A stretch of 44,574 bases of DNA, taken from sequence record PX063913.1. The stretch is one strand, 5' to 3'. This DNA comes from a phage. Both the position numbers and the translations under genes were made by a program. This document shows, piece after piece, positions 1 through 44,574 of this stretch. How positions within the stretch are numbered: the first letter of the stretch is position 1; the number at the start of each line of letters is the position of its first letter. Under the pieces are notes generated by a model. It searched no databases and was not told the DNA's origin. It saw nothing but the letters and a program-made list of their open reading frames with translations.

Positions 1-1707
1 ATGGCAGCGGGTACACTATCCGTAACGAATAACAGCAAGGCGGTTGTCGGGGTAGGCACGACGTTTACCGCGTTTAAAGCAGGCGACTTCTTATCGCTGG
101 TAGTGGGGCAAGTTCCTTACACTGTTGCGATCTCGTCCGTAGAAAGCGACACCGCGCTTACGCTTGTGCTGCCGTTCGACGGACCAACGGCAACTGGCCT
201 CGCGTGGGATGGCGTTAAGCGCGATACCATGTCGCTGGCAACGATGGGCGTAACCGTCCAGGCCCAGAAAGCGTTGCGCTTGATGCTCGCGGACGAAAAT
301 AACTGGCGCGCAATCTTCGGAGACGAGGAAGAAATCGCGGTAACGCTGCCGAACGGGCAAGTTATGCAGGGTATGTCATGGGGCTATCTGTCGCAATTGC
401 TGAAGGAAGTTGACCCTGTTGAGATGCGCAACCTGCAACAACAAGCCGCCGCATCTGAAGCCGCCGCGCTGGTATCGCGTAATGAAGCAGAAGGCTTCAA
501 GAACGACGCCAATACCATCAAGACGCAGACCGACCAAATCAAGGCCGATACGCAGGCGATCCACGACGCCACCAACACCATCAAGACGCAGACGGATCAG
601 ATTAAGGCGGATACGCAGGCCATCAAGGACCAGACGAACCAGATTAAGACTGAAACCGGCGTTATTCGCGACGAAGCTAATACGGCGAAGACTGACGCGC
701 AGGCCGCCAGCGCTGCCGCGCAGGGATTTCGCGATCAGGCCGAAGAATGGGCACAAAGCGTAAACGCCGATAATCTGCTAACCAAATCCAGCAACCTGGC
801 GGGGCTAACTGATAAATCGGAGGCGCGCTCTAATCTTGATTTGGGGTCTGTTGCCACTGAAAACACCGTCCCTATCGAAAAAGGCGGCACTGCGGCAACA
901 ACGGCAGCGGAGGCGCGCTCTAATTTCGGGTTGGGGTCTGTTGCCACGGAAAACACCGTTCCGATCGAGAAAGGGGGAACCGCCGCGACGACGGTAGCCG
1001 CTGCGCGCACTAATTTCGGGTTGGGCGATAACAATAACGTAAAACTTGGCACGTTGCGCCTAAACGGTGGTGAATCGCTAGTCTTCAATGATGTCGAGCG
1101 TAACGGTTTGATTATATCCAACGCGTCTTTCGGGATTGATAGCTGGGTTGGGCAGACGATGCATAAGTGGTACACGGATTGGACGCGCGCGGGCCTAGTA
1201 AGGGCCGGGGATACCCACTTATCAGACTACCGCGTCCATGTGTGGAAGGACGGCTTTACTGAGTCGCTATTCCGATTCCTACCGGACGGCAGGCTTATTA
1301 GTGGTAACAGCGTCAACCCGTCGGTTAACGAGTTCCAGAAAGCGCCGCTATCAGACCGCGACCTTAAAAAAGAAATCAAATACACGGACGGCGAGGAAAG
1401 TTACAACCGAGTTCGACAATGGCTTCCGGCGATGTTCAAGTATAAGGAGTCGGACGTACAGCGATACGGCCTTATCGCGCAGGACCTGGCACGGATTGAC
1501 CCGGAATACGTGCATTTGCTGCCGGGTTACGCCATTTATGAGGACGTCAAGGGGGTGGACGAGGAAGGGAACGAGGTTGTAGTAGATCGGAAGGAGATCG
1601 GGTATACCGACGATGTGCTGTCTTTGGATAGTAACGTGCTGTTGATGGATCTGTGTGCCGCCTTCGTCCACCTGTTGCATAAAGTGGAGAAGCTGGAAGG
1701 TAAATAA
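1..1707 (+). CDS. Tail fibre protein with C-terminal intramolecular chaperone (peptidase S74-like) domain
   Basis: ATG at nt 1, 568 aa. Two in-frame tandem repeat blocks: nt 511-690 (20-aa units NTIKTQTDQIKADTQAI) and nt 820-1027 (28-aa units RSNxxLGSVATENTVPIEKGGTAATT). C-terminal SDRDLKKEIKYTDG...YGLIAQDL resembles the autoproteolytic chaperone motif of phage fibres and endosialidases. Terminator follows. Confidence 0.7.
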   Translation: MAAGTLSVTNNSKAVVGVGTTFTAFKAGDFLSLVVGQVPYTVAISSVESDTALTLVLPFDGPTATGLAWDGVKRDTMSLATMGVTVQAQKALRLMLADENNWRAIFGDEEEIAVTLPNGQVMQGMSWGYLSQLLKEVDPVEMRNLQQQAAASEAAALVSRNEAEGFKNDANTIKTQTDQIKADTQAIHDATNTIKTQTDQIKADTQAIKDQTNQIKTETGVIRDEANTAKTDAQAASAAAQGFRDQAEEWAQSVNADNLLTKSSNLAGLTDKSEARSNLDLGSVATENTVPIEKGGTAATTAAEARSNFGLGSVATENTVPIEKGGTAATTVAAARTNFGLGDNNNVKLGTLRLNGGESLVFNDVERNGLIISNASFGIDSWVGQTMHKWYTDWTRAGLVRAGDTHLSDYRVHVWKDGFTESLFRFLPDGRLISGNSVNPSVNEFQKAPLSDRDLKKEIKYTDGEESYNRVRQWLPAMFKYKESDVQRYGLIAQDLARIDPEYVHLLPGYAIYEDVKGVDEEGNEVVVDRKEIGYTDDVLSLDSNVLLMDLCAAFVHLLHKVEKLEGK

Positions 1708-1713
1708 GGAGAA

Positions 1714-1735
1714 GGGGCCGCACGGCCCCTTTTTT
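1714..1735. terminator. Rho-independent terminator between convergent genes
   Basis: GGGGCC-gcac-GGCCCC hairpin followed by T6; lies between the fibre stop (1707) and the stop of the minus-strand gene (1734). Confidence 0.7.
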
Positions 1736-2309
1736 AGTTTGAGTTCTCCCAGTCCATTTTGCGCCGCACCAGCGGGCTTTCGTAGTATTCCTTACCATCC
1801 ACTTCCACCAGGGGCCAGTCGTTCACTATCACGTATGGCTCCGCAATATCTTCAATAACGCCGTGCGCGCTATGTTGTCCGAACGATACGCCCACCAGGA
1901 TAACACCGGCAACGCGACGGGTAAGGTATTCGCGAGCGCAACGTGCCTCAACCAGTCCGCGACGGATGCCGCTGGTAGCTTTGACCTCGTATGTCCATAC
2001 GGCATCGATCGTATGTTCGCGGAAGTCGGGGCCGGACTTAACCTTGCGCTTGCCGACCATGATAATATCGCCGCGGTCGATAGTGTTAGCGCTAAACAGG
2101 CCGGTGCGCATTAGCAAACCTTGCGGGATACAGCTACGCCCACCCGCCTGCCCTTCGAGGTACATTCCTGCAAACATTTCGCCCAGCACACCGACGAGTC
2201 TGCTTTGCTTGCACGCGTCAGACTTGTATCGCCACTGTTCAAACTCGATGCTTGCAATCATTGCCGCCAGGTGGAATTGTTTACCGGTTATTTCGTATTC
2301 GCCGTACAT
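1734..2309 (-). CDS. Hypothetical protein
   Basis: 191-aa ORF, ATG at 2309 preceded by GGAGG at 8 nt spacing. A weak D...EVK pattern could be a PD-(D/E)xK nuclease core but is not convincing. Confidence 0.5.
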   Translation of the reverse strand: MYGEYEITGKQFHLAAMIASIEFEQWRYKSDACKQSRLVGVLGEMFAGMYLEGQAGGRSCIPQGLLMRTGLFSANTIDRGDIIMVGKRKVKSGPDFREHTIDAVWTYEVKATSGIRRGLVEARCAREYLTRRVAGVILVGVSFGQHSAHGVIEDIAEPYVIVNDWPLVEVDGKEYYESPLVRRKMDWENSN

Positions 2310-2351
2310 CGTGTGGCCCTCCTTGATGCGGGCCGAAGCCCGCGATTAGAA

Positions 2352-2906
2352 TTATTTAAGTGCACCAGTCACTAGTGTTTTTTCCATGTTGCGGAAATCT
2401 TCCGGCGTCATGAGGATTTTAGATCCGTCTTCACCAGTGAGCACGACCATAGGCTGGACGTCCTGGGCTTCAACTCCAAAATCGCGGGCCTTAACCGTCT
2501 TGCCGAACGAGGCTACCGTGTCCTCTGCAACGCGAATTGCGCTGTTATACGCATTAATCTCGCCGTCCAGGAGCACGGACAGACCTTTGAGGCTGTCGAA
2601 TTGTGCTGCCGTTGTATCGATCTGAATCTCGTCATGCACGGTCATGTAAGACTCGCCCAGCAGGGCGGCATACGCCACCAGGTCCACGATGTTATCTTCC
2701 TGGTGCTTACGGTGCTGGCGCACCAGCTTCAGGCAGATCAGGAAGGTCCAGGCTTCTTGCTCGGTAAGGTCGCGACCGGTAAGCGCGTTAAACACGGCAG
2801 CAATTTGTTTAGCGCTGCGTTCTTCTTTCGCGTTGTCATAGCCGTTTTCTTTCCCGCGCTGTTCCATAGTGGTGGCGGCGTTTTTGCAGTATTCGAATGC
2901 TTTCAC
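2352..2906 (-). CDS. Conserved phage protein, possible all-alpha NTP pyrophosphohydrolase-like
   Basis: 184-aa ORF with GTG start at 2906 after AAGGG. Motif IAAVFNALTGRDLTEQEAWTFLICLKLVRQ...DNIVDLVAYAAL resembles conserved phage MazG-like or DUF-type proteins; assignment from memory of family motifs only. Confidence 0.4.
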   Translation of the reverse strand: MKAFEYCKNAATTMEQRGKENGYDNAKEERSAKQIAAVFNALTGRDLTEQEAWTFLICLKLVRQHRKHQEDNIVDLVAYAALLGESYMTVHDEIQIDTTAAQFDSLKGLSVLLDGEINAYNSAIRVAEDTVASFGKTVKARDFGVEAQDVQPMVVLTGEDGSKILMTPEDFRNMEKTLVTGALK

Positions 2907-2969
2907 AGTATTACCCTTTTAGTGAGGGGGCGGTATTGCCCCCGACACGTGTACTATAGTGCAACCAAC

Positions 2970-3440
2970 CTATTGGTTGCAAGTGAATTTTGCGACGTTT
3001 ATTGCGTAAATTTTCGGGACCAAATCACCACACGCCCGACGAATTGCCGCGATGTTCTTCTCGCAATCTTCAATGATGACCAGTTCAGACACGTCCGCGT
3101 AGCAGACCATTTTGAACACGGCGCACGCCTTAAACTCTGGCGGCGGGGTGTCGTCCAGCATGTGGCGCATAAACAACCTGCCTACCGGGAAGACCTCCAA
3201 TTGCTCGGCGGTGGTTTCCCAGCATTCTCGCTGCCGGTTTGTCAGATACGCGATCTCGAAGCCTTGCTCTTTATACATGCGCAGTAGCGGCAGCATATCC
3301 ATGTTAATGTCTTCGCGGACGTGCGCCTTGTGCCACTTCGCCCAGAAGGTGGATTTAGTTTTTATTCCCGGCACCAGGTCGGCACGCGCATCACTTGAAC
3401 CGTTAATAACGCCATCCAGATCACAAATCAGTAGTTTCAT
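2970..3440 (-). CDS. HAD-superfamily phosphatase
   Basis: N-terminal LICDLDGV is the canonical HAD motif I (DxDG[TV]); 156 aa, ATG at 3440. Confidence 0.65.
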   Translation of the reverse strand: MKLLICDLDGVINGSSDARADLVPGIKTKSTFWAKWHKAHVREDINMDMLPLLRMYKEQGFEIAYLTNRQRECWETTAEQLEVFPVGRLFMRHMLDDTPPPEFKACAVFKMVCYADVSELVIIEDCEKNIAAIRRACGDLVPKIYAINVAKFTCNQ

Positions 3441-3661
3441 TTTAAGCTCTCAATAAGGGTGTAACGGGCGCTTCGCGCGGTAAAGGAGTTGCACACGAAA
3501 TGGCAACGCTGAGTCATGACAAGCCAACCGGTGAGGTCAAGGCCCAAGATGTATTCGGGACGAGACGCGCGCACCACACGATTGCGTCGCGGGTCTATGC
3601 AGTAGTCTTTTTGCATTTGGTCTACGACCGCAGGGTCGCGATCAACGATTAAGATATTCAC
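3437..3661 (-). CDS. Hypothetical small protein
   Basis: 74-aa ORF, GTG start at 3661 preceded by AGGAG; overlaps the Dam gene 3' end by 20 nt. Confidence 0.4.
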   Translation of the reverse strand: MNILIVDRDPAVVDQMQKDYCIDPRRNRVVRASRPEYILGLDLTGWLVMTQRCHFVCNSFTARSARYTLIESLK

Positions 3662-4127
3662 GTAGTTCTCCTTCGCTCATTATTTCAATTTGTGCGCTGC
3701 CGCTGGGCGGCGCTTCGTCAAAGATTATCAACTGCTGGCACTTGTTATTGCTCGGCCCGACTTCACCGGTTACAGCGTGTATAAATCGGATACGCCAGTC
3801 CAGAAGAATTATCAGGTTTGCAGTCTTCCGGGCCAACCGCGCCCACTTCGTCGACGTGTCCTGATTCAGTAGCATGACGGTCCGACGTCCATGCGCCGCA
3901 CACTCGACCCACGGCAGCGGATCGGAATACGGCGGGTTGCACCACTTCCACCCTTTCAACTCTGACCAGTCCACATCGAGCGCGCTGTGCTCCGCCGTGA
4001 AGTAACGCGGTAGCAGATGGTTGGCGTCGCTTGCCGCCATGTCATAACGGAATCGGTACTTCCGGCGCAGCGGTTTAAATAAAGCTGGCGGCGTGCGCCA
4101 GCTATCTTTTTGCTCACTCTTCTGCAT
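3642..4127 (-). CDS. DNA N6-adenine methyltransferase (phage Dam-like)
   Basis: WRTPPALF...FRYDMAASDANH...WCNPPYSD matches the phage N6-MTase family including the catalytic NPPY motif. Confidence 0.8.
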   Translation of the reverse strand: MQKSEQKDSWRTPPALFKPLRRKYRFRYDMAASDANHLLPRYFTAEHSALDVDWSELKGWKWCNPPYSDPLPWVECAAHGRRTVMLLNQDTSTKWARLARKTANLIILLDWRIRFIHAVTGEVGPSNNKCQQLIIFDEAPPSGSAQIEIMSEGELREYLNR

Positions 4128-4572
4128 GATCTGGATCTATCGCGTACAGGGCAATTTTCTTATTACTGTTTAGAACGCGTTGCACGCGCTTTGATTCCTC
4201 GGTGCCGAGCGGTCGGCAGTCGGAGTAGTAAGACCCGTTCCCTCGCCACGCAACCAGCACCAGGTCTTTCCGGCCAATCTTAGACGTGCGGCCCTTCGGA
4301 CGCACGTACTCCTCGGCCCGTTTGCAATGCTCACGCAGCCCGTCGGCAGTGATGCGGTTTAGTGCAACGCTGGTGGTGTATCCGGTGCGCTGCATAATCC
4401 CCATCAATTCGAATAGCAGTTCGAAGCGCTCCTCTAACTCCATGCGACGCTTTTCTTCCGTTTCATAGCTTGACAGGTAGGTATCTGCCAGCGCGCTGAC
4501 GCGTTCTGCCTGCTCGCGGGCTTCGAGGCATTGCGCGGCCCAGTAGTTTTTCTCTTCTTGTAAAATTTTCAT
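4114..4572 (-). CDS. Hypothetical protein
   Basis: 152-aa ORF, ATG at 4572 with GGAGA upstream; no recognisable motifs. Confidence 0.5.
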   Translation of the reverse strand: MKILQEEKNYWAAQCLEAREQAERVSALADTYLSSYETEEKRRMELEERFELLFELMGIMQRTGYTTSVALNRITADGLREHCKRAEEYVRPKGRTSKIGRKDLVLVAWRGNGSYYSDCRPLGTEESKRVQRVLNSNKKIALYAIDPDHAEE

Positions 4573-4815
4573 TTATTTAATCTCCGTTGTGCGAATCTCA
4601 TTGCGTGGGATAAATTTGCCGTCCATCTCCACCCAGCAGACTCCGTATCGCCATTGGGTGTTACGGCCTGTTTGCTCGGCATACACGGTCTTGCATTCGT
4701 AGCGTTCCGTGTAGTAAATAGCCGTCGAAGGTATGCCAATACAACCGGCAATCATGAGGGTGAGTAGCACCCAAAATCGAAGGTCGCCGTCGTAGTCGAA
4801 AAATAATGATTTCAT
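4573..4815 (-). CDS. Small membrane protein
   Basis: Start moved to the internal ATG at 4815 (MKSLFF...), preceded by GGAGACAGTGAG; one hydrophobic helix WVLLTLMIAGCIGI. Confidence 0.5.
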   Translation of the reverse strand: MKSLFFDYDGDLRFWVLLTLMIAGCIGIPSTAIYYTERYECKTVYAEQTGRNTQWRYGVCWVEMDGKFIPRNEIRTTEIK

Positions 4816-4834
4816 CTCACTGTCTCCAGGTATT

Positions 4835-4859
4835 AAAAAGGGCGTCCAACCGGACACCC
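4835..4859 (-). terminator. Rho-independent terminator-like hairpin (minus strand)
   Basis: On the minus strand GGGTGTCC-ggtt-GGACGCCC followed by T5, between the HNH gene and the small membrane gene. Confidence 0.5.
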
Positions 4860-4895
4860 TCAATATAATGCAACCAATATGCTTATGCAACCAAT

Positions 4896-5219
4896 TTACG
4901 CATAAAAATTTGGGTCGCGCGCTACGTCTACCAGATACAGGTTACTAATGCGGTTGCCGTAATGGCCTGGCGTGCGCTGGCGGCACACAACGGCATAGCC
5001 TGGAGGGATTGTATTGCCAGTCTCAATAATCCACGCCACGCGTGCGCCAGACAGCGTCTTGCCGTTGCATTCGATACGAGTACCGCCATCGGCAGTATTG
5101 AGGTTGCCAATCTTGCAGCCGGTGGACTTTAGGCGGATAACGCCTGTTTTGCTGTCGTAGGAAAAAAGCTGATTGGTCATTGCCACTGAAAAATCGATGG
5201 CTTCGAATGTAGTGTTCAT
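4896..5219 (-). CDS. HNH homing-endonuclease-like protein
   Basis: LFSYDSKTGVIRLK...CNGKTLSGARVAWIIETG...NRISNLYLV resembles HNH_3 family endonucleases; active-site residues may be degenerate. Confidence 0.55.
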   Translation of the reverse strand: MNTTFEAIDFSVAMTNQLFSYDSKTGVIRLKSTGCKIGNLNTADGGTRIECNGKTLSGARVAWIIETGNTIPPGYAVVCRQRTPGHYGNRISNLYLVDVARDPNFYA

Positions 5220-5911
5220 TCTAAATTTTCCTCATTGACTGCGATTGCGAAGCCGCGCGGGGTGAGCGACCTGATTAATTTGGTGCGGGCGGATTTGCCT
5301 CCGAGGCGACTATACTGCTTCGAGTACCCTTTTTCAACGAAAACAGGTTTCTTCTCTGGCATACGGAAGCCGTTGCCCGTCCATAAGCAGGTCAGCTTCG
5401 GATATGAATCGCGGGCGTTGATGTATTCCGGGAATAACGGGTGCACGTCATCCTCCGGCAAATAGCCGCCATACTCCCACGGGTCAAACGAGTGGTCCGG
5501 CTTACGCCATTGAGTGGAGAGCACGCTGCGCGGATTCTCAATCATATACGGCACTTCAAAGAAATCACCCAGATAAGCGGCGATCTTCGCGGTGCGTACC
5601 GCCTTAAGCTGGAAGGCAGGGTCGCGGGCGCGTTTGCGCGGGAAAGCTGGCGCACCGCTAACCGCCAGATCCGTACACGGCGGGAATGCATAAATGATAT
5701 CCGGCGTGCCGAAATCACCATTCATCGCGCGGTCCACGAAGTCCAGATCGATAAACTCATTACGATATCGGATACCGCGCCCATAAATCCGGTAGTCCAG
5801 GTACGACCCGTGATCTGCTTCGGAGTAGTTGAAGCAGTAACACTTATGCCCCATCTCGGCAGCACGTTCAATCATCAAGCCGCTGCCGTCAAATAATGAC
5901 CAGATAATCAT
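5216..5911 (-). CDS. Short DNA cytosine-5 methyltransferase-like protein
   Basis: SLFDGSG (motif I-like), FPPCTDLAVSG (PC motif IV-like) and MIENP (ENV motif VI-like); only 231 aa with no obvious target-recognition domain. ATGA overlap with the HNH gene. Confidence 0.5.
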   Translation of the reverse strand: MIIWSLFDGSGLMIERAAEMGHKCYCFNYSEADHGSYLDYRIYGRGIRYRNEFIDLDFVDRAMNGDFGTPDIIYAFPPCTDLAVSGAPAFPRKRARDPAFQLKAVRTAKIAAYLGDFFEVPYMIENPRSVLSTQWRKPDHSFDPWEYGGYLPEDDVHPLFPEYINARDSYPKLTCLWTGNGFRMPEKKPVFVEKGYSKQYSRLGGKSARTKLIRSLTPRGFAIAVNEENLE

Positions 5912-7332
5912 TTGCGCGCCTTTTTAGCTTTCATGTATTCCATTAAATCGTCCTGAATGTCTCGCTTACTGTCGCGACGCTCCGCGACCAGTTCGTCCAG
6001 TGTGCCGCGCGCCTGGATAATGTAGACGAATACGGGACGAGGGTGTCCGGCTTGCATCTGGCGAACTGGCCCTATACGCTCCACGATCTGCGCAAAGTGC
6101 TCATAGTTCCAGGTGTCTGAGAAGATAGCAAGGTGGTGTCCGCCATCCTGCAAGTTAAGGCCGTGACCCGCCGATGCCGGGTGTGCGAACATGATGGGGA
6201 TCTCGCCCCTGTTCCATGCTTCCATATCCTTATTTCCTTGCTTACCCTTACCCATCGCGACGCCGTGCGGGAATTTCTTCTTAAGACGTGCCAGATCATG
6301 CTTATATTGGTACGCGACGAGCAACGGTGCGCCGTTCAACTCCTCCACTATACTTTCCAGCGCGTCCAGTTTAGCGTCGTGAATTTTCACCCATTCATCG
6401 GTGCGCTCGCCGTCTTCGTCGACCTTATATACGGCCCCCGAAGCAAGCTGAAGGCACTTAATGGTCTTCGACGCGGCGTTTGCCGCCTCTACAGTTCCGC
6501 TTTCCAGTTCCGCAAATAGCTCCGCTTCGAACTGGTCATAAATCTTGCGGGCTTTCTTCGGCAGGTCCACAACAACCGGCGTATAGATCGGCTTGTCACA
6601 CCCGAAGTATTCAGCCGCGTCAACTGTTAGTGACACGTCGGACAGGCGTTGTTGGATTTCTTTCTCGGAGTTCTTAAGCGGGGCGTGCTGCATAGTGAAG
6701 CTGCTAGGCTTAACAGGCTTGCTAATAAACCAGCGATCAGTGAATGCCTTATAACTACTGCCGAGGCGTTCGCCACCGTCGACAAACCACGTCTGACCCC
6801 ATAGGTCTTTCAGCCCGTTTGGTGCGGGTGTGCCTGTCAGGTTAATCCAGCGCTTGACGTGCTTATGTGCGATCGCTGCCAGCGCACGGGCGCGCTTACT
6901 TCCCTGCTTGCTTCGATAGCCTTTCAGCTTAGTCGATTCATCGGCAACCACGACCGTAAAGGGCCACTCGTCGCCGCAATACTCGACGAGCCACTCAACT
7001 ACATCATAGTTAATACAAACCACGTTGGCGTCGCTCTCAAGCGCAGCGATGCGGTCCTTCTCCGAGCCAGTACCATCTACTACCAGCAAGGCGGGGAAGC
7101 GCCATTTTTCCTGTTCCGGGGGCCATGTGCCGGATGCAACGCGCAGAGGGGCCAGCACCAGTACGCGGTCCTCCTGGTTGGACAGGATGCCGGTCTGGAA
7201 CATTTTATTCAGCGCCCACATGGTCGCGCCAGTTTTACCCGACCCCATTGTCGCCCATATATTGCATCGCTTATGCTTGAGGATGAACGCGGTTATCAAC
7301 TTCTGATATTCGCGGCGTCGGAATCGTGCCAT
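5908..7332 (-). CDS. SNF2-family DNA helicase/ATPase
   Basis: Walker A ATMGSGKTG, motif II VVVADESTK, SNF2-type LTGTPAPNG, C-terminal helicase motifs. Start placed at ATG 7332 (MARFRR...), which abuts the upstream gene; the longest ORF would start at 7422. Confidence 0.8.
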   Translation of the reverse strand: MARFRRREYQKLITAFILKHKRCNIWATMGSGKTGATMWALNKMFQTGILSNQEDRVLVLAPLRVASGTWPPEQEKWRFPALLVVDGTGSEKDRIAALESDANVVCINYDVVEWLVEYCGDEWPFTVVVADESTKLKGYRSKQGSKRARALAAIAHKHVKRWINLTGTPAPNGLKDLWGQTWFVDGGERLGSSYKAFTDRWFISKPVKPSSFTMQHAPLKNSEKEIQQRLSDVSLTVDAAEYFGCDKPIYTPVVVDLPKKARKIYDQFEAELFAELESGTVEAANAASKTIKCLQLASGAVYKVDEDGERTDEWVKIHDAKLDALESIVEELNGAPLLVAYQYKHDLARLKKKFPHGVAMGKGKQGNKDMEAWNRGEIPIMFAHPASAGHGLNLQDGGHHLAIFSDTWNYEHFAQIVERIGPVRQMQAGHPRPVFVYIIQARGTLDELVAERRDSKRDIQDDLMEYMKAKKARK

Positions 7333-7336
7333 ATCT

Positions 7337-7555
7337 TTATTCCGCCTTTTTCCAGACTTCTGTCTCACTGTTCCAGTTCCTTTTTGTGGCGTCATAGTTG
7401 GTGCTGTGCCCGATGTGTACACCCGTCGCCCGAAAGCTCTTAAATTTTTGCCAGCACACCGTCAACGGCAGCGGGTAATTCATGCCCGCGATAAACCATA
7501 CGCGATCGCCTGGTTTGCATTCGCCCAGTGTTGTGAGTCGGTAGCGTTCTTTCAT
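7337..7555 (-). CDS. Hypothetical protein
   Basis: ORF with GGGAGAC upstream of ATG at 7555; track start at 7570 is a TTG. Confidence 0.45.
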   Translation of the reverse strand: MKERYRLTTLGECKPGDRVWFIAGMNYPLPLTVCWQKFKSFRATGVHIGHSTNYDATKRNWNSETEVWKKAE

Positions 7556-7598
7556 CGTCATGTCTCCCAAAAATGGCGGGACAAGCCCGCCGTATTAA

Positions 7599-7772
7599 TT
7601 ATGCTTGCGCGGCACGGTAGCGGCGCTGCCGTTCACGCTCTTTTTTATTTCGGCACGATTTGCACTCGGCCCGATACCCGTCTGGGCTGCGCGCCGTCTT
7701 TCCGGTGTATTTGTGGAACTGGGATAGCGGCTTAACGCAACCGCAATTACTACAACGTTTTTCTTCAATCAT
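7599..7772 (-). CDS. Small zinc-ribbon-like protein
   Basis: MIEEKRCSNCGC...AECKSCRNKK has two CxxC pairs; ATG at 7772 preceded by GAGGA. Confidence 0.45.
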   Translation of the reverse strand: MIEEKRCSNCGCVKPLSQFHKYTGKTARSPDGYRAECKSCRNKKERERQRRYRAAQA

Positions 7773-7812
7773 TTCTAAAATCCTCGATAGGGCTAACCTG
7801 CTCACTATACTG

Positions 7813-8094
7813 TTAAGCGACCAATTCAGCAACCAATAAATCACAGTCGGCTATGTTGTCGATGATGCGAACGTCCGCACCGCGGCGGGCCATTCGCTCA
7901 TGTTCTCGTACCTGGTGCGGCTTCGGTTTGCCTCCGGGGCGCTTCACTTCGACGAAAACTATCTTGCCGTTGATGATTATTATCAGGTCGGGCGCTCCTG
8001 CGCGCCCCTCCCATGCCAGTTTTCGGCAGAATCCGCCGACGGCTTTCGCCAGCTTCATAAGGTGACTTTGAATCTTGCCTTCTGGTGTCATCAT
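7813..8094 (-). CDS. VRR-NUC domain nuclease
   Basis: GAPDLIIIINGKIVFVEVKRPGG carries a PD...(E)VK core typical of VRR-NUC; ATG at 8094 overlaps the polymerase stop (ATGA). Confidence 0.7.
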   Translation of the reverse strand: MMTPEGKIQSHLMKLAKAVGGFCRKLAWEGRAGAPDLIIIINGKIVFVEVKRPGGKPKPHQVREHERMARRGADVRIIDNIADCDLLVAELVA

Positions 8095-10382
8095 TTTCTG
8101 TACCTGTACATAATGTCGCCTTCCGCGGCAAGCGGGAAGCCTTTCGCCCAAACAGGCAGGTCGCACATCAGCGCGCACAACTCCTCGGTTGTGTAGTCGT
8201 CGGTATCCGGCACTTCGGTGATCAGTTCATCGTGTACGGACAGTACGATCTCATACCCCGCAGCTTCAACGCCCGGCATGGACCATGCGAGGATATCGCG
8301 GCACAGCGCCTGCACGATGTTTTCCGTCAGTTTGCCGCCGTAGGTGTACTGGAATCCCCACTGGCGCGTCGTCTGATTCTCACCCTGATATTTAATGCGG
8401 GTGCTGGTGCGCTTCTTGCCGGTGTCTTCGTCGATCTCGGTCGTCACTGACAGCGCAATGCCTGGGTAACTCATAATACGCCCCGACGGCAACTCAATTT
8501 TCAACCACCACCCCGCGGCGTTCGGGTCGTCGCGCTCCTCGTCGAAGGTTGGGTCATGCTTCGCCTTCGTGCGGACTATCTTGAGCGCTTTCTTACCATC
8601 CGGGCGAACGTTCGCGCCAGCCCAGTACGCTTTGCCCGGATTGCGGATTGCACACAACACCGCGTCCTCAAGCTCGGCCCAAAAAGCTACCGTCTTCGGG
8701 TGAGCCTCGCGCCACATGCGTTTAATCGCATCACACGTAAGCCATACGTTTTTCGGCAGTATGTAAGTCGGACGCTCGTCCTTCTTGCCCGGCTTCGGCG
8801 GTCGCTTCGCTTCGTTAATGCGGGCGTATTCATAACCACGTTTCGCCGCCGCCCAAATGTGATCGGGGAATGTGCCCTTCATCACTTCCGCCATCGCGTA
8901 AAGGTCGAGGCCCAGATTTTTAGCGAACTGCAAGAACGCCGCCACGCCACCACCATAGCCCAGGCCCAATTCGCACGCCTTACCGATCTGGCGTAAGTCT
9001 TTGCGGTTGGCTTTAATGTATTCTGGGTCAAGGCCGAACATCTTGCCGGCAGTCTCACAATAGATATCGCGACCGGCCCTAAACACCATTAGCGCGGTTT
9101 TCTCGCCAGCGATCCAGGCAAGTCCACGCCCTTCCACGTTGGAGTAGTCCGCTACGACAAACTTCTTACCCTTCGCCGGAATAATGCACCCGCGGACAGT
9201 CGAGGCCGTTAGCTTCGATATGTCATACGCCCAGTGCGCTGTCCCACGTAACAGGGAGTTGATGCCGTTGGTGAGCATGTGCGACCGCACCCAAAAAGCG
9301 ACGTCGCTCTCGCCTTCACGGCGTTTAATCTTCCCTTCGTGGTCGTCGCTATATTCGCCGCGTGCCAGGTTTTGCGGCTGGAAGCCTTTACCGGCCCAGC
9401 GTAGCGTGCGCTTTGCGCCGCCATACTGAAGACACCCACGGCGGCGACCATCGGCGGATAGGCCATTAACGAGCGGATTGTACTTAGTCGACGCCGTGGA
9501 TGACGCACCGAGGCGCATCTCGATAAGCGCTTTGCCTTCGTCCGGGAAGTCTGGATCTTCCAGCAGGTCGTTAAGCGTGGATTTCTGCGCGTTGTGGATT
9601 GTGAACGCAGGCGCGAGGTCGCGCAGCGCGGGCAGGAAGTCATTGCCGGTTAGCTTACCGCCGAAGCGCTCCCAGGCTTCTTCCTTTAATTCTTCCTTAT
9701 GCGCCTGTACCGCTTTGATCGCAGCGCGTGCCAGGTCAACGTCCACATAGAAGCCGCGGTCGTTAATCAACTGGTCAATAAGCAGGATTTCGTCTTCCTT
9801 CGGCGTATTACCCCAGTCCGGTATGCGCCAATAGACTTCCCTCATCGCGATGATATCCAGCGCGGCATAGCGCAGGAATTTAGCCCATTCTTCAGGGTGA
9901 GTCTCGCGGGTGTAGCGGCGGATTTTGTAGGTCTTAGGGGTTGGCTTACAGAAGCGTTTGATCAGCGCCTTGCCAGCCTTATCCTTCGCGTGTTCTGCGT
10001 CAACGCCCAGCACCTGGCATTGCATGTCGAGACTACCCGGCAGCGCGTGTCGGAAGGCCATAATCATGGTGTCTTCGATCTGGCCTACCGGCAGGTCAAT
10101 GCCCCACTTCTCGCGAATAACCAGGCGGTCAAACAGGAGGCCGTTAGCCATCACGATTTTTGCTTTCTTGCGAGATACCCGGCGGAGCGCCTTGCGCAGT
10201 TCACGCGGCATTGTGGGGGACTCGGTGCAATCCCATGTCTGCACGCGGCCCTCGTCGATGGCGTAGGTGCAAATCATAATCTCGGTGGTTGGGTGCTCTG
10301 CGTAGGCGTATGCGCCAACTTTCTTCAGGTCTACCCCGCTAAATGTCTCGGTATCGAGAAACAGGCGTTCGAAGTCTTTCAT
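8091..10382 (-). CDS. DNA polymerase, family A, with 3'-5' exonuclease domain
   Basis: Exo I LFLDTETFSG, Exo III YAALDIIAM, Pol motif A VVADYSNVEGRGLA, motif B RQIGKACELGLGYGGG, motif C VLSVHDELI. Confidence 0.95.
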   Translation of the reverse strand: MKDFERLFLDTETFSGVDLKKVGAYAYAEHPTTEIMICTYAIDEGRVQTWDCTESPTMPRELRKALRRVSRKKAKIVMANGLLFDRLVIREKWGIDLPVGQIEDTMIMAFRHALPGSLDMQCQVLGVDAEHAKDKAGKALIKRFCKPTPKTYKIRRYTRETHPEEWAKFLRYAALDIIAMREVYWRIPDWGNTPKEDEILLIDQLINDRGFYVDVDLARAAIKAVQAHKEELKEEAWERFGGKLTGNDFLPALRDLAPAFTIHNAQKSTLNDLLEDPDFPDEGKALIEMRLGASSTASTKYNPLVNGLSADGRRRGCLQYGGAKRTLRWAGKGFQPQNLARGEYSDDHEGKIKRREGESDVAFWVRSHMLTNGINSLLRGTAHWAYDISKLTASTVRGCIIPAKGKKFVVADYSNVEGRGLAWIAGEKTALMVFRAGRDIYCETAGKMFGLDPEYIKANRKDLRQIGKACELGLGYGGGVAAFLQFAKNLGLDLYAMAEVMKGTFPDHIWAAAKRGYEYARINEAKRPPKPGKKDERPTYILPKNVWLTCDAIKRMWREAHPKTVAFWAELEDAVLCAIRNPGKAYWAGANVRPDGKKALKIVRTKAKHDPTFDEERDDPNAAGWWLKIELPSGRIMSYPGIALSVTTEIDEDTGKKRTSTRIKYQGENQTTRQWGFQYTYGGKLTENIVQALCRDILAWSMPGVEAAGYEIVLSVHDELITEVPDTDDYTTEELCALMCDLPVWAKGFPLAAEGDIMYRYRK

Positions 10383-10549
10383 TGCTTAATCCTCACCACG
10401 GCGTCAGCACTGCCGATCACGGAGAAGATGCCGTCGGAAAGGGTAATCTCCTCGCCGTTGTTGCGAATCTCGGCAACTGTGAAATATTCGCCCAGCATTT
10501 TGGACCATACTTGCATTCCGACTTTTACTTCGCTGGCTTTAATACGCAT
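10379..10549 (-). CDS. Small hypothetical protein (not in ORF track)
   Basis: 56-aa ORF MRIKASEVKVGMQVWSKMLGEYFTVAEIRNNGEEITLSDGIFSVIGSADAVVRIKQ; AGGA 9 nt upstream; stop overlaps the polymerase ATG (ATGA). Confidence 0.45.
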   Translation of the reverse strand: MRIKASEVKVGMQVWSKMLGEYFTVAEIRNNGEEITLSDGIFSVIGSADAVVRIKQ

Positions 10550-10565
10550 TTTTCATTGTCCTATT

Positions 10566-10589
10566 AAAAAGCCCGCATTAAGCGGGCTT
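10566..10589 (-). terminator. Rho-independent terminator (minus strand)
   Basis: On the minus strand AAGCCCGC-ttaat-GCGGGCTT followed by T5, just downstream of the SSB gene stop. Confidence 0.6.
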
Positions 10590-10607
10590 GAATAGTGGGC
10601 TTTGCCC

Positions 10608-11330
10608 TTAACGGCGGCGACGTTTACGTGGCGCTTCGTCTTCGTCATCATCGTCGTCATCGCGGCGCTTGGACTTTTTGGACTTGCGCGGCTTGTCCTC
10701 TTCGTCATCGTCATCACGACGTTTTGACTTTTTGGACTTGCGCGGGCTTTCATCTTCGTCATCGTTGTCCAGGTCTTCGTCGGAGCAAGAAGAACCGCCA
10801 CCGCCGAAGGATTCACCATCATCGCGGAAGCGCAGACCCAAAAGACCAGCACCGAGTCCCTTGCCGTTGGTATTGTTCCACGCCCAGATATCGAGTGACA
10901 CGTTGCAATAACAACCGGAGTAGATCTCCTGGCCTTCGATCTCGTCGCCTTCTACGGTCAGACCTTGTTCCGTCTGCTTCTCGCCGAGTGACGTTTGAAT
11001 GATCGGCTGTTTGAACGATTTGGCGTTGATGTACAACATGCCTTCGAATTCTTCGGTTACTTCGTCGCGCTCGTCACCGTCGCGAACTGCGCATTCCTTA
11101 GAATCCTGGGCGTAGTGGCGGTCCATCCACTTATCAGCATTCTTCTCGGATTTCAGCTTGTCGGTGAGCACTGCGCGCGCTGCCGCTTCCACTTTGTCCA
11201 CCTGCGGATCTTCTTTATCCAGAAGAATCACTGCACGGTATGCCGGTTTTTGACCATCCTGTTTAGGGGTATCGCGTTCCCAAATTTTAAGGAAACATAC
11301 GCGCACATTTTTCAGGTTGACTTTAGCCAT
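10608..11330 (-). CDS. Single-stranded DNA-binding protein (DUF2815 / T7 gp2.5-like)
   Basis: Start at MAKVNLKNVRVCFLKIWE (ATG 11330); YSGCYCNVSLDIWAWNNTNGKGLGAGLLGLRFRDDGESFGGG matches the DUF2815 SSB family. C-terminus is a tandem-duplicated acidic/basic tail ending RKRRRR. Confidence 0.6.
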   Translation of the reverse strand: MAKVNLKNVRVCFLKIWERDTPKQDGQKPAYRAVILLDKEDPQVDKVEAAARAVLTDKLKSEKNADKWMDRHYAQDSKECAVRDGDERDEVTEEFEGMLYINAKSFKQPIIQTSLGEKQTEQGLTVEGDEIEGQEIYSGCYCNVSLDIWAWNNTNGKGLGAGLLGLRFRDDGESFGGGGSSCSDEDLDNDDEDESPRKSKKSKRRDDDDEEDKPRKSKKSKRRDDDDDDEDEAPRKRRRR

Positions 11331-11420
11331 TTTCCAATTCCTCATTTTCACATGTATCGGGGTTATTGTGAGCCACCCCGTTCGGCTTGGTTGTTAATCT
11401 ACTTGGTTGCACCTAAGCGG

Positions 11421-11663
11421 TCAAGCATTTTCGTTAAAAAGATTTCGGGTCACGTAGTTAGTGGCGTTCTCGATCCAGCTTAACGGCGGTCGGTCGATGT
11501 TCTTCTCCACCCAGTCGACGGCAGCGTCACTATACCCGTCATCCAGCCAGCGGGTCGGATGACGAATCATCCACGCCACCATTAACACGCCTTGCACGCA
11601 ATGCAGGATAAAGCCCAGCGCACCGAGCAAAAACATCAATAAGATTGCAAATACTTTATTCAT
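11421..11663 (-). CDS. Small membrane protein
   Basis: N-terminal hydrophobic helix VFAILLMFLLGALGFIL; GAGGA upstream of ATG 11663. Confidence 0.5.
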   Translation of the reverse strand: MNKVFAILLMFLLGALGFILHCVQGVLMVAWMIRHPTRWLDDGYSDAAVDWVEKNIDRPPLSWIENATNYVTRNLFNENA

Positions 11664-13086
11664 TGCTTAAGTCCTCGTCAGTAGCTTCTGACCACGCAGG
11701 ACGCGGGTCGTCGATCGGTGCTAACACCGGTTTAGCTGGCGCGCGTGTGATTTTATCACACAGCTTAGCCCACACTTTCGGTTTTTCGTCCTTCAGTACC
11801 TTCTCGGCATCCGTAGGGCTGAGCAATGTTTCTTTGTACATCACATCGCGCTTGATCCGGGCCTTCGTGAAGATTTCAATCGCTTCGCTCTCGTCCGCCC
11901 ACTTGCGGATCCCTTCCTTACCGGCGACCATCTTGAGGCCCAGCGATTCGCCGTCGCCCGCCATTACCGCCTTGAATACCGCGGACTCGATAGCCTTGAT
12001 GTGCTGGCGCATTGCGCCCAGGCCTTCATAAGCCTTGCGCAGTTCCGCCGCGCTCATAGCGCCTGGTGTGGATTCATTCTTGCCTCGTTTAGCACGTCGG
12101 GCAGCCTTCCGGGCTTCACGGGCCATGTTGCGATCGTGGTTGGCGCATTCTTCCTCGGTAGCCACGCTCACGTCGTCGCCCAGGTCTTCGTCGGTTGCCG
12201 TTGGTGGTGTCATAGTGTCGATTGCGGCCTTCGCCCGGACGCTGCACTGGTCCGCAAATCTGCACCACTGGCACGCATCAACGCTGGGCCGGAAGTCGGC
12301 GCGGGTGAGTCCTTTTTTACCACGGGCGTACGCTTCCAGTGCGGCGATAGCACGCTTGGACGCAAACTTCGCGAATATCTCCAGCGCTTCCACTGAGATA
12401 TCCCACTCTGACGCCCCGCCGCAATACGGCTGGAAGATAACCAGGCGCACGGTCGTAATGTCGTACATGGTTTGCAGCTTGCGCAGCAGGCCGAGCGCGT
12501 ACAACATAAGCTGTTTGTTTTCTTTTGCCTCGACCTTATGTCGCCCGGTCTTCAGGTCGCCAACAATCAGCATGTACGTGCCGTCGGTCTTTTTCATGAC
12601 CATGACCATATCGGCAGTTCCGAACGTCTTAACCTTGTTGCCGTCGATCTCGAAGCCTGAGTGAAGGACGCGGGTAAGATCGGCGCGCATCTCAAGCTGG
12701 ACAAACTCCGCCACTTCAAGGAGCGGACGCCAGTGGTCGATGTATGCATCGCACTGCTTCACCATGTCGTCGTTGACCAGTACGCCGCCTTTCGGTGCTT
12801 TCGGGTGGGCCTTTACTGGCCCCTTGCCTTCGTTCTCGACGTAGCACCCTTTATACGTCTTTGCTGTTATCAGCTTTTCACCGGCGATAATGCGGTTTAG
12901 CACCACTTCAGATACGGTGTGCATACTCGTACCGTTAATCGCGGCTTGCCCGGATTCGTTCGGGATATCTTTTTCCACCACCAGGGCGGCGGGACACCCC
13001 ATCCATTTTTTAGCACCGGATGGGCCAAGTAATGAGTGTTCCGTATTACTACCGGATTGCGTTTTACGTTTTGGTTTAATCGCCAT
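11656..13086 (-). CDS. PD-(D/E)xK nuclease, DUF2800-like (RecB/Cas4-type)
   Basis: N-terminal HSLLGPSGAKKWMGCP and C-terminal Cys cluster CQWCRFADQC are typical of the DUF2800 family that accompanies DUF2815 SSB in phage replication modules. Confidence 0.65.
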   Translation of the reverse strand: MAIKPKRKTQSGSNTEHSLLGPSGAKKWMGCPAALVVEKDIPNESGQAAINGTSMHTVSEVVLNRIIAGEKLITAKTYKGCYVENEGKGPVKAHPKAPKGGVLVNDDMVKQCDAYIDHWRPLLEVAEFVQLEMRADLTRVLHSGFEIDGNKVKTFGTADMVMVMKKTDGTYMLIVGDLKTGRHKVEAKENKQLMLYALGLLRKLQTMYDITTVRLVIFQPYCGGASEWDISVEALEIFAKFASKRAIAALEAYARGKKGLTRADFRPSVDACQWCRFADQCSVRAKAAIDTMTPPTATDEDLGDDVSVATEEECANHDRNMAREARKAARRAKRGKNESTPGAMSAAELRKAYEGLGAMRQHIKAIESAVFKAVMAGDGESLGLKMVAGKEGIRKWADESEAIEIFTKARIKRDVMYKETLLSPTDAEKVLKDEKPKVWAKLCDKITRAPAKPVLAPIDDPRPAWSEATDEDLSNE

Positions 13087-13274
13087 TATTCCACCCTTGA
13101 AAACTGAGCAATGTAATATTCATGTTTAACACCGGCTCGCTTCGCGGCTTCGTTCATGGTAGCCGCCAAACCTCGGGCTTGAGTCCAGCAGCAATTCCAG
13201 TTCTGATTCATAACAATTTCTGGTTGCTCATCGCCGGTAATACGGCAACGAAATAAAACAAAGAATATAGCCAT
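13086..13274 (-). CDS. Hypothetical small protein
   Basis: 62-aa ORF, GGGAGA at 9 nt spacing upstream of ATG 13274. Confidence 0.45.
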   Translation of the reverse strand: MAIFFVLFRCRITGDEQPEIVMNQNWNCCWTQARGLAATMNEAAKRAGVKHEYYIAQFSRVE

Positions 13275-13526
13275 TTATTTTGTCTCCCAGCGGTCAATTG
13301 TTTTTGCTTCGGATGCAACTGCGAAGCGAACATATTCCAGATTGGAATCCGCCCAAATATAAAAGTCGGGGTTAATAAAAGTGGTGCGCTTAATTTGCGC
13401 GGGGGTGTTGCGGCGTTTATCAATTACAGCAACGCGCGATTGAAAGCTGCCGATGCGTTCGAATAACCAATAGTACGGGCGCTGGTCGCGGGAATCCACC
13501 GCCTCGATTAGCGTGAAGCGTGCCAT
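13275..13526 (-). CDS. Hypothetical protein
   Basis: 83-aa ORF, AGGA upstream of ATG 13526. Confidence 0.5.
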   Translation of the reverse strand: MARFTLIEAVDSRDQRPYYWLFERIGSFQSRVAVIDKRRNTPAQIKRTTFINPDFYIWADSNLEYVRFAVASEAKTIDRWETK

Positions 13527-13539
13527 TGTCTCGTCCTCT

Positions 13540-13566
13540 AAAAAGAGGCCCGCAGATTAGCGGGCC
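13540..13566 (-). terminator. Rho-independent terminator (minus strand)
   Basis: On the minus strand GGCCCGC-taatct-GCGGGCC followed by TCTTTTT, after the stop of the acidic protein gene. Confidence 0.55.
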
Positions 13567-13574
13567 GGATAATA

Positions 13575-14117
13575 TTAGTCTTCCAGTTCGAAATAAGTTT
13601 CGACGATTTCTTTTAGCTCGGTGTGGAAGTCTTCGACGTCGTCGTCTTCCAGTTTAGCGATTGATTTGATCTCGAACGATTCCAGCAGGTCGTCGAATTC
13701 GTCGTTCGCATCATCATCATCGCCGCCTGCAATAATAGCGGCATACTGTTTGATTTCGTCGCGCATCTCTGCCAGCGGGTCGGCTTCTTTCTTACCTTTC
13801 CCTTTCGCTGGTGCTTTTTTACCCTTCGCCGGTTTTTCGTCTTCGGCTTCATCATCATCGTCGTCATCCTCTACGACTTCTTTTTTGGCCTTTCCTTTAG
13901 ACTTGGTTTCTTTTGCCGCGCCTTTTTTCGCCTTGGGCGTATCTTCGACTTCGTCCTGATCGTCGTCTTCGACTTCAGTCTCCGGCTTGGCCTTGCCTTT
14001 CTTAGCGGTGCCGTTTGCTTTTGGGTCTACGGCAGCGCCCACAGTTTCATAATGTTTAGCGATGGTTTCCAGTGCTACTACGCCGCGAGTGATCAGGTTT
14101 ACGATTTGCTCAAACAT
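13575..14117 (-). CDS. Highly charged acidic/lysine-rich early protein
   Basis: Start at MFEQIV (ATG 14117, GGAG 8 nt upstream). The upstream part of the long track ORF runs through the promoter. Alternating poly-D/E runs and K-rich runs (KKGKAKP, KGKKAPAKGKGKK). First gene downstream of the leftward promoter. Confidence 0.6.
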   Translation of the reverse strand: MFEQIVNLITRGVVALETIAKHYETVGAAVDPKANGTAKKGKAKPETEVEDDDQDEVEDTPKAKKGAAKETKSKGKAKKEVVEDDDDDDEAEDEKPAKGKKAPAKGKGKKEADPLAEMRDEIKQYAAIIAGGDDDDANDEFDDLLESFEIKSIAKLEDDDVEDFHTELKEIVETYFELED

Positions 14118-14313
14118 GGTATATCTCCGATTGGTTAAGTTTAGGTGTCGACCATTAACTTCGTCGGTGGCCTTAACATAGAGCCAGGTTACGCGTTCTC
14201 CCTTTCGGGTAGTGGACCTGGTTATATAATCACGGTTGGGAATCCTGACACTTCGATCCGGCCCCTGCGTTGCCCCTCTCCAGTTTGCGTCCTGCATCCT
14301 GTCGACGAGGTGA

Positions 14314-14342
14314 ATATTAGATTGGTTGCAGAAGGGAGTCAA
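14314..14342 (-). promoter_or_regulatory. Leftward sigma70-like promoter
   Basis: Minus strand reads TTGACT, 17-nt spacer, TAATAT; the spacer contains the ATTGGTTGCA motif. Confidence 0.5.
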
Positions 14343-14457
14343 CAACTAATTTAAAAAAAAAGCGCCGAAGCAAAATGCGACGGCGCTAACCAATAAGAGA
14401 CAATGAGACGGGAGTATTATTACACGCGTGCGCGCCCGTTTCAATATTCCAAAGGAG

Positions 14458-14486
14458 TTGACACCCTGCGGTTTTATGTGTAGTTT
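14458..14486 (+). promoter_or_regulatory. Rightward sigma70-like promoter
   Basis: TTGACA, 17-nt spacer, TAGTTT, 30 nt upstream of the HTH gene RBS; the -10 is weak. Confidence 0.4.
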
Positions 14487-14517
14487 CGTTGGTCATTAAC
14501 CAACCGGAGACAGATTA

Positions 14518-14847
14518 ATGAATATCAACGACGCAATCGAAATGTTAACTAAGACTGTTTGCAGTGAGACTAGCCGGTCATGGGCGTATACCGATGCCGT
14601 GGGGCGGGTGCTATTTGAAATCGAACGTCTGCGCAGTGTCGAAAAAGAATTGCGCGCCAGGCTGGAATTACTCAACGGTACGGCGGCGAGCAAGCTGCAA
14701 AAGCACAATGAAGAAATGGAAGAATATAAAAAACAGGTTATCCGTTTGCGCGATGAGGGAAAGTCATGGGCGATGATCGCGGAGTTGACAGGAATTAATC
14801 AGAGCACCGTGCGCTCCTGGGTACGCAATAACAAAACTTCGAAGTAA
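14518..14847 (+). CDS. Helix-turn-helix DNA-binding regulator
   Basis: C-terminal GKSWAMIAELTGINQSTVRSWVRN is a classic HTH; first gene of the rightward arm; GGAGA RBS. Confidence 0.65.
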   Translation: MNINDAIEMLTKTVCSETSRSWAYTDAVGRVLFEIERLRSVEKELRARLELLNGTAASKLQKHNEEMEEYKKQVIRLRDEGKSWAMIAELTGINQSTVRSWVRNNKTSK

Positions 14848-14857
14848 GGCAACGGCA

Positions 14858-17122
14858 ATGAGCTTAATTAAATTCGCTGTAACACGACCCGCTAAAAAAG
14901 GCGAAAAAGCCAGGGCGGAAAACTTCCAGATGACCACCGATGAATTTTTCGAATTTATCAATGACGCGAAAGAAATCTCATCGGTGCACATCAACAAGAC
15001 CGAGGATAAAGCCGAGTATGCGCGCCGCAAGCGTAAGGCCGACGGCATCGTGGCATATACCAGTGACGGCCTCCGCCGTAAGACCAGTGCGGTTGACCGC
15101 TCGATCCTGTTCTTTGATATTGACCGCACCGACACTCGCACCTTACGCCGCTGCCGCAAAGCGTTCATTGACGCGGGTCTGGAACACGTATTCCACACCA
15201 CTACCGGCGACCGTCACCCGCTTAAAGGCGGCACGCGTTGCGCCCGTTTCCTGGTGCTCACAGACAAACCCGTACCGGCGGAAGACCTGGGCCGCGTGCA
15301 GTACGCGCTGTTAGACCAACTGGGCCTGTCTGATGTGGACTTCGACGACTGCACGAAAGATACAAACCGCCTGATGTACCTACCACACCAGCAGTCTGTC
15401 ATTAAGTGCCACTACGGAAAGCGCGCCAGTGTGCGTCGTCTGCTTCGCCGGGCTGACAAGCTGGGAGTGGAGAAAGAGGAAGTACGCCGCGAGCTTACCC
15501 AGGGCGACGACGCAGTGGCGGACGGGATTCTGGACTGGTGCTTCCAGGCAGGATTCGAGGAGTTATCTTCTGGTCGCGGTTATGAAGTGCCGTGCCCGAA
15601 CGAACATCTGCACAGCGGCGAAGGGTCGACGGCTATCATGGTCAAGGATGGCGAGATCCGTTTCAAGTGTATGCACACCGGCAACGAGTGTTGCTCTGAG
15701 CTAAATAGACACCAGCACCTGGCGCTACGTCTTATCGGGATACCGGACCACCTGAACGTCGAGCCGCACAACATGTCACGCAAGCAAATCGCCGCCATCC
15801 TCCCCGGACTGGACGACGAGGAAGTCGAATCCTTATATGATCACATTGTTGATGCGGTTGGCGACGGCGAAGAATATGGCGTGTGCACCGATGCGGATCT
15901 GGATAACGAGCCGGTCGCACTGTTCAGCAAGCACGACCCGATCATCGAGGGGTTGATTAACTTTAAATCGACCTGGTATATGGCGGGTGAGTCGAATATC
16001 GGTAAGTCTTTCTATGTGCTGGGGCAGATGGGTGCGGTTGCCGCGGGTATTCCGTTTGGCGGTGCGAAGGTCGTCCAGTCTCATTGCTTCTATTTCGACG
16101 CGGAAGGCGGCGAAGCCTCCAACCAGCGCAAAGAAGCATTGCAGATTAAATATGAGCACGACCTCGACAAGCTGCACATTATCGATCTGCAGTCACGCGG
16201 CTGGGATATCACCAGCAAATCAGGCTTGCGCGAAGTTATCAGCTTTATCAACCGCACCGCTAACGGCGAACCGGTTGGCCTGGTGGCGTTCGACTCACTC
16301 AACCAAACTGTTGCGCTGCGGTCCGCCGATGCCAAACCGTTTGACGAGAACAACGCCAGCGATATGGGTGAAGTGGTCAAAGCGCTGAAGACCATTGCGG
16401 AAAATACAGGTGGCAGTGCGGGCGTCATACACCACCCGGCGAAGGGTGCAAACGGCAGCAGATCCCCGCGTGGGTCCGGTGCGCTTCATGGCGCTGTCGA
16501 TTCCGCTTTCTTCCTGGAACAGCCGGACGACAACCAGCCGGGACAACTTAACCTGTACCACGAAAAATCACGTAACGGCATCAAGCAAGCGCCGCGTGGC
16601 TTCGTCCTGCTCAAGTGCAAGGTGGCGGTAGATCTCCGCAAGTCAGAAGCGTTCGCGTCGCACCAGTCCACCAGCACCGGGCCAGACTTCGGCGACGTAG
16701 TTGCCGGTTGGGACGTCAAACCAATTGCATCCACGCCTCGCGACGAGACTCTGTACCTCGTACCGGTCGCCCTGGCACCGTTCGCTATAGAACAGGCGAA
16801 GGCCGCGGGCAAAGCCGCAGTTAAGGAAGAAAACGCCGCTGGTCCGCGCAACGAAAAAGAGAAAGTGCTTTATGCGGCCCTGGAAAAACTGATGGAAGAT
16901 AACCCGAACCATACTGGTTTCAGTAAATCGGCAATCGTCCGCCAGGCGGGACTCGCTAAGGGTGGCACTTCGACGAAGGCAATCGACGATATGGTCGAGC
17001 GCGGCGTGATTGGTTTCTATACAGATCCGCACACCGGGGCCATCTATGGGTCGTCGAATTTAGTCATCAAATCGGATATCCCCATCACGCTTTCGGCGAC
17101 CGATGATGACCTGAAAGATTAA
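14858..17122 (+). CDS. Primase-helicase (AEP-type primase domain fused to P-loop ATPase)
   Basis: N-terminal ILFFDIDRTD and HVFHTTTGDRHP resemble archaeo-eukaryotic primase motifs; central Cys/His cluster; Walker A GESNIGKSF and Walker B LVAFDSLN in the C-terminal half. Confidence 0.75.
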   Translation: MSLIKFAVTRPAKKGEKARAENFQMTTDEFFEFINDAKEISSVHINKTEDKAEYARRKRKADGIVAYTSDGLRRKTSAVDRSILFFDIDRTDTRTLRRCRKAFIDAGLEHVFHTTTGDRHPLKGGTRCARFLVLTDKPVPAEDLGRVQYALLDQLGLSDVDFDDCTKDTNRLMYLPHQQSVIKCHYGKRASVRRLLRRADKLGVEKEEVRRELTQGDDAVADGILDWCFQAGFEELSSGRGYEVPCPNEHLHSGEGSTAIMVKDGEIRFKCMHTGNECCSELNRHQHLALRLIGIPDHLNVEPHNMSRKQIAAILPGLDDEEVESLYDHIVDAVGDGEEYGVCTDADLDNEPVALFSKHDPIIEGLINFKSTWYMAGESNIGKSFYVLGQMGAVAAGIPFGGAKVVQSHCFYFDAEGGEASNQRKEALQIKYEHDLDKLHIIDLQSRGWDITSKSGLREVISFINRTANGEPVGLVAFDSLNQTVALRSADAKPFDENNASDMGEVVKALKTIAENTGGSAGVIHHPAKGANGSRSPRGSGALHGAVDSAFFLEQPDDNQPGQLNLYHEKSRNGIKQAPRGFVLLKCKVAVDLRKSEAFASHQSTSTGPDFGDVVAGWDVKPIASTPRDETLYLVPVALAPFAIEQAKAAGKAAVKEENAAGPRNEKEKVLYAALEKLMEDNPNHTGFSKSAIVRQAGLAKGGTSTKAIDDMVERGVIGFYTDPHTGAIYGSSNLVIKSDIPITLSATDDDLKD

Positions 17123-17216
17123 TTTTTGCGCGCATTGGTTGCCATCTTGAGTGTTTTTAGCTGGTCGCATTGGTTGCCGCGTAGTGTCAATATAATGCAT
17201 AGTTATGCAATAAAAC

Positions 17217-17395
17217 TGCATAAAGTAAGCGGGACAAAAAGCGGGACAAACCGGGGGCGGGACAAAGCGGGACAGCACCCCTGTCCCGCCCCGGATGACG
17301 CGGCCTGGCGAGGAGCGGGACAGGCGGGACAACTCCCAGTCTTTCAGACTAGACGGGGGTCAGCGGCCCCCCTCGTCTGAGACTGCATAAAATCC
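17217..17395. repeat. Iteron-rich non-coding element, copy A
   Basis: TGCATAAA followed by at least six GCGGGACA units (both orientations) and a long imperfect hairpin CAGTCTTTCAGACTAGACGGGGG...CCCCCCTCGTCTGAGACTG; homologous to 34186-34355. Confidence 0.8.
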
Positions 17396-17537
17396 GGGAT
17401 TGCAAAATACACGGCAGCATGTTGCGGATTGCGGTCGTCGCTGAACTAGGCAACCAATGCGAGATGCAGAAAGTGGTGTGGAAAATGCAGTTTGCAGTTA
17501 CAGCAGATAGCGATCAACTTTTTCATGCGCGTGATTA

Positions 17538-17580
17538 ATATTGGTTGCATCCAGCCTGGCACCCTGCTATATTGGTTGCA
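17538..17580 (+). promoter_or_regulatory. Promoter-like region with two direct ATTGGTTGCA motifs
   Basis: ATATTGGTTGCAT ... TATATTGGTTGCA; TTGCAT, 17-nt spacer, TATATT fits a sigma70 promoter 20-50 nt upstream of the gene at 17601. Confidence 0.45.
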
Positions 17581-17600
17581 CACCAACAGGAGGGCGGAAC

Positions 17601-17780
17601 ATGAAAACCGAAATGGTTAATAAGCGCGAAATCAAGATCGGCGATACGGTAGTCCACAACGGGGAGCTTCGCACTGTGTGCAAGCGAGCGTTTAGCATAG
17701 ATGAATTTATGGGCCTGCTACTTTGGGGCGACAGCTATCGTTTAGGGCATAAACTGGTTGAGAGGGTTACGGAACTATGA
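17601..17780 (+). CDS. Hypothetical small protein
   Basis: ATG at 17601 preceded by AGGAGG; 59 aa; the track ORF extends upstream into the promoter. Confidence 0.55.
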   Translation: MKTEMVNKREIKIGDTVVHNGELRTVCKRAFSIDEFMGLLLWGDSYRLGHKLVERVTEL

Positions 17781-18103
17781 AAGCGATTATCTGGAATTAC
17801 GCAATGGCTATGGCGGCGGCACAAGAAGCGGCGGAGTTCGCCGGTGAAGGAGCGGAAGCGGTCGAAAGACTAGCGGCAGCGTGGTCCGTTGTTCGCGTCA
17901 CGCAGCAGGCCATCGCCTGTATGCTTGAGCGCCGCTTCGACACGATGGCGGAGATCCAGCCGTTGGCGAACGCTATCCAGGACTACGCGCTTGCATTTGC
18001 CCGTGAACGCCTGGCGTATCGCTTCGGGATCGGCGAGACGGCAGTGACAAACGTTGCCAGGATTAAAGCCCAGCGGGAGCTATTCGCCAAGCTTGCGAAA
18101 TAA
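17777..18103 (+). CDS. Hypothetical protein
   Basis: 108-aa ORF coupled by ATGA overlap to the upstream gene. Confidence 0.5.
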   Translation: MKAIIWNYAMAMAAAQEAAEFAGEGAEAVERLAAAWSVVRVTQQAIACMLERRFDTMAEIQPLANAIQDYALAFARERLAYRFGIGETAVTNVARIKAQRELFAKLAK

Positions 18104-18112
18104 GAGGCCAAA

Positions 18113-18382
18113 ATGACCCGTAGACGCGCAAAACAGCTTTCGTGGCATATCCCCCTGCATTGCATACGAATATGGGCTAAGAATGCGAATGCGGGGGACT
18201 CTGTGTACTGGTGCTATCGCGACGACGTTAAGCCGTTGACGCAGACTCGCTACTTGCACCAGTTCGCCGCGCAACACGATTTCAGGGTGCGGACTTCCTT
18301 GCAACCAATGGGGATTCGTATTACATTACGCCGGAAGCCCGCCGTTGAGCGGGCAGGCAAACACTGGAGACTGAGAAAATGA
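18113..18382 (+). CDS. Hypothetical protein
   Basis: 89-aa ORF, AAGAGG upstream; C-terminus HWRLRK. Confidence 0.5.
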   Translation: MTRRRAKQLSWHIPLHCIRIWAKNANAGDSVYWCYRDDVKPLTQTRYLHQFAAQHDFRVRTSLQPMGIRITLRRKPAVERAGKHWRLRK

Positions 18383-18723
18383 TTCGAGTAACCGCACGCC
18401 ACGAGCAGTCGGGGTCCACTTATGACCTTATCGACGTTCGCGGTGCGTTCATCATATTCGGACGGGGCGACGACCGCATGGCGCTGCCGATCGGCATGCT
18501 GAGCGCATACGACTATTTCAAGCATAACGTTCGGTGTGGCGACGTGCTGCGCGACAAGCACACTGGCGAACTATGGACCGTGGCGAGTATTTGGGTGAAA
18601 GACAAACGGCAGCACACGCTACTGCTTGCCCGCCCGGATGGCAAACAGCAAACTATTAACACGATTGGCCTGGTGGACTACACCCGCGTAGGCCGTAACG
18701 CAACCTGGAGACTGAGCAAATGA
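18379..18723 (+). CDS. Hypothetical protein (paralog family)
   Basis: 114 aa; shares GDVLRD...W.V...GLV.Y.RVGR with the gene at 18860; ATGA coupling. Confidence 0.5.
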   Translation: MIRVTARHEQSGSTYDLIDVRGAFIIFGRGDDRMALPIGMLSAYDYFKHNVRCGDVLRDKHTGELWTVASIWVKDKRQHTLLLARPDGKQQTINTIGLVDYTRVGRNATWRLSK

Positions 18724-18863
18724 CACCAGCACTAATGGAGGGATTCTCGCAGAAGTTTATTTCTGTTGATGCCTGCCTAGCAGATTATGAGATGGACGGC
18801 ATCGCTACTGTGTGCGATGGCGACACGAAAACTGCCGATGAGATTGAGGAGACAGAACAATGA
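18720..18863 (+). CDS. Small hypothetical protein (not in ORF track)
   Basis: 47-aa ORF with ATGA overlaps at both ends; GGAGA upstream. Confidence 0.4.
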   Translation: MTPALMEGFSQKFISVDACLADYEMDGIATVCDGDTKTADEIEETEQ

Positions 18864-19390
18864 AATTACTATTCCGCCGCAAATCAGACGGCAAAATCCT
18901 TAGACCAATACAGACCCTTGCGGCACACGTCCGCTTACACCACGCCGCGAGTGATCGGGTTTGGTGGGCGAGTAAGGCAAAGCTGTCGGAGAATTACGAT
19001 ATAGTCACGCATGATATCGAGCGCGGCGATGTGCTGCGTGATATTCGCGACGGCAGTATGTGGATCGTCGAGTATGTCGGGCTTCATGGCCTGCGTATGC
19101 AATCCCGCAAGGATGGCGTCGCCGGTATGACTTACTTCGGCCTTGTCAACTACGAACGAGTGGGCCGCAAATACAGCCTTCGTGACCGCCAGCCGCATGA
19201 GCGCGGTGCAGCCTACGACGCAAGCCAGGTGCAAGCGAAGATGGGCAACGCAGTACGCCAAATCGTCAATCGCTTTGATGCCGTGACGAAAGCACAGCGC
19301 CAGGCTGAGGAGTATGGCGTTGGATTCATCCGCGTCGAACCAGACGGCAGCATGAACGCCATCGACCCGCGCTCGGTGATTCTGAAATGA
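18860..19390 (+). CDS. Hypothetical protein (paralog family)
   Basis: 176 aa; GGAGACAGAACA upstream of the ATG; shares a domain with 18379-18723. Confidence 0.5.
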   Translation: MKLLFRRKSDGKILRPIQTLAAHVRLHHAASDRVWWASKAKLSENYDIVTHDIERGDVLRDIRDGSMWIVEYVGLHGLRMQSRKDGVAGMTYFGLVNYERVGRKYSLRDRQPHERGAAYDASQVQAKMGNAVRQIVNRFDAVTKAQRQAEEYGVGFIRVEPDGSMNAIDPRSVILK

Positions 19391-19533
19391 GTGCGGCGAT
19401 CCGTGATATGCTTCAGCACAACCGCTTCGAGATAGGCGGTCGGGTATTTCGCAATTACTTCGTGGCGCGTGCATGGGCGCGCCATATTGGCAAACCGGAA
19501 GGGGCAATTCGATGCTATACGTCTTCGCGGTAG
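19387..19533 (+). CDS. Small hypothetical protein (not in ORF track)
   Basis: 48-aa ORF starting in an ATGA overlap with the upstream stop. Confidence 0.3.
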   Translation: MSAAIRDMLQHNRFEIGGRVFRNYFVARAWARHIGKPEGAIRCYTSSR

Positions 19534-19613
19534 TATGTGGTGGCAGTCTGGCGGCCCTGGTGCTGTTGGCGTCGGTTATTAGTCTGGTTAAATACCTATG
19601 GGGCAGATTATGA
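19512..19613 (+). CDS. Small hydrophobic peptide (not in ORF track)
   Basis: 33-aa ORF MLYVFAVVCGGSLAALVLLASVISLVKYLWGRL with GGAAGGGG upstream; stop overlaps the next start. Confidence 0.3.
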   Translation: MLYVFAVVCGGSLAALVLLASVISLVKYLWGRL

Positions 19614-19897
19614 TTCATGATGTGATTTATTGGTTTGGTATGGCCAGCATGTTATGCCTGGTTACGGGAGTGCTGGGCGCAATATGGGTATTCCTGGTAT
19701 GGCCCGCCGTGGAAGCCGCCAGCATTACCCGCATGACGTTCGAAATATACAAGCGCCGTGGAATCACGGAGCACCCGACCAGGTTGCGCATGTGGTGGCT
19801 GTGGTATCGGGATATGATAGGCGGTCGAACATTCGAAGCCGTCCGATCATCCAGGTGGGAGTGGAAAGGCGTCGGCAAGTGGTCCATTTTCGATTAA
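19610..19897 (+). CDS. Membrane protein
   Basis: Hydrophobic segments; start taken at ATG 19610 (track ORF begins 19598). Confidence 0.45.
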   Translation: MIHDVIYWFGMASMLCLVTGVLGAIWVFLVWPAVEAASITRMTFEIYKRRGITEHPTRLRMWWLWYRDMIGGRTFEAVRSSRWEWKGVGKWSIFD

Positions 19898-19914
19898 TTA
19901 TGCAAGCGTGATAT

Positions 19915-19949
19915 AGTCCCAGTGAGCTAAAACTTACTGGGACTTTTTT
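19915..19949 (+). terminator. Rho-independent terminator
   Basis: Perfect 9-bp stem AGTCCCAGT/ACTGGGACT with 11-nt loop, followed by T6 directly abutting the holin ATG. Confidence 0.6.
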
Positions 19950-20240
19950 ATGGATAAGCTAAACGAGTGGCTATTCGCCCTAGCATGTCTGGCGGGTGGC
20001 TTCGTAGGCGCACGCATTCATGGTGAGGCTACGAAGGGGCCGCTAAACTTCGTTTTGTATGTGGTAGTCGGCTTCCTGTGTGCCATATTTGGCGCACCGG
20101 CTATTGCCGAGTGGGCTGGTTTGTCGGGTGAGCGCACTGTCGCCGGTTTGGGCTTCGTAACCGCAATCTTCTGGATGCCAATCGCCGACCGGATCAGGGA
20201 GACTATTGCGTCGTTCCGACTTCCGGGGGGTGCAAAATGA
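19950..20240 (+). CDS. Holin-like membrane protein
   Basis: 96 aa with three predicted hydrophobic helices, immediately upstream of the endolysin. Confidence 0.55.
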   Translation: MDKLNEWLFALACLAGGFVGARIHGEATKGPLNFVLYVVVGFLCAIFGAPAIAEWAGLSGERTVAGLGFVTAIFWMPIADRIRETIASFRLPGGAK

Positions 20241-20482
20241 TTATCTCCGTCCTGTTGTTTGTTATCATCGGGGCTTCGTCCCTGTTTAACGTGTATGCGC
20301 CGTCCGTCCAGGATGGCATTTTCGGTCGGGTGCTGTATCTGCTAACGGCAATGATCTGTATTATTGGACTGTTGCAAACCGGAGACGTATCTGATACCAC
20401 CTGGACCGCGTTAATCTGGCTGTTTGCATTGCGCACCCTGCGTAATGCTGTTTTGAATGGGGTAAAACATGCGATTCAGTGA
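20237..20482 (+). CDS. Second small membrane protein (holin or antiholin candidate)
   Basis: 81 aa with multiple hydrophobic helices; GGGGGG RBS; overlaps the endolysin start. Confidence 0.45.
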   Translation: MIISVLLFVIIGASSLFNVYAPSVQDGIFGRVLYLLTAMICIIGLLQTGDVSDTTWTALIWLFALRTLRNAVLNGVKHAIQ

Positions 20483-20960
20483 CAACGGTCTAAGATTCAC
20501 GGCAGCATGGGAGGCTTTCAGCCCGGTGCCGTATTTCGCGACCAAGAAAGAGCAGGCCCGCGGCCTGTACACCTGGGGTTATGGTCATACCGGCACTAAT
20601 CCGCCTCGAAGCATTACCCGCGAGGAAGCGCTGGCACTGCTCAAGCGCGATGTGGCGTATGCCGAGGATTGGGTGAACAAATACGCTCATAAGAGCATTA
20701 ACCAGGCGCAATTTGACGCGCTGGTGGACCTGGTAATCAACGCCGGTCCTGGTCCGATCGTACCGGATGACGTCGCGAATGATTTCGATGATGCGGTACG
20801 GTTGGGCGACTGGGCGAAGGTCCGTGCTACGCTGCCGCTGTTCCGCAAGCAAGGCGGGGAAGTGCTCAAGGGTCTGGTGCGCCGTGCGATCGGCAGACAG
20901 GCGTTGTTTGATGGCAAGCAGTGGGACGTTGCCGAGCGAATCGGTCGTAACGCTGCATAA
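20469..20960 (+). CDS. Endolysin, GH24 lysozyme-like
   Basis: FTAAWEAFSPVPYF...GLYTWGYGHTGT matches the phage lysozyme (T4-type muramidase) catalytic region. Confidence 0.75.
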   Translation: MRFSDNGLRFTAAWEAFSPVPYFATKKEQARGLYTWGYGHTGTNPPRSITREEALALLKRDVAYAEDWVNKYAHKSINQAQFDALVDLVINAGPGPIVPDDVANDFDDAVRLGDWAKVRATLPLFRKQGGEVLKGLVRRAIGRQALFDGKQWDVAERIGRNAA

Positions 20961-20976
20961 TACGAGGTGACACAAT

Positions 20977-21144
20977 ATGTTGAAAAGTATTCTTGATCAT
21001 AATGCGGACGCGCTTGCCGCACTGGCTAAAACCGAAGATCCGGGCGCACGCGCTATCATCGCGGACACTATCAGCCACGCTGGGGTCTTTGACGCGAAGC
21101 TGCCAAGCCCGCCACCGCCGGAAGAACCAGGCCCAGCGGCCTAA
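20977..21144 (+). CDS. Small hypothetical protein (not in ORF track)
   Basis: 55-aa ORF with GAGGTGA RBS, proline-rich C-terminus, followed by a terminator. Confidence 0.4.
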   Translation: MLKSILDHNADALAALAKTEDPGARAIIADTISHAGVFDAKLPSPPPPEEPGPAA

Positions 21145-21150
21145 ACACGA

Positions 21151-21176
21151 AGCCCGGTTAATTCCGGGCTTTTTAT
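21151..21176 (+). terminator. Rho-independent terminator
   Basis: AGCCCGG-ttaatt-CCGGGCT followed by TTTT. Confidence 0.65.
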
Positions 21177-21177
21177 T

Positions 21178-21218
21178 GCTTGACTCGCAACCAACATAGG
21201 GGCCATACTGCAACCAAT
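21178..21218 (+). promoter_or_regulatory. Promoter-like region with two TGCAACCAA motifs
   Basis: TTGACT then CGCAACCAAC and TGCAACCAAT upstream of the small ORF at 21239. Confidence 0.4.
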
Positions 21219-21238
21219 CAACGAGAGGAGTAATCAAG

Positions 21239-21319
21239 ATGGCACGTAAAGATATTTGGGTATTAGCGATCTGGACCACCGCGGCTTTTATCGGCATGGT
21301 TATTTGCGAATTGATATAG
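21239..21319 (+). CDS. Small hydrophobic peptide (not in ORF track)
   Basis: 26-aa ORF MARKDIWVLAIWTTAAFIGMVICELI with strong GAGAGGAG RBS. Confidence 0.4.
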   Translation: MARKDIWVLAIWTTAAFIGMVICELI

Positions 21320-21380
21320 CCCGCCGCCATATGGACCGTGGTATATTGTCCACGGTCCACTAATCAGGGATTAATTAAAT

Positions 21381-22523
21381 ATGCACCCGCAAACTAAAAT
21401 TACCGATGAGCAATTGATCGCAGAAATTCAGGCAGGGACTACGGTTAAAGAGATTGCGAAGAAATACGGCATTGCACTTCGAAATGTCTACATGCGAAAA
21501 GCCCGCCTGTCGAAGAAAGGGATTGGTCACGGTAACGATGCCGTAATCCGTAAGCGCGTTGCCGATGGCTTTGGCGTTAAGCGCGTATCCGCCCTGGTGC
21601 GCGGCAATGGCGAAGAGGTCATGTCGTGGGTTATCACTGAGCAGGACAAGGAGCGACAGCTTGAAGCAATGCGCGCCGTTGTCGATGGCATGAACAGCGA
21701 AATCACACCGGCAGCACCAGTAAGCGCCACGCCTATCCCGATCCAGGCACTTGACCTACTCAACCTGTACACCGTGTCCGACTTCCACCTGGGCATGTTG
21801 GCATGGGGTGAGGAGACTGGCGAGGACTGGGATATGGCAATCGCTGAAGACTTGTTTTACCGCTGGTTTGTCGAAGCCTTCGCCCGCGCACCCGACGCGG
21901 GAACTGCCGTTATCAATATCCTCGGAGATATGGCCCACTTTGATAGCCTCGACGCCGTCACACCAGCAAGCGGTCACGTACTGGACGCCGACACCAGATA
22001 CCAGAAGTTGGTCCGCTATATGATCCGCATGGTGCGCAACGTGGTAGACCTGGCGCTGCAAAAACACCACAAAGTCAAACTGCTAATCGTCCAGGGTAAT
22101 CATGACGAATCGGGTATGATTTGGCTTGCTGAGATGTTCAACACGCTGTACGAGAACGAGCCGCGCGTCGATGTGGACACGTCCCCGGACGTCTACAAAA
22201 TGGTGCAGCACGGTAAGACCACGCTATTTTTCCACCACGGGCACAAAGCGCGATTCGATGCTATCGAGCAGGTTATGATCGCTAAATTCAGACAGGCTTT
22301 CGGATCCAGTGAGTACAGCTACGCGCACGTAGGCCATTTGCACCACCAGAAGATTGTCGAGTCCCGCAACATGATTGTTGAGCAGCACAGGACGCTCGCA
22401 GCGAAAGACGCCTACGCCAGCCGTGGTGGTTGGATGAGCGGTCGCAGCGCAAACGTCATCACCTACAGCGCCAACTACGGCGAAGTAGCGCGCTTAACCA
22501 TTAGCCCGGAAATGTTGAAGTAA
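21381..22523 (+). CDS. HTH domain fused to calcineurin-like metallophosphoesterase
   Basis: N-terminal TVKEIAKKYGIALRNVYMRKARL (HTH-like); phosphoesterase motifs LGDMAHFD, VQGNHDES, FHHGH. Confidence 0.6.
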   Translation: MHPQTKITDEQLIAEIQAGTTVKEIAKKYGIALRNVYMRKARLSKKGIGHGNDAVIRKRVADGFGVKRVSALVRGNGEEVMSWVITEQDKERQLEAMRAVVDGMNSEITPAAPVSATPIPIQALDLLNLYTVSDFHLGMLAWGEETGEDWDMAIAEDLFYRWFVEAFARAPDAGTAVINILGDMAHFDSLDAVTPASGHVLDADTRYQKLVRYMIRMVRNVVDLALQKHHKVKLLIVQGNHDESGMIWLAEMFNTLYENEPRVDVDTSPDVYKMVQHGKTTLFFHHGHKARFDAIEQVMIAKFRQAFGSSEYSYAHVGHLHHQKIVESRNMIVEQHRTLAAKDAYASRGGWMSGRSANVITYSANYGEVARLTISPEMLK

Positions 22524-22544
22524 CGGCAACCCATAAGCCTCCAA

Positions 22545-22569
22545 GCCCGCCGATTTGGTGGGCTTTTTT
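22545..22569 (+). terminator. Rho-independent terminator
   Basis: GCCCGCC-gattt-GGTGGGC (one G-U pair) followed by T6. Confidence 0.55.
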
Positions 22570-22653
22570 GTGCCTGTTATAATCCACCTTAGATGGCAGG
22601 GCCGTCTCCTATGTTGCCGATGGTCGGCGCATATGAACAAAAGGGCTTATATC

Positions 22654-23205
22654 ATGGCAGAAATCAAAGTTAAGGGCCGACGCGCCAAACTGGACGGACG
22701 AGTAGCAGTAACCCCGCGCCGTAAACCAGGCGAGCAAACCGAGCATACCAATCTCGGACCTGAAATCGAGTACGGAAAGCGCCGTAAAGGCGGCAAATGT
22801 GGACGCCCTACTGACTACCGATCCGTTTACTGCGACCAGCTTCGCCGCTATTTTGCCGACGCCGACGCCTGGCAGGTCAACTACTCCGATAAAGGCGCTG
22901 CGCAAGTAATCCCACGCAACAAAATGCCAACCTTCGGGCGATTTGCCGCGGAAATCGGCGTGGGCGTCGCTTGCCTGTATCGCTGGGCGCGTGCGCATGA
23001 GGAGTTTGCCGAGGCGATGGCGGACGCAATGGAACTGCAGAAAACCTTCCTGATGGAAGCTGGCGGGGTGACCATCGCGGCGGGCTTCGCTACATTCCTG
23101 CTTAAAGCAAACCACGGCGTCCGCGACGATGTCCCGCTGGATGACGACGAAGATGATAACGGCGACGTCGTTGTCGAACCTACCGGCAAAGGCCAGGGCG
23201 AATAA
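22654..23205 (+). CDS. terS: Terminase small subunit
   Basis: Start taken at MAEIKV (ATG 22654), downstream of the terminator; FGRFAAEIGVGVACLYRWARAHEEFAEAMADAMELQK resembles TerS; directly precedes TerL. Confidence 0.7.
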   Translation: MAEIKVKGRRAKLDGRVAVTPRRKPGEQTEHTNLGPEIEYGKRRKGGKCGRPTDYRSVYCDQLRRYFADADAWQVNYSDKGAAQVIPRNKMPTFGRFAAEIGVGVACLYRWARAHEEFAEAMADAMELQKTFLMEAGGVTIAAGFATFLLKANHGVRDDVPLDDDEDDNGDVVVEPTGKGQGE

Positions 23206-24590
23206 TGCGTAACTATGCGGCAGAACACCGCGCACTGGAACGCGCGATCGCAAAGCGCAACAGACCACCACGCCCGACACGCGTTGCGCAGGCGGTGCGT
23301 CTTTACCAGCCTGATTGCTTGCCGCACCAGGTTGAACTATTGCGCGACACAAAGACTAAAATCCTCGGCCTGTGCTCTGGCTTCGGCGGCGGCAAGTCAT
23401 GGGTCGCAGCCCGTAAGGTAATCCAGCTTTTAACCCTGAACCCTGGTCATGATGGCATCGTTACAGAGCCGACTATTCCACTCCTGGTTAAGATCATGTA
23501 CCCGGAATTGGAAAAGGCTTTCGACGAGGCTGGCTTCCGGTGGAAGTTCAACAAGCAGGACAAGATCTATAGCGTTCTGGTGAAAGGCAAATGGACTCGC
23601 GTTATCTGTGAGTCGATGGAGAACTATACCCGCCTGATCGGGGTTAACGCCGCGTGGATTGTTGCCGATGAGTTCGACACCACGAAGCAAGACGTCGCAA
23701 TGGCGGCGTATCACAAATTGCTCGGTCGTCTGCGTGCGGGCGTGGTCCGTCAGTTTGTCATCGTGTCCACGCCGGAAGGCTTCCGGGCGATGTATCAAAT
23801 TTTCGAGGTGGAGAAGGATAGCCAGAAACGTTTGATCCGGGCGAAGACCACGGACAACCACCATTTACCGGCAGACTTTATCGACACGCTGCGCAGTCAG
23901 TACCCGGCTAACCTGATCGACGCGTACCTGAACGGCCTATTTGTTAACCTTACGTCGGGCGCGGTGTACAAGATGTTTAATCGCGAGGAGAACGCCAGCA
24001 CCGAAGAAGTACAACCGGAAGACACGCTGATTATCGGTATGGACTTTAACGTCACGAAAATGGCGGCGGTCGTGTACGTCAGACGGCAGCGTACCACCGA
24101 GAACAAGGAGTTCCGCGACGAGATTCACGCCGTGGATGAATTCGTGGACCTGTTTGATACCCCGGCTATGATTGAAGCGATCGAGGAGCGCTACCCCGAT
24201 CATTGCGCTGCCGGTCGTGTTGTCGTGTATCCGGATAGCAGCGGCAAATCCCGCAAAACGGTTAACGCTTCGTCGTCCGATATCGCGCAACTGGAAGATG
24301 CGGGCTTCGAGGTGGAATACGACAGCGTTAACCCGCCTGTGAAAGACCGATTGATCGCGATGAATACGATGATGTGCAACTCGAAGGGCGTGCGCCAGTA
24401 TTTTGTCAACCTGGATAAATGCCCTACACTAGCGAAATGTCTGGAACAGCAGGTGTACGACCTGAAGAAAGGCGAGCCGGATAAAACCGCCGGGGTGGAC
24501 CACATGAACGATGCCGCGGGCTACCCTATTGCGCACTTGTTCCCTGTGATTCGTCCGATCGCCGTTGTTCCAACTGTAGACTTCTACTAA
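23205..24590 (+). CDS. terL: Terminase large subunit
   Basis: Walker A-like LCSGFGGGKSW, Walker B WIVADEFD, C-terminal nuclease-like region; 461 aa. Confidence 0.9.
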   Translation: MRNYAAEHRALERAIAKRNRPPRPTRVAQAVRLYQPDCLPHQVELLRDTKTKILGLCSGFGGGKSWVAARKVIQLLTLNPGHDGIVTEPTIPLLVKIMYPELEKAFDEAGFRWKFNKQDKIYSVLVKGKWTRVICESMENYTRLIGVNAAWIVADEFDTTKQDVAMAAYHKLLGRLRAGVVRQFVIVSTPEGFRAMYQIFEVEKDSQKRLIRAKTTDNHHLPADFIDTLRSQYPANLIDAYLNGLFVNLTSGAVYKMFNREENASTEEVQPEDTLIIGMDFNVTKMAAVVYVRRQRTTENKEFRDEIHAVDEFVDLFDTPAMIEAIEERYPDHCAAGRVVVYPDSSGKSRKTVNASSSDIAQLEDAGFEVEYDSVNPPVKDRLIAMNTMMCNSKGVRQYFVNLDKCPTLAKCLEQQVYDLKKGEPDKTAGVDHMNDAAGYPIAHLFPVIRPIAVVPTVDFY

Positions 24591-24601
24591 GGAAACCGAC
24601 C

Positions 24602-26122
24602 ATGACCGTTAACGTTGACAACCAGCACCCGCTCTATGCTCGCATCGCGCCAGAGTGGAAAATGATCCGTGACTGCGTAGCAGGGGAGCGCGCCGTGAAG
24701 GCGTGCGGGCCATTGTACCTGCCACACCCAGCCAGCGGCGACACTACCGACCCGAAATCGCGTGCGCGCTATAAGGCGTATAAGCAACGTGCAGTCTTCC
24801 TTAACGCCACTGCCCGCACACTGAATGCACTGTTAGGCGTCGCCTTCGCCAAACCGGTGAGTATGGACCTTTCCGGGGCAATGGCTGACCTGATCGAAGA
24901 CGTAGACGGCAGCGGGATGCCCCTGGCGCAACTCCTGCGCGGCGCTATGTCGGAAGTGCTGCAATCAGGCCGTGCCGGGTTTATGGTCGACTACGACCGC
25001 CAGGCGCATTTTGACGAACTGGGTAACGTAGTACCGCAGACCGCCGCTGAAATGGCAGCACACCGCCCGCTTATCCGCCTGTATACGGCTGAACAGATCA
25101 TCAACTGGCGGCAGACCCACGGCGTCGATACGCTAATAGTGCTGAAGGAGACGGACGAAATCAGCACCGAAGACCCGGACGACTTCGCAAACCACGAAGT
25201 AACGATCTGGACCGAGCTTCGCATGATTGCAGGTAAGGCCCACGCCCGCCGCTGGTTTTACAATGCGGACACGTCAGAAGTGCAAATGGACTTGCCGCGA
25301 GGATTCACCCGCACCGATCTCGTACCGCTGGTGGATGCTGCCGGTAATGCGCTTACTCAACTGCCATTTTGCTGGTGTGGTGCTGTGGACAACAACGCGA
25401 CGCCGGACGCCGCACCGCTGGCGGATATTGCGTCCATCAACATTAAGCACTACAACGCCGAAGCAGACGTCGCCGAGATTGCGCACATTGTGGGCCAACC
25501 TACACTCATTGCGACCGGTCTGACCCAATCATGGGCGGATAAAAACCTGAAGGGTGGCATCGCGCTCGGGGCAACTAAGGGCGTTATCCTGGGCCAGAAC
25601 ATGGACGCTAAACTGCTTCAGGCGGAGGAGAGAAACCTGTCAGTTGCGCTGTGTGAGCGACGCGAGTTGCAAATGGCTAAACTGGGCGCGGCCCTGGTCG
25701 AGAAGGGGACCGCACCTAAGACGGCAACTGAAGCGGCCTACGATGCGCAGACTGATAACAGTATCCTGTCACTGATTGCCGGTAACGTTGAGAAGGCTTT
25801 CAACCGTGCGCTGCAGATCGTCAAGCTGTTCACGGGAGACACCGCAGATCAACGTGTAACGCTGAATAAGTTCTACACCGAAATCACGGTTGACGCGCAG
25901 CTTATGACCGCAATGATGGCTGGTGTGCAGACCGGTACGGTCCGTCTGGCGGACTTTATCAAGTGGATGATGGCCCAGGGCGTTATTGACGACTCGCAAA
26001 CCGTCGAGCAGGTGGAAGACGAACTGCGAAATCAGAATCCATTGCCTCAAATGTCCCCGGATGCGGTAGAATCGACCGAAGAAGCCCCGGACAAGGTAGC
26101 GGACAATGGCGAAGACAATTAA
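24602..26122 (+). CDS. Portal protein
   Basis: 506 aa immediately after TerL; N-terminal YARIAPEWKMIRDCVAGERAVKACGPLYLPHP resembles DUF4055-type portals. Confidence 0.75.
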   Translation: MTVNVDNQHPLYARIAPEWKMIRDCVAGERAVKACGPLYLPHPASGDTTDPKSRARYKAYKQRAVFLNATARTLNALLGVAFAKPVSMDLSGAMADLIEDVDGSGMPLAQLLRGAMSEVLQSGRAGFMVDYDRQAHFDELGNVVPQTAAEMAAHRPLIRLYTAEQIINWRQTHGVDTLIVLKETDEISTEDPDDFANHEVTIWTELRMIAGKAHARRWFYNADTSEVQMDLPRGFTRTDLVPLVDAAGNALTQLPFCWCGAVDNNATPDAAPLADIASINIKHYNAEADVAEIAHIVGQPTLIATGLTQSWADKNLKGGIALGATKGVILGQNMDAKLLQAEERNLSVALCERRELQMAKLGAALVEKGTAPKTATEAAYDAQTDNSILSLIAGNVEKAFNRALQIVKLFTGDTADQRVTLNKFYTEITVDAQLMTAMMAGVQTGTVRLADFIKWMMAQGVIDDSQTVEQVEDELRNQNPLPQMSPDAVESTEEAPDKVADNGEDN

Positions 26123-27209
26123 TCAATATATGGCGGATCGCATGATTCGCCGTCACATCTTCACCCAGCGCCTGAGCAATGACCAGGCGCGGAGGGTGTT
26201 GGCTATGTGGGAGAAGTTCCGGCCCACGTTACTGGGTAAGCTGACCGAGTTACTTGATGGTAAAAAGTCCATGAGCAACAAGGCGCTTACCACCCTGTTA
26301 ACGCAACTCGACAAGACCGTAAAAACGGAACTGCGCACCGAGTTTAAGGTGCTGGCTGAAAGCCTCCAGGAGTTTGCCGATACCGAGGCTGATTATCTTG
26401 CCGACACGCTAACGGCAGCGATCCAGCCGGTGGTCGCCGTACCGGCTGTCGAGGTGGTTGGCGTAGTTACCGGTGCGCAGATCGCAGCGACTGCGATGAA
26501 AAACCCGTTCCAGGGTAATACGATGATGCAATGGCCCGATTCATTGTCTGAGTGGACCAGGACGCAGATCGGCAATCAGGTGCGCGCCGGATTCATCCAG
26601 GGCAAGCCGACTATGGAAATTATCGCTGACGTGAGGCGCGCGCTAGGCGGTCGTAGTGCGCAAGCTATCTCGAGCGTTGTTAAATCCGCAGTAAACCACT
26701 ATGCGGCGACCGCCCGCGAACTAATGGTAAAAGCAAATGACGATATTCTCGAAGGTCGCCAATGGTTATCTACATTGGACACGCATACTTCTCCCATGTG
26801 CCAGCTACGCGATCGCCTGTTTTATCCGGTTGATGTTACTCCCGACACCAAAGGAAAGCGCGGCGGGAAAGTGGTGGCTGGATCACAATATGGCGCTGGT
26901 CCAGGCAAGCTACATTATTGCTGCCGCTCGACGGAGACGTGGAAAGTCAAAGGTATGGAAGATTGGCCCAGTGGTAAGCGTCCGGCACTGAAGGCCGACG
27001 CAGGCAGATTGCTGAGTGAGCAGGTCGACGCGCAGACGGATTTCTTCTCATGGGTACAGCGCCAGCCGCGCCATATCCTGGAAGAATTATACGGAGTGCA
27101 ACGCGCCGACCAGATTATGCGCGGCGTGAAAGTGCCGAAGATGTTCACCGATTCCGGCGAACTAATGACTATCGCACAGCTTAAAAACCGGGGGTTATGG
27201 CGTGATTAA
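26106..27209 (+). CDS. Head morphogenesis protein (Mu F / SPP1 gp7-like)
   Basis: Position after the portal; region around TSPMCQLRDR...CCRSTE resembles the Phage_Mu_F family. Confidence 0.6.
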   Translation: MAKTINQYMADRMIRRHIFTQRLSNDQARRVLAMWEKFRPTLLGKLTELLDGKKSMSNKALTTLLTQLDKTVKTELRTEFKVLAESLQEFADTEADYLADTLTAAIQPVVAVPAVEVVGVVTGAQIAATAMKNPFQGNTMMQWPDSLSEWTRTQIGNQVRAGFIQGKPTMEIIADVRRALGGRSAQAISSVVKSAVNHYAATARELMVKANDDILEGRQWLSTLDTHTSPMCQLRDRLFYPVDVTPDTKGKRGGKVVAGSQYGAGPGKLHYCCRSTETWKVKGMEDWPSGKRPALKADAGRLLSEQVDAQTDFFSWVQRQPRHILEELYGVQRADQIMRGVKVPKMFTDSGELMTIAQLKNRGLWRD

Positions 27210-27531
27210 ATATGCAGCGATTGGACTGGTTATCGGTCTGGCGATAGGATTCTGGCTAGGCGACTCCTATCGCGCTGGCGTAGTGGCGGAGGCGGCGCAA
27301 GAAGCGCAAGCCCAAGCCCAACGGCAGCAAACTAAAGTAATCGAGCGCTCCGTGCAGGCAGAACAAGCCCGCGACGTGGAATACCGGACTATCACAAAAG
27401 AGGTTGTTAAATATGTTACGCGTCCTAACCGCCCTGATTGTAGTTTTGACGCTGAGCGCGTGCGGATCAAGCAGCGTGCCGTTGACGCCGCTAACGGAGT
27501 CGGCACTGCGACCGCCGTGCAAGTTCGATAA
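27202..27531 (+). CDS. i-spanin (Rz-like)
   Basis: GTG start; N-terminal transmembrane helix AAIGLVIGLAIGFWLG followed by a Q/A-rich coiled-coil-like region; the o-spanin is embedded in the +1 frame. Confidence 0.6.
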   Translation: MIKYAAIGLVIGLAIGFWLGDSYRAGVVAEAAQEAQAQAQRQQTKVIERSVQAEQARDVEYRTITKEVVKYVTRPNRPDCSFDAERVRIKQRAVDAANGVGTATAVQVR

Positions 27532-27643
27532 CCCGTCTGCGGACCCCGACGAAGATTTGATGATTGACGTGAAAAATATGGAATGCGGGGCGAAGCTGAG
27601 GGCGCAGGTGTTGGAGTTGCAGCAGATAATTAAGGGGCCGTAA
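27413..27643 (+). CDS. o-spanin (Rz1-like outer-membrane lipoprotein)
   Basis: ATG 27413 with AAGAGG at 9 nt; lipoprotein signal MLRVLTALIVVLTLSAC with lipobox LSAC; proline-rich mature part; overlaps and extends past the i-spanin. Confidence 0.6.
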   Translation: MLRVLTALIVVLTLSACGSSSVPLTPLTESALRPPCKFDNPSADPDEDLMIDVKNMECGAKLRAQVLELQQIIKGP

Positions 27644-27654
27644 TGGCCCCTTTT
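27634..27654. terminator. Bidirectional rho-independent terminator
   Basis: GGGGCC-gtaat-GGCCCC then TTTT; sits between the convergent o-spanin and the minus-strand gene. Confidence 0.65.
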
Positions 27655-27657
27655 CCG

Positions 27658-28422
27658 TTAGCGAGGAATGCCGCAAATCTCGTTGAGTGTTTTCACATCC
27701 AGCGCCACCGCCGTGGATTTTGGCTTGTCCGGGTAAGGGATGAATTGCTCAACTTCAGGCCATGCCTTGATCAGCTTCTTATCGGTATTGTGCATATCCA
27801 GCACGCCGGTAACAGTTAGTTTGAACGCGTCATACTTAGCCCGCAACTCGCGGCGGGCCTTGTCGTTACGGTCCAGGCGCTTGCAGAAATCATGGTCCGC
27901 CGGGTAGTCTATACGGCCGCGTGGCTTATATATCGGCAGCGCTTTCCCATCCTCGTCCAACTCGCACACTGACGCTAACATAATTTCCTCATACCCAGGT
28001 ACGATATCGCCGAGATCAGGAGACAGCTTATTCATGTATTTATACTCCCAGTATCCGCGATGTACGCGGTATTGGCGACCGTCACCGCTCAAGGACAAGG
28101 TGCGAACATTTCCGCCTGCGTTGATTTCGAAAGTGGCGTCGTAAACGCTGCCGATACCTTTCGGGCGGTCGGTGTTATAACTATACGTCGCCTTGTTGGT
28201 GTATACACAGACGCCGTACATCTGCGACGGGTCATCGCCGATTGCTTCAATGCGCGCGAGTAGCTCGGCGAACGTGCGAATGCCTTCTGGCATACAGTCC
28301 AGCGTAATGGCGTACGCCAGGTCGCGCGAGTCCATCATTATTGATTTGGCTTCTGTCGCGATTTCGTGGTCGCGCAGGATGTTAGCCAGGATCTGATTTT
28401 TAATGTCTTTCGTCAGTCTCAT
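27658..28422 (-). CDS. Hypothetical protein, reverse-oriented gene inside the structural module
   Basis: 254 aa from ATG 28422 (MRLTKDIKN..., GAGGA upstream); own promoter region with ATTGGTTGCA motifs and a bidirectional terminator; no recognisable motifs. Confidence 0.55.
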   Translation of the reverse strand: MRLTKDIKNQILANILRDHEIATEAKSIMMDSRDLAYAITLDCMPEGIRTFAELLARIEAIGDDPSQMYGVCVYTNKATYSYNTDRPKGIGSVYDATFEINAGGNVRTLSLSGDGRQYRVHRGYWEYKYMNKLSPDLGDIVPGYEEIMLASVCELDEDGKALPIYKPRGRIDYPADHDFCKRLDRNDKARRELRAKYDAFKLTVTGVLDMHNTDKKLIKAWPEVEQFIPYPDKPKSTAVALDVKTLNEICGIPR

Positions 28423-28444
28423 TTTTGTGTCCTCGTTGTTGGTG

Positions 28445-28469
28445 TGCAACCAATATATTGCAACCAAGA
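28445..28469. promoter_or_regulatory. Divergent promoter region with two TGCAACCAA motifs
   Basis: TGCAACCAAT-atat-TGCAACCAAG between the minus-strand gene (start 28422) and the scaffold gene (start 28572). Confidence 0.4.
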
Positions 28470-28571
28470 CAAGGATGGCAAGCTAATTTTGCGATTATTT
28501 TTATCGCTGATAATATTAGAAGCGTGAAGTCGAGCGGGTGGCCTGCTCTGCCACAATCCCAGGGGGATAGC

Positions 28572-29273
28572 ATGAAACTTACTAAAGCAGAATATGACGC
28601 GTTGCCGGAAGGTATGAAGGCGCTTTTTGTTGCCGATGGTGACGGGTATAAATCAACGTTCATGACCGCCGAAGAAGTACAGGCGGAGATCAAGGGTCTG
28701 AAAGACAACAACGCGAAGCTGGTTAGCGAGAAGAAAGCAGAAGCCGAACGCCGCGCCGAAGCCGAGCGCCTTGCGAAAGAGAAAGAGGAAGCCGCCGCGC
28801 GCAAAAATGGCGACCTCGAAGCGATCGACAAGTCCTGGAAAGATAAGTTTGCAAAACACGAAGCAGACACATCGGGAAAAATCGAAGCCTACCGCAAGCA
28901 GATCCACGATCTAACCATCGGCAGCGCTGCCAAAGACCTGGCGTCGAAGCTGTTCGGTAAGAATGCGGGCATCATGCAACGCCACGTAATGGACCGCCTG
29001 ACGCTGGAAGACGGCGAAGACGGCAGCTTGAAAGTGCGTGTCTTGCAGGATGGCAAACCGTCCGCGCTGACTATGGAAGAGCTTGAAAAAGAGTTCCGTA
29101 ATAACGCCGATTTTGCATCCGTCCTGGCTGGCACGCCAGCCGGTGGTGCGCCGAGCAAACCGACGCATGTTGTCGAAGATGTGAAGTCGAAAATCTCTAT
29201 GGGCCACAGCTTCGGCATCACCGATCTGACGAAACAGGCTGGTGAAATCATCGCTAAAATGGGCGACGAGTAA
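28572..29273 (+). CDS. Scaffolding protein (putative)
   Basis: Start at MKLTKAEYD (ATG 28572, GGGGGA upstream); charged, E/K/A-rich; sits between the morphogenesis gene and the capsid gene. Confidence 0.55.
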   Translation: MKLTKAEYDALPEGMKALFVADGDGYKSTFMTAEEVQAEIKGLKDNNAKLVSEKKAEAERRAEAERLAKEKEEAAARKNGDLEAIDKSWKDKFAKHEADTSGKIEAYRKQIHDLTIGSAAKDLASKLFGKNAGIMQRHVMDRLTLEDGEDGSLKVRVLQDGKPSALTMEELEKEFRNNADFASVLAGTPAGGAPSKPTHVVEDVKSKISMGHSFGITDLTKQAGEIIAKMGDE

Positions 29274-29278
29274 GCAAA

Positions 29279-29302
29279 TTGCCCGCGAAAGCGGGCAATT
29301 TT
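29279..29302 (+). terminator. Rho-independent terminator (weak U-tract)
   Basis: TTGCCCGC-gaaa-GCGGGCAA followed by TTTT. Confidence 0.5.
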
Positions 29303-29370
29303 GCGAGCGCGTAAATCTAAGGTAACATTAACGGTACTGGGCGAATGCTCACAACTCAAAGGATTTCGAT

Positions 29371-30471
29371 ATGTCTTTAACAGTGTTCCAGCGTAAACTC
29401 GTCACCGCGGTTACGCAAATGATCCCCGACAACCTGAACGTGTTCAACGCTGCCGCTAACGGTGCTGTTGTTCTCGGTACGGGTGAAGTGCTGAAGGACG
29501 TTGTAGAAAAAATGTCCGTAGGCTTGATCGCCAACCTTGTTACCGACCGTAACGCCTACGCCCCTGTAGGTACTCCGGCGACCGCAAAAGTGCTGGCGCG
29601 TATGCTGACCAACTCAGTTAACCTTTCCGCGAAAGTGGGTCCGGTAGCAATCACTAAGGCTATGATGGCTAAGATCGAAACCAACGTTAACAGCGTTGCG
29701 GCTGAGATCGCGGCCCAGGCTACTCAAGCGATTATGCTGCACTACCTGAAAGCGGGTATCGGTGCGGGCAAAGCGGCTATCGAAAGCAACGCAGAGGCAA
29801 ACTACACCCAACCGGCGCGCGTTGACGGCGTTGGCGGTCGTACCTTCCCGACCCTGGCAGACTTCCCGCTGGCAGCTTCCAAGTTCGGCGATCAGGCGTC
29901 TTTGATTAAATCCTGGTTTATGGACGGCGTTACCTGGGCAAACTTCATCGCATACCAGGCGCTCCCATCTGCCGAGCAGGTATTCGCGATCGGCGATCTG
30001 CAGGTAATGGGCGACGGCCTGGGTCGCCGTTTCATTATCTCCGATGCCGCGGCTGACGCGATGGGCGCGGGTAAAATGCTGGGCCTGGTCCCTGGCGCGG
30101 TTGCAGTTACCACCAACGGCCTTGATATGCTGGCGCAGGAAAAAGGCGGTAACGAGAACATTGAGCGCTGGTGGCAGGGCGAGTTCGACTTCAACGTGGC
30201 TGTTAAAGGCTATCGACTGAAGGCGTCCGCTCGCACCCCGATCGAAGGTGTACGCTCGTTCAAACTGGACGATATCACCACTAAGGATAACTGGGAACTG
30301 GACCAGGGCCAGGTAGACAACGCACCGGCAACCGTTCAAGATGTTGGCGCGGTTGGTGACGGCGATACTAAAGGCCGTCGTAAAACCCAGGCTGCGCAGG
30401 CAGTGCCTACCCGTCACATCAAGGAAACGGCGGGCGTACTGGTTACGCTGACTGCGACTACCGCGTCTTAA
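29371..30471 (+). CDS. Major capsid protein
   Basis: 366 aa with AAAGGA RBS, follows the scaffold and is followed by a strong terminator; assignment by position and size. Confidence 0.7.
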   Translation: MSLTVFQRKLVTAVTQMIPDNLNVFNAAANGAVVLGTGEVLKDVVEKMSVGLIANLVTDRNAYAPVGTPATAKVLARMLTNSVNLSAKVGPVAITKAMMAKIETNVNSVAAEIAAQATQAIMLHYLKAGIGAGKAAIESNAEANYTQPARVDGVGGRTFPTLADFPLAASKFGDQASLIKSWFMDGVTWANFIAYQALPSAEQVFAIGDLQVMGDGLGRRFIISDAAADAMGAGKMLGLVPGAVAVTTNGLDMLAQEKGGNENIERWWQGEFDFNVAVKGYRLKASARTPIEGVRSFKLDDITTKDNWELDQGQVDNAPATVQDVGAVGDGDTKGRRKTQAAQAVPTRHIKETAGVLVTLTATTAS

Positions 30472-30489
30472 CGGGCGCACATCCCAAAT

Positions 30490-30514
30490 GGGCGGGCTTA
30501 TGCCCGCCTTTTTT
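30490..30514 (+). terminator. Rho-independent terminator
   Basis: GGGCGGGC-ttat-GCCCGCC followed by T6. Confidence 0.75.
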
Positions 30515-30529
30515 ATAGGAGTGAATGAA

Positions 30530-31030
30530 ATGTATGGCGACCCGCAAACATTTGTCGATTATGCCGCGGCGCGAGGCGTTGAAGTCACGCTGAGCGATGC
30601 AACGCGACACCTTACCGTAGTTAATGACTTCCTTAACGGCATCAACTGGATCGGAGAACCCGCAGACCAGACCGGAATCGACGCATGGCCCCGCATAAAT
30701 TACCCATCGGACGGTAAGCCGGTGCGCGACACGCTCACTGAAGTTGTGGCAGTAGTGCCTGCAGGGCAGATCGTAGATTTTGCATCAATCCCCATTGCCG
30801 TCGAGCAAGCCGTTTACAGGTTGGCGATGTTGGTGGCGGACGAGGTCGATATTTCTCCTGTTGGCAGTGGTAAGGAGACTATCCGCGAAACTGTTGGCCC
30901 GATCACGATGGAATATGACCCTGCGACGATTGGTAGCGGTGTCTCGTTCCCGTGGTGGGATGGCTTGCTGGGCCACTGGATTGACTCCAACGGCAACGCA
31001 GCGGGTAATTTTGACGTATTCCGGGGGTGA
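30530..31030 (+). CDS. Head-tail connector / head completion protein (putative)
   Basis: ATG 30530 preceded by AGGAG; first gene after the capsid terminator; assignment by position only. Confidence 0.4.
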   Translation: MYGDPQTFVDYAAARGVEVTLSDATRHLTVVNDFLNGINWIGEPADQTGIDAWPRINYPSDGKPVRDTLTEVVAVVPAGQIVDFASIPIAVEQAVYRLAMLVADEVDISPVGSGKETIRETVGPITMEYDPATIGSGVSFPWWDGLLGHWIDSNGNAAGNFDVFRG

Positions 31031-31031
31031 T

Positions 31032-31148
31032 ATGAATCCTGCATTACTGGCGGCTATTATCGCCGCAAATACTAAACGCCAACCAGAACCGGAGCCAGCA
31101 CCAGAACCAGAACCACCGGTACCGGAGGATGATAATGGCGGGATTTAA
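31032..31148 (+). CDS. Small proline/glutamate-repeat protein (not in ORF track as a separate gene)
   Basis: 38-aa ORF MNPALLAAIIAANTKRQPEPEPAPEPEPPVPEDDNGGI with GGGGGTGA RBS; overlaps the next gene by 14 nt. Confidence 0.3.
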   Translation: MNPALLAAIIAANTKRQPEPEPAPEPEPPVPEDDNGGI

Positions 31149-31488
31149 TTACGCAGGATTAAAGCGGAAAGTGAATCCGCTGATTAAAAAATTCGGCATG
31201 ACCGTTACGGTTACGCGTCCGGGGTCGGTTGACCGCGTAGACGGCGACGAAGTGGTAATCCCGCCAACGTCGTTCGACGTCATAGGTCTTCGCGAGGAGT
31301 ACAAGCCTAGCGAGATCGACGGAACGCGTATCGTTGCTGGTGATGTGAAGTTTTTATGTCGGGCGGTTGAGCAATTGCGGGTGGGCGACATTGTTAGCCT
31401 GAACGGCACTGACTACCGGGTCGTCAACCCTAACCCACTGCAACCGGCTGGGACGACCATGCTGTTTCAACTACAGCTAAGGGGCTAA
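31135..31488 (+). CDS. Head-tail joining protein (putative)
   Basis: ATG 31135 preceded by GGAGG; 117 aa; by position. Confidence 0.4.
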   Translation: MAGFNYAGLKRKVNPLIKKFGMTVTVTRPGSVDRVDGDEVVIPPTSFDVIGLREEYKPSEIDGTRIVAGDVKFLCRAVEQLRVGDIVSLNGTDYRVVNPNPLQPAGTTMLFQLQLRG

Positions 31489-31489
31489 C

Positions 31490-32083
31490 GTGGCTGAAGT
31501 CTACTCATTCGCCGCCACTATTGCTACGTGGGTGGATAAGACGAAGGAGAACAACGATAAGGCGGTGCGGGCGTACGGAATGCAAATACTCGGACGCCTT
31601 ATTGAGATCTCCCCGGTGGGCGACCCTCGCCGGTGGAAAATTAACAGGGCTTACGCGCTGGCCCGCCAGCACGCGAACAAGGTGAACGCCGCGCAGCGTC
31701 GCAAGAATGGCGGCAAACTGAAGCGCGGGCAGAAAAAGCACGCCAGCGTGCTGGTATCATTCAAGACTAAAAACGGCAACGTCACGTTCCGCCAGCGTGG
31801 CTGGGCTGCGAAGAATTACACCGGCGGACGCTTCCGGGGAAACTGGCAGGTTACGTTCGACCGACCGGCGGTTGGCGCTATCGACCGCGTGGACAAGGCC
31901 GGAACGGCAACATTAGCCGCTGGGCGTGAAGTGCTGGCGCATTACGATTCCGGTGAATACGGGTCGATCTGGTTTACTAACAACGTGCCATACGCGCAGC
32001 GACTTGAGTATGGCTGGAGTAAACAAGCGCCCGCGGGGATTGTTCGCGTCGTAGCGGCAGAAATTAATTCGAAGGTGAAATAA
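31490..32083 (+). CDS. Tail component, HK97 gp10-like (putative)
   Basis: GTG start after AGGGG; TGGRFRGNWQV and YAQRLEYGW resemble the HK97 gp10 family. Confidence 0.45.
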   Translation: MAEVYSFAATIATWVDKTKENNDKAVRAYGMQILGRLIEISPVGDPRRWKINRAYALARQHANKVNAAQRRKNGGKLKRGQKKHASVLVSFKTKNGNVTFRQRGWAAKNYTGGRFRGNWQVTFDRPAVGAIDRVDKAGTATLAAGREVLAHYDSGEYGSIWFTNNVPYAQRLEYGWSKQAPAGIVRVVAAEINSKVK

Positions 32084-32505
32084 TGAGCAATACCGCAATC
32101 CGCAAAGCGCTTAACAGCGTGGTTGAAGAGTTATCGGCAAGCCTGAGCACAAGCCAGCGTCCGATTAGGGTTAACTGGGAGAACGTGAGCGGCGACCACG
32201 CAAACGGCAGCGGTGTCTACCTGGAGCCGTACCTGCTACCGGCCCCGACCCAGTTTGTGGGCTTACAGCAGAAGGGTCGGATCTATGCTGGCGTATATCA
32301 GGTTGCCGTGGTGTTTCCAGCAGGAACTGGAACACAGTACGCGAGCGAACTGGCGGACGCCATCACTACGTCTGATAAGTGGCTGGCGGTGAAGATTTCC
32401 GGTGCGTCATTTCAGCTTCAGGACGCGCCATACACCAGTTCAGTGATTGAAGACGTTGATCGCGCCCGCATCGTGGTTACAGTACCCTACACCTGTTGCG
32501 CCTGA
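32083..32505 (+). CDS. Tail completion / terminator protein (putative)
   Basis: 140-aa ORF in a TAATG overlap with the upstream gene, directly before the major tail gene. Confidence 0.4.
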   Translation: MSNTAIRKALNSVVEELSASLSTSQRPIRVNWENVSGDHANGSGVYLEPYLLPAPTQFVGLQQKGRIYAGVYQVAVVFPAGTGTQYASELADAITTSDKWLAVKISGASFQLQDAPYTSSVIEDVDRARIVVTVPYTCCA

Positions 32506-32566
32506 TTTGGCGCTATTCTGCGCGTGCTGTATCATTAAACCGTATATCTAAACAGGAGTGTTCATT

Positions 32567-33292
32567 ATGGGTTATCAACTTCCTAACGGGTCTAGCGTCC
32601 AGATTGGGTCCGTACTGGGCAGCGGCATCGCTGTTACGGCAGCTACCAACGCCGCCGCGTCGATCTCTGATCTTACGAAAGGTTGCGTTATCACCTGCGC
32701 GGCTTCTCATGGCCTGCAAGTTGGTGACGTGGTTATGTTCACTAAAACCCCGTGGGTACGTGCGCTGAACCGCGCGTTTATCGTGGGTAAAGTGGCGACT
32801 AACGACGTTACACTGGCGCGCTTCGACACCTCGGACGTTACCAAATATCCTACCGGTGCTTTCGGCGTAGGCACACCAGGCGAGGTGGTGAAGGTGTCGA
32901 GCTTTATCGACTTCCCGTTTATCACTAACGTCGCCGTGTCTGGTGGCGACCAGCAGACTACTACCTTCCAGCCGTTGCAGGTGAATACCGCGATTAGTCT
33001 GAACACCACGAAAAACCCGTTGGTCCAGACTTACACCTTCACCCATGACGAAGAAGACCCGATCCGCCCGATTCTGGAAGACCTGGACGACACACAGAAA
33101 ACCACTGTGATTAAGTTCACTAACCCGGCAGCGGCAAGCGGAAAAGGTGAGATCCGCATTTACCCGGCTAAGGTGTCTTTCCAGAAGATTCCATCGGCTG
33201 AAGTAAACAACGTGGAGACGGTGGAGTCCACTCTGACCATGCAATCCGATATGGTTATTTACCGTAAGGACCTGGTTGAAGCGCTGTCGTAA
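32567..33292 (+). CDS. Major tail protein
   Basis: ATG 32567 (MGYQLPNG) with AGGAG at 8 nt; 241 aa; directly upstream of the G/GT chaperone pair and followed by a terminator. Confidence 0.6.
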   Translation: MGYQLPNGSSVQIGSVLGSGIAVTAATNAAASISDLTKGCVITCAASHGLQVGDVVMFTKTPWVRALNRAFIVGKVATNDVTLARFDTSDVTKYPTGAFGVGTPGEVVKVSSFIDFPFITNVAVSGGDQQTTTFQPLQVNTAISLNTTKNPLVQTYTFTHDEEDPIRPILEDLDDTQKTTVIKFTNPAAASGKGEIRIYPAKVSFQKIPSAEVNNVETVESTLTMQSDMVIYRKDLVEALS

Positions 33293-33322
33293 TTTGGTCG
33301 CTTAAATAGCGGGTGTTAATAT

Positions 33323-33345
33323 GGGGCCAGTACGGCCCCTTTTTT
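33323..33345 (+). terminator. Rho-independent terminator
   Basis: GGGGCC-agtac-GGCCCC followed by T6. Confidence 0.7.
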
Positions 33346-33361
33346 ATTGGAGAATACTACA

Positions 33362-33724
33362 ATGGCAAAAGCACCACTCTTCACACTTGACCCTAAGCCG
33401 ACCTTTAAGCTGCCGATTGAAATCCCGCGCCCCGGCGAAAACGAACCAGGCAAAATGACGTTTACCGTGCGCCACCGCCCTATAGATGAATTTTCGCAGA
33501 CCATGCAGGATACTGAGCGCAAGTTGTCAGAATATGACGACAATGATCCTGACGGCTTTAACGTTATGGTCGAGGCCATAATGCACGTCGCAGAAGGCTG
33601 GAATCTGCCGGACGAATTTAACGCAGAGAACGTCCGCCGCCTGGTGGTCAACTATCCGCGTGCGTTCGGCGTGTTCCACACTTCGTACTATCTCGAACTG
33701 ATGGGATTGCGTGAAAAAAACTAA
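33362..33724 (+). CDS. Tail assembly chaperone (gpG-like)
   Basis: ATG 33362 (MAKAPLF) with GGAGA at 9 nt; acidic C-terminus; ends at a slippery A_AAA_AAC before the stop. Confidence 0.65.
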   Translation: MAKAPLFTLDPKPTFKLPIEIPRPGENEPGKMTFTVRHRPIDEFSQTMQDTERKLSEYDDNDPDGFNVMVEAIMHVAEGWNLPDEFNAENVRRLVVNYPRAFGVFHTSYYLELMGLREKN

Positions 33725-34038
33725 TTGAGGCGGCGCGACGCTTTTATGGCCCGCCGCCACCATCCGAAGATTTAGCCGCGAGTTTATGGGGCGCGACCCC
33801 TGAAGACGTTTGCCCTCCGGTTGCACTGTGGCCTGACAATGCGAAGGTAGTCGCAGTCTTCACGGATTGCGCCACGCAATGGCGCACCGGATTCGGTGGC
33901 GCATACGGCATCGACTATGGTGTGCTGGAGTGGCTATTTAAGATGCACGGCATCGAAAACGCGAAACGTGCGTTTAAAGATATCAAGCTAATGGAACGCG
34001 TTGCGCTGGATGAAATGGCGCGACAGAACACCGCATAA
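33362..34038 (+). CDS. Tail assembly chaperone GT fusion via programmed -1 frameshift
   Basis: Slippery heptamer A_AAA_AAC at 33715-33721; the -1 frame stays open to TAA at 34036-34038 and encodes ...GIDYGVLEWLFKMHGIENAKRAFKDIK. Confidence 0.55.
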
Positions 34039-34041
34039 CGG

Positions 34042-34152
34042 AGCGGGACAGGCGGGACGTCCCGTTTTGTCCCGCTCCGCTAAAACTGCATATTTACGCA
34101 CCACAATTGCATAAACTAAAAGCGGGACAGGCGGGACGTCCCGTTTTGTCCC
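34042..34152. repeat. Tandem palindromic GCGGGACA elements
   Basis: Two copies of AGCGGGACAGGCGGGACGTCCCGTTTTGTCCC (34042-34073 and 34121-34152), each with the perfect palindrome GGGACGTCCC, separated by an AT-rich spacer with TGCATA motifs. Confidence 0.8.
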
Positions 34153-34185
34153 ACCCCCAAAATGTGAATGTCTATTCAGTTTTAG

Positions 34186-34355
34186 TGCATAAACTAAGCG
34201 GGACAAAAAGCGGGACAGAATGAGGCGGGACAAAGCGGGACAGCACCCCGTCCCCGCCAGTGCTGCCGCGGGTTTTAGCCGATCGGGACAGGCGGGACAA
34301 AGCCCAGTCTTTCAGACTAGACGGGGGTCAATGGCCCCCCTCGTCTGAGACTGAA
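34186..34355. repeat. Iteron-rich non-coding element, copy B
   Basis: About 85 percent identical to 17217-17395: TGCATAAAC, GCGGGACA units, then the same imperfect hairpin with a different loop. Confidence 0.8.
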
Positions 34356-34421
34356 TAAGGTTTGTTTTAAATTCGCTGATACAATGACCGACGGCAACTG
34401 CATAAAAAGGGGGACTGCATA

Positions 34422-37064
34422 ATGGCAGATCAGGCAGCGGGCATCACGCTCAAGGCGGACGTCGCGCAAATTAAAACGGCGAATACTGTGCTGGACACAT
34501 TTGCGCAGAAATCCGAGAACACAGAACAGAAAGTCAAAAAATTAAACGACACCCTCGGCAAGTCGAAAAAGGTCACGGGTGACGCCGCTGGCGGAATGGA
34601 AAAGTTAGCGACTGAATCTCAGCGTGCCGCCGACGGCATGACGAAACAGGAGCGACTCGCCAGCCGATTAGGCATGTCGACCAAAAACCTGGGATTCGCA
34701 TCGCGGAACGCCGCATTCCAGTTACAGGATATCGCGGTTACGCTTGAGATGGGTATGCCGGTGCACCGCGTCATGCTTCAGCAGCTACCACAGCTAACCG
34801 GCGCATTTGGCGGACTAGGTAACACGCTGCGTTATGTTGCCGGCTTCCTCGGCCCCGTAGGGATCGGCCTTGCCGCCGTAACGGCGACGTTAGGCGTGGG
34901 TGTTGCAATTACGTCCCGAGCAGAGAACCAGGTAGCGGCGCTTAATAAGACGCTGGCACTTTCCGGTAACATTTCCGGCCTGACGGCAAACCAGATCCTG
35001 GTGCTATCCGAGAATGCCGAGCGCATGGGTGGGTCGTTCCGCAAGACGCGTGACACAATCCAGGCGCTGGCGGCGGCGGGTGTGAAAGCGGGTGGTGACT
35101 TCGGCGCACTGGCGAAGGTAGTGAATGACTTCGCGAAGGTGTCCAGCCAGCCGATCGAGGATGTGGTAGCGGCGGTGGCGAAGCTGTCAACCGACCCCGT
35201 TGGCGGACTGCGTGCGCTGGCGGATAAGTATCACGTCGTAAACGAAGCGCAGATCCAGCAGGTACAGTCGCTCGTTGATGCGGGTCGTGAGACAGACGCA
35301 GTTGCGTTGGCTAACAAAACAGCCGCTGCGTCGTTCACCAGCATGACCAATGAGATCAAGGCGAACATGGGTACGCTTGAGCGATCTATGAACGTCGTCA
35401 CATCGGCAGCCAAATCGATGTGGGACGCTATCCTGGATGTGGGCCGCGCGCAGTCCTCCAATGAGTCCGAGATGAAAGCGCGCGAATCACTCCAGCGCAT
35501 GACAACGGCTTACTATGCCGAGATGAAAGCGGTAAACGCTGCCGGTGGAGTGATGACCGAAGCGCAGAAAGCGCGTATTAACATGCTTTATAGCGAACTG
35601 GTCGCCCAGGAGAAAGTAGTGGCGTCGCTCACCCTGCGTAACCGTGCGGAGCGTGACAACGCCCGTGCCGCGGACGAATCCGCAAAGGCGAACGAGGAGG
35701 CCAACCGCACCGCCCGCGACCGCGCTGCGTTCGAGAAGGAGTACGCGACCAACGCGAAGAAGCGCGCCGACGAGATCGCCCGCCTCAATTTGCTGAATAA
35801 ACGCGGCGTAATTGATGAGAAAGAACTAGCCGAGGCGGTGAAGCAGGTAAACGAGCGCTACAAAGACCCGGCCCCGAAAAAGGCCGCGGCTGTTCGCGTG
35901 GATGCCGGTATGAAAATGTTGGAGGTTGCACGGAGCGAACTGGCCCAGCTTCGAGAATCCGGCAAGCAGATCGAAGCCAACGCGTCTACGCAGACCCGCA
36001 CGCAACGCGCTCAAGCGGCCCTAAACAAGCTGATCGCCGACAATGAGCAGTTAATCGCCGCGAGCAAAGAAAGGGCGCTAACGGCAGCAGAGAAGCAGCA
36101 GATGGTCGAATTCGGACGCGTGAAGGAAGTGCGCGAGCAGATCGTCGAAGAAGCCAAACTACTGGACGCGAAAGAGAAGCAGGTTAAGGCGCACGCGCAG
36201 ATCGACGCCTTCGTTAAGAACCAGAATGCCGAGCTAAAAGCCACCGCGGCTGGCTATGCGCTTTCCACTCGAGAAGCGGCAAACCTGCGTGAAGAATTGC
36301 AGCTAATCGACCGCCTGAAGCGTGTAGGCGCTAACGATACCGATATTGACAAGGCGGTGTCTAAGCTGCGGGAAGTGCAGGAGGCGCAGACCGGCGCTAA
36401 CGCCTCGCTATGGGATGGATTCAGTCGCGGGCTTAAGGATAGCGTGGATGAAATGGGTAACGGATATACGCAGATGGCGTCGCTCACTAAATTCACGTTC
36501 AGCGCTATGCAAGACACGATGAACGAGTTTTTCGAGACGGGCAAGATTAACGCGAAGGATATGGTCAAATCCATCCTGAGCGAATTAATCAAGCTGGCTA
36601 CATCGCAGGCATTCAAGTCCATCGTTAGCGCATTCGGTGGTGACGGCGGCAAAAACGGATTGTTCGGCGCTATCTTCTCTGGCCTGACTAAGAATGCGGA
36701 CGGCGGAGCGTACGCAGGAGGCAATCTAGCAGCCTATTCGGGGAAAGTGGTAAGCCAGCCTACCTTTTTCAGTTATGGCGTCCAGGCGTTCGCTAAGGGC
36801 GCAGGGTTGATGGGTGAGGCTGGACCCGAGGCCATCATGCCACTGAAGCGCGGGCCGGACGGTAAACTGGGCGTTGCCGCGTCTGGCGCAGGCGGTGGTA
36901 TGGTCGTGACGACTAACGTTTACACTGGGACCGGTAAAACGGATACCAGTGTCAGCGGGCCGGACCCCCGTACCGCGCAGGCGTTCGGCAAGCAAATCAC
37001 CGAGGCGGTGAAGGCTGAGATCGTGAAAGCGACGAAACCGGGTGGTGTACTTTACAAACGATGA
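34422..37064 (+). CDS. Tail tape measure protein
   Basis: 880 aa, long helical/coiled-coil regions and glycine-rich C-terminal part, downstream of G/GT; AAGGGGGA RBS. Confidence 0.9.
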   Translation: MADQAAGITLKADVAQIKTANTVLDTFAQKSENTEQKVKKLNDTLGKSKKVTGDAAGGMEKLATESQRAADGMTKQERLASRLGMSTKNLGFASRNAAFQLQDIAVTLEMGMPVHRVMLQQLPQLTGAFGGLGNTLRYVAGFLGPVGIGLAAVTATLGVGVAITSRAENQVAALNKTLALSGNISGLTANQILVLSENAERMGGSFRKTRDTIQALAAAGVKAGGDFGALAKVVNDFAKVSSQPIEDVVAAVAKLSTDPVGGLRALADKYHVVNEAQIQQVQSLVDAGRETDAVALANKTAAASFTSMTNEIKANMGTLERSMNVVTSAAKSMWDAILDVGRAQSSNESEMKARESLQRMTTAYYAEMKAVNAAGGVMTEAQKARINMLYSELVAQEKVVASLTLRNRAERDNARAADESAKANEEANRTARDRAAFEKEYATNAKKRADEIARLNLLNKRGVIDEKELAEAVKQVNERYKDPAPKKAAAVRVDAGMKMLEVARSELAQLRESGKQIEANASTQTRTQRAQAALNKLIADNEQLIAASKERALTAAEKQQMVEFGRVKEVREQIVEEAKLLDAKEKQVKAHAQIDAFVKNQNAELKATAAGYALSTREAANLREELQLIDRLKRVGANDTDIDKAVSKLREVQEAQTGANASLWDGFSRGLKDSVDEMGNGYTQMASLTKFTFSAMQDTMNEFFETGKINAKDMVKSILSELIKLATSQAFKSIVSAFGGDGGKNGLFGAIFSGLTKNADGGAYAGGNLAAYSGKVVSQPTFFSYGVQAFAKGAGLMGEAGPEAIMPLKRGPDGKLGVAASGAGGGMVVTTNVYTGTGKTDTSVSGPDPRTAQAFGKQITEAVKAEIVKATKPGGVLYKR

Positions 37065-37071
37065 TAAAATG

Positions 37072-37099
37072 GCCCTCACATCCATCGTGGGGGCTTTTT
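37072..37099 (+). terminator. Rho-independent terminator/attenuator
   Basis: GCCCTCAC-atccatc-GTGGGGGC followed by T5 directly abutting the next ATG. Confidence 0.5.
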
Positions 37100-37699
37100 A
37101 TGTCACAAGGTACGATCACATTAACTAAGGGTAGTAAGACCGTTACAGGCGCGGGGACGGCGTTCCTTAGCGAGATCGGGAAGGTACTCGTATTCGCCCG
37201 CATCGACGGCAACGACTACACCGGCAAAATTGCGGCGTTCAACTCGAACACGGTCATTACACTGAAAGATAACTGGGCCGGTCCAACGAAATCCGGTGCG
37301 GTATATGAGCTAATCGAAGCACACGACCCCCGATCAAACGAATGGCCCTATTACTGGCACATGCAATTGCAGGGCGGCGGCGACGTGCAGTTAGCTTTCC
37401 GGTCGGAGGAATTGCAATTCGGTAACGGTTACGGTCAGAACATCGCGGACGGCCCGAACGCCGAAACGAAACAATTTCCCGTGCAATTCGTCGGACTGAC
37501 TACCGACAAGTGGTGTAACCCTAAGCTGGTTTACAACTTCCTTCGCGGGCACTTTGTAAAACCGTTCATCGTCACCGCGCCGGATGGCGAGACAGGTTTA
37601 TTCGTGGTCGAGCGTTCGAGCTTGTCATACACTGACAACGGGCACTACACGGCAACGGTATCCGCCACCCTTAAAACAGCTATTGGATTCGTAAGATGA
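37100..37699 (+). CDS. Minor tail protein (gpM-position)
   Basis: ATG 37100; N-terminus GTITLTKGSKTVTGAGTAF resembles the N-terminus of the tail fibre at nt 1; first gene after the tape measure. Confidence 0.5.
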   Translation: MSQGTITLTKGSKTVTGAGTAFLSEIGKVLVFARIDGNDYTGKIAAFNSNTVITLKDNWAGPTKSGAVYELIEAHDPRSNEWPYYWHMQLQGGGDVQLAFRSEELQFGNGYGQNIADGPNAETKQFPVQFVGLTTDKWCNPKLVYNFLRGHFVKPFIVTAPDGETGLFVVERSSLSYTDNGHYTATVSATLKTAIGFVR

Positions 37700-38484
37700 A
37701 TAAACTCTATCGTGAAGCGACGCGCTTTGACCCATCGGGCCGCGTTCGCCTGATTCACATTGACGCGCAGGACGTGGAACCCGGCGACGGCGCGATCGGC
37801 GCGGGGCACCACTATTTTCACTACTGCTTTATTCCGCACACTGCCGAGGATATTGCTGCCGCTGGGGGTGACGAGGATAAGCTAAAACCTAAATCAATCT
37901 TCTTCGGCGGGCAGGAGTTCGAATTTTGGCCCTTTGATTTGTCCGGCCTCAACTTCTCCACGACAACGGCAGCGGAACCGCAGCTGACCATTGTCGATAT
38001 CGGCGGCATAATCACCCGGCTGTCGCTGAATCACGACCAGCTACTGGGCGCGAAGGTTGAGATCATTGATACGTTCGCGAAGTTCCTGGACAACGGGACA
38101 GATCCAGACCCGACGCAGAAACGAGTTCAGGAGTATTACATCGACTCGCAGGTCGGGCGCAATCCTGGCAAGCAAATCACCTTCGCACTATCCTCACCCG
38201 CGGATATGGAGGGGCAAGTAGTCCCCCGTCGCCAAATCATGAATATGTGCGAATGGGCGCTCAACGGGAAGTACGCCAGCGGTGACGGGTGCACATGGAA
38301 CCTTGCGAAGCCCGGGATCAAGTATTACGACGAGCGAGGTAATGAAGTCATTGCAATGAATATGGACCGATGCGGCGGCTGTTTGTCCGACTGCTATCTT
38401 CGTTTTGGGCAAGGGCTTGCGGATCCTAAAGCTGCGGTGCTGGACTTCGGTGGTTTTCCTGGGTCCAAATTAATCAAGGGGTAG
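37696..38484 (+). CDS. Minor tail protein, lambda gpL-like
   Basis: 262 aa; C-terminal cysteine cluster CEWALNGKYASGDGCTWN...CGGCLSDC, as in Fe-S-binding lambda gpL. Confidence 0.65.
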   Translation: MNKLYREATRFDPSGRVRLIHIDAQDVEPGDGAIGAGHHYFHYCFIPHTAEDIAAAGGDEDKLKPKSIFFGGQEFEFWPFDLSGLNFSTTTAAEPQLTIVDIGGIITRLSLNHDQLLGAKVEIIDTFAKFLDNGTDPDPTQKRVQEYYIDSQVGRNPGKQITFALSSPADMEGQVVPRRQIMNMCEWALNGKYASGDGCTWNLAKPGIKYYDERGNEVIAMNMDRCGGCLSDCYLRFGQGLADPKAAVLDFGGFPGSKLIKG

Positions 38485-38486
38485 CC

Positions 38487-39227
38487 ATGTTAACGAAAAA
38501 GGTTAAAAGCGATATCGCCGCGCACGTTGCGGCATGTCTGCCTGAAGAAGCCTGTGGCCTGGTCGTCATGGTGGGCCGCAAACAAGTATTTGTCCCGTGC
38601 ATGAACGTATTCGAAGACCCGACCGGCGTGCGTTCACGTAAAGACGCATTCACGATTAGTGATATGGCCTGGATGGATGCCGAGGATATGGGCGACGTCG
38701 TGCGCGTAGTCCACTCGCATCCGGGCCAGCGAGAGCTTACCCCATCACTGGGCGACGTTAACGGATGCAACGGCAGCGGCGTAGTCTGGACCATCACTAA
38801 CGAATATGGCGACTTTATCGAGATCGACCCGGAAGACCCTCCGCTGGTGGGGCGTCGATTTGTTCTCGGAATTACGGATTGTTACGGCCTCGTCATGGAC
38901 TGGCACAAAAAGCAGGGTGTAAACCTGCCAGACTTCCGCGTGCCGTATAACTGGTGGGAGACAGGCGAAAATCTGTATATGGATAATTGGTACGGTGCTG
39001 GCTTCAGGGAATGCGAGGAGAATACGCCGGGGGCAATGGTCATCATGCAGATTAGCGCGCCTGTGCCTAACCACGCTGGGATATTCCTTCCGGGCAACCA
39101 ACTACTACACCATATCTACGGCAGCCTGTCGAGCGTGATTCCCTTCCGGGCAGGATTTTTCCGCGACAATGTGGTTAAATGGGTACGTCATAAAGACCTA
39201 CCGGGGAATATCACAGAATGGCAATGA
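38487..39227 (+). CDS. Tail assembly protein, lambda gpK-like (MPN/JAMM plus NlpC/P60)
   Basis: HSHPGQRELTPSLGD fits the JAMM metalloprotease motif; C-terminal Cys/His region (GITDCYG...HHIYG) resembles NlpC/P60. Confidence 0.75.
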   Translation: MLTKKVKSDIAAHVAACLPEEACGLVVMVGRKQVFVPCMNVFEDPTGVRSRKDAFTISDMAWMDAEDMGDVVRVVHSHPGQRELTPSLGDVNGCNGSGVVWTITNEYGDFIEIDPEDPPLVGRRFVLGITDCYGLVMDWHKKQGVNLPDFRVPYNWWETGENLYMDNWYGAGFRECEENTPGAMVIMQISAPVPNHAGIFLPGNQLLHHIYGSLSSVIPFRAGFFRDNVVKWVRHKDLPGNITEWQ

Positions 39228-39835
39228 CCACGTTTAAATTGTACGGCGTCTTAGGGCGTCGTTTTGGTAAAGTGCATAAGCTGGACTGCTTCACACCGGG
39301 AGAAGGCATCACCGGCCTGTGTGTGAAGTTACCCGGCTTACAGGACTTTCTAATGTCTGCCCACCTGGACAATATGATGTTCAAGGTGCGCAAAGGCAAC
39401 CACACGATGTCCGGCTATGATGAACTGGGCGAGTTCCACGGCAACCGCGTCGTTACCATCGCGCCGGTTATGACTGGCGCAAAAAGCGGATTGGGCCAAT
39501 TGCTGGCGGGTGTCGCGATCGTAGTGGCGTCGTTCTATACGGGCGGACTTGCTACTGCCGCTTTCGGGGCTTCGGCGGCAACCGCTGCCGCTATCGGTAC
39601 AGCGACGTTTTCGTTTGGCATGTCGCTTGCGCTTGGCGGTGCTATGCAATTGCTCTCGCCACAGCCGAAAGGATTGCAGACACGGCAGGACGTGGATAAC
39701 AAAGCGTCGTATGCGTTCGGCGGACCGGTAAACACGACCGCACAAGGTACGGCACTTGGTGTATTATGGGGCGAGCGTGAGATCGGCGGCGCTATTATTT
39801 CAGCCGGAATCGTAACCGAGGACTTGAACGAATGA
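39218..39835 (+). CDS. Tail assembly protein, lambda gpI-like
   Basis: N-terminus MAMTTFKLYGVLGRRFGK and a glycine/alanine-rich hydrophobic C-terminal region; sits between K-like and J-like genes. Confidence 0.7.
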   Translation: MAMTTFKLYGVLGRRFGKVHKLDCFTPGEGITGLCVKLPGLQDFLMSAHLDNMMFKVRKGNHTMSGYDELGEFHGNRVVTIAPVMTGAKSGLGQLLAGVAIVVASFYTGGLATAAFGASAATAAAIGTATFSFGMSLALGGAMQLLSPQPKGLQTRQDVDNKASYAFGGPVNTTAQGTALGVLWGEREIGGAIISAGIVTEDLNE

Positions 39836-42800
39836 CGATTGTCTATGACGTCACAGGCCATAAAGGCGGCGGTGGAAAACAGCACACCCCACAGGAGACA
39901 CCCGATAGCCTGCATTCTCTGGCTAAAATCCGCATCTTGCTTGCGCTGGGAGAAGGTGAGTTCGAAGGTATTCCAGACCCTAACGAATTACGGCGGCGCG
40001 TATATCTGGACGGAACACCGATCCAGAATGCAGACCTGTCTGAAAACTTCCCCGGCGCGCGTGTGGAGTTCCGCCCCGGAACACAGCACCAGGATGTGAT
40101 CCACGGATTTTCAGCGGTGGAAAGTGAGCAATCTGTCGGCGTAAAGCTGGAAAACGGCACGCCGTGGGTGCGCCAGATTAACGACACCAGTTTGGACGCC
40201 GTGCGCATTCGCATCGGCATTCCTGCCCTGTACACAAACGAAGATAATGGCGACCTGGTGGGCGGGCGCATCGACTATAAGATCGTTGTGTATACGGATA
40301 ACGCGGACCCGCGTGAGTTCAGATTCGCCGCCGTTGGTAAAACAATGTCGCTATATGAGCGCGACCACCGCATCGAATTACCGCCGAACGTTAACACCGG
40401 CTGGCGCGTGGAGATGCACCGCATAACGGCAGACTCCACATCGGCGAAAGTGGTTAATGATATCCAGGTGCAATCCATCACTGAGATTATTGACGCCCGC
40501 CTGCGTTATCCGCTAACCGCGCTGTTGTTCGTGGAGTTCGACGCTAAAGCGTTCCAGAACATCCCGCGCGTGTCCATTAAGTGCAAAGGTCGCAAAGTTC
40601 TAATACCGAACAACTACGACCCGATTAATCATACTTATTCCGGGGACTGGGACGGCACGTTTAAACGCGCATGGACGGATAACCCTGCGTGGCACTGGTA
40701 CGATATTTGTATTACTGAGCGCTTCGGACTCGGTCGGCGTATCAAACCGCAAATGTTAAACCGGTACGCGCTCTACCAGATTGCGCAGCGCTGCGATCAG
40801 TTGGTCAGCGACGGCAACGGTGGTCGAGAAATCCGCTTTAAGAATGATATGTACATTCAGTCACAGACGGATGCCTGGACCGTGCTTAAGGATTTGGCTG
40901 CCATCTTCGCCGGAATGACCTGGTGGGGCAACCAGATGTTGAATATCGTCAGTGACCAACCGGTCGCAGCAGTGTCGCATACTATCACCAACGCATCTGT
41001 TATTGATGGGCGATTCGACTACGCATCTGGCAGCCAGAAAACTCGCTATTCCACATTCGCGGTAGCATACGGCAATCCGAAAAACCACTATGATGACGCT
41101 ATCGCAACGGGCCAGCGCGTCGAACTGGTGCGCCGCCATAAGATTAACCGTCTTGATATTACGGCGATCGGCTGTACGCGCGAGTCAGAAGCGCAACGCC
41201 GCGGGCACTGGGCGCTAATATCCAACCAGCTTGACCAGCAAGTTAGTTTTAAGGTTGGCATGGAGGGGTTATTCTTTATCCCAGGTAGCGTAGTCGCGAT
41301 CGCGGATACAAACATTTCTGGCGGATTCGAGACTCGCGGAGGTCGCCTGTTGTCGGACCCCGGAACGCGTACCGTGCTGAACACGGACAGCGAAATCACA
41401 TTCCGCCCTGGTGATAAGTTCCTGGTGCGCACCGATAGCGGTAATGTGGAGGCCCGCGAGATCGCCAGCGTCAACGGCAACAAGGTCACGCTAAAAACCG
41501 CACTGGATGCCGACCCGATCCCAGATCAGCCGTTTTGTGTTGATGGAGATGATATCCAGTTGCAGAAATTCCGCATCACCGATCTGGAATATGACGACTC
41601 TACCAGCACTTTCTCGGTGCGCGGGATTGAATACAACGATAGCAAGTATGATGCCGTTGATAATGGCGCTCGCCTTGACCCAGGCATCTTTACGCAAGTG
41701 CCGGACGGTGTAATGAAGGGGCCAGAATCCGTGACCATCACCCCGTCGCAGATTTCATCGCAAGGCCAGCTAATCACCAACGTGGATATTGTTTTCCCGC
41801 CGGTGAAAGATGCCGTGGTGTATGAAATACAGTGGAGGCGTACTAGCCTGCAGAATATGGAGATCCAGTGGGGTAACGACTGGGTGAATATCCCGCGCAC
41901 GGCGTCGAATGGGGCGCACATCCCTAACGTGTTCTCCGGTAACTATCAGGCACGCGTCCGCGCAATTGGTATGGGCGAAATCTCGTCCCCGTGGGTGTCT
42001 TCCGCGATCACGCCGGTGGAAGGTCGCCTCGGTGGGCTTAACGCCCCAATCATCACCAACGCGATTTCGGGTCTGCACCAGATTCTATGGAAGTGGAACC
42101 ACAACAACGCTGCGACTGATATCTCATACACCGAGCTTGAAGTGCGCAAGACGGGTGAAACGGAATGGAAATTCTTAACAAACGTCCCCTATCCTGGCGC
42201 GGAGTACGCGCAAACGTCGCTGGAGTTCGGCATATACCAGCAGTTGCGCGCCCGTGTAGCGGATAAAATCGGCAACCTGTCGGACTGGTCCGCCCCGTTC
42301 GAAGGCCAGGTGAGTGACAAAGTTGACGAGTACATGAAGGGGCTTGATGACGAGTTCTTGACTTCTGAGGATGGTAAACACTTCCAGGAAGCTATTAACA
42401 CGATCCCGCAAGGCATTTATGAGTCAATGCTCACCGACGCCCAGCAGCTATTCAACGCCCGCGCCGAGTACAAAGGGATTTACGCAGAAATCAAGGTCGC
42501 ATATAACGTGGCGGCAGACGCCCACAAGGCCGTCGCGCAACTGGAAACGTTGATCGGCACTCGCCTTGACGATGCGGAAGCGGCAATCCACACGTTGCAG
42601 ACAGCGCAAAGCACGCACGAGCAAGCATTCGCCCAGTATCAGCAAACTGTTGCCGCTAAGTTTGGGGAACAGGACGCCGCCATACAGCAGGTACAAACGG
42701 CAACGGCGGACGTGGCTGGCGCACTGGCGGAGTACAAGACCCAGGTGGCGGCACAGTTCGGTCAGCAGTCTGCAGCTATCGAGCAGAAGATGACGTCTTC

Positions 42801-43278
42801 GTTTAACCATGCTGGTGGCAGCGCAACATATAGCCTTAAGGCGGGCGTGACGTATAACGGGGCTTACTACGACGCCGGTATGCAGCTTTCCGTCGTTGCG
42901 GAAGGCGGCGCGGTTAAATCACGCATCGCGTTCAAGGCGGACCAGTTCTACATCATGCACCCGTCGAATGGGTCGCTTTCGTCCGCGTTTATTGTTGACG
43001 GCGGACAGGTGTACATTGACACCGCACGCATCAAGAATGCGTCCATCAACTTCGCACAGATCACGGACACGCTGCAATCAAATAACTTCGTTACAGGGTC
43101 GCGCGGCTGGCGTATCTGGAAGGATGGCGGTGCGGAGTTTAACCAGGTAACGGTACGCGGCAACCTGTACGCCACATCCGGTAACTTCGGATTCTCAGGT
43201 GGGACCGTGACTATCGACGCAACTGGCGTCAACGTGCCATTACCTGGCGGGGGCAGGGTGAAAGTCGGGACGTGGTGA
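39832..43278 (+). CDS. Central tail fibre / host specificity protein, lambda gpJ-like
   Basis: 1148 aa, last gene of the tail operon, ATGA-coupled to the I-like gene. Confidence 0.85.
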   Translation: MTIVYDVTGHKGGGGKQHTPQETPDSLHSLAKIRILLALGEGEFEGIPDPNELRRRVYLDGTPIQNADLSENFPGARVEFRPGTQHQDVIHGFSAVESEQSVGVKLENGTPWVRQINDTSLDAVRIRIGIPALYTNEDNGDLVGGRIDYKIVVYTDNADPREFRFAAVGKTMSLYERDHRIELPPNVNTGWRVEMHRITADSTSAKVVNDIQVQSITEIIDARLRYPLTALLFVEFDAKAFQNIPRVSIKCKGRKVLIPNNYDPINHTYSGDWDGTFKRAWTDNPAWHWYDICITERFGLGRRIKPQMLNRYALYQIAQRCDQLVSDGNGGREIRFKNDMYIQSQTDAWTVLKDLAAIFAGMTWWGNQMLNIVSDQPVAAVSHTITNASVIDGRFDYASGSQKTRYSTFAVAYGNPKNHYDDAIATGQRVELVRRHKINRLDITAIGCTRESEAQRRGHWALISNQLDQQVSFKVGMEGLFFIPGSVVAIADTNISGGFETRGGRLLSDPGTRTVLNTDSEITFRPGDKFLVRTDSGNVEAREIASVNGNKVTLKTALDADPIPDQPFCVDGDDIQLQKFRITDLEYDDSTSTFSVRGIEYNDSKYDAVDNGARLDPGIFTQVPDGVMKGPESVTITPSQISSQGQLITNVDIVFPPVKDAVVYEIQWRRTSLQNMEIQWGNDWVNIPRTASNGAHIPNVFSGNYQARVRAIGMGEISSPWVSSAITPVEGRLGGLNAPIITNAISGLHQILWKWNHNNAATDISYTELEVRKTGETEWKFLTNVPYPGAEYAQTSLEFGIYQQLRARVADKIGNLSDWSAPFEGQVSDKVDEYMKGLDDEFLTSEDGKHFQEAINTIPQGIYESMLTDAQQLFNARAEYKGIYAEIKVAYNVAADAHKAVAQLETLIGTRLDDAEAAIHTLQTAQSTHEQAFAQYQQTVAAKFGEQDAAIQQVQTATADVAGALAEYKTQVAAQFGQQSAAIEQKMTSSFNHAGGSATYSLKAGVTYNGAYYDAGMQLSVVAEGGAVKSRIAFKADQFYIMHPSNGSLSSAFIVDGGQVYIDTARIKNASINFAQITDTLQSNNFVTGSRGWRIWKDGGAEFNQVTVRGNLYATSGNFGFSGGTVTIDATGVNVPLPGGGRVKVGTW

Positions 43279-43285
43279 ATGCGAA

Positions 43286-43306
43286 GGGGCCAGATGGCCC
43301 CTTTCT
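43286..43306. terminator. Bidirectional rho-independent terminator
   Basis: GGGGCC-agat-GGCCCC followed by TTTCT, between the convergent J gene and the minus-strand gene. Confidence 0.6.
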
Positions 43307-44270
43307 AATACATGTTAGGGATGACTAGTAAAGGTGTGGGTACGGTCACATTACGATTAGGCATCTGGAATTGCTGCCGTGAGTAGTTACCGATCACGCG
43401 ATTTCGTGCCGCGCTAACCACGTTGCCAGCCATGCGTATCCCGTTCATTCGCACGTGGTTGTATCCGCTGTTGTTCTCAATGAGCGCGCCGGTATATGAG
43501 AGCTGTACGAGGCTGTTGCCAATATTCTGACCACCAGTGCTGATATTAATTACGGAATTGAGGACAAACGGCTTATTCACCGTGGAGAACGTGACCTGGC
43601 CCTGGTTGTTAGTCATGGTAATGCCGGTCCCCGGTGCTGGCGGCGTATTGTTGAAGATCACCAGGTCCATATCCACCGAAGCCGCCACATCGTCAATACC
43701 ACCATAGGACGCGTTGCGGACGATAATACTACCGCCGTCGAATCCTACCGACACGTTGCCGTCATCCCAGCGCGCGAACGGGATGCCACCCACCGGCAGC
43801 GGCATACTGCCGTTTACACGCACGCGCTGCGCGTATCGGCAGGTCATTAGCCGGGATACGTTCGATATCGCGGTGAAGTCAGTCGAGTTCGCCACCAGTA
43901 AGCCAGCATTGCGCGACCCAACCGGCAGCACTTCCATAATTATCCCAGCCCATTGCGGAAGACCACTGTATGCGTTATACGCGTCCGCACCTCGTAGAAT
44001 AATGCCGTTATCCCCGTTACGTTGTACAGACGTAACGTAGAATGGGTCCGGGAGCACCAGCGTTTGGTCGAAGACCTCAATCACTTCTACCGGACGCGTG
44101 AGCGCAACGACAAGATCCGACCCTGGGGTTAGCGGAGTATTAATGGTCAGCGTCTTATCGGACTGGCAGCGCTGATCAAACGTAGTGCAGTATGACGGAG
44201 CGCGAAGTCCGGCGGTTATCTCCATCACCGGCCTTCCGTCGTTGTAGTCTATAAGTATTCCAGCGCCCAT
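43305..44270 (-). CDS. Candidate receptor-binding protein
   Basis: 321 aa from ATG 44270 with GGGAG at 8 nt spacing; Gly/Asn/Ser/Thr-rich; sits 2 nt downstream of the lipoprotein gene on the opposite strand to gpJ, as in T5-type RBP-Llp loci. Confidence 0.45.
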   Translation of the reverse strand: MGAGILIDYNDGRPVMEITAGLRAPSYCTTFDQRCQSDKTLTINTPLTPGSDLVVALTRPVEVIEVFDQTLVLPDPFYVTSVQRNGDNGIILRGADAYNAYSGLPQWAGIIMEVLPVGSRNAGLLVANSTDFTAISNVSRLMTCRYAQRVRVNGSMPLPVGGIPFARWDDGNVSVGFDGGSIIVRNASYGGIDDVAASVDMDLVIFNNTPPAPGTGITMTNNQGQVTFSTVNKPFVLNSVINISTGGQNIGNSLVQLSYTGALIENNSGYNHVRMNGIRMAGNVVSAARNRVIGNYSRQQFQMPNRNVTVPTPLLVIPNMY

Positions 44271-44272
44271 AA

Positions 44273-44494
44273 TTACCACTCCCGAGATTTAACTGATACC
44301 GTACCAGAGAAGTTGCCGTCACTATCCGCGGACAGGCCGGTGAAGCGCATGTCAACATCCCCGGCAGGGGCTTTTTGCCCGTCAACGTAGCGCAACATGC
44401 AGCTACCGTAAGCGACCGTAATGCAATCGCCGTTGTTACGTTCTACCGCACAGCCGGACAGAAGAACCGCACAAATCACAATTAATGTTTTCAT
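44273..44494 (-). CDS. Small lipoprotein, candidate superinfection-exclusion protein (Llp/Cor-like)
   Basis: ATG 44494 with AGGGGA RBS; signal peptide MKTLIVICAVLLSGC with lipobox LSGC; mature part about 54 aa with two further cysteines. Confidence 0.55.
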   Translation of the reverse strand: MKTLIVICAVLLSGCAVERNNGDCITVAYGSCMLRYVDGQKAPAGDVDMRFTGLSADSDGNFSGTVSVKSREW

Positions 44495-44547
44495 GGTATC
44501 ATCCCCTATATTTGGTTGAGTTTTAGTATTGCACCGCTCGACCAGGA

Positions 44548-44558
44548 TTGCAACCAAT
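44548..44558. promoter_or_regulatory. ATTGGTTGCA motif in the promoter region upstream of the lipoprotein gene
   Basis: TTGCAACCAAT at the window end, upstream of the minus-strand lipoprotein gene; would also lie upstream of the fibre gene at nt 1 if the genome is contiguous. Confidence 0.4.
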
Positions 44559-44574
44559 TTAAGAGGATTCAGCT

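Follow-up and report, generated by a model that had tools for sequence, protein, structure and literature searches.

A repeated gene junction as the probable site of recombinational gain and loss of small genes in a Dhillonvirus-type coliphage

Introduction

Conserved 'boundary' or 'linker' sequences occur at the gene junctions of lambdoid phages and belong to the modular theory of phage evolution. Many of the anti-defence and host-takeover functions now being found come from accessory ORFan genes in virulent phages; to our knowledge, the gain and loss of such genes have been documented for only a few phage groups. In T4-type phages, short, conserved regulatory motifs border the small, mostly ORFan, non-essential genes of hyperplastic regions, and the insertions, deletions and replacements that distinguish close relatives end at these motifs (PMC2839356; PMC4122927). 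These PeSL motifs combine an intergenic sigma-70 promoter with a stem-loop terminator (PMC2839356), and shuffling has been proposed to proceed by recombination between neighbouring copies (Arbiol et al. 2010, PMC2839356). PeSL-mediated modular shuffling is the closest known analogue of the locus described here.

We analysed a stretch of 44,574 nucleotides (record PX063913.1; hereafter the window) from a Dhillonvirus-type coliphage that resembles HK578, JL1 and Henu5_1. A preliminary description had pointed to two related small proteins and a recurring gene-junction sequence, and had read them as a local duplication in an accessory region. We find that the repeat probably marks where recombination adds or removes genes. 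Phages are already known to be mosaic at short conserved boundary sequences, and the finding refines that knowledge but overturns nothing.

Results

The gene block and its repeated junction

Four ORFs, all on the + strand, encode proteins of 89, 114, 47 and 176 amino acids (p89, p114, p47 and p176) and are linked by ATGA stop/start overlaps (Table 1). p89 is small and very basic (pI 11.5), with the C-terminus HWRLRK. The whole small-gene block covers 17601-19897, with a candidate promoter near 17545-17573. The hairpin listed in Table 1 ends the small-gene block, and the holin and lysozyme genes come after it; in phages WFI and WF5505, a terminator is annotated at the equivalent position.

Table 1. 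Features of the gene block and its surroundings, in window coordinates
Feature	Position	Strand	Description
p89 gene	18113..18382	+	Dhillonvirus 'gp51', phrog_12533; last 19 nt are junction copy J1
J1	18364..18382	+	CTGGAGACTGAGAAAATGA; SD GGAG, 9-nt spacer, ATGA overlap
p114 gene	18379..18723	+	rare accessory cassette; C-terminus TWRLSK
p114 barrel 2 DNA (residues 42-110)	18502..18708	+	significant homology to p176 (GDVLRD...W.V...GLV.Y.RVGR)
inferred recombinant patch	18272..18704	+	3' end of p89, J1 and body of p114; L024/L004-like
J2	18705..18723	+	CTGGAGACTGAGCAAATGA; inferred right-hand crossover point
p47 gene	18720..18863	+	phrog_15977; small acidic (pI 4.1) cassette protein
J'	18848..18863	+	GGAGACAGAACAATGA; J variant shorter by one base
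p176 gene	18860..19390	+	Dhillonvirus 'gp52', phrog_10243; conserved genus-wide
p176 barrel 2 DNA (residues 44-107)	18989..19180	+	homologous to p114 barrel 2
intrinsic-terminator-like hairpin	19915..19944	+	strong; 12-bp stem and T run

The recurring junction was confirmed: the string J, CTGGAGACTGAGMAAATGA, occurs exactly twice, the copies (J1 and J2) being 341 bp apart, and 100 dinucleotide shuffles gave no chance match even with up to three mismatches permitted. The preliminary description had located both sites, although its intervals (18360-18382 and 18700-18723) were a few bases generous on the 5' side, and it did not include a third, degenerate copy, J', which lies upstream of p176. 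J-like strings occur in the window only at the junctions of this slot (three, against 0.38 expected). As previously proposed, the junction carries both a ribosome-binding site and the overlap: GGAG precedes the ATG by 9 nt at 18379 and 18720 and by 8 nt at 18860, with an ATGA overlap at all three. By these features the junctions have the sequence hallmarks of translational coupling, and we infer that J drives coupled translation. The similar WRL(R/S)K C-termini remarked on earlier are dictated by the junction itself, since J1 encodes the p89 tail WRLRK and stop together with the p114 start codon, and J2 the p114 tail WRLSK and stop together with the p47 start codon. The frame of J' differs (EETEQ and stop), and J' includes the p176 start codon.

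Among relatives, the 3' ends of p89, p114, p50b, p47 and p47ext all read GGAGAC(T/A)GA(G/A)CA(A)ATGA; these are unrelated genes, and the similarity ends just 5' of the GGAG. J spans 13-19 nt (GGAGACTGAGCAA plus ATGA), with ACTGAGCAA as the 9-nt spacer between GGAG and ATG. It is translated as (W/R)RLSK and stop in some cassettes and as EETEQ and stop in p47; because unrelated genes read it in two frames, J is conserved at the nucleotide level. The p63-p44 boundary is an exception and has another junction, GGAGGCCGAGAAATG. Elsewhere in the genome, the other candidate ATGA overlaps have unrelated upstream sequences, many with a weak SD or none, so there is no strict requirement for a J-like signal.

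J is present as one copy per genome in 11 IMG/VR Dhillonvirus contigs, and a single J is already in place in the cassette-free genomes L007 and L013. A scan of 16900-21200 found neither a promoter-like site nor a + strand terminator-like site at the J copies; the one terminator-like match in the vicinity is on the - strand within p114 (18625-18609). Reading by eye revealed no dyad or inverted-repeat symmetry in J. The two copies in the window differ at an A/C position, with A upstream and C downstream, whilst most p114 carriers have the reverse. This variant was rejected as a marker of donor and recipient, as P0123/L025, which has p114 only, carries C downstream of p114; it does not follow a simple donor/recipient model.

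The slot between p89 and p176 varies amongst relatives

Some 148 relatives align to 18113-19390 as two segments (75% coverage) and lack exactly the 341 bp that separate the J copies; SD276 and TheodorHerzl, when aligned with the window, have a single J and a clean gap of 341 bp, the length of p114 together with a J copy. We surveyed in detail 24 loci out of roughly 160 relatives. All 24 have homologues of both p89 (gp51) and p176 (gp52), and the slot between them holds at least eight cassette arrangements: empty, p47, p114, p50b, p50b+p47, p63+p44, p50b+p62+p44, and p78/p84 fusion forms. p47 is present in many relatives and missing from some. The p114+p47 arrangement is found in the window alone among the 24. 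The presence/absence comparison that had been proposed as a check thus shows a variable slot and a p114 that is missing from ~95% of relatives. The term 'accessory' fits p114 and the slot but not p176.

Only ~10 genomes carry p114, and among 5.8 billion proteins it appears in just seven phage records and five clusters. It nonetheless adjoins at least four different gp52 alleles, in differing left-flank backgrounds. Of the codon differences among p114 alleles, 229 are synonymous and 137 nonsynonymous, where random change would give 24% synonymous; at the codon level this shows that purifying selection acts on p114.

The window is a mosaic

The p114 of the window is 95-97% identical to that of L024/L004, whilst its p47 is 97-98% identical to those of SD276, Henu5_1 and L014; p176N is 93% identical to SD276 and 70% to L024. 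Informative sites are Henu5_1-like over 17950-18271 and then L024-like over 18284-18346, and matches to p47-only phages start at 18702. This delimits a p114-bearing patch of ~430 bp within a Henu5_1-like backbone, with its right edge inside J, and by these comparisons the window is a mosaic. The p114-p47 junction was found in none of the phage records, IMG/VR or the JGI metagenomes, where the control junction, p114-gp52, was found.

The contig L023 differs from WFI, to which it is otherwise 100% identical, by three deletions that each lie between short direct repeats; one of these deletions joins p114 to gp52 at the paralogous GGCGATGTGCTGCG. These deletions are an independent sign of repeat-mediated recombination at the locus. 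Two proteins encoded by the phage could aid recombination: a PD-(D/E)XK nuclease (DUF2800) and an ssDNA-binding protein of the Enc34 type.

p114 is an old, truncated relative of the gp52 family

The preliminary description had proposed that p114 and p176 share a domain, a proposal that would fall if their similarity proved not to be significant. Alignment and profile searches uphold it: the proteins are 37% identical across 68 residues (BLASTP, E=4e-10), and hhalign matches p114 residues 42-110 to p176 residues 44-107 (probability 95%, E=2.8e-8), a shared domain of ~65 residues. p176 is a full-length member of its PHROG, phrog_10243 (E=7.1e-95, residues 1-176 on profile positions 1-184), and has homologues in 438 homologous clusters. 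p114 matches the same profile over positions 44-107 only (E=1.4e-10), without the C-terminal half of the family, so that it does not qualify as a full-length gp52-family protein; its identity to the family is ~30-37%. Judged on this evidence, p114 is related to the gp52 family as a truncated paralogue, not as an orthologue. The DNA of the shared barrel is only ~55-60% identical (alignment read by eye), which indicates that the paralogy is old, and gp52 orthologues across the genus resemble each other far more than p114 resembles p176.

In its AlphaFold model, p114 folds into two SH3/Tudor-like beta-barrels in tandem (residues 4-49 and 55-106). The p176 model likewise has two (residues 3-51 and 57-103), followed by a linker that is disordered and rich in indels, a long helix spanning residues 121-152 and, at the C-terminus, a small beta unit (phrog_27442). 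p114 is colinear with the first ~105 residues of the p176 model, which came, as did that of p114, from an alignment including both families, and has none of the three C-terminal elements. MAFFT also places the two proteins colinearly, barrel 1 included, but the profile-profile comparison supports residues 42-110 only, and homology over barrel 1 is suggested by predicted structure alone. Two further candidate barrel paralogues were rejected because their hhalign matches were not significant: p50b (50 aa, MIRVKS...RRLSK; E=0.11) and a 59-aa protein at 17601-17777 (IKIGDTVVHNGELRTV; E=0.2).

The predicted barrels have the features of the SH3/Tudor-like fold, with five strands, a short helix that connects strand 4 to strand 5, and superposition on known members. 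This fold is extremely common, and the tandem order in p114 and p176 resembles no solved structure. Among SH3/Tudor/Sm-like small barrels, sequence identity to the UvrD/PcrA C-terminal Tudor, CarD/Mfd RNA-polymerase-interacting and KOW domains is just 6-17%, and there is no Pfam match, which sets the proteins outside the RNA-polymerase-binding Tudor class of UvrD, PcrA, CarD and Mfd. The top fold match of p114 is an uncharacterised protein of Staphylococcus phage 37; the fold searches returned generic single-barrel matches alone, and the sole significant match in BFVD is a gp52 homologue. Searches of Pfam, NCBIfam, PHROGs and PDB sequences returned nothing informative on function for p89, p114, p47 or p176, and the anti-defence or host-takeover role suggested in the preliminary description is conjectural. 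In an exhaustive HMM search of 1.84 billion proteins, the 24 representatives recovered were for the most part p114/gp52-family fragments or fusions; the family is, on this search, confined to Dhillonvirus-like phages. In HK578, JL1, SECphi4 and BASEL Bas14-18, the gp52 family is annotated as 'hypothetical protein'. It shares with p114 the central barrel and the predicted two-barrel N-terminal architecture; p114, unlike the family, ends in a J-encoded tail. Literature on SECphi4 escape mutants implicates SSB, DNA polymerase and a 56-aa protein, and does not point to the gp51-gp52 slot. We place little confidence in the speculation that these basic proteins work by attaching to some macromolecule of host or phage, for example nucleic acid or RNA polymerase.

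Discussion

Taken as a whole, the explanation that we consider probable is a J-bounded cassette slot. The region between gp51 (p89) and gp52 (p176) would be a hyperplastic slot holding a variable string of small, translationally coupled cassettes, each ending in J and thereby giving the next gene its SD and stop/start overlap. Since copies of J are found at non-allelic sites, whole cassettes could be gained, lost or swapped when these copies recombine, by homology or microhomology, either inside one genome or between co-infecting relatives; by either route, the downstream gene would be left correctly placed for translation. In the window, a lineage with p114 would have supplied the p114 cassette, joined via J to the p47-gp52 array of a Henu5_1-like backbone, both parents being reconstructed from extant relatives. 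The outcome would be the order p89-J-p114-J-p47-J'-p176, unseen elsewhere, with the J copies as direct repeats flanking the gained gene. p114 itself is an old, C-terminally truncated gp52 paralogue that has kept both SH3/Tudor-like barrels. Recombination at J as the actual mechanism is deduced from these sequence comparisons. A fuller ancestral array that lost cassettes repeatedly would leave the same pattern, and those losses would also be recombination at J. At 19 bp, J is short for efficient homologous recombination, and it might mark only where recombinants are viable, through selection.

In one rival reading, J is conserved solely as a signal for translation initiation and coupling, and has no role in recombination: illegitimate recombination would occur anywhere, and selection would keep those recombinants that restore the signal. 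The workable spacing of GGAG, the ATGA overlap and the probable unfitness of coupling-breaking recombinants all speak for it. We think it unlikely, however, as the other candidate ATGA overlaps differ upstream, the identity extends across two frames through a 9-nt spacer that SD function does not constrain, and both the indel edges and the mosaic breakpoint fall at J within a few bases. Less likely still is the local duplication of the preliminary description, taken as a recent tandem event in which gp52 and its upstream junction were copied in place and the copy decayed into p114. The paralogues do lie less than 500 bp apart on the same strand with a common domain, and direct repeats do flank the 341-bp unit. 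Of that proposal the paralogy stands, but the recent tandem copy does not, given 37% protein identity, diverged barrel DNA, far closer gp52 orthologues and the ~95% of relatives without p114. Furthermore, p114 is found next to several gp52 alleles with different left flanks, and matches other lineages at 95-97% whilst its flanks do not. J also ends unrelated cassettes (p50b, p47) in phages without p114; the repeated junction is no leftover of duplicated flanks, because J is the common 3' boundary of the slot cassettes.

Two more elaborate roles for J carry very small probabilities. In the slightly more probable of them, which we regard as highly unlikely, J would be a dedicated DNA or RNA site for cassette exchange or co-regulation, bound by a phage factor such as the basic p89 in the manner of an integron. 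Were this true, ORFan genes could be captured, excised as circles and expressed plug-and-play through translational coupling. A scan of the block proteins and ten - strand ORFs found no recombinase domain, and J read by eye has no dyad symmetry; on both counts the slot is unlike an integron-type or other site-specific cassette system. The p89 gene always precedes the array, and the p89 N-terminus is faintly like an integrase arm-binding domain. The least probable reading makes p114 the cargo of a small mobile element and the J copies its target-site duplication or attachment sites. The discrete 341-bp unit with 19-bp direct repeats on either side, its patchy distribution and the likeness of p89 to the lambda integrase arm-binding domain (PF09003, E=0.15; a sub-threshold 12.6 bits against a cut-off of 22) would suit such an element. 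Yet the unit codes only for a 114-residue two-barrel protein; Pfam, PHROGs and NCBIfam reveal no nuclease, transposase or integrase signature in it; and p89 has neither a catalytic domain nor a PDB sequence match. A transposon or homing insertion with target-site duplication is at odds with an insert that codes for p114 alone and with a J that pre-exists singly, as in L007 and L013, and J bounds unrelated cassettes too. The idea that J is the end of a dispersed mobile element was likewise rejected: J is found once per genome, at this locus and in Dhillonvirus contigs only, and shows no inverted-repeat symmetry by eye.

The J-bounded slot is a tidy and fairly ordinary case of phage mosaicism. 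Its value lies in being compact: a translational junction of 13-19 nt, not a promoter/terminator cassette, marks the gene boundaries, and one recombinant can be reconstructed nearly to the base. Crosses and deletion assays are practicable, because Dhillonviruses (SECphi4, BASEL Bas14-18) already serve as laboratory models. Engineered genes could be placed in the slot as in a natural landing pad, and the two-barrel gp52/p114 family offers natural truncated and fused variants useful for mapping function.

With the PeSL system, the slot shares a short conserved motif that recurs at variable-gene borders and indels between relatives that are bounded by the motif. The motif itself differs: J has no promoter and terminator, and is instead a translational signal (SD and ATGA) within the coding 3' end, inside one operon. 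PeSLs belong to T4-type phages, whereas J occurs in Dhillonvirus siphophages at a single slot. The boundary sequences of lambdoid phages share with J the placing of mosaic joints at gene boundaries, where short non-allelic shared sequences can be crossovers. They lie, however, between the functional modules of temperate phages, whereas the unit bounded by J is a single tiny gene of a virulent phage, and the string occurs up to three times in a tandem array.

Genomic context of the small-gene block

A megablast search with 17500-20500 of the window returned 158 phage records at 80-95% identity, nearly all of them Escherichia phages of the genus Dhillonvirus, including HK578, JL1, SSL-2009a, SECphi4, Henu5_1 and the BASEL phages TheodorHerzl and Oekolampad. 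The record 'Acinetobacter phage NJ01' describes a typical Dhillonvirus, ~91% identical to the window coliphage, and its public host label looks doubtful. The small plus-strand open reading frames are flanked by a primase-helicase gene (14858-17122) on one side and by the genes for holin and lysozyme (19950-20960) on the other, and a scan placed a strong terminator-like hairpin at the end of the run. Four of these frames, named by their lengths in amino acids, are linked by ATGA overlaps: p89 (Dhillonvirus gp51), p114, p47 and p176 (gp52, phrog_10243). The replication module lies on the minus strand; its products include a DNA polymerase of family A, an SNF2 helicase, a Dam methylase, a PD-(D/E)XK nuclease (DUF2800) and an ssDNA-binding protein of the Enc34 type.

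Coordinates of the features discussed (window positions unless a contig or locus is named)
Feature	Position	Strand	Remarks
p89	18113-18382	+	
p114	18379-18723	+	
p47	18720-18863	+	
p176	18860-19390	+	
Terminator-like hairpin	19915-19944		
GCGGGACA cluster	17229-17331		7 copies, one inverted; intergenic, after the primase-helicase gene
GCGGGACA cluster	34043-34299		8 copies
ATTGGTTGC copies	17134, 17169, 17450(-), 17540, 17571		
ATTGGTTGC copies	2972, 4870(-), 4887(-), 7829(-), 14321, 18301(-), 21210(-), 28446(-), 44550(-)		
p114::gp52 fusion gene	L023 828-1400		Compared with WFI (L002) 859-1832

A reiterated translational junction bounds variable cassettes

The preliminary description had noted a junction, here called J, that recurs at the p89/p114 and p114/p47 boundaries (J1 and J2). 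The 19-mer CTGGAGACTGAGMAAATGA indeed occurs exactly twice in the window (18364-18382 and 18705-18723) and not once in shuffled sequence, even with 3 mismatches allowed. A shorter relative, GGAGACAGAACAATGA, lies directly before p176, and the core GGAGACWGARCA has 3 copies in the whole 44.6 kb, all of them at these junctions, compared with 0.38 expected. Other candidate ATGA overlaps across the window genome bear no resemblance to J.

To survey the variable slot between gp51 and gp52, we compared 24 related loci, taken from phage records, from IMG/VR and from contigs of Logan/ENA. The slot was empty (L007 and L013) or held p47 only, p114 only, p50b only, p50b+p47 (Oekolampad), p63+p44 (EK99P-1), p50b+p62+p44, or an extended p47 (78 or 84 amino acids); among these loci, p114+p47 was found in the window only. 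Five unrelated upstream genes (p89, p114, p50b, p47 and extended p47) all terminate in GGAGAC(T/A)GA(G/A)CA(A)ATGA, and the likeness disappears directly 5' of GGAG. The slot is thus a cassette array with J as its general boundary, the one exception being p63→p44, which has a different junction. In p89, p114 and p50b, J is read as TGG/CGG AGA CTG AGC AAA TGA, giving (W/R)RLSK*, and in p47, where it is one base shorter, as GAG GAG ACT GAG CAA TGA, giving EETEQ*. Since identical nucleotides are used in two frames, J is conserved as DNA or RNA and not as protein. In IMG/VR, every contig with J (11 in all) was from a Dhillonvirus, and each genome had a single copy. J is therefore locus-specific, which rules out the end of a dispersed element.

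Some public annotations of this block look doubtful: in Lzu_P1 a slot protein of 78 aa bears the name 'DNA polymerase I', and in UDS3lw the gp52 homologue is called 'HNH endonuclease', although p176 of the window, which is homologous to the UDS3lw protein, has no Pfam match; the records with doubtful labels in the block are OQ221563.1, PQ658967.1 and PQ295795.1.

p114 is a rare cassette carried on a probable recombinant patch

That the region is accessory, as proposed from the sequence, was borne out. About 148 relatives match 18113-19390 as two pieces with 75% coverage, and tblastn recovered p114 at full length from only 7 records (WFI, WF5505, 101114B2, 22664B1, CHD2B1 and RefSeq duplicates). 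In a collection of 5.8 billion proteins, p114 formed only 5 clusters compared with 438 for p176. In nucleotide alignment, SD276 and TheodorHerzl each showed one J and a clean 341-bp gap, corresponding to the p114 body plus one J. WFI has the order p89-J-p114-J-gp52, without p47, and in the remaining intact p114 carriers gp52 likewise follows p114 immediately. SECphi4, a model phage of defence research, has the common p89-p50-gp52 arrangement (L026, MT331608.1 15795-16770; p50 is of the p47 type); since its slot lacks p114, it could be a recipient for cassette-exchange work.

Per-gene nucleotide identity revealed a mosaic. p114 is nearest to L024 and L004 (95-97%), p47 is nearest to SD276, Henu5_1 and L014 (97-98%), and the 5' part of p176 shares 93% identity with SD276 but only 70% with L024. 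At positions that distinguish Henu5_1 from L024, the window resembles Henu5_1 across 17950-18271 (27 sites) and L024 across 18284-18346 (6/7 sites); after p114 comes the Henu5_1-like p47, and megablast matches to p47-only phages start at 18702, the 5' edge of J2. These switches and the match edge place a ~430-bp patch (about 18272-18704) of the p114-carrying lineage within a Henu5_1-like backbone. Because the donors carry gp52 and not p47 to the right of p114, J is the sole shared sequence there and the right-hand crossover must have used it. The p114→p47 junction was missing from the phage records, none of which covers at least 80% of 18560-18860, and from IMG/VR and JGI metagenomes; the control junction, p114→gp52, was recovered. 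The same variety of slots may reflect an ancestral full array followed by repeated losses, but such loss would itself be J-to-J recombination. We conclude that p114, a rare accessory gene cassette, probably entered a hyperplastic Dhillonvirus slot through recombination at a repeated SD/ATGA junction.

Deletions were also seen in the block. P0125 (190 aa) is encoded on the Logan contig L023 (ERR13244735), which is 100% identical to WFI apart from three deletions between short direct repeats: 447 nt between paralogous GGCGATGTGCTGCG segments, producing a p114::gp52 fusion; 45 nt bounded by ATGACGT repeats; and a third of 9 nt. This single metagenomic contig, either a real variant or an assembly artefact, is an independent sign of short-repeat recombination at the locus. 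In the database proteins P0134 and P0140, the gp52 N-terminus is fused to the C-terminal half (containing ...GITEHPTRLRMWWLWY...GKWSIFD) of a 99-aa protein encoded downstream (19598-19897), which suggests larger deletions across the block in some genomes.

p114 is an old, truncated paralogue of gp52

Pairwise alignment of p114 with p176 gave 37% identity over 68 residues (E=4e-10), profile-profile comparison matched residues 42-110 to 44-107 (95% probability, E=2.8e-8), and p114 matched the PHROG of p176 (E=1.4e-10). Non-significant similarity, named beforehand as the result that would refute a common domain, was therefore not what we found; given these E-values and the shuffle and expectation counts for J, both the homology and the repeated junction are real and non-random. 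The preliminary reading of local duplication holds insofar as the proteins are paralogues. However, the DNA of the second module (barrel 2) is only about 55-60% identical in an alignment read by eye, so the paralogy is old, and p114 probably reached its present position by recombination at the junction. It is best described as a C-terminally truncated gp52 paralogue whose reading frame now ends in J.

In the AlphaFold2 model of p176 (pLDDT 72 overall, 82-89 for residues 1-70), residues 3-51 and 57-103 each form an SH3/Tudor-like β-β-β-β-short helix-β module, the two lying in tandem; a disordered linker spans 105-130, a long helix occupies 121-152, and the C-terminus is a small β unit. The model of p114 (pLDDT 85.5, pTM 0.72; the input alignment included both families) consists of these two modules alone (4-49 and 55-106). 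Its sole significant BFVD match was the gp52 homologue of phage PTXU06, over the full p114 length (TM 0.70). An exhaustive profile search of 1.84 billion representatives gave only 24 matches, so the p114/gp52 family is limited to Dhillonvirus-type phages. Across six p114 alleles in nine genomes, 229 codon changes were synonymous and 137 nonsynonymous, where random change would give 24% synonymous; this pattern indicates that p114 is functional and that purifying selection on it is moderate.

Within gp52, the first barrel has sharply distinct alleles (50-60% nucleotide identity in 18921-19000), barrel 2 and the C-terminus are at least 90% conserved, and the linker (about residues 105-135) is indel-rich, with protein lengths of 161-214 aa. 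The C-terminal unit has a PHROG of its own (phrog_27442) and is found alone in another phage protein (P0146). For p89, p114, p47 and p176 there was no Pfam, NCBIfam or PHROG function and no PDB sequence relative. p47 is acidic, with a pI of 4.1, and p89, p50b, p114 and p176 are basic, with values of 9.8-11.5. p89, the extreme at pI 11.5, may be a small DNA-binding protein; its N-terminus (MTRRRAKQL...YWCYRDD) resembles the lambda integrase arm DNA-binding domain PF09003 at E=0.15 (12.6 bits, below the cut-off of 22).

Other repeated motifs

The octamer GCGGGACA has 18 copies in the window compared with 2.3 expected, and its clusters resemble iterons or arrays of binding sites for a protein, at an origin or for regulation. 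ATTGGTTGC has 14 copies compared with 0.45 expected, many paired 17-35 nt apart and several pairs between open reading frames. The pair at 17540/17571, immediately before the block's first gene, overlaps a possible promoter seen by eye (TTGCAT-17 nt-TATATT, 17545-17573) that the promoter scan did not flag. ATTGGTTGC is a candidate phage-specific promoter or operator.

Proposed mechanism and comparison with known systems

With moderate confidence, we propose that J acts both as a translational coupling signal for the following gene and as microhomology for homologous or annealing-type recombination, by which cassettes would be inserted, deleted and permuted. The phage's own nuclease and ssDNA-binding functions would probably aid these exchanges, and the surviving recombinants would be those in which coupling is preserved. 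More tentatively, the two-barrel proteins could be basic modules that bind nucleic acid or else a host protein, RNA polymerase for example, with p114 perhaps a variant or competing specificity without the C-terminal parts of gp52.

Hallmarks of integrons, transposons or homing elements were not seen within the proteins scanned. Lambdoid phages have boundary sequences at mosaic joints, similar to the case of J. The closest described phenomenon is the modular shuffling by PeSL motifs in hyperplastic regions of T4-type phages (PMC2839356). The logic is common to both, but the element differs: J lacks the promoter and terminator that characterize a PeSL, is much shorter, and is a translational junction inside coding sequence, confined to one slot.

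Follow-up and report, generated by a model that had tools for sequence, protein, structure and literature searches.

Two terminator-like hairpins that enclose the ribosome sites of a holin gene and a tail gene in a Dhillonvirus genome, with candidate promoters at their edges

At two places in the phage genome described here, a terminator-like hairpin and its T-tract end right at the start codon of the following gene, whose ribosome site thereby falls inside the hairpin. One of the two genes encodes a holin (site 1) and the other a minor tail protein (site 2). What might such tight packing accomplish? The reading that we favor, and to which we give an even chance of being right on the sequence at hand, is that both sites are translational locks of the kind found at gene e of phage T4, here fused to an intrinsic terminator and provided with an internal promoter. 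A conserved intrinsic (Rho-independent) terminator would thus be packed into the 22-26-nt leader of the following gene, and one hairpin would perform three jobs. (i) It would end or attenuate incoming transcripts, namely those of the middle genes before the lysis cassette and that of the tape measure before the tail-tip genes. (ii) On RNA that reads through, it would keep the ribosome site of the next gene paired, leading to poor translation. (iii) Its 5' edge would serve as an extended -10 sigma-70 promoter, with the start in the distal part of the 5' arm. RNA begun at this internal promoter would contain no terminator and would leave the Shine-Dalgarno-like purines and the AUG exposed.

The window (the whole stretch of DNA that was analysed, 44,574 nt) derives from the genome of a Dhillonvirus, an HK578-like siphovirus that infects E. 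coli. A megablast search with positions 19000-38000 returned 159 phage records, nearly all of them Escherichia/Shigella Dhillonvirus at 90-95% identity, and the gene order agrees with that of annotated Dhillonvirus relatives, of which about 35 of the ~160 public genomes were used for comparison. An Rfam scan of the entire window at gathering thresholds gave zero matches. The literature on promoters, terminators, and transcriptomes of Dhillonvirus or HK578 yielded nothing usable and no mapped ends, 5' or 3', of any transcript; the single RNA-seq paper that involved a Dhillonvirus dealt with host transcripts only. The main landmarks of the genome are as follows.

About 1.7-14.3 kb: leftward replication genes
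From 14.5 kb: start of the rightward block
19950-21200: lysis cassette
After the lysis cassette, up to 43278: terminase, portal, head, and tail genes
19950..20240, plus strand: holin gene, 96 aa, matching phrog_2359; first in the lysis cassette
20237-20482: second holin-family gene, after the holin (phrog_2508)
Downstream of both holin-family genes: endolysin gene (phrog_7; Phage_lysozyme domain)
34422-37064: tape-measure gene
37100..37699, plus strand: minor tail protein gene, 199 aa (phrog_9922), first after the tape measure; its product has a C-terminal lambda gpM-like domain (PF05939, Phage_min_tail)

The two sites themselves are built from the following elements.

19909..19917, plus strand: extended -10-like motif TGATATAGT, its last 3 nt being the first 3 nt of the site 1 stem
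19915..19944, plus strand: terminator-like hairpin of site 1, 12-pair stem and 6-nt loop
19944..19949, plus strand: T6 tract, adjoining the holin ATG at 19950
37062..37070, plus strand: extended -10-like motif TGATAAAAT, ending right at the site 2 stem
37071..37095, plus strand: terminator-like hairpin of site 2, 9-pair stem and 7-nt loop
37095..37099, plus strand: T5 tract, adjoining the ATG at 37100

The site 1 hairpin reads AGTCCCAGTGAG-CTAAAA-CTTACTGGGACT (19915-19944) and has one G-U among its 12 pairs, while that of site 2, GGCCCTCAC-ATCCATC-GTGGGGGCT (37071-37095), has two among its 9. As RNA they fold with minimum free energies of -24.1 kcal/mol (z = -6.6) and -20.1 kcal/mol (z = -4.2), respectively, and in neither case was any shuffled sequence as stable. 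Judged by sequence, both sites have the stem-loop and the U-tract expected of an intrinsic terminator; how efficiently they would terminate is something we infer. A first-pass annotation of this DNA had pointed out that the ATG follows the T-run directly at both, and the junctions are indeed T6-ATG at 19950 and T5-ATG at 37100, with T's only between stem and start codon. It was also correct that the sole Shine-Dalgarno-like purines lie in the 3' arms, GGGA (19939-19942) ahead of the holin ATG and GGGGG (37089-37093) ahead of the ATG at 37100. As for the genes upstream, the one before site 1 ends at 19897, about 17-18 nt before the hairpin begins, and the tape-measure stop codon lies 6 nt ahead of the site 2 hairpin and 36 nt ahead of the ATG at 37100.

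Both genes do start at these codons. The holin start at 19950 is the earliest start codon in its open reading frame. At site 2, the open reading frame lister gives 37061..37699, with an in-frame ATG at 37061 that overlaps the tape-measure stop codon as ATGA. That start was rejected. Insertions and deletions in the loop and T-run of relatives (-1, +1, +4) destroy its frame, so 37061 is a decoy and not the true start, and the phrog_9922 profile fits 37100, from which the product aligns with it end to end (1-199 of 199). This carries a warning for annotation: the first ATG of an open reading frame, as at 37061 and 30488, may sit within a terminator and be wrong.

All relatives examined have the junction of hairpin, T-run, and ATG (site 1, about 20 sequences; site 2, 18 distinct sequences and 11 metagenome contigs), and the gap between stem and ATG consists of T only, rarely C. 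Site 1 is nearly invariant within the main lineage, with T-runs of T5-T7. In a divergent lineage of about 70% nucleotide identity (LM40P1, Ioannina, and one metagenomic genome), the flanking genes differ and the loop has a new sequence; the hairpin is kept by a paired change, in which the 5' arm has one more C and the 3' arm shows A->G. At site 2 the loop is free to vary, the T-run is anything from T5 to T9, with TTTTCT or TCTTCT in some relatives, and the spacing from G-run to ATG is 6-10 nt throughout. Changes in the site 2 stem keep the pairing (U-G to C-G or U-A, C-G to U-G), and among 14 distinct sequences 95% of cells are paired, the changes being exclusively one-sided and wobble compatible. 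A formal covariation test at site 2 found no double compensatory change, and pair-count measures did not exceed shuffle controls; strict covariation is therefore not demonstrated, and the test is no proof of this stem. Overall, stem covariation appears weak. A distant relative, whose downstream protein has 52% amino acid identity and a different N terminus, carries an unrelated stem, AACCCCC/GGGGGTT, followed by T6 and ATG in the same junction. A degenerate scan anchored on the tape-measure C terminus recovered one distant lineage (L032/L064) in viral contigs and no new variants in metagenome contigs.

Could all of this be a matter of chance inverted repeats beside chance motifs? Short GC-rich inverted repeats with T's are common, and a simple scan for them found about as many overall in shuffled sequence. 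Against this stand the folding z scores of -6.6 and -4.2, the genus-wide conservation of the hairpins while loops and flanks vary, and two counts taken up below, the adjacency of motifs to hairpins (P = 5e-5) and the occurrence of GGGGCC..GGCCCC stems (4 versus 0.02 expected). Chance appears to be effectively refuted by conservation, and next to no weight is left on it.

The sequence TGnTAnnnT, an extended -10-like motif, stands at the 5' edge of both hairpins and of a third at 33323; the first-pass annotation had missed it. If there were independent promoters, they had been expected downstream of the terminators. At sites 1 and 2 the T-tract leads directly into the gene, leaving no space for such a promoter, and the sequence at the gene starts is not -10-like; the motif lies instead on the upstream edge of the hairpin. 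All three copies, TGATATAGT, TGATAAAAT, and TGTTAATAT, fit the extended -10 pattern, with TG at -15/-14, one base, and then a hexamer having A at -11 and T at -7. The first is invariant in all relatives, including the divergent lineage of ~70% identity, and the second in all Dhillonvirus sequences, its counterpart in a distant relative being TGATAAACT. The -35 region at site 1 is poor, with 2-3 of 6 matches, and with such poor -35 regions the predicted promoter activity would rest on the extended -10 alone. At site 2 the motif has other possible duties: the TGA inside TGATAAAAT is the tape-measure stop codon, TGATAA doubles as a tandem stop, and the A-run is complementary to the U-tract.

Transcription typically starts about 7 nt past the -10 hexamer. 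The start sites predicted from TGATATAGT and TGATAAAAT are at about 19923-19926 and 37076-37080, giving implied leaders of about 25 nt at site 1 and about 22 nt at site 2. Together with that of the third hairpin, the predicted starts (about 19924, 37077, and 33329) would fall in the distal 5' arm or loop of each hairpin. RNA begun there would lack most of the 5' arm and could therefore neither fold the terminator nor hide the ribosome site.

How different would the two kinds of RNA look to a ribosome? Among 35 tabulated gene starts, the holin gene and the gene at 37100 have the most stable upstream structure, and one leftward gene that ranks alongside them has a normal Shine-Dalgarno sequence after its terminator. 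In the long transcript, the Shine-Dalgarno-like purines of both sites are predicted by folding to be base-paired. Opening positions -16 to +5 of the read-through RNA has a computed cost of 17.5 kcal/mol at site 1 and 20.4 kcal/mol at site 2, and for RNA from the predicted start sites the computed costs are 4.5 and 6.3 kcal/mol. It had been proposed that translation of these genes depends on read-through or melting of the hairpin. For read-through RNA the proposal stands, as the opening costs of 17.5 and 20.4 kcal/mol indicate; its assumption that this RNA is the sole messenger is put in doubt by the motifs at the hairpin edges. Since the motif is invariant and its class is enriched in intergenic DNA (see below), a second class of messenger starting inside the hairpin would be at least as likely.

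The main rival to a promoter in the hairpin is that these are plain leaky terminators, or attenuators, within long operons. The -10-like motifs would then be inert, and translation of read-through RNA would be the only kind, by way of hairpin breathing, a standby 30S subunit, S1 on the U-tract, or re-initiation. A holin and tail-tip proteins are needed in few copies, and a low yield would fit that need. In many siphoviruses the tail genes are expressed from one long late transcript, and the frequency of single-transcript tail operons fits this explanation. The tape-measure stop codon, 36 nt before the ATG, makes termination-reinitiation conceivable at site 2. The degraded U-tracts of some relatives at site 2 (TTTTCT, TCTTCT) would mean weak termination and common read-through, and they suggest that strong termination is not the most constrained property there. 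The constant spacing of 6-10 nt between G-run and ATG fits the 3' arm as a Shine-Dalgarno sequence in either RNA. On the other hand, each ribosome would have to meet the calculated opening cost of 17-20 kcal/mol, and at site 1 the hairpin, 18 nt past the upstream stop, is out of reach of the terminating ribosome. We regard leaky termination by itself as a real possibility from which we nevertheless lean away, and the distribution of the motif adds to the case on both sides.

Several other hairpins in the window have promoter-like sequences beside them.

33314-33322 (motif TGTTAATAT) and 33323-33339 (GGGGCC/GGCCCC hairpin), plus strand: after the major tail gene; the gene downstream has its own GGAG
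4861-4838, minus strand: terminator-like hairpin adjoined by TATATT (4867-4862)
13566-13547, minus strand: terminator hairpin with TATTAT 2 nt upstream of the stem, the whole element being 13547..13574
22543-22565, plus strand: terminator hairpin and T-tract, with a perfect extended -10, TGTTATAAT (22575-22583), 5 nt on

The last of these has the conventional order, terminator and then promoter. The TATATT at 4867-4862 is part of a promoter-like pair, TTGCAT-N17-TATATT, identical in design to a free-standing promoter-like site at 17541-17573. TGnTAnnnT occurs within 3-4 nt of the stem edge at 3 of 12 hairpins (19915, 33323, and 37071), where shuffling the 40 nt upstream of each of the 12 gave a mean of 0.07 (P = 5e-5), and an unsupervised hairpin finder with 24 candidates returned the identical three. 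A plain -10 hexamer (at least 5 of 6 matches, with A2 and T6) adjoins 5 of 15 intergenic hairpins on both strands, the minus-strand hairpin at 4861 among them, against 0.27 expected. Scored at 4 or more of 6 matches over the rightward 30 kb, TGnTAnnnT has 10 sense-strand copies in 3.1 kb of intergenic DNA (shuffle expectation, 1.55 +/- 1.25; 10 reached in 0 of 2000 dinucleotide shuffles), compared with 2 copies on the antisense strand of the same segments and 7 in 27 kb of coding DNA. These adjacency and enrichment statistics were devised post hoc, once the motif had been seen, and are weighed accordingly. Further intergenic copies at 17565, 21339, 22575, 28508, 34377, and 44494 are kept in relatives and lie upstream of genes, and the leaders implied by several other copies are about 20-34 nt long, a range that includes sites 1 and 2. 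In two relatives, Teewinot and Pubbukkers, a different gene lies upstream of the holin, yet about 78 nt before the ATG are kept, a block that takes in the motif and extends about 50 nt upstream of where transcription is predicted to start.

Leaky termination, with inert motifs, does not account for TGnTAnnnT being invariant and fixed in position at three hairpins, for its strand-specific intergenic enrichment, or for the kept 78-nt block before the holin. It does draw support from the lack of a good -35 and from the GenBank record of a relative discussed below, in which terminators alone are annotated. The site 2 motif could be explained by tandem stops and pairing of the A-run with the U-tract, with no promoter involved. 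A -10-like GATAAT adjoins the hairpin at 27632, where a rightward promoter makes no obvious sense, and the fused design is absent from a Kagunavirus genome.

Another explanation for the hairpins is that they stabilize the 3' ends of upstream messengers or act as barriers to their processing, with the closeness of the ATG reflecting genome compaction. Hairpins are indeed found also after the genes for the major capsid (30490) and major tail (33323) proteins, for which a stable 3' end on an abundant messenger is plausible, and the stems, going by their lengths, would be too short for RNase III. However, the junction is maintained in the distant relative with an unrelated stem sequence. In addition, an ordinary Shine-Dalgarno sequence follows the terminators at 30490, 33323, and 13566 (minus strand), so compaction alone does not force a ribosome site into a stem, and the abutting arrangement is specific to the two sites. 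We consider 3'-end protection improbable as the whole explanation.

The first-pass annotation had also listed four terminators with a common GGGGCC-N4/5-GGCCCC stem. This family is real: GGGGCC-N3-8-GGCCCC has exactly 4 matches in the window (1714, 27634, 33323, and 43286), against 0.02 expected, and it is conserved across the genus. Besides the one at 33323, it has three members, each placed where two genes converge.

1714..1729: GGGGCC-GCAC-GGCCCC, a symmetric terminator
27634..27650: GGGGCC-GTAAT-GGCCCC
43286..43301: GGGGCC-AGAT-GGCCCC

These three, at convergent gene ends, have the form AAGGGGCC-loop-GGCCCCTT, identical on both strands, and are bidirectional terminators. Seven further Dhillonvirus genomes carry the stem at three or four of these positions, with loops of other sequence, and at 27634 the basal A-T pair becomes G-C in relatives. 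The idea of a mobile or repeated element was rejected, as only the stem and the A/T flanks are common and the positions are fixed across genomes. With nothing shared beyond these, the stems are treated as ordinary terminators that have a common, all-G/C palindromic stem.

In phage lambda, a terminator, tR', stands upstream of the S holin gene and is overcome by Q antitermination, and the late operons resemble each other. Might the holin hairpin be the counterpart of tR' in a lambda-like system of processive antitermination, so that the hairpins matter for unmodified polymerase only? A terminator does stand right before the lysis cassette, where the late genes begin, and a long rightward late cluster with about 7 more terminator-like hairpins follows. 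But in lambda the ribosome site of S lies outside tR', and the phage described here has no recognised Q-like protein or pR'/qut leader. None of the five small upstream proteins (17777-19897) was recognisable as an antiterminator, Q-like or of another kind; they matched only unnamed PHROGs and no Pfam family, and between 19897 and the hairpin there is no space for a pR'/qut-type leader. Antitermination would also leave the buried ribosome site unsolved. We judge it very improbable.

If the candidate promoters are real, neighboring transcription units would be insulated from each other in minimal space, and only the dedicated promoter would yield translatable RNA. In the case of the holin, such control would guard against premature lysis, as for T4 lysozyme. 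It would also represent a second geometry for the promoter-terminator coupling recently described in bacteria and could supply synthetic biology with a compact insulator part. If they are not real, what remains are two ordinary leaky terminators in a tightly packed genome.

How does the promoter-in-hairpin arrangement relate to what has been described elsewhere? A partial parallel exists in Kagunavirus, where K1ind1 and its relatives have a homologous holin (46% amino acid identity) with a leader that lacks nucleotide similarity. In that leader, TG[C/G]TATCCT overlaps the 5' arm of a 9-bp stem with a 22-nt loop, and the 3' arm is the GGAGGA Shine-Dalgarno sequence, buried 5 nt before a TTG start. 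The arrangement is kept in 7 records, and the variable base is the free "n" position of the motif. As this hairpin has no U-tract, it would be a pure translational lock. The hairpin and extended -10 pipeline, run on an entire Kagunavirus genome, gave 0 of 15: U-tract hairpins there have no extended -10 at their edge, and the fused promoter-terminator design is therefore not general.

A different form of coupling has been described by Fletcher et al. (bioRxiv 10.64898/2026.08.19.745784), who report that the promoter and terminator of tandem units share a few dozen base pairs and that such pairs are widespread. In their promoter-coupled terminators, the -10 comes after the T-tract and the start site is about 10 bp downstream of the termination site. 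The pair at 22543/22575 matches this order of stem, T-tract, and -10. Sites 1 and 2 do not, the -10 being upstream of the stem and the ATG coming straight after the T-tract, in the position that the published -10 would take; their order is reversed, and the predicted start precedes the termination site by about 20-25 nt. A broader reading is that an element of ~35 nt combining terminator, lock, and extended -10 initially transcribed region is used repeatedly in Dhillonvirus, at the holin, a tail chaperone, the tail-tip gene, and at least two leftward genes, with a version lacking the U-tract at the Kagunavirus holin. It would amount to promoter-terminator coupling in reversed order, with the start site upstream of the termination site. 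This we offer more tentatively than the proposal for the two sites, and we expect it somewhat sooner to fail than to hold.

The terminators as such are on record. In GenBank record MK373791 (vB_EcoS_WFI), "putative transcriptional terminator" is annotated for both hairpins and for the four GGGGCC stems, features 2261-2286 and 19861-19883 being the counterparts of the two hairpins. Unlike the present analysis, that record gives terminators only and is silent on the overlap with ribosome sites and on the -10 motif.

The closest likeness is with phage T4, where long early transcripts of gene e (lysozyme), soc, 49, and I-TevI hide the ribosome site in a stem (PMC3014915, section 29), while late promoters in the DNA of the 5' strand give short, well-translated RNAs (PMC3014915; McPheeters et al. 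1986). At site 1, too, a predicted stem hides both the Shine-Dalgarno sequence and the AUG of a lysis gene, a -10 element (here a candidate) lies on or in the DNA of the 5' strand, and the short RNA could not form the stem. The large difference in accessibility between long and short RNA also has its equivalent, here as a prediction. The differences are equally clear. T4 late promoters depend on gp55 (TATAAATA), whereas the candidates in Dhillonvirus are of the sigma-70 extended -10 type, and one of the two Dhillonvirus cases is a tail gene. Unlike that of gene e, the hairpins here bear a U-tract, by which the lock would serve as a terminator as well. With the terminators already annotated in the records of relatives, the interest of these sites lies in the overlap of terminator, ribosome site, and probable promoter, as a variant of T4 gene e.

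The 9-mer TTGGTTGCA occurs in 13 exact copies in the window, against about 0.3 expected on a rough estimate for an exact 9-mer, and allowing one mismatch yields 21 matches versus 11.6 in shuffles. The copies (2960-2981, 4869-4894, 11403, 14322, 17541-17580, 18300, 21209, 28445-28467, and 44549) are almost all intergenic, and many are paired, either inverted (2960/2973) or direct (4894/4877, 17541/17572, and 28467/28453). At two sites, the 9-mer supplies a promoter-like pair, TTGCAT-N17-TATATT, with a second copy lying across the -10/+1 region. The motif probably serves a phage regulator as its operator or as a promoter element. What might that regulator be? One protein to consider is encoded by the first rightward gene:

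14518-14847, + strand, first rightward gene, 109 aa, named "transposase" in the record of the related phage HK1

Its product matches Sigma70_r4_2 at 26.9 bits (cut-off, 25.7), as well as HTH_23, and is a candidate DNA-binding regulator. Its partner could be the TTGGTTGCA motif or, alternatively, the candidate promoters that lack a -35.

Public annotations of the ORF at 30488..31030 differ, with a long form in HK1 and a short form in WFI (MK373791). The first ATG falls within a terminator (30490-30509), while the in-frame ATG at 30530, likely the true start, has AGGAG 8 nt upstream. The closest public record at both the holin hairpin and the hairpin preceding the gpM-like minor tail gene (97-98% nucleotide identity, with the gpM-like protein 100% identical in amino acids) is labeled "Acinetobacter phage NJ01," and a "Campylobacter phage" label is also found among the matches. 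For phages like these, such host assignments (OQ221563.1 and MG065640.1) seem questionable.

At the gpM-like site, the U-tract is degraded to TCTTCT or TTTTCT in the relatives L022/L070 (EK99P-1), L021/L050, and L024/L045, all of which retain the stem with the motif upstream of it and the ATG directly after the tract. Termination strength there therefore probably differs from isolate to isolate.

Hairpins with -10-like motifs beside them are also found elsewhere:

4838-4867, - strand, leftward terminator hairpin with TATATT on its 5' side, gap of 0
13547-13574, - strand, leftward terminator hairpin with TATTAT on its 5' side, gap of 2
L094 (Kagunavirus PDP21P8) 7361-7396, terminator-like hairpin GAGAGGGGC-TTCG-GTCCCTCTT with a perfect TATAAT 1 nt 5'
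22543-22583, upstream of the small terminase gene, terminator hairpin and T-tract, 5 nt, then a perfect extended -10, TGTTATAAT

Because -10-like hexamers adjoin the two leftward hairpins, the reversed order, promoter and then hairpin, is not limited to late genes. The Kagunavirus site may extend this close contact between a -10 and a hairpin to another genus. The element order at 22543-22583, in turn, matches that of the recently described promoter-coupled terminator, in which stem and T-tract are followed by a -10 (Fletcher et al., bioRxiv 10.64898/2026.08.19.745784).

Follow-up and report, generated by a model that had tools for sequence, protein, structure and literature searches.

A predicted two-component spanin of the Jersey family, placed among the head genes of a Dhillonvirus genome

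The genus Dhillonvirus comprises the HK578-like siphoviruses, which infect Escherichia coli and Shigella. Kongari et al. 2018 have placed the spanins of HK578, JL1, SSL-2009a, EK99P-1, EP23, and SO-1 in the "Jersey" families of overlapped i-spanins and o-spanins (PMC6139136). A shorter subfamily, which runs from EP23 to SO-1, is described with two predicted helices, and two constant Cys residues are found in the o-spanins (PMC6139136). A split of the lysis genes has been published for Jerseyvirus SeF1, which has the same four PHROG families as the genome we describe here: phrog_2359 and phrog_2508 for the holins, phrog_2536 and phrog_5672 for the spanins, numbered as Gp9/10 vs Gp63-65 (PMC9409062). 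The numbering is also split in Dhillonvirus vB_EcoS_P78, where genes 31/32 are the holins, gene 33 is the endolysin, and gene 40 is the spanin (PMC12677095). Outside these genera, the spanin genes of T4 are found at a distance from those for its holin and its endolysin (PMC6139136), and they are therefore a precedent for unlinked spanins.

The genome we have analyzed (PX063913.1) is a single stretch of 44,574 nt, which we call the window. As judged by DNA identity, it is a Dhillonvirus genome, that is, an HK578-like coliphage siphovirus. The 3.5 kb surrounding the spanin locus are 94-95% identical to many Dhillonvirus genomes, for example StarDew, Zumzum, and JLBYU60, and 159 phage records match this region at the DNA level. 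In KarlBarth/Bas17, which also belongs to Dhillonvirus, the genes found at the same position were annotated as i-spanin and o-spanin by the BASEL authors. Rz-like spanins are annotated at the same position in Salmonella phage Jersey (Jerseyvirus) and in Bas75, from the Kagunavirus-type K1 group. The spanin pair is an already known, annotated feature of a well-sampled genus. Its position among the head genes, at a distance from the holin and endolysin genes, is confirmed by our analysis, but it has already been annotated and published for this group of phages.

The products of the two genes very probably form a two-component spanin, which belongs to the overlapped Jersey family already described in the literature. 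We propose this function because of their homology and their architecture. The features of the locus and of the lysis cassette are shown in Table 1.

Table 1. Lysis genes, neighbouring genes, and hairpins in the window.
Feature	Position	Strand	Details
Holin	19950-20240	+	phrog_2359
Second holin-type small membrane protein	20237-20482	+	phrog_2508
GH24 endolysin	20469-20960	+	PF00959, phrog_7
Terminator-like hairpin with T-run	21149-21172	+	3' of the lysis cassette; -16.3 kcal/mol, z -3.9
Terminator-like hairpin with T-run	22543-22565	+	just 5' of the small terminase gene; -17.1 kcal/mol, z -3.1
Head morphogenesis gene	26106-27209	+	5' neighbour of the i-spanin gene; phrog_241
i-spanin	27202-27531	+	GTG start, 109 aa; predicted N-terminal TM helix; phrog_2536
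Ribosome-binding site of the o-spanin gene, GAGG	27400-27403	+	9 nt 5' of the ATG, within the i-spanin coding sequence
o-spanin	27413-27643	+	ATG start, 76-aa precursor, predicted 60-aa mature lipoprotein; lipobox LSAC; phrog_5672
GC-rich hairpin GGGGCC-GTAAT-GGCCCC with T-run	27631-27651	both	overlaps the o-spanin stop codon; extendable by A-T pairs
Nmad5 gene	27658-28422	reverse	between the o-spanin and scaffold genes
Scaffold gene	28572-29273		phrog_206

The i-spanin has only one hydrophobic stretch, at residues ~3-20 (KYAAIGLVIGLAIGFWLG), where the Kyte-Doolittle mean over 19 residues is 1.92. Beyond this segment the protein is polar, Ala, Gln, and Glu are abundant, and the only Cys is found at position 80. 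It is predicted to have a type II topology, with one N-terminal TM helix and the remainder in the periplasm. We infer the orientation; the positive-inside signal for a cytoplasmic N-terminus is weak, with one Lys before the helix and one Arg after it. The protein is short, and would have ~88 periplasmic residues. A single-sequence AF2 model, of low confidence (mean pLDDT 60), suggests helices at residues 3-72 and 84-97, joined by a linker which contains Cys80. This outline agrees with the two helices described for the i-spanins of the EP23-to-SO-1 subfamily (PMC6139136). The i-spanin gene shares its first 8 nt, GTG included, with the end of the head morphogenesis gene, where the stop codon of the latter is found. 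A GGGGG string lies 7 nt upstream of the GTG. Because of this overlap, translation of the i-spanin is probably coupled to that of the head morphogenesis gene.

The o-spanin reading frame lies in the +1 frame, offset by 211 nt from the i-spanin start. The two genes overlap over 119 nt, and the o-spanin gene extends 112 nt past the i-spanin stop. Its product begins with MLRVLTALIVVLTLSAC, followed by Gly at +2. We have assessed the lipoprotein signal by sequence pattern; a lipoprotein prediction had been called for in a preliminary description of this DNA, and the pattern gives an LSAC lipobox, with Cys17 as the lipobox Cys and the Gly at +2 just mentioned. A lipobox Cys with no Asp at +2 is the pattern of a signal peptidase II substrate. 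In enterobacterial lipoproteins, Gly at +2 directs sorting to the outer membrane by the Lol pathway. The mature protein has seven Pro residues, as well as Cys36 and Cys58 in addition to the lipobox Cys. The same pattern has only three other matches in the six frames of the whole 44.6-kb window, therefore, for any one gene of 330 nt, a chance match which begins within it and on the right strand should occur in about 1 of 100 cases.

These results agree with the preliminary description, which had proposed a gene for a type-II membrane protein and a proline-rich lipoprotein gene with an LSAC lipobox, embedded in its +1 frame and running beyond its end. Both genes are found exactly where they had been placed, and their location between head morphogenesis and scaffold genes is confirmed by the phrog_241 match upstream and the phrog_206 match downstream. 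The Nmad5 gene on the reverse strand, between the spanin pair and the scaffold gene, is not mentioned in that description.

Comparison with PHROG profiles places both proteins in families labelled "Rz-like spanin". The i-spanin matches phrog_2536 over residues 1-108, with E 4.5e-36, and the o-spanin matches phrog_5672 over residues 32-76. The o-spanin also matches a third family with the same label, phrog_1267, with E 1.4e-11. Tblastn searches with the spanins find matches in Jersey, K1-type, and Dhillonvirus members. On the other hand, neither spanin matches any Pfam model at E <= 0.1, including those for lambda Rz and Rz1. No family match is found for either of them in NCBIfam, where the sole match is to the LptM lipoprotein signal model (E 0.039), and neither matches a solved structure in a sequence search of the PDB. 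The basis of the assignment is therefore the match to PHROG families, whose label itself comes from annotation, together with architecture and context. The preliminary description had called this a classic Rz/Rz1 arrangement. This is right for the architecture; the sequence family is a different one, as the lack of a match to the Pfam lambda models indicates.

We have taken the criteria for the spanin class from Summer 2007 and Kongari 2018. An o-spanin gene should be embedded in the i-spanin gene, overlap it, or follow it immediately, and here it overlaps in the +1 frame. At least one periplasmic Cys is expected, and three are present, Cys80 in the i-spanin and Cys36 and Cys58 in the o-spanin. 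Spanin genes are usually, though not obligatorily, linked to those of the holin and endolysin. Such linkage is absent here: The i-spanin gene starts 6.2 kb downstream of the endolysin stop, and the spanin pair sits in the head module.

In order to follow both reading frames, we have compared the locus in 19 sequences which differ at the DNA level: that of the window, three from GenBank, and fifteen from IMG/VR. Both frames are open in all of them, with the same GTG and ATG starts and the same 211-nt offset in the +1 frame. The lipobox Cys and the three periplasmic Cys residues named above are invariant, and so is the form of the lipobox, [LM][ST]AC-G. The AAAGAGG string upstream of the o-spanin ATG is also kept in all 19 sequences. 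Compared with the 18 other loci, which are of the Dhillonvirus type, the proteins of the window are 77-97% identical for the i-spanin and 74-97% for the o-spanin. The i-spanin has two length forms, 109 aa (with a 119-nt overlap, as in the window) or 102 aa (with a 98-nt overlap), because the position of its stop codon shifts within the overlap.

The variable sites are unevenly distributed among codon positions. In the part of the locus which codes only for the i-spanin, positions 1, 2, and 3 have 23, 11, and 45 variable sites of 70. In the part which codes only for the o-spanin, the corresponding values are 13, 5, and 23 of ~36, so that the third position dominates. In the overlap, changes which alter both proteins are depleted: They are 12 of the 45 changes observed, vs 165 of the 357 possible ones (46%), with a chi-square of ~7.7 for 2 degrees of freedom (p ~0.02). 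This variation fits coding in both frames.

These data bear on a different reading of the locus, in which the 109-aa membrane protein is the sole product and the lipoprotein frame is a chance ORF which is not translated. Many gene callers do miss the o-spanin, and several GenBank records annotate a single gene or a truncated o-spanin. However, neither the ATG nor its GAGG, 9 nt upstream, nor the lipobox Cys changes among 19 sequences, and past the stop of the i-spanin most of the variation falls on third positions of the o-spanin frame. An overlapped ORF with a lipobox also persists in relatives with an i-spanin identity of only 34-47% in the matched part, and the match to phrog_5672 has E 2.5e-26. 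We consider a chance ORF to be extremely improbable.

The lysis cassette is found elsewhere in the window, and consists of two holin-type genes and the endolysin gene. The hydropathy profile of the endolysin has no N-terminal hydrophobic segment or membrane anchor, therefore the enzyme is predicted to be soluble and dependent on the holin, and not of the signal-anchor-release type. A lenient lipobox scan of 19400-22700 finds no ORF with a lipoprotein signal. A strict scan of the whole window gives no second spanin candidate, either unimolecular or lipoprotein, near the cassette or elsewhere. The only other lipoprotein gene of the window matches PF24052, is weakly Cor-like, and lies beside the tail-tip genes. 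The PHROG and PF00959 matches and the lipobox scans thus support the earlier description of this cassette as two small membrane proteins and a GH24 endolysin with no spanin. We have also considered as a lysis component the 55-aa ORF which follows the endolysin gene (20977-21144), and we have rejected it, since neither a membrane segment nor a lipoprotein signal is found in it. This ORF corresponds to the N-terminal part of a protein which bears an Ig-like domain in KarlBarth.

The position of the pair, between the head morphogenesis and scaffold genes, is common to three genera: Dhillonvirus, Jerseyvirus, and Kagunavirus. In KarlBarth and in Jersey, the holin-holin-endolysin cassette is near the opposite end of the linear map, 5' of the terminase genes, and the window is alike. 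The location of the pair might suggest an envelope system with another task, such as superinfection exclusion or assistance to head assembly at the membrane, in a phage which has no spanin or opens the outer membrane by another route. The pair is found among head genes and is probably coupled in translation to one of them, and exclusion systems also contain pairs formed by an inner-membrane protein and a lipoprotein. In addition, we have found in the literature no experiment on the Jersey spanin family, either complementation of lambda Rz/Rz1 or knockout.

More distant relatives from IMG/VR, with 34-47% identity over the matched part, speak against such a task. In four of the five which have a usable context, the pair is directly after or near an endolysin-type gene. 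In two of them (L022 and L023), the phrog_2536/phrog_5672 pair directly follows a holin (phrog_198), a second holin (phrog_217), and an endolysin (phrog_181), all of them confirmed by PHROG matches. In two others, an i-spanin homologue and the lipobox ORF which overlaps it are close to an ORF resembling an endolysin, or follow it directly; these we have recognised by eye. In a further relative (L027), the lipobox ORF is entirely within the i-spanin homologue. A separate Cor-like lipoprotein is already present beside the tail-tip genes of the window, and overlapped genes, a Pro-rich lipoprotein, and conserved periplasmic Cys residues are the signature of spanins (PMC6139136). A task other than lysis is, in our opinion, very unlikely. 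The association with endolysin-type genes in distant relatives supports a lysis role for the spanin pair, and shows that its position in the head module is a derived state, common to Dhillonvirus, Jerseyvirus, and Kagunavirus.

It might be speculated that the move of the spanins to the end of a string of packaging and early head genes is adaptive and not neutral. The dosage or timing of the spanins would then follow head production and be independent of a holin which is gated separately, a distinct design for lysis regulation. A very stable hairpin, 5 nt 5' of the holin start codon, does sequester the only SD-like bases. In the library searched, we have found no paper which discusses why this spanin family occupies the head module, and we regard an adaptive origin as improbable.

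The spanins are the last two genes of a string which runs through terS, terL, portal, and head morphogenesis genes, and the next gene is convergent. The GC-rich hairpin at the end of the o-spanin gene was missed by our terminator pattern scan, and was recovered by folding and by comparison of relatives. For the + strand its folding energy is -19.3 kcal/mol, with z -3.6; for the - strand it is -18.1. The hairpin and its T-run are present in all 19 sequences. It is probably a bidirectional terminator, which would close the terS-to-spanin string and also serve the convergent Nmad5 gene.

Two other hairpins with a T-run lie between the lysis cassette and the spanins. Both are conserved in KarlBarth, at 42439-42460 and 42995-43015, respectively, and they are kept there in spite of the fact that the genes between them differ from those of the window. 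A promoter-like site follows the first of these hairpins (21180-21209), and is also conserved in KarlBarth. These elements make it more likely that lysis functions are split between separate transcription units, a proposal which is plausible but unproven. On the other hand, all the genes between the holin and the o-spanin, both included, are on the + strand, none of them being reversed, and no strong sigma-70-like promoter is found just 5' of the small terminase gene. Holin, endolysin, and spanins might then be part of one long late transcript which reads through the hairpins, so that lysis would not be split. The late transcript of lambda reads through its terminators, and a very strong hairpin with a T-run is found right before the holin gene of the window, which suggests that terminator read-through belongs to the late regulation of this phage. 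With two conserved hairpins in its path and a promoter-like site after the first one, a single transcript seems to us doubtful, and we keep separate units as the preferred reading.

If the pair functions in the same way as lambda Rz/Rz1, the i-spanin would be placed in the inner membrane and its helical domain would extend into the periplasm. Lipidation of the o-spanin would take place at Cys17, and the protein would then be directed to the inner leaflet of the outer membrane. Both proteins may bind through their C-terminal parts, and could form dimers linked by disulfides through the conserved periplasmic Cys residues. The complexes would bridge the periplasm, where the peptidoglycan mesh would hold them back. 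After triggering of the holin at 19950, the soluble GH24 endolysin would degrade the wall, and the complexes, now free, would fuse or disrupt the outer membrane and complete lysis. Spanins do no harm until the wall is gone, so they would only have to be expressed before the holin fires, and a distant position of their genes would be tolerable.

Beyond correct annotation, the significance of these results is small. In many GenBank records of Dhillonvirus, one or both spanin genes appear as "hypothetical protein" or the o-spanin is truncated, and our results may help in cleaning up these annotations. For those who engineer these phages or delete lysis genes, it is useful to remember that the lysis system extends beyond the holin-endolysin cassette. 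The locus is also a further example, besides T4, of spanin genes which need no location next to the holin.

In summary, the closest known system is the short subfamily of the Jersey family, which corresponds to phrog_2536 and phrog_5672. It coincides with our pair in genus, proteins, overlapped +1 architecture, the two Cys residues of the o-spanin, and position, with no difference of substance: The i-spanin of the window has 109 aa and that of some relatives has 102 aa. L022 and L023 have proteins of the same families, with 37-39% identity for the i-spanin and 35-38% for the o-spanin, and the same overlapped architecture. However, their pair is in the canonical place, after the two holins and the endolysin and upstream of the small terminase gene, and their endolysin belongs to a PHROG family different from that of the GH24 enzyme of the window. 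In T4, the spanin genes pseT.3 and pseT.2 are separated instead of overlapped and belong to another sequence family; its holin and endolysin genes are also unlinked from each other, whereas in the window both stay together. Lambda Rz/Rz1 resembles our pair in having a type II inner-membrane protein and a small Pro-rich outer-membrane lipoprotein in the +1 frame, with periplasmic Cys residues, and the mechanism is presumed to be the same. The differences from lambda are the lack of detectable Pfam similarity, the full embedding of the Rz1 gene as opposed to the overlapped genes of the window, the separation of our spanins from holin and endolysin, and the length of the i-spanin: Lambda Rz has ~150 aa, and the i-spanin of the window is shorter.

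The i-spanin of this phage and its relatives exists in two forms, of 109 and 102 amino acids (window 27507–27531; GenBank locus L004 and IMG/VR loci L012 and L017–L019). The stop codon shifts within the overlap with the o-spanin gene, and the o-spanin sequence there is retained. The i-spanin can evidently do without its extreme C-terminus, as this comparison shows.

Other features of the genome are listed in the Table. The head module is broken up by the reverse-strand Nmad5 gene, with the spanins on one side and the scaffold gene on the other. Its start is likely the ATG at 28422. Several relatives, including Zumzum, JLBYU60 and HK1, have about 360 extra bases in this region; in Zumzum, the one record examined, they hold two further small minus-strand genes. 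Just after the J-like tail-tip gene comes a pair of minus-strand genes, in which the lipoprotein gene overlaps the start of the DUF6453 gene. This locus (43305–44494) is probably related to superinfection exclusion or to the receptor.

Features of the phage genome (window coordinates)
Feature	Position	Strand	Remarks
Pre-holin hairpin	within 19915–19950	+	12-bp stem, then six T; −24.1 kcal/mol, z −6.6
55-aa ORF with RBS	20977–21144	+	directly 3' of endolysin gene
First terminator-like hairpin of slot	21149–21172	+	
Promoter-like site in slot	21180–21209	+	
26-aa peptide ORF	21239–21319	+	single helix; good RBS
380-aa gene	21381–22523	+	phrog_704 "DNA repair exonuclease"; weak calcineurin-like phosphoesterase matches
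Second terminator-like hairpin, end of slot	22543–22565	+	
Small terminase, mechanical ORF	22555–23205	+	start TTG 22555
Nmad5 gene	within 27658–28481	−	full-length PF18757 (nucleotide-modification associated), 2.9e-56
Sigma-70-like promoter	28481–28452	−	TTGCCA-18-TATATT, 10/12 match
J-like tail-tip gene	39832–43278		
DUF6453 membrane protein gene	43305–44279	−	
73-aa lipoprotein gene	44273–44494	−	PF24052 "Phage lipoprotein family"; weak Cor-like PHROG match

The hairpin and T-run ahead of the holin gene end 5 nt upstream of its ATG (19950), and the sole SD-like bases, GGGA, lie within the 3' arm of the stem. KarlBarth, an annotated Dhillonvirus relative, keeps the hairpin at 40957–40986 of its own genome, apart from a single change in the loop. 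The hairpin might terminate transcription ahead of the lysis genes, gate translation of the holin, or do both. At the other end of the lysis cassette, the 55-aa ORF matches amino acids 1–46 of KarlBarth bas17_0063 at 98% identity, a 137-aa protein which runs on into an Ig-like domain: Only the N-terminal part of such a protein is present here.

The lysis cassette and the small terminase gene are separated by a conserved slot (21149–22565, +), in which the first hairpin and the promoter-like site are followed by the 26-aa peptide ORF, the 380-aa gene and the second hairpin. The TTG start of the mechanical small terminase ORF falls within the second hairpin of this slot. The PHROG match begins only at residue 37 and the KarlBarth gene codes for 183 amino acids, both of which point to a real start probably some 100 nt downstream of this TTG. 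As for the slot itself, KarlBarth retains both hairpins and the promoter-like site with small genes different from those found here, which makes it look, from this comparison, like a moron site.

Follow-up and report, generated by a model that had tools for sequence, protein, structure and literature searches.

What is a single minus-strand gene doing in the middle of the head gene cluster of a phage? The question is raised by an open reading frame of 254 codons in sequence record PX063913.1, the phage DNA of 44,574 nucleotides that was analysed here in its entirety (the window). The genome is that of a Dhillonvirus, and the reading frame lies between spanin genes on one side and the scaffolding and major capsid protein genes on the other (Table 1). 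A preliminary description, drawn from the letters of the DNA, had presented it as a gene matching no family by its motifs, transcribed against the surrounding late operon from its own promoter and laid out like a moron or accessory gene (superinfection exclusion, anti-defence or host modulation). Its orientation is as described there: both flanking genes are on the plus strand.

The minus-strand open reading frame covers positions 27658..28467 and encodes 269 residues when read from a TTG codon, or 254 residues from the ATG at 28422. This ATG is the predicted true start, because a GAGGA motif lies just upstream and the extreme N-terminus (M-R-L-T) is conserved throughout the protein family, R2 and L3 being conserved in 86% of 137 family sequences. 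The longer version, starting at TTG 28467, was rejected on the same N-terminal conservation and because that codon falls inside the promoter motifs. The GAGGA site, which bears out the good ribosome-binding site described earlier, is kept in phages Pandora71, SM_S22 and JLBYU60. The dN/dS ratio among 12 Dhillonvirus orthologues is 0.12, and this strong purifying selection identifies the reading frame as a real gene.

Table 1. Positions in the window of the gene studied, its putative control elements, its neighbours and the replication genes
Feature	Position	Strand	Details
nmad5 coding sequence	27658..28422	-	254 aa; coordinates take in the stop codon (27658-27660)
Ribosome-binding site GAGGA	28430..28434	-	7 nt upstream of the ATG
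Sigma-70-like promoter (predicted)	28452..28481	-	TTGCCA (28476-28481), 18-nt spacer, TATATT (28452-28457); 10/12 consensus positions
Two direct copies of the 9-mer TTGGTTGCA	28445-28453, 28459-28467	-	exact; overlapped by the sigma-70-like site
Lys216 codon AAG	27775..27777	-	residue whose K216E substitution in SM_A8 gives Tmn escape
GC-rich hairpin AAGGGGCC-GTAAT-GGCCCCTT	27632-27652		fills the convergent gap, o-spanin stop codon to nmad5 stop codon
Rz-like i-spanin gene	27202-27531	+	PHROGs Rz-like spanin family, E 4.5e-36
o-spanin gene	27413-27643	+	overlaps the i-spanin gene; PHROGs Rz-like spanin family, E 2.5e-26
Head scaffolding protein gene	28572-29273	+	divergent from nmad5; phrog_206, E 2.9e-50
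Major capsid protein gene	29371-30471	+	flank
DUF2800/PD-(D/E)XK nuclease gene	11659-13086	-	Pfam match
Enc34-type SSB gene	10611-11351	-	Pfam match
Family A DNA polymerase (PolA) gene	8094-10382	-	Pfam match

The protein does have a family. A profile search, one of the checks proposed with the preliminary description, aligned residues 1-253 with positions 1-206 of the 206 positions of Pfam PF18757 (Nmad5), with an E-value of 2.4e-56 and a score of 191.5 bits against a cutoff of 27, and phrog_1965 was matched with an E-value of 1.8e-62. The amino acid sequence aligns ungapped to those of SM_A8 (91.7% identity) and phage Zumzum (97%), and residue numbering is therefore common to these proteins. 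The gene is almost certainly the Dhillonvirus nmad5, whose product belongs over its full length to the phage-specific Nmad5 family, and the orthologue of the gene of SM_A8 and SM_S22. It is already known in the sense that the family is curated in Pfam and that an orthologue from the same genus has been studied genetically. The SM_A8 protein has the same length of 254 residues and the same K216 as the window protein, and in both SM_A8 and SM_S22 the gene has the same orientation and the same place between spanin and scaffold genes; the SM_S22 coding sequence in GenBank is over-extended to 334 residues and overlaps the scaffold gene.

Motif conservation, measured on 137 representatives, defines a family signature consisting of an N-terminal R-L-T...I...I..N, a T-x-K-[KR]-L-x3-W-P-E motif and a C-terminal L-N-x3-G-[LI]-P. 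All the signature residues are present in the window protein (R2, L3, T4, I11, T213, K216, L217, W221, P222, E223, P229, L246, N247, G251 and P253), the most conserved motif of the family being T213-x-K-K-L217-x3-W221-P222-E223. Typical members of PF18757/phrog_1965, such as mEp235_037 and the Stx-phage homologues encoded in the lambdoid pL operon, have about 200 residues and belong to the same HMM family; they share with the window protein the N-terminal R-L-T and the C-terminal T..K[KR]L...WPE...P...LN...G[LI]P. The Dhillonvirus protein, at 254 residues, is longer and has additional central segments that evolve faster, and its gene lies in the head cluster, whereas typical lambdoid members lie in the early operon. 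Among the 12 Dhillonvirus orthologues, dN/dS is 0.027 for residues 171-254 as against 0.19 for residues 46-170, and a homologue with only 36% identity overall still matches the last 19 residues exactly. With a pI of 6.1, the window protein is slightly acidic, the family median being 8.15. A profile search of a set of 5.8 billion proteins gained few distant members.

The region upstream of the gene contains a sigma-70-like site, proposed as its promoter from the match to the consensus and from conservation. As a lone consensus match, TTGCCA-18 nt-TATATT is not above chance (one found, 1.6 expected); the entire promoter region is conserved in Pandora71, SM_S22 and JLBYU60. The preliminary description had placed repeated motifs at 28445-28469, and two exact copies of TTGGTTGCA are indeed found there, although the leading A belongs to the proximal copy only. 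One copy falls within the promoter spacer and the other overlaps the -10 element and the predicted start site, an arrangement that looks like an operator. This 9-mer is phage-wide: the window has 13 exact copies, most of them in pairs between genes, and one of these pairs forms a perfect palindrome (2960/2973). With up to one mismatch there are 21 matches, as compared with 11.6 +/- 3.1 in shuffled sequences, none of 100 shuffles reaching 21. The -10 element and initial transcribed region of nmad5 (TATATTGGTTGCACACCAACA, 21 nt) are identical to a plus-strand promoter site at about 17568-17588 in the non-structural region, and the -35 region and the sequence upstream of it resemble the promoter at 2960. 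At the other end of the gene, the hairpin is probably a terminator for both the o-spanin gene and nmad5, judging from its position, its folding z-scores (-2.3 on the plus strand, -3.0 on the minus strand) and its retention in Dhillonvirus-type loci, including a lineage in which Nmad5 is only 64% identical. The bidirectional terminator proposed earlier is thus plausible only, as the nmad5 strand has only a weak U-tract (UUAAUUAU); a scan for consensus terminators did not call the hairpin at 27632-27652. A promoter-like site and a hairpin are both present and conserved, and nmad5 may well be an accessory gene with a transcript of its own.

The genetics of the orthologue concern Tmn, a KAP-family NTPase defence. 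The substitution K216E in SM_A8 CDS7, or its equivalent in SM_S22 CDS6, leads to escape from Tmn (Yamashita et al. 2025, Commun Biol; PMC11846954); the SM_S22 residue is numbered K296E in the over-extended annotation (PMC11846954). Equivalent substitutions arose in escape mutants of the two different phages, and restoring the wild-type residue restored sensitivity (PMC11846954). A phage with nmad5 deleted is viable and still Tmn-sensitive, with no escape, and wild-type Nmad5 does not protect against Tmn; the gene could not be cloned, apparently because it is toxic, which made co-expression with Tmn impossible (PMC11846954). K216 is invariant in the 12 Dhillonvirus orthologues and present in the window protein. 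Among the 137 family sequences, this position is occupied by K in 80, R in 23 and Q in 19, and is thus basic in 103/137, with no acidic residue among the six commonest listed. An early phage protein activates Tmn by binding to it directly, and in RIIB one residue, D219, decides whether activation occurs (PMC13001434). RIIB alone activates Tmn, and T2 mutants escaping Tmn include RIIB nonsense mutants (PMC13001434). T2 RIIB and Nmad5 are both non-structural, and in each a single charge-changing substitution abolishes Tmn defence; they differ in that RIIB nonsense mutants escape and RIIB alone activates, whereas nmad5 deletion gives no escape.

The moron or accessory reading stands in part, given that the orthologue is deletable, apparently toxic on cloning and a participant in the Tmn interaction (PMC11846954), but the gene is not sporadic. 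A survey of presence and absence across related phages, also proposed at the outset, found it in about 146-150 of 157 Dhillonvirus-like phage records, with few truncations or losses (SM_S24 and Teewinot have natural truncations), and it is under the strong purifying selection described above. The patchy element of this locus is a 122-residue open reading frame (phrog_24635) inserted upstream of nmad5 in roughly half of the closest relatives: it lies between promoter and nmad5 in phages of the SM_A8 and JLBYU60 types, whereas the window phage and SM_S22, which have the same conserved promoter region, are without it. Searches of NCBIfam and PADLOC gave no meaningful match for Nmad5 or for this 122-residue frame. 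The more specific suggestions fared less well. A superinfection-exclusion or membrane role was rejected on hydropathy, no transmembrane segment being found (maximum 0.87 over 19 residues), and superinfection exclusion gained no support from the 35 non-structural open reading frames scanned, none of which had a Pfam match to an integrase or repressor. Nor does a simple anti-defence role gain support from the wild-type protein, which gives no protection against Tmn (PMC11846954). The gene is also distinct from that of Ksap1, the Dhillonvirus trigger of KpAvs2, which has 74 residues and is encoded between methyltransferase and phosphatase genes.

Structure prediction, another of the proposed checks, gave a confident AlphaFold2 model (pLDDT 88.9, pTM 0.82) when based on the 137-sequence alignment; an earlier alignment of seven sequences had given a pLDDT of 54.7 and an unusable model. 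No solved structure matched the model, the family profile had no match among PDB sequences, and a single-sequence phmmer search of these sequences returned noise (E >= 0.7). Foldseek against BFVD gave eight matches at E <= 0.001 (1.5e-28 to 1.1e-5, TM-score up to 0.79), all to proteins named Nmad5 or nucleotide-modification-associated or to unnamed or uncharacterised phage proteins. The predicted fold is, thus, shared with other members of the family. A test for a base-modifying enzyme revealed neither a recognisable catalytic fold nor conserved catalytic residues: no clear conserved catalytic set was found in the 137 family sequences, structural residues (L, W, P, G) account for most of the conserved positions, and H177 is conserved in only 61%. 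Nmad5 could conceivably still be an enzyme of unprecedented fold. DSSP assigns single bridge residues to positions 2 and 213 of the model, and these may pair with each other, uniting the two conserved ends of the protein.

The neighbours of Nmad5 genes in other phages provide a further clue. A total of 141 open reading frames were surveyed in 27 non-Dhillonvirus clusters, found with two family sub-alignments; gene calls in the metagenomic loci were crude (longest non-overlapping open reading frames). The recurrent neighbours are DUF2800/PDDEXK proteins (6-7), Enc34 SSB (6), PolA (6), 3'-5' exonucleases (3) and cI-type repressors (7-8), and the 5-hmdU kinase family and an N6/N4 DNA methylase occur once each. 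The order DUF2800, SSB, Nmad5, PolA was verified in one locus (L042); Nmad5 adjoins replication-module genes in four others (L077, L063, L102 and L032) and helicase genes in L009 and L012. In lambdoid phages it lies in the pL operon, with N/Nun on one side and cIII-kil and recombination genes on the other, and in Vibrio phage Athena1 it is directly upstream of the gene for replication protein O. The window has the same replication genes (8094..13086), on the same strand as nmad5, not contiguous with it and without an Nmad5 gene among them, the gap between SSB and polymerase being only 228 bp. This family-wide gene context suggests, circumstantially, that nmad5 may be a replication/recombination accessory gene displaced into the head cluster. 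Modification genes accompany Nmad5 in M6-like Pseudomonas phages (Yuavirus: M6, SN1 and Lydia), in which a protein with a C-terminal domain homologous to the window protein (about 38% identity over residues 173-253) is encoded in a thymidine-hypermodification cluster, adjoining genes for a dU hydroxymethylase, a 5-hmdU DNA kinase and aGPT-Pplases. The window lacks genes for a hydroxymethylase, HMUDK, aGPT-Pplase or any other hypermodification function, Dam being the one DNA-modification gene in it, and the association with nucleotide- or base-modification genes does not extend to the spanin and scaffold neighbours found here, which leaves family membership unaffected.

These observations can be accommodated by a tentative mechanism, to which we give somewhat less than an even chance, in which Nmad5 would be a non-catalytic accessory protein of DNA metabolism, early or middle in its timing and displaced in its position; for the identity of the gene and this kind of mechanism taken together, the chances are about even. 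Nmad5 would be a small alpha/beta binding protein rather than an enzyme, and would belong by function with the early/middle genes for replication and recombination. Its gene would, in dhillonviruses, have been displaced from the SSB/DNA polymerase neighbourhood into the head cluster, retaining the strand of the replication genes and the promoter type of non-structural regions, from which it would follow that synthesis of the protein probably precedes expression of the late structural operon or does not depend on it. The protein probably works through a surface patch made up of R2-L3-T4, T213-K215-K216-L217-W221-P222-E223 and the invariant C-terminal helix (L246-N247...G251-I-P253), which would bind DNA or a protein partner. 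K216E would reverse the charge at a site where about three quarters of family members have a basic residue, changing the interaction such that Tmn no longer fires. As deletion gives no escape, there would have to be a trigger besides Nmad5, and the mutant protein must have an altered or a new function. Escape from Tmn would then reflect an altered protein interaction rather than a lost DNA mark, and the accessory reading would alter which experiments are sensible.

Other explanations of the same facts are less probable. Nmad5 has been taken, by its name and in the 2025 study, for a DNA- or nucleotide-modification enzyme or an obligatory cofactor of one, Tmn sensing the modified DNA. Iyer et al., in 2013, reportedly named the Nmad family from gene-neighbourhood association with base-modification genes, and the enzyme reading is favoured by the M6-like gene, with its dU hydroxymethylase and 5-hmdU DNA kinase neighbours, and by the HMUDK neighbour in one of the 27 surveyed clusters. 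The label nevertheless reflects neighbourhood association in one phage group only; it gains nothing from the fold, the conserved residues or most of the contexts, which are without modification genes, and the window has Dam alone. A sensed, Nmad5-dependent mark is also hard to square with the unchanged Tmn sensitivity of the deletion mutant (PMC11846954), and this explanation appears improbable. It is very doubtful that Nmad5 is itself the pattern recognised by Tmn, as RIIB is in T2, with K216E removing the contact: the repeated substitution with its reversion (PMC11846954) and the decisive role of one RIIB residue (PMC13001434) speak for such recognition, whereas deletion of a sole trigger should give escape, as the RIIB nonsense mutations do (PMC13001434), and deletion of nmad5 does not (PMC11846954). 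For a virion structural or assembly protein, the position between spanin and scaffold genes is the only argument. Homology to structural proteins, named in the preliminary description as what would refute it, was sought by family and by fold and not found; the gene has the opposite strand and its own predicted promoter, its orthologue can be deleted with no loss of viability (PMC11846954), and homologues elsewhere are found in regions for replication or immunity and not in structural modules. A structural role was accordingly rejected and is extremely improbable.

A rather unlikely alternative is that Nmad5 acts early in host takeover or anti-defence, as an inhibitor that binds a host protein (for instance a nuclease, a replication factor or a component of restriction or defence), with K216E retargeting or strengthening its binding and thereby neutralising Tmn. 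The lambdoid pL position is also typical of such genes (ral, sieB, kil and gp17-like genes); the lambdoid homologue occupies the accessory slot between N and cIII/kil, and one surveyed neighbour is a gp17-type superinfection-exclusion escape protein. The invariant C-terminal peptide resembles a binding module, and the gene is dispensable and naturally truncated in SM_S24 and Teewinot. Apparent toxicity on cloning would suit an inhibitor, and K216E acts like a gain of function, since deletion gives no escape (PMC11846954). However, the wild-type protein gives no protection against Tmn (PMC11846954), a placement between SSB and PolA in several lineages is unusual for an anti-defence gene, and near-universal presence in the genus at a dN/dS of 0.12 differs from the fast evolution and patchiness of anti-defence genes. 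The missing PADLOC match counts weakly, as that library consists of defence rather than anti-defence proteins. A broader version of the accessory-protein mechanism, distinctly unlikely as it stands, is that Nmad5 would be a widespread non-enzymatic component of replication and recombination, misnamed as a modification domain, and that Tmn-type KAP NTPases would act as general sensors of phage replication assemblies (RIIB in T-even phages, an Nmad5 complex in dhillonviruses), with the patch R2, T213, K216 and WPE coupling the complex to the sensor. A sensor contact of this kind would explain why charge reversal gives escape and deletion does not.

New here are the confident model with no match to a solved structure, the lack of a clear catalytic set, the absence of hypermodification genes (the phage has only Dam), the replication-module context and the 21-nt promoter core. 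The window phage has K216 in its wild-type state, and its anti-Tmn homologue shares only 81% identity with the active protein of SM_S22; close anti-Tmn homologues showed limited activity or none when tested in 2025 against the reference Tmn (PLG026) (PMC11846954). This combination of K216 and a divergent anti-Tmn homologue is relevant to the engineering of phages for therapy.

The reverse-oriented ORF within the head gene cluster is almost certainly the known Dhillonvirus gene nmad5, a member of a curated family. Its product matches Pfam PF18757 ('Nucleotide modification associated domain 5', Nmad5) over the full length, with 191.5 bits (cutoff 27) and E 2.4e-56, and also matches phrog_1965, a PHROG of unknown function; some GenBank records label the orthologue 'Nmad5 domain-containing protein'. 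The preliminary description found no family for this protein, a claim that fails because of these matches and of a 2025 study covering exactly nmad5 in Dhillonvirus (PMC11846954). The gene is already known, and its interest lies in correcting a misleading functional label and in what Nmad5 actually does. The surrounding 2.4-kb region has 94–96% nucleotide identity to many Escherichia/Shigella phages of this genus (JLBYU60, Zumzum, StarDew, SM_A8 and SM_S22 among others; 159 matching phage records), so the window is essentially the whole genome of an HK578-like siphophage.

The 254-aa length, the good ribosome-binding site and the orientation against the surrounding operon, all proposed earlier, agree with the ORF listing and with neighbours that are all on the plus strand. 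The ATG at 28422 is the real start, given the GAGGA 7 nt upstream, the M-R-L-T at the extreme N-terminus, which is conserved throughout the family, and the position of the alternative TTG (28467), rejected because it falls within the promoter motifs. A dN/dS of 0.12 (12 orthologues) indicates that the ORF is a functional gene.

Positions of nmad5, its neighbours and other features in the window
Feature	Position	Strand	Remarks
Longest ORF call	27658..28467	minus	269 aa from TTG
nmad5 CDS	27658-28422	minus	254 aa; ATG start at 28422
Rz-like i-spanin and o-spanin genes	27202-27643	plus	overlapping; converge on nmad5 3' end
Head scaffolding gene	28572-29273	plus	divergent from nmad5 5' end
Major capsid gene	next after scaffolding gene	plus	
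DUF2800 nuclease	11659-13086	minus	window module
Enc34-type SSB	10611-11351	minus	window module
PolA	8094-10382	minus	window module
73-aa ORF	3440-3661	minus	between Dam methylase gene (3645-4127) and HAD-family phosphatase gene (2973-3440)
152-aa ORF	4117-4572	minus	81% identity to SM_S22 CDS0035
TTGGTTGCA sites	2960-2981, 4869-4894, 11403, 14322, 17541-17580, 18300, 21209, 28445-28467, 44549		

Two exact TTGGTTGCA 9-mers (28445-28453 and 28459-28467) lie upstream of nmad5, both overlapped by a sigma-70-like site, TTGCCA-18 nt-TATATT (28481..28452), with 10/12 matches, which as a lone consensus match is not above chance; conservation extends over the entire promoter intergenic region in Pandora71, SM_S22 and JLBYU60. 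The suggestion that the gene has its own promoter thus keeps its motif copies and a conserved site, and promoter function is putative. The window holds 13 exact copies of the 9-mer, mostly intergenic and paired, and the pair at 2960/2973 forms a perfect palindrome, TGCAACCAA-tagg-TTGGTTGCA. Given that copies overlap sigma-70-like promoters at their -35, spacer and -10 positions, the 9-mer looks like a putative operator or promoter element common to the whole phage. The nmad5 promoter and a plus-strand site at ~17570 have 21 identical nucleotides, TATATTGGTTGCACACCAACA, spanning the -10 element and the initial transcribed region, with a ribosome-binding site and ATG after them; in its -35 region and upstream sequence the nmad5 promoter resembles the one at 2960, which belongs to the early cluster on the minus strand. 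On this sequence likeness, nmad5 would be transcribed from a promoter type of the non-structural regions, independently of the surrounding late operon. This conserved intergenic region also has a divergent plus-strand candidate 5' of the scaffold gene (TTGCGA-16 nt-TAATAT, 28482-28520); with 8/12 matches it is weaker than the nmad5 promoter and under the scan threshold.

The 14-nt convergent gap at the 3' end is filled by a hairpin, AAGGGGCC-GTAAT-GGCCCCTT (27632-27652), which is more stable in folding than its shuffles (z -2.3 and -3.0) and is kept 3' of nmad5 in Dhillonvirus-type loci, including a lineage with a protein only 64% identical. The proposed bidirectional terminator is supported by this conserved hairpin but not by a consensus terminator scan, which made no call there, nor by the U-tract, which is weak on the nmad5 strand; terminator function is presumptive. 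The spanin genes abut nmad5 tail to tail and have this putative terminator in common. They lie in the head cluster, ~6 kb away from those for holin and endolysin (19950-20960, plus strand; holin assigned by synteny with SM_S22, with a Phage_lysozyme Pfam match among ORFs scanned at 19950-20957), and the lysis cassette is therefore split.

Mutants of SM_A8, and of an SM_S22 without its anti-Tmn gene, that escape the bacterial defence Tmn, a KAP-family NTPase, share one substitution at the equivalent residue (K216E in SM_A8; K296E by the numbering of the over-extended SM_S22 annotation); putting the wild-type residue back gives sensitivity and introducing the mutation gives resistance (PMC11846954). 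Deletion of nmad5 is viable and yields no escape, and attempts to clone the gene failed, apparently from toxicity (PMC11846954). The window protein is 91.7% identical to the SM_A8 orthologue, without gaps, and its residue 216 is Lys (codon at 27775-27777). Of 137 family representatives, 103 have K or R at this position, with no acidic residue among the six commonest listed, and the position falls within the strongest family motif, T-x-K-[KR]-L-x3-W-P-E, so that K216E reverses the charge within the patch that the family conserves most. Constraint is extreme over residues 171-254 (dN/dS 0.027, against 0.19 in the faster-evolving middle of the protein), and the last 19 residues are identical even in a homologue with 36% overall identity.

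The label of DNA-modification enzyme was given to Nmad5 in the same study, with reference to the comparative-genomics paper in which the Nmad domains received their name (PMC11846954), and no support for it was found. An exhaustive HMM search returned 380 cluster representatives (E <= 1e-3), and a 137-sequence alignment drawn from these gave a confident AlphaFold2 model (pLDDT 88.9, pTM 0.82), built from three helices at the N-terminus, a small region of beta-sheet, one helix of 30 residues, two further short ones and a helix at the C-terminus. Conservation falls mostly on structural positions (R2, L3, T4, I11, G104, P167, T213, L217; further W221, P222, E223, P229, L246, N247, G251, P253), and histidine is conserved at one position only, in 61% of members. 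In the model, single bridge residues at positions 2 and 213 may pack the conserved N-terminus onto the motif containing residue 216.

Other members of the family have been placed in several gene contexts. The lambdoid homologues (mEp235, PhiR12_2, Stx phages) lie in the pL operon, between N/Nun and the cIII-kil and recombination genes, that of mEp235 sharing one PHROG with the window protein; in Vibrio phage Athena1 the homologue is directly upstream of replication protein O, and in two metagenomic contigs Nmad5 comes after an SF2 helicase or before a RecD-like one. ORFs were called on 106 fetched IMG/VR loci, whose Nmad5 proteins formed 30 groups at 80% identity, and 141 neighbour ORFs from the 27 non-Dhillonvirus groups were scanned with Pfam. 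Recurrent neighbours were cI-type repressors (HTH_3 in 8, Peptidase_S24 in 7), PDDEXK_1/DUF2800 nucleases (7 and 6), Enc34-type SSB (6), family A DNA polymerase (6) and an Rv2179c-like 3'-5' exonuclease (3); there was a single occurrence each of the 5-hmdU kinase family and of an N6/N4 DNA methylase. Direct checking of one such locus (L042) gave the order DUF2800, SSB, Nmad5, PolA, with closely related arrangements in four others (L077, L063, L102, L032). The window has this module on the same strand as nmad5, with no Nmad5 in its SSB-polymerase interval of only 228 bp, placing the Dhillonvirus gene ~17 kb from its usual partners, inside the head cluster.

The most likely mechanism, held tentatively, is that Nmad5 is a non-catalytic binding protein of the phage DNA replication/recombination gene set, which would have been displaced into the head cluster carrying its own early or middle promoter. 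Since deletion does not phenocopy K216E, the substitution must alter or add an interaction and not merely destroy the protein. A 2026 preprint, which makes no mention of Dhillonviruses, reports that direct binding of the early phage protein T2 RIIB activates Tmn, and that activation, though not binding, hinges on one residue, D219 (PMC13001434); by analogy, a protein-interaction reading of the nmad5 result would be natural. The main rival, an early host-takeover or anti-defence inhibitor, is possible if rather doubtful, and is in keeping with the apparent toxicity and with the place of the homologue in the lambdoid pL operon. A modification enzyme is less likely than either and improbable overall: it would suit the M6-like Yuavirus phages, in which Nmad5 adjoins 5-hmdU kinase and hydroxymethylase genes, but this is a minority case, and scanning the 35 non-structural ORFs of the window against Pfam gave a Dam methylase but no hydroxymethylase, 5-hmdU kinase, aGPT-Pplase or similar. 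Moreover, sensing by Tmn of an Nmad5-made DNA mark is hard to reconcile with a deletion that leaves Tmn sensitivity unchanged (PMC11846954). Compared with the binding protein and the inhibitor, a plain Tmn trigger is also less likely, and distinctly improbable, while a structural protein is barely credible.

Two other ORFs may be linked to defence. The 73-aa ORF agrees in size and position, compared by description only, with published Ksap1, a Dhillonvirus protein activating the Klebsiella Avs2 defence (PMC11564622). SM_S22 CDS0035, the relative of the 152-aa ORF, is annotated 'DNA ligase' but most probably corresponds to ORF35, which Yamashita et al. 2025 describe as an anti-Tmn protein; the close anti-Tmn homologues assayed in that study were inactive or of limited activity against PLG026, the reference Tmn (PMC11846954).

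The locus itself varies, with an extra ~350-bp insert at the 5' side of nmad5 in 17 of the 30 closest records (equivalent point in the window, ~28423-28440). In JLBYU60 (locus L002, 2957-3325) it encodes a 122-aa ORF matching phrog_24635 (unknown function), with no match in Pfam, NCBIfam or PADLOC; this ORF lies between the conserved promoter and nmad5 with its own 3' hairpin, giving a two-gene operon. The window and SM_S22 are without this ORF, which, rather than nmad5, is the patchy moron-like element of the locus. The SM_S22 nmad5 CDS (locus L003, 5005-6009) is over-extended to 334 aa, overlapping the scaffold gene; of nmad5, Teewinot (NC_073053.1) retains no more than the final 98 nt, and SM_S24 (PP920554.1) has a truncated gene (residues 1-176). 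Two metagenomic proteins (P0053, P0047) look like deletion fusions retaining only the conserved C-terminal 43-63 residues of Nmad5.

What the first reader, a model, noticed from the sequence alone, without database searches (positions are those of the whole stretch)
33715..34038. Programmed -1 frameshift site in the tail assembly chaperone gene (G/GT)
The gpG-like ORF ends ...CGT GAA AAA AAC TAA. The heptamer A_AAA_AAC at 33715-33721 is a canonical slippery sequence placed just before the stop, and the -1 frame stays open for 106 further codons to TAA at 34036-34038. This matches the conserved G/GT chaperone frameshift of long-tailed phages and explains a coding segment the six-frame track does not report.
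Basis: partly seen in the sequence, partly recalled or inferred. Interest (0 to 1): 0.45.

Follow-up and report, generated by a model that had tools for sequence, protein, structure and literature searches.

The report
Tail chaperone G/GT -1 frameshift site
This is the usual ribosomal frameshift site that long-tailed phages use to make a small amount of an extended tail-assembly chaperone; it is real and well conserved but ordinary, and public records of this phage genus mostly fail to annotate it.

Summary
The window is a Dhillonvirus, an HK578-like E. coli siphophage. Between the major tail protein gene and the tape measure gene lies a 120-codon ORF (33362-33724, Pfam Phage_TAC_4) that ends ...CGT GAA AAA AAC TAA. 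The -1 frame is closed by TGA at 33712-14 and then open from 33715 to TAA at 34036-38. The only overlap of the two frames is therefore the heptamer A_AAA_AAC (33715-21). The 105-codon -1 segment is a DUF1799 domain (E 5e-21), has no usable start codon, and evolves as coding sequence only in that frame. The heptamer-plus-stop arrangement is invariant in relatives down to about 31% identity. More distant relatives have G_GGA_AAC+stop or A_AAG/A_AAA tetramers at the same place. Synonymous change is most suppressed exactly over the slip site and a GC hairpin that starts 7 nt downstream. Homologous pairs in T1-like phages are already annotated and published as frameshift products, but none of nine Dhillonvirus records inspected has the join. 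Verdict: a correct call and an ordinary new member of the known G/GT frameshift class. Its value is mainly as an annotation correction. Efficiency is probably low: this heptamer gave 0.16-0.74% in published E. coli reporter constructs.

The parts
32558..33292 (+). Major tail (tube) protein gene, immediately upstream of G. The HK578 annotation implies a start 9 nt further in.
   Evidence: PF08813 Phage_tail_3, E 2.6e-33; ORF list; HK578 annotation.
33323..33349 (+). Terminator-like GC hairpin plus T-tract between the major tail protein gene and G. It probably lowers transcription into the chaperone and tape measure genes.
   Evidence: Pattern scan. Similar copies at 1714 and 43286 (D8). The Sparks record annotates a terminator at the equivalent place.
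33362..33724 (+). Gene G: tail assembly (tape measure) chaperone, 120 aa, 0 frame. GGAG at 33350-53 serves as the Shine-Dalgarno sequence.
   Evidence: PF08748 Phage_TAC_4, E 1.4e-23, full length; phrog_569; sequence.
33712..33714 (+). TGA stop in the -1 frame. It sets the 5' limit of the window in which a productive shift can occur.
   Evidence: In some relatives the -1 frame opens earlier, so this stop is not itself a conserved signal.
33715..33721 (+). Slippery heptamer A_AAA_AAC: P-site Lys AAA and A-site Asn AAC re-pair on AAA AAA.
   Evidence: Invariant in 47 of 53 sequences held. Replaced by G_GGA_AAC or A_AAG/A_AAA in the other six.
33722..33724 (+). 0-frame stop TAA directly abutting the heptamer (TAA or TGA in relatives). 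Possible pause element.
33729..33758 (+). Candidate stimulatory hairpin: arms GGCGGCG (33729-35) and CGCCGCC (33752-58), 7-nt spacer after the heptamer, about -15.6 kcal/mol.
   Evidence: Folds. Same geometry in the 58%-identity relatives, with one G-U change. Synonymous sites are suppressed across 33709-33756. No convincing covariation.
33721..34038 (+). T segment: 105 codons plus TAA in the -1 frame, expressed only as the C-terminal part of GT. The GT product is join(33362..33721, 33721..34038), 225 aa, junction ...GLREKN-LIEAARR...
   Evidence: PF08809 DUF1799, E 5.2e-21, residues 23-99; phrog_680 and phrog_17368; 295 synonymous against 91 non-synonymous differences in this frame only.
34422..37064 (+). 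Tape measure protein gene, the expected binding partner of G and GT.
   Evidence: PF06791 TMP_2, E 2.6e-43, and PF09718.

Best explanation
This is a programmed -1 ribosomal frameshift at the end of the tail assembly chaperone gene of a Dhillonvirus.

Most ribosomes translate G (33362-33721) and terminate at TAA 33722, giving the 120-aa chaperone. A small fraction slip back one nucleotide while tRNA-Lys and tRNA-Asn occupy AAA-AAC of A_AAA_AAC (33715-21). They then read CTA ATT GAG... to TAA 34036, giving a 225-aa GT fusion with junction ...REKN|LIEAARR....

The adjacent 0-frame stop, and probably a GC-rich hairpin 7 nt downstream (33729-58), slow the ribosome over the slip site.

By analogy with lambda gpG/gpGT, many G copies and a few GT copies coat the tape measure protein, and the T (DUF1799) part recruits the major tail protein. 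Neither protein ends up in the virion.

Shown here: the sequence anatomy, the coding status of the -1 frame, conservation of the slip site, and the family assignment. Inferred: that slippage actually occurs, its rate, the role of the hairpin and the stop, and the assembly function.
For: 1. Anatomy. The heptamer is in phase. The two frames overlap only across it, bounded by TGA 33712-14 and TAA 33722-24. The -1 frame has no ATG/GTG/TTG for 67 codons.
2. Position. The pair lies between the tail tube gene (PF08813) and the tape measure gene (PF06791).
3. Families. G is PF08748 Phage_TAC_4 (E 1.4e-23). The -1 segment is PF08809 DUF1799 (E 5.2e-21). phrog_17368 covers G with profile positions 1-107 and T with positions 150-212.
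4. The -1 frame is under purifying selection as coding sequence: 295 synonymous against 91 non-synonymous codon differences, compared with 64/323 and 18/377 in the other two frames. Variable columns by codon position are 18/9/64.
5. Conservation. A_AAA_AAC directly followed by a stop, then 101-107 open -1 codons, occurs in 47 of 53 sequences held, including relatives at 31-58% identity. Pseudomonas and Ralstonia phages have G_GGA_AAC+TGA. Webervirus, Sf12 and HBM00 have A_AAA or A_AAG one codon before the stop. tblastn finds 805 phage records in which one place covers at least 80% of the fusion; the sampled rows are two-piece matches.
6. RNA-level constraint. The least variable 17-codon stretch of G+T at synonymous sites is 33709-33756 (1 of 17 against a 60% background; hypergeometric P about 3e-5 for the 33710-33760 window).
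7. Precedent. A joined 'frameshift product' CDS exists for the homologous pair in Klebsiella phage Sparks. The T1-like phages Stevie and U136B are reported with the conserved chaperone frameshift (PMC4319613, PMC8104045). A_AAA_AAC is the proven IS1 shift site in E. coli (PMC4066793).
Against: There is no protein-level evidence.

A_AAA_AAC is a poor shifter in E. coli: 0.163% with no stimulator, 0.189% with the IS911 stimulators and 0.739% with the IS3 pseudoknot. That is well below lambda's roughly 1:30 ratio (PMC5009743). Either GT is very scarce here or the native context raises the rate.

The hairpin stem never varies, so covariation cannot confirm it. Its arms also encode conserved Ala-Ala and Pro-Pro. 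The 86-nt downstream stretch folds no better than dinucleotide shuffles (z = 0.41). The hairpin is not clearly kept in the 42-46% identity relatives or in several T1-like phages.

No upstream Shine-Dalgarno-like stimulator is conserved: the Gly codon of the GGGA at 33703-06 varies freely.
Confidence: 0.88

Rival explanations
1. Transcriptional slippage. RNA polymerase adds one extra A on the A7 run (33714-33720). A minority of mRNAs then encode G and T in one frame, giving junction ...REKK|LIEAARR....
For: The window's clade has seven consecutive A's. A7 runs are strongly avoided in enterobacterial genes, partly attributed to transcriptional slippage (PMC4066793). Ribosomal shifting on A_AAA_AAC is weak in E. 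coli.
Against: What is conserved is the in-phase heptamer, not a long homopolymer. Drexlerviridae relatives have GTA/GCA AAA AAC, which is six A's. Pseudomonas and Ralstonia phages have G_GGA_AAC, which is three A's. Others have A_AAG. From my own knowledge, efficient slippage by E. coli RNA polymerase generally needs runs of about 9 or more. The conserved adjacent stop and the suppressed synonymous change downstream fit a translational signal better.
Confidence: 0.06
2. T is a separate gene, translated on its own from a non-canonical start (the ATT at 33724 used in the HK578 record) or by termination-reinitiation at the G stop. No fusion protein is made.
For: HK578 gp16 is deposited as a separate CDS starting on the last base of the G stop. 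In several relatives, gene callers find a start near the 5' end of T and call it separately.
Against: In the window there is no ATG/GTG/TTG for 67 codons and no Shine-Dalgarno sequence before ATT. The ATT is not conserved: CTA ATA in L022 and CTA AAA CTG in T1-like phages. The slip motif, by contrast, is conserved in all sequences held. T homology starts right at the junction: LIEAARRFY in the window against KLIEAAQRLY in a Ralstonia phage at about 34% identity. phrog_17368 holds both halves in one profile.
Confidence: 0.04
3. The -1 segment is a non-functional remnant and its open frame is incidental.
For: Most deposited Dhillonvirus records leave it unannotated.
Against: It has a strong Pfam and PHROG match, a frame-specific purifying-selection signature, and an open frame of 101-107 codons kept in every relative examined.
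Confidence: 0.02

Closest known systems
Tape measure chaperone pair of T1-like phages (Drexlerviridae; e.g. Klebsiella phage Sparks, Citrobacter phage Stevie, E. coli phage U136B): Pfam PF08748 + PF08809
   Same: True homologues. The G proteins share PF08748, and a DUF1799 (PF08809) segment follows in the -1 frame. The position between the tail tube and tape measure genes is the same. The C-terminus R-x-K-N is the same. In most of them the A_AAA_AAC+stop slip site is the same. The frameshift is already annotated or published.
   Different: Identity is only 30-44% in G. The window's G has a 25-aa acidic insertion. Webervirus and some others use A_AAA or A_AAG tetramers one codon before the stop. 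The downstream hairpin differs or is absent.
Phage lambda gpG/gpGT (Levin, Hendrix & Casjens 1993; Xu, Hendrix & Duda 2004, 2013, 2014)
   Same: Gene order V-G-T-H is the same. Both use a -1 shift near the 3' end of G to make a minor fusion. The presumed function is the same: G binds the tape measure protein and T recruits the tail tube protein (PMC5009743).
   Different: There is no detectable sequence similarity (BLASTP E = 4.4 for G, 0.22 for T). The Pfam families differ: PF06894 and PF06223 against PF08748 and PF08809. Lambda slips on G_GGA_AAG, five sense codons before its stop. Here a weaker A_AAA_AAC abuts the stop.
IS1 insA-insB' -1 frameshift
   Same: It uses the same heptamer, A_AAA_AAC, in E. 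coli. Efficiency is low, and the fusion product is needed in small amounts (PMC4066793).
   Different: The proteins are unrelated and the biology is different (transposase dosage). No stimulator is established for IS1. Here a stop codon abuts the site and a hairpin follows 7 nt downstream.
E. coli dnaX A_AAA_AAG frameshift
   Same: A -1 shift on a lysine-codon heptamer with a downstream stem-loop at a similar spacing.
   Different: According to PMC4066793, dnaX yields a frameshift product shorter than the normal one. From my own knowledge, dnaX shifts with about 50% efficiency, uses a strong upstream Shine-Dalgarno-like stimulator and ends in AAG. Here the last codon is AAC, no upstream SD-like element is conserved, and the product is longer.

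Membership tests
Conserved G/GT tail assembly chaperone frameshift of long-tailed phages (Xu, Hendrix & Duda 2004) | Two ORFs located between the major tail protein gene and the tape measure gene | tested here: met
   PF08813 gene at 32558-33292, G at 33362-33724, T to 34038, PF06791 gene at 34422-37064.
Conserved G/GT tail assembly chaperone frameshift of long-tailed phages (Xu, Hendrix & Duda 2004) | The second ORF overlaps the 3' end of the first in another frame and lacks its own credible start | tested here: met
   -1 frame. The overlap is limited to 33715-33721. The first ATG/GTG/TTG is 67 codons in. The ATT start used in HK578 has no Shine-Dalgarno sequence and is not conserved.
Conserved G/GT tail assembly chaperone frameshift of long-tailed phages (Xu, Hendrix & Duda 2004) | A slippery sequence in the correct phase within the overlap | tested here: met
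   A_AAA_AAC at 33715-33721, phased with 0-frame codons AAA and AAC.
Conserved G/GT tail assembly chaperone frameshift of long-tailed phages (Xu, Hendrix & Duda 2004) | The arrangement is conserved in diverged relatives | tested here: met
   All 53 sequences held keep a -1 slip motif at the end of G followed by a -1 extension of about 100-107 codons past the G stop. 805 phage records cover at least 80% of the fusion in one place.
Conserved G/GT tail assembly chaperone frameshift of long-tailed phages (Xu, Hendrix & Duda 2004) | The downstream frame is truly protein-coding | tested here: met
   PF08809, E 5.2e-21. Synonymous/non-synonymous counts are 295/91 in the -1 frame against 64/323 and 18/377 in the other frames.
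Conserved G/GT tail assembly chaperone frameshift of long-tailed phages (Xu, Hendrix & Duda 2004) | A GT fusion protein is made at a low, fixed ratio to G, and both are required for tail assembly | not testable with these tools
   Needs a western blot or mass spectrometry, plus genetics.
Lambda gpG / gpT sequence families (Pfam PF06894 Phage_TAC_2, PF06223 Phage_tail_T) | Sequence homology to lambda G and T | tested here: not met
   BLASTP E = 4.4 and 0.22. The lambda proteins hit PF06894 and PF06223; the window's hit PF08748 and PF08809. This is a functional and positional analogue, not a sequence-family member.
Pfam PF08748 (Phage_TAC_4) + PF08809 (DUF1799) chaperone pair, as in T1-like phages | G scores above the curated gathering threshold of PF08748 over its full length | tested here: met
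   83.9 bits against a cut-off of 21.1, profile positions 1-124 of 124.
Pfam PF08748 (Phage_TAC_4) + PF08809 (DUF1799) chaperone pair, as in T1-like phages | The -1 product scores above the gathering threshold of PF08809 | tested here: met
   75.1 bits against a cut-off of 26, profile positions 1-80 of 80.
-1 PRF signals with flanking stimulators (dnaX / IS911 type) | A downstream RNA structure 5-9 nt after the heptamer, supported by conservation or covariation | tested here: inconclusive
   A 7-bp GC stem at a 7-nt spacer, -15.6 kcal/mol. It is kept in the 58%-identity relatives with one G-U change and one compensatory change in an inner pair. Synonymous sites are suppressed over it. However, the stem pairs never vary, the arms encode conserved Ala-Ala and Pro-Pro, and it is not clearly present in more distant relatives.
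-1 PRF signals with flanking stimulators (dnaX / IS911 type) | An upstream Shine-Dalgarno-like element 6-17 nt before the heptamer | tested here: not met
   The only candidate is GGGA at 33703-06. Its last base varies (A/G/C) among close relatives.

The most novel reading that the evidence does not exclude
Across this whole chaperone family the conserved core is a weak heptamer ending in A_AAC that directly abuts the 0-frame stop, whether A_AAA_AAC+stop or G_GGA_AAC+stop. This could mean the shift is coupled to termination. In that model tRNA-Asn in the P site slips back while the stop codon waits for a release factor. The GT:G ratio would then be set by release-factor kinetics, possibly far below lambda's 1:30, rather than by classical tandem A/P-site slippage driven by a downstream structure.
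Probability: 0.2. Interest if true: 0.35.

Novelty: new member of a known kind. Interest (0 to 1): 0.15.

Why it matters
Mostly for annotation. In the nine Dhillonvirus records inspected, the 225-aa GT product is missing. The T segment is left blank, cut to a fragment, or started at an ATT. RefSeq and PHROGs propagate the wrong name 'tail length tape measure protein' for G and T. Adding join(33362..33721, 33721..34038) recovers an essential tail-assembly protein and accounts for an apparently non-coding 315 nt.

Biologically it adds one more lineage to a well-established rule. It also gives a clean example of a weak, stop-abutting A_AAA_AAC site in an E. coli phage, which could be used to study how low GT:G ratios are set.

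Tried and rejected
- The large protein search with the fusion returned only two G-only relatives at 58% identity and no fused proteins. They were useful only as loci.
- The genome-contig scan found no relatives. The metagenome scan gave almost only near-identical Dhillonviruses.
- The PDB sequence search with the fusion found nothing at E <= 1.
- Rfam found nothing credible in 33250-34450.
- Covariation support for the hairpin is inconclusive because the stem is invariant. The 86-nt fold is no better than shuffles.
- An upstream SD-like stimulator was considered and rejected.
- A chance control based on open -1 runs after all long ORFs is confounded by ordinary overlapping downstream genes, so I did not use it as a probability.
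- Literature searches for Dhillonvirus or HK578 together with 'frameshift' found nothing on this site.

Full report
**What is there**

Megablast identifies the window as a Dhillonvirus, an HK578/SSL-2009a-like E. coli siphophage. 159 phage records match at 80-97% identity.

At the finding, the 0-frame ORF starts at ATG 33362, 8 nt after a GGAG. It ends CGT GAA AAA AAC TAA, with the stop at 33722-24, and encodes 120 aa. The heptamer A_AAA_AAC occupies 33715-33721 in the phase needed for tandem -1 slippage. From 33721 the -1 frame runs 105 sense codons to TAA at 34036-38.

Two details strengthen it:
- The -1 frame carries a TGA at 33712-14, so the two frames are open together only across the heptamer itself.
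- The first ATG/GTG/TTG in the -1 frame is 67 codons in, at 33922.

**Identity of the parts**

| Part | Coordinates | Pfam match |
|---|---|---|
| Upstream gene, tail tube protein | 32558-33292 | PF08813, E 2.6e-33 |
| G | 33362-33724 | PF08748 Phage_TAC_4, full length, E 1.4e-23 |
| -1 segment (T) | 33721-34038 | PF08809 DUF1799, E 5.2e-21 |
| Downstream gene, tape measure protein | 34422-37064 | PF06791, PF09718 |

In PHROGs, one profile (phrog_17368, 213 positions) matches G with positions 1-107 and T with positions 150-212. Fused G-T proteins are therefore already present in phage protein collections.

**Is the -1 frame really coding?**

I compared the distinct same-length Dhillonvirus-like T sequences with the window.
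- Codon differences are 295 synonymous against 91 non-synonymous when read in the -1 frame.
- The same DNA read in the other two frames gives 64/323 and 18/377.
- Variable columns fall 18/9/64 on codon positions 1/2/3.

**Conservation of the signal**

- All Dhillonvirus-like loci and the relatives at 42-58% identity in G carry GAAAAAAAC followed directly by TAA or TGA, then 100-106 open -1 codons past the G stop.
- tblastn with the fusion finds 1155 phage records. In 805 of them one place covers at least 80% of the query, and the sampled rows are two-piece (two-frame) matches. They include Drexlerviridae and phages of Klebsiella, Ralstonia, Pseudomonas and Serratia.
- In ten diverse representatives, six have A_AAA_AAC abutting the stop and one has G_GGA_AAC+TGA. 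Three have an A_AAA or A_AAG tetramer one codon before the stop.
- The unannotated Ralstonia locus has G_GGA_AAC+TGA. Its -1 frame reads KLIEAAQRLY, against LIEAARRFY in the window.
- Overall, 47 of 53 sequences held have A_AAA_AAC+stop followed by 101-107 open -1 codons.
- G proteins across the family end in R-x-K-N, which is the amino-acid reflection of the nucleotide signal.
- The relatives with only six A's, or with G_GGA_AAC, show that the conserved feature is the in-phase heptamer and not a homopolymer. This argues against transcriptional slippage.

**Stimulators**

A hairpin starts 7 nt after the heptamer. Its arms are GGCGGCG (33729-35) and CGCCGCC (33752-58), and its ΔG is -15.6 kcal/mol.

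Evidence for it:
- The same geometry is present in the 58%-identity relatives, with one G-U change and a different inner stem.
- The least variable 17-codon stretch at synonymous sites in the whole G+T region is 33709-33756. One of 17 third positions varies there, against a 60% background (P about 3e-5 for the 33710-33760 window). The two frames overlap by only 7 nt, so dual coding cannot explain this.

Evidence against it:
- The stem pairs never vary, so there is no covariation evidence.
- The arms encode conserved Ala-Ala and Pro-Pro.
- The 86-nt region folds no better than shuffles.
- The hairpin is not clearly kept in more distant relatives.

I rate the hairpin as probable in this clade but unproven. 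An upstream SD-like element is not conserved. The abutting stop codon is conserved in most lineages and is a plausible pause element. That is an inference.

**Expected efficiency**

Sharma et al. 2014 measured A_AAA_AAC in E. coli at 0.163% with no stimulator, 0.189% with the IS911 stimulators and 0.739% with the IS3 pseudoknot. They note that it is nevertheless the proven IS1 site (PMC4066793). Lambda's G:GT ratio is about 30:1 (PMC5009743). GT may therefore be rarer here, or the native context may raise the rate. This cannot be decided without an experiment.

**Comparison with known systems**

The closest relatives are the tape measure chaperone pairs of T1-like phages.
- They belong to the same Pfam families.
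- Klebsiella phage Sparks carries a joined CDS noted 'frameshift product'.
- The Stevie and U136B genome papers cite the conserved frameshift.

Lambda G/T is the functional archetype but is not a sequence relative. BLASTP gives E = 4.4 and 0.22, the Pfam families differ, and lambda's G_GGA_AAG lies five sense codons before its stop.

None of nine Dhillonvirus records inspected annotates the fusion:
- HK578 starts 'gp16' at an ATT on the last base of the G stop.
- JLBYU60 calls a 38-aa fragment.
- EP23, SM_A2, Pandora71, UDS3lw, phiEco273 and slur06 leave T blank.

No paper in the held library describes the site for this genus.

**Verdict**

This is an ordinary new member of the G/GT programmed -1 frameshift class. 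It is homologous to T1-like pairs that are already annotated. Its value lies mainly in correcting the annotation. The mechanistic open points are the rate, the role of the abutting stop, and whether the hairpin acts. They are minor but easy to test.

**Side observations**

The 383-nt gap between T and the tape measure gene is unusual.
- It holds two 37-nt repeats, each with the palindrome CGGGACGTCCCG.
- It also holds a module of about 190 nt that is duplicated 17 kb away.
- That module is rich in GCGGGACA, which occurs 18 times in the window against 2.3 expected.
- The module ends in a very stable 47-nt hairpin.
- Its function is unknown.

Noticed in passing
window 17224-17390 and 34193-34358: A module of about 170-190 nt is duplicated at 84-90% identity in two intergenic regions. 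One copy follows the 754-aa AAA_25 ORF (14858-17122). The other lies about 70 nt upstream of the tape measure gene. Each copy carries 5-7 GCGGGACA octamers: the window has 18 against 2.3 expected, 15 of them in these two regions. No sigma-70-like promoter was found by the simple scan. It may be a binding array for a phage regulator.
   Followed up: partly
window 17337-17385 and 34305-34353: Each copy of the duplicated module ends in a 47-nt imperfect hairpin, CAGTCTTTCAGACTAGACGGGGGTCA(GCG/ATG)GCCCCCCTCGTCTGAGACTG. ΔG is -27.6 and -28.4 kcal/mol, z is -5.0 and -6.1. The two copies differ only in the loop. No T-tract follows, and the 34k copy has no Rfam match. Function unknown.
   Followed up: partly
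window 34042-34078 and 34121-34157: Two 37-nt direct repeats, 95% identical and 79 nt apart, lie just after the T stop. Each holds the perfect 12-nt palindrome CGGGACGTCCCG nested in AGCGGGACA...TGTCCCGC and followed by TTTT. The HK578 record calls the first one a rho-independent terminator. A terminator between GT and the tape measure gene would be unusual.
   Followed up: partly
window 33323-33349 (similar copies at 1714-1736 and 43286-43308): A terminator-like hairpin, GGGGCC..GGCCCC plus a T-tract, lies between the major tail protein gene and G. Two similar copies occur elsewhere in the genome. It probably attenuates transcription after highly expressed structural genes.
   Followed up: no
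Related records (HK578 NC_019724.1, SSL-2009a NC_012223.2 and others); PHROGs 569, 680 and 17368: G and T homologues are widely mislabelled 'tail length tape measure protein' in RefSeq and PHROGs. HK578 gp16 is deposited with an ATT start that overlaps the G stop.
   Followed up: yes
Phage records OQ221563.1 (Acinetobacter phage NJ01) and MG065648.1 (Campylobacter phage A144): Records named for Acinetobacter and Campylobacter hosts are 92-93% identical to E. coli Dhillonviruses over this locus. This suggests a mis-assigned host or a contaminating coliphage.
   Followed up: no
window 503-628 and 818-997: Two in-tandem duplications, of 63 nt and 90 nt units at 83% identity, lie near the start of the window, presumably inside a structural gene such as a fibre (D3 and D4).
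   Followed up: no
window 10634-11087 and 13691-13970: Clusters of CTTCGTC/ATCATCGTC-type repeats on the + strand would encode Asp/Glu-rich stretches if read on the - strand (D1 and D5).
   Followed up: no

Follow-up and report, generated by a model that had tools for sequence, protein, structure and literature searches.

Two palindromic elements, P1 and P2, sit among the tail genes of a Dhillonvirus (an HK578/SO-1-like coliphage), and we think it reasonably likely, from the sequence patterns described below, that they are extra binding-site clusters for the phage's replication initiator, lodged within a second origin-like locus. The initiator we propose is the helicase-primase, whose C-terminal winged helix would read GGGAC, the core of the octamer GCGGGACA. 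The window we analysed is the whole 44,574-nucleotide stretch of sequence record PX063913.1. It holds two loci built from this motif. Region B (17204-17390), directly 3' of the helicase-primase gene, is the probable replication origin of the phage. Region A (34040-34358), 17 kb away, is best read as an enlarged duplicate of region B's origin-like unit; it consists of a duplicated unit of ~190 nt, iterons plus a long hairpin, with P1 and P2 in front. The palindromes are made of the iteron common to both clusters, which makes them extra modules of one binding-site system and not independent operators. The original prediction, a dimeric DNA-binding site or a hairpin, had the direction right and undersold this context.

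The anatomy of the palindromes is largely as first described. Identical 32-mers (AGCGGGACAGGCGGGACGTCCCGTTTTGTCCC) lie at 34042-34073 and 34121-34152, 79 nt apart from start to start; this exact repeat is significant against chance, and over 37 nt P1 and P2 are 95% identical. Inside each copy is the perfect 10-bp palindrome that had been claimed, GGGACGTCCC (34054-34063 and 34133-34142), a 10-mer that is non-significant by itself (2 copies against 1.4 expected when one mismatch is tolerated). The inverted arms said to surround it need a small correction: they are perfect in P1 (GCGGGACA/TGTCCCGC) but carry one mismatch in P2, where the 3' arm is TGTCCCAC. Each palindrome presents four GGGAC half-sites, two direct followed by two inverted (→→←←). 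As single-stranded DNA, P1 forms a strong hairpin on either strand (-16.5 kcal/mol, z = -6.2), whereas P2 folds weakly (-8.5 kcal/mol, z = -1.3). The results give no sign of cruciform extrusion or of a role as RNA, and the folds do not consistently favour one strand. In relatives, P2 gives way to a form in which a loop separates one direct site from two inverted ones, and the potential to form a hairpin is kept.

The surroundings are as reported too: the non-coding DNA, put at about 380 bp, measures 382 nt and runs from the stop of the tail-chaperone frameshift ORF to the tape measure gene (Table 1). The HK578 homologue of the T part carries the record note 'pfam DUF1799'. That this is an odd place for such DNA in a tail operon had been remarked upon, and the oddity is explained as that of a duplicated origin-like unit.

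Table 1. Coordinates of the features of regions A and B and of the genes that adjoin them
Feature	Position	Strand	Description
Helicase-primase gene (754 aa)	14858-17122	+	Proposed trans-acting partner of the repeats
Region B AT-rich segment	17176-17227		5' of the iterons; contains ATAGTTATGCA; 65% A+T
Region B iteron array	17229-17331		Six direct GGGAC and one inverted; start-to-start 12, 16, 10, 48, 9 nt
Region B long imperfect hairpin	17337-17385		ssDNA -13.3 kcal/mol, z = -3.3
G ORF (tail assembly chaperone)	33347-33724		Pfam Phage_TAC_4 match
Tail assembly chaperone G/GT pair, -1 frame T part	33724-34039	+	Open frame to TAA at 34037-34039; left boundary of region A
Palindromic unit P1	34042-34075		Direct GGGAC at 34045, 34054; inverted at 34059, 34069
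AT-rich spacer 1	34079-34120		TGCATA motifs; 67% A+T; identity 0.75 among relatives
Palindromic unit P2	34121-34155		Four half-sites of the P1 type; outer 3' arm degenerate (TGTCCCAC)
AT-rich spacer 2	34158-34196		72% A+T; from 34173 on, start of the ~190-nt unit common to region B
Region A main iteron array	34197-34300		Direct GGGAC at 34200, 34212, 34227, 34237, 34285, 34294; inverted at 34250
Region A long imperfect hairpin	34305-34353		Copy of 17337-17385; identity 0.955 in 15 relatives
Extended -10-like TGATACAAT	34377-34385	+	Possible promoter for tape measure and distal tail genes
Octamer ACGGCAAC	34391-34398	+	3' of the hairpin; region B counterpart at 17411-17418
Tape measure protein gene (880 aa)	34422-37064	+	Pfam TMP_2, Tape_meas_lam_C; right boundary of region A

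The motif is concentrated in the two regions to a degree that base composition does not predict. The octamer GCGGGACA occurs 18 times in the window, where 2.3 +/- 1.6 copies are expected (no shuffle out of 100 reached 18), and 15 of the copies fall within 17229-17331 and 34043-34299. Inside the clusters the density of GGGAC/GTCCC is 57-64 per kb; outside them it is 0.9 per kb, where composition alone would give 2.5. The duplication extends beyond the motif. The ~190-nt unit, which includes a 49-nt hairpin, aligns between the regions as a direct repeat at 17204-17248 and 34173-34217 (84% identity), the main array of region A matches 17256-17390 over 135 nt (again 84%), and the 5' arm of the hairpin is an exact 23-nt match. 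The order within the unit runs from AT-rich DNA through direct iterons, an inverted-iteron module and further direct iterons to the long imperfect hairpin; P1 and P2 repeat the inverted-iteron module two more times, and region A has ~15 sites against 7 in region B.

This is the layout of an iteron origin. The short direct repeats are spaced at about one helical turn, 9-16 nt within groups (in region A, 9, 9, 12, 15, 10 and 9 nt from start to start), and the segments beside them (17176-17227, 34079-34120 and 34158-34196) are AT-rich by composition, with 65-72% A+T against 45% genome-wide. GC skew carries no independent origin signal, tracking gene orientation only, with a minimum near 13.5 kb. 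Beyond the hairpin comes an octamer, ACGGCA(G/A)C, in the same relative place in all lineages; genome-wide it has 48 copies where 5.1 are expected.

Region A is no peculiarity of one isolate. At least 152 of the 159 records of related phages contain it, a comparison across relatives that had originally been called for. Taking conservation as mean pairwise column identity across 15 Dhillonvirus sequences, P1 scores 0.94, the main iterons 0.89 and P2 0.79; the spacers score 0.75-0.78 and the 51 nt that end the neighbouring coding sequence 0.75. The number of sites is held within narrow bounds in all 15 (13-16 in region A, 7-9 in region B).

Looking further afield, distant relatives also show the layout of region B 3' of the helicase-primase gene, the iteron itself coming in at least eight versions: CGGGACA in Dhillonvirus, CGGACAA in phiEap-2 and L072, CCGACA in L076, L081 and L068, GGGGGAGA in SP-031, AGGGATA in L070, GGGGAT(G/A) in L082, TTGCGA in L057-62 and CGCCCC in eiAU. 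Within the AT-rich segment, Dhillonvirus, phiEap-2 and SP-031-like phages all retain ATAGTTATGCA. Every lineage examined has a long hairpin equivalent to that of region B, with different stem sequences. Their conservation was judged from independent folds with shuffle controls; the automated covariation test (MAFFT and RNAalifold, 11 lineages) predicted only 5 pairs, failing because the hairpin arms differ in length. The hairpin in region A itself gives z = -3.2 on the + strand and -4.1 on the - strand. Region A, unlinked at 17 kb from the helicase-primase gene, uses the iteron of its own region B in Dhillonvirus (GGGAC), and the two clusters of eiAU likewise share theirs (CGCCCC). In unrelated lineages the second copy sits elsewhere in the late genes: eiAU has one, and in the TTGCGA lineage another complete unit lies 3' of the head-morphogenesis gene. 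The latter surfaced in a loose three-site pattern scan of viral contigs whose matches were mostly chance; a hairpin-pattern match in L012, within coding DNA, was dismissed as such. SP-031 has one cluster only, and a second copy is therefore not a general requirement.

Which protein reads the iterons? The helicase-primase has a Pfam AAA_25 domain at residues 357-531 and matches PHROG 3228 ('replicative helicase-primase', E = 0), and its C-terminal ~105 aa are predicted to form a winged helix. Between near-identical relatives, the last ~105 codons of its gene, the iterons and the hairpin change jointly, as one cassette. The phiEap-2 and L076 proteins are 97% identical in the core and 48% at the C-terminus, with different iterons; for L081 and SP-031 the values are 90% and 52%. 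In three pairs, nucleotide identity drops from ~0.88 to ~0.5 over a stretch that begins ~315 nt before the stop codon and ends ~270 nt after it. The highest C-terminal identities belong to pairs with the same iteron. One pair fits poorly: L068 (CCGACA) and L070 (AGGGATA) have C-termini that are 66% identical, so specificity would have to depend on few residues. The winged-helix segment also adjoins region B, and a single recombination event could therefore hand both on together without any interaction between them. Searches with the domain by itself were of little help: the eight C-terminal domains had no Pfam match, a PDB sequence search no match, and the fragment alone retrieved only 2 homologues, which is why a full-length search was used for the alignment.

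The helicase-primase is not the only predicted DNA-binding protein this phage encodes, and the GGGAC arrays could in principle be operators or enhancers for another phage transcription factor, acting as a late-gene switch at region B and as a boost to distal tail expression at region A. Region B does fall right at the boundary where the early rightward genes give way to those for lysis and structure, both copies are oriented along transcription, promoter-like sequences follow both regions on the 3' side, and there are other helix-turn-helix (HTH) proteins to choose from (one of 109 aa with HTH_23, another of 380 aa whose N-terminus is weakly GerE-like). Yet the sole sequence we found to change with the iterons is the helicase-primase C-terminus, and no sigma-70-type promoter was called in region A or B. 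Nor does the HTH protein encoded upstream co-vary with the iteron. Guernsey-like phages pair identical small upstream HTH proteins with three iteron classes, which excludes these proteins as the iteron binder; in Dhillonvirus the upstream HTH protein is the unrelated 109-aa one, and yet the iteron is nearly that of phiEap-2. We regard a separate transcription factor as unlikely. The winged helix of the helicase-primase is the likely binder on these sequence correlations, a replication protein and not a generic early regulator.

Transcription enters in another way if P1 and P2 are RNA-hairpin terminators or attenuators of the tail-tube/chaperone transcript, with a promoter before the tape measure gene restarting expression. 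GenBank annotators have leaned towards this: the HK578 record calls P1 a rho-independent terminator and the PTXU06 record calls the P2 position a putative terminator. The P1 hairpin is very stable, TTTT follows its inner stem, and the invariant extended -10-like TGATACAAT comes 37 nt 5' of the tape measure start codon. The oriR locus of phage SPP1 is likewise 'bracketed between transcriptional signals' (PMC6316719). The details fit less well. The T run at P1 lies within a larger hairpin and what comes after the full hairpin is GCTAAAAC, while the T run at P2 is unconserved, reading GATCTG or GACCCG in relatives; a GC-rich hairpin directly followed by a U tract was not found. Between 34040 and 34421 a consensus scan called nothing on the + strand as a terminator, its overall yield being at chance (2 found, 1.8 expected), and a canonical terminator is already present at 33323-33339. 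Terminators would also leave it unexplained that the hairpins are built of the region B iteron and that the iterons change with the helicase-primase C-terminus. We find this reading distinctly unlikely, and the 'hypothetical proteins' and 'terminators' annotated in the intergenic DNA of region A in many records are probably misassigned. The -10-like element is an observation in its own right: TGATACAAT is invariant in 15 region A sequences, with varying flanking bases, and was not called by the two-hexamer promoter scan. Lying downstream of region A, with both units oriented along transcription, it is compatible with transcriptional roles.

A further possibility, and a very improbable one, is that the ~190-nt unit, with or without P1 and P2, works at the RNA level in the + strand transcript, either as a structured non-coding RNA or as a cis-element that serves in processing, antitermination or as a decoy. 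Both copies are on the strand that is transcribed, the 390-nt region gives a good RNA fold (z = -5.0), and the structure of the long hairpin is kept across lineages despite different stem sequences. However, in most lineages the hairpins fold equally well or better on the - strand, with no G-U asymmetry favouring the + strand, and what is conserved is a short motif in both orientations, spaced at 9-16 nt in groups, which is typical of sites in duplex DNA. Rfam 15 gave no match at the gathering score across the whole window; relaxing it returned only matches to eukaryotic miRNA precursors, spurious and far under the threshold. In scans for promoters and terminators neither region rose above chance, and no such signal delimits an RNA.

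That the repeats are recognition sites for the small terminase subunit, as a pac or cos accessory, we consider less probable still. Small terminases often recognise arrays of short repeats, and several deposited genomes are broken in or beside region A or B (eiAU-183, Maverick, Kente and phiEap-2, for example), but such breaks are expected at repeated, hairpin-rich sequence. The terminase genes (22555-24590) are ~5 kb away from one region and 11 kb from the other, the iterons change with the helicase-primase C-terminus, and for a Dhillonvirus PhageTerm predicted headful packaging, with circularly permuted assemblies that circularise (PMC9022532). The 10-nt cos sequence reported for Dhillonvirus EE09 is absent from the window. 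A MITE- or REP-like selfish repeat was rejected: there are only two copies, both syntenic, with neither terminal repeats nor target duplications.

If the arrays are indeed initiator-binding sites, several initiator molecules would load onto them, the head-to-head sites could provide a platform for helicase rings in opposite orientations, the neighbouring AT-rich DNA would melt, and the hairpin might act as a structural or priming signal. Region A could then be a second origin, or else act within the late region as a fork barrier or as a sink that takes up initiator with high affinity, much as has been proposed for SPP1 oriR and P4 crr. The core origin of SV40 offers a geometric precedent: its site II has four pentanucleotides, two direct and two inverted, forming a palindrome beside an AT tract, and it nucleates head-to-head helicase hexamers. 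P1 has the same geometry with GGGAC, followed by the AT-rich spacer 1, a likeness in layout only. SV40 infects eukaryotes, its helicase is of the SF3 type and its origin-binding domain is unrelated; in place of the SF3 helicase and viral origin-binding fold of the SV40/papillomavirus type we find AAA_25 and a predicted winged helix. Lambdoid phages exchange the DNA-binding domain of O and its iterons together as a cassette, comparable to the joint exchange seen here, but lambda ori lies inside the O gene, and O is neither helicase nor primase.

The closest parallel for two loci is the Bacillus phage SPP1, in which gp38 binds both oriL and oriR. The latter lies within the virion-gene region, and the proposal is that it halts forks and so sets off the theta-to-sigma switch (PMC6316719, PMC3485210). 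Here as there, two similar loci of repeats and AT-rich DNA lie more than 10 kb apart, one in or beside a replication gene and the other interrupting the virion-assembly gene order, and a single initiator would serve both (gp38 in SPP1, the proposed helicase-primase here). Region A, with its analogues in eiAU and the TTGCGA lineage, places a second copy of the origin repeats among virion-assembly genes, and the TTGCGA-lineage copy, after the portal and head-morphogenesis genes, is positioned as oriR is. The differences are considerable. There is no sequence similarity, SPP1 has a separate initiator, a separate loader and a DnaB-type helicase in place of a presumed reader fused to primase and RepA-like helicase, and the Dhillonvirus units bear a long hairpin and inverted-site modules, with the second copy between tail chaperone and tape measure gene.

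For the protein itself, phage P4 offers a parallel. P4 reportedly has a second repeat cluster, crr, several kb from the first and needed in cis. Its alpha protein binds octamer-type origin repeats through a C-terminal winged helix (PMC4234260, PMC2777425), combining primase, helicase and winged helix in one polypeptide as the Dhillonvirus protein is predicted to do. Alpha, however, joins a Toprim primase to an SF3 helicase, where the Dhillonvirus protein has an AAA_25/RepA-like helicase, and homology of the winged helix to the alpha C-terminal domain (PDB 1ka8) was not detected in sequence. A helicase of the RepA (AAA_25) family does work at oriV of the plasmid RSF1010, where iterons adjoin ssi stem-loops that are primase signals (PMC4234260); there, RepC iterons, RepA helicase, RepB' primase and the ssiA/ssiB stem-loops make up a system of three separate proteins, two oppositely oriented hairpins and 20-bp iterons, with no second locus. 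In the archaeal plasmid pRN1 (ORF904) the origin is a large stem-loop directly 3' of the primase-helicase-winged-helix gene, and it is experimentally required (PMC4234260, PMC2777425). pRN1 and phage BIP-1 share with Dhillonvirus the order of small repressor gene and primase-helicase-winged-helix gene, next to which Dhillonvirus has its candidate origin (PMC4234260), although pRN1 has no iterons, an SF3 helicase and a single locus.

A bolder version of the initiator-binding explanation, rather unlikely in our estimation, would make region A a dedicated platform in the tail operon that loads initiator or arrests forks without firing. The helicase-primase on its ~15 sites would switch replication from theta to a concatemer-forming mode and would gate, in a replication-dependent manner, how the tape measure gene and the distal tail genes are transcribed, coupling late gene dosage to the state of replication. 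Were this so, the independent second copies in the late operons of three lineages would reflect selection for replication-transcription coupling.

Among virulent coliphages and Salmonella phages, Dhillonviruses and the Guernsey-like phages related to them are common and in wide use, and some belong to the BASEL collection. In the searchable literature we found no published replication origin for either group, and no description of these repeats in work on the motif or on Dhillonvirus promoters, transcriptomes or origins. A second origin-like copy between tail genes, a layout known from SPP1, thus appears to be undescribed for the Dhillonvirus group. The analysis supplies candidates for an origin (3' of the helicase-primase gene), for a second origin-like locus (in the tail operon) and for the domain that reads both. 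With at least eight exchangeable cassettes of winged helix, iterons and hairpin, these phages are a natural set in which to study how initiator specificity evolves, and the cassettes could provide orthogonal replication modules for phage engineering. An excerpt of the SO-1 GenBank record (GQ502199/NC_013600) carries a note on 'region A / region B' with the wording 'possible ...'.

The phage has a complete Dhillonvirus genome (HK578/SO-1-like virulent siphophages of E. coli), and the palindromes P1 and P2 in front of its tape measure gene are made of an iteron that forms just two clusters in the window. Against an expectation of 2.3, the octamer GCGGGACA has 18 copies, 15 of them within 17229-17331 or 34043-34299. 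The density of its GGGAC core is 57-64 sites per kb in the two clusters and 0.9 per kb outside them, where base composition predicts about three times as many. The stretches 17204-17390 and 34173-34358 are copies of one ~190-nt unit (84% identity), with a 49-nt imperfect hairpin common to both. Region B, which follows the helicase-primase gene, has its elements in the same order as region A, before the tape measure gene, but lacks P1 and P2 and has 7 sites to region A's 15. Neighboring direct sites of a group are separated by 9-16 nt, close to one turn of the helix. The GenBank record of a close relative, Sodalis phage SO-1, marks mutually similar 'repeat regions A and B' at the corresponding places; this feature is the sole prior notice of the repeats we found, and the available literature we searched contained no description of them or of a Dhillonvirus origin.

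Features of regions A and B, with mean pairwise column identity across 15 aligned, distinct Dhillonvirus sequences
Feature	Position	Detail	Identity
Helicase-primase ORF	14858-17122	region B follows it	
P1	34042-34075	GGGAC at 34045, 34054; GTCCC at 34059, 34069 (two direct, two inverted)	0.94
Spacer 1	34079-34120	67% A+T	
P2	34121-34155	layout as in P1	0.79
Spacer 2	34158-34196	72% A+T	
AT-rich spacers			0.75-0.78
Main array, region A	34197-34300	direct 34200, 34212, 34227, 34237, 34285, 34294; inverted 34250	0.89
Long hairpin, region A	34305-34353	copy of 17337-17385 (region B)	0.955
Extended -10-like TGATACAAT	34377-34385	conserved; 37 nt upstream of tape measure start codon	
ACGGCAAC	34391-34398	region B counterpart at 17411-17418	
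Tape measure gene start	34422		
Last 51 nt of adjacent coding sequence			0.75

The original prediction of a repeated palindromic element in a tail operon was borne out. An identical 32-mer, AGCGGGACAGGCGGGACGTCCCGTTTTGTCCC, occurs at 34042-34073 and 34121-34152, each copy enclosing the perfect palindrome GGGACGTCCC, in a 382-nt gap between the TAA stop (34037-34039) of the tail chaperone's T part, which is in the -1 frame, and the tape measure start. The suggested hairpin held for P1, which folds strongly on either strand (z about -6), and less well for P2, because the outer 3' arm of P2 is TGTCCCAC.

At least 152 of 159 matching phage records contain 80% or more of the length of region A, and SM_A2, Sponge and SECphi4 are 96-97% identical to the window around P1 and P2. 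Both palindromes hold fixed positions in the 15-sequence alignment. The lower identity of P2 arises because it exists in two forms: the four-site palindrome, or a version in which a 5-nt loop separates one direct site from two inverted ones. The second form has lost the second direct site and lengthened the pairing of the first, so the hairpin or inverted-site potential is kept. TGATACAAT is invariant across the 15 sequences, with variable flanks, and likely drives the distal tail genes as an internal promoter. Many GenBank records, among them PTXU06, B2, NHEP3 and KarlBarth, place between one and three 'hypothetical proteins' in the region equivalent to 34040-34421; these ORFs are disfavored by the repeats and by single-nucleotide indels that distinguish relatives, which suggest that the calls are spurious.

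Are these sites in DNA, or elements of an RNA? GenBank annotates P1 (in HK578) and P2 (in PTXU06) as terminators on the basis of an inner stem followed by TTTT, but this run falls within the larger hairpin and the T run of P2 is not conserved; P1 and P2 might still have a modest role as transcriptional insulators. Three near-identical intrinsic terminators, GGGGCC....GGCCCCTTTTTTA, lie at 1714-1736, 33324-33346 and 43286-43308, and one of the three sits between the tail tube and chaperone genes. A structured RNA fares worse: there is no Rfam match, no promoter or terminator delimiting an RNA was called in scans of region A or B, and in most lineages the minus-strand fold of the hairpins is as good as the plus-strand fold, or better. 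Conservation falls on a short motif, present in both orientations and at 9-16-nt intervals within groups, as suits binding sites for a protein in double-stranded DNA.

The layout after the helicase-primase gene is kept even in phages whose helicase-primases are only 37-49% identical: an AT-rich stretch including a conserved ATAGTTATGCA leads into three to five direct iterons, then one or two inverted copies and another two or three direct ones, followed by a long imperfect hairpin and, ~30 nt on, ACGGCA(G/A)CA. The iteron itself varies by lineage (L numbers denote relatives' sequences, including viral contigs): CGGGACA in Dhillonvirus, CGGACAA in the phiEap-2 group and L072/L073, CCGACA in L076, L081 and L068, GGGGGAGA in FSL SP-031, AGGGATA in L070, GGGGAT(G/A) in L082, TTGCGA in L057-L062 and CGCCCC in eiAU. 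Hairpin stems differ in sequence, yet all beat shuffled controls in folding (z -2.75 to -5.9), and in several lineages the tip bears an inverted iteron. The relatives' central module, with one direct site and two inverted, is of the same kind as P1 and P2. L064-L066, L071, RP180 and Jersey keep the C-terminal domain of the helicase-primase, with a plain intrinsic terminator rather than the iteron-hairpin unit directly 3' of the gene, so their putative initiator sites must lie elsewhere. L064 carries a short GTTACT repeat.

Which protein reads the iterons? In pairwise protein comparisons, they co-vary with the C-terminal ~105 residues of the helicase-primase. Where iterons differ, C-terminal identity collapses relative to the core (phiEap-2 and L076, 48% against 97%; L081 and SP-031, 52% against 90%), while pairs sharing an iteron show the greatest C-terminal identity for a given core divergence. 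In three iteron-differing pairs, nucleotide identity drops from about 0.88 to about 0.5 between roughly 315 nt before the stop codon and about 270 nt after it; the drop spans the C terminus and downstream DNA, so the exchanged cassette comprises the protein domain, iterons and hairpin. The domain and region B are adjacent, and linkage alone could yield co-inheritance; L068 and L070 have fairly similar C termini (66%) and different iterons. No homology of the domain to the P4 alpha origin-binding domain was detectable. The small HTH protein encoded upstream of the helicase-primase does not track the iteron and was excluded: one version, constant but for a few residues at its C terminus, occurs with GGGGGAGA, CGGACAA and CCGACA; a second, near-identical one goes with CGGACAA, CCGACA and GGGGAT(G/A); and the 109-aa HTH protein of Dhillonvirus is unrelated.

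Evidence free of linkage comes from the second copies among late genes. Region A uses GGGAC in every Dhillonvirus, and its pre-tape-measure equivalent in eiAU uses eiAU's own CGCCCC; each matches its own genome's iteron, evidence that a single trans-acting factor would read both loci. The uncultured TTGCGA lineage has a second full unit (L090, 4560-5000; L131, IMG/VR contig 3300045988_031768, 6560-7000; sister contigs), about 69% identical to the first over some 300 nt. This unit comprises a hairpin, the ACGGCAGC motif and a four-site inverted module in which two inverted sites precede two direct ones, and it sits 3' of the portal and head-morphogenesis genes, a relative position matching that of SPP1 oriR. 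SP-031 has one cluster only, with no second. A second origin-like copy in the late operon is thus recurrent, not universal, its position varying by lineage.

Beyond anatomy, conservation, co-variation and fold, we infer the following as most likely. Region B would be the phage origin, where the helicase-primase would assemble after binding the iterons with the winged helix predicted at its C terminus, and neighboring AT-rich DNA would open. The hairpin may be a structural or priming signal, as in the RSF1010 ssi stem-loops and the pRN1 stem-loop origin (PMC4234260). Region A, with twice as many sites, would be a second origin-like locus in which P1 and P2, as extra inverted-site modules, might nucleate head-to-head complexes or simply raise occupancy; by analogy with SPP1, region A could fire as a second origin or serve as a fork barrier or initiator sink. 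SPP1 gp38 binds oriL and a second origin, oriR, within the virion-gene region, and a fork colliding with gp38 at oriR is the proposed trigger of the switch to concatemer synthesis (PMC6316719, PMC3485210). The two-locus layout of SPP1 resembles regions B and A; P4 ori/crr with alpha, RSF1010 oriV and pRN1 resemble the Dhillonvirus system in the workings of an iteron origin with a multifunctional initiator; and SV40 site II resembles the four-site palindrome of P1 in geometry only. At the level of sequence, the system belongs to none of these families.

Other repeats caught our eye. ACGGCA(A/G)C occurs 48 times genome-wide against 5.1 expected (e.g., 17411-17418, 34391-34398, 36081-36088), in more than one reading frame and without an extended consensus; between 13.2 and 42.7 kb, 30 of 31 copies are on the plus strand. 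In SO-1, eiAU-183 and FSL SP-031, ACGGCAGC and ACGGCAAC also rank with the commonest 8-mers, and ACGGCAGC tops the list in SO-1 and SP-031. The motif might serve as a recognition site for primase, or as a polar signal like Chi. TTGGTTGC (19 copies, 2.0 expected) is found mostly as intergenic pairs 12-35 nt apart (2961/2973, 4870/4887, 17135/17170, 17541/17572, 21187/21210, 28446/28460, plus singles); the 17541/17572 pair overlaps a good promoter (-35 TTGCAT, -10 TATATT). It is shared with eiAU (23 copies), a related TGTTGGCTG occurs in phiEap-2 and SP-031, and it probably serves a conserved regulator as operator or promoter motif. In the first ORF (1-1707), probably a tail fiber, tandem repeats of 63 nt and 90 nt (83% identical) at 503-628 and 818-997 point to repeated protein modules. 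GTC/ATC triplet runs at 10634-10775 and 13691-13970, in minus-strand genes, would give two early proteins long acidic stretches rich in Asp/Glu.
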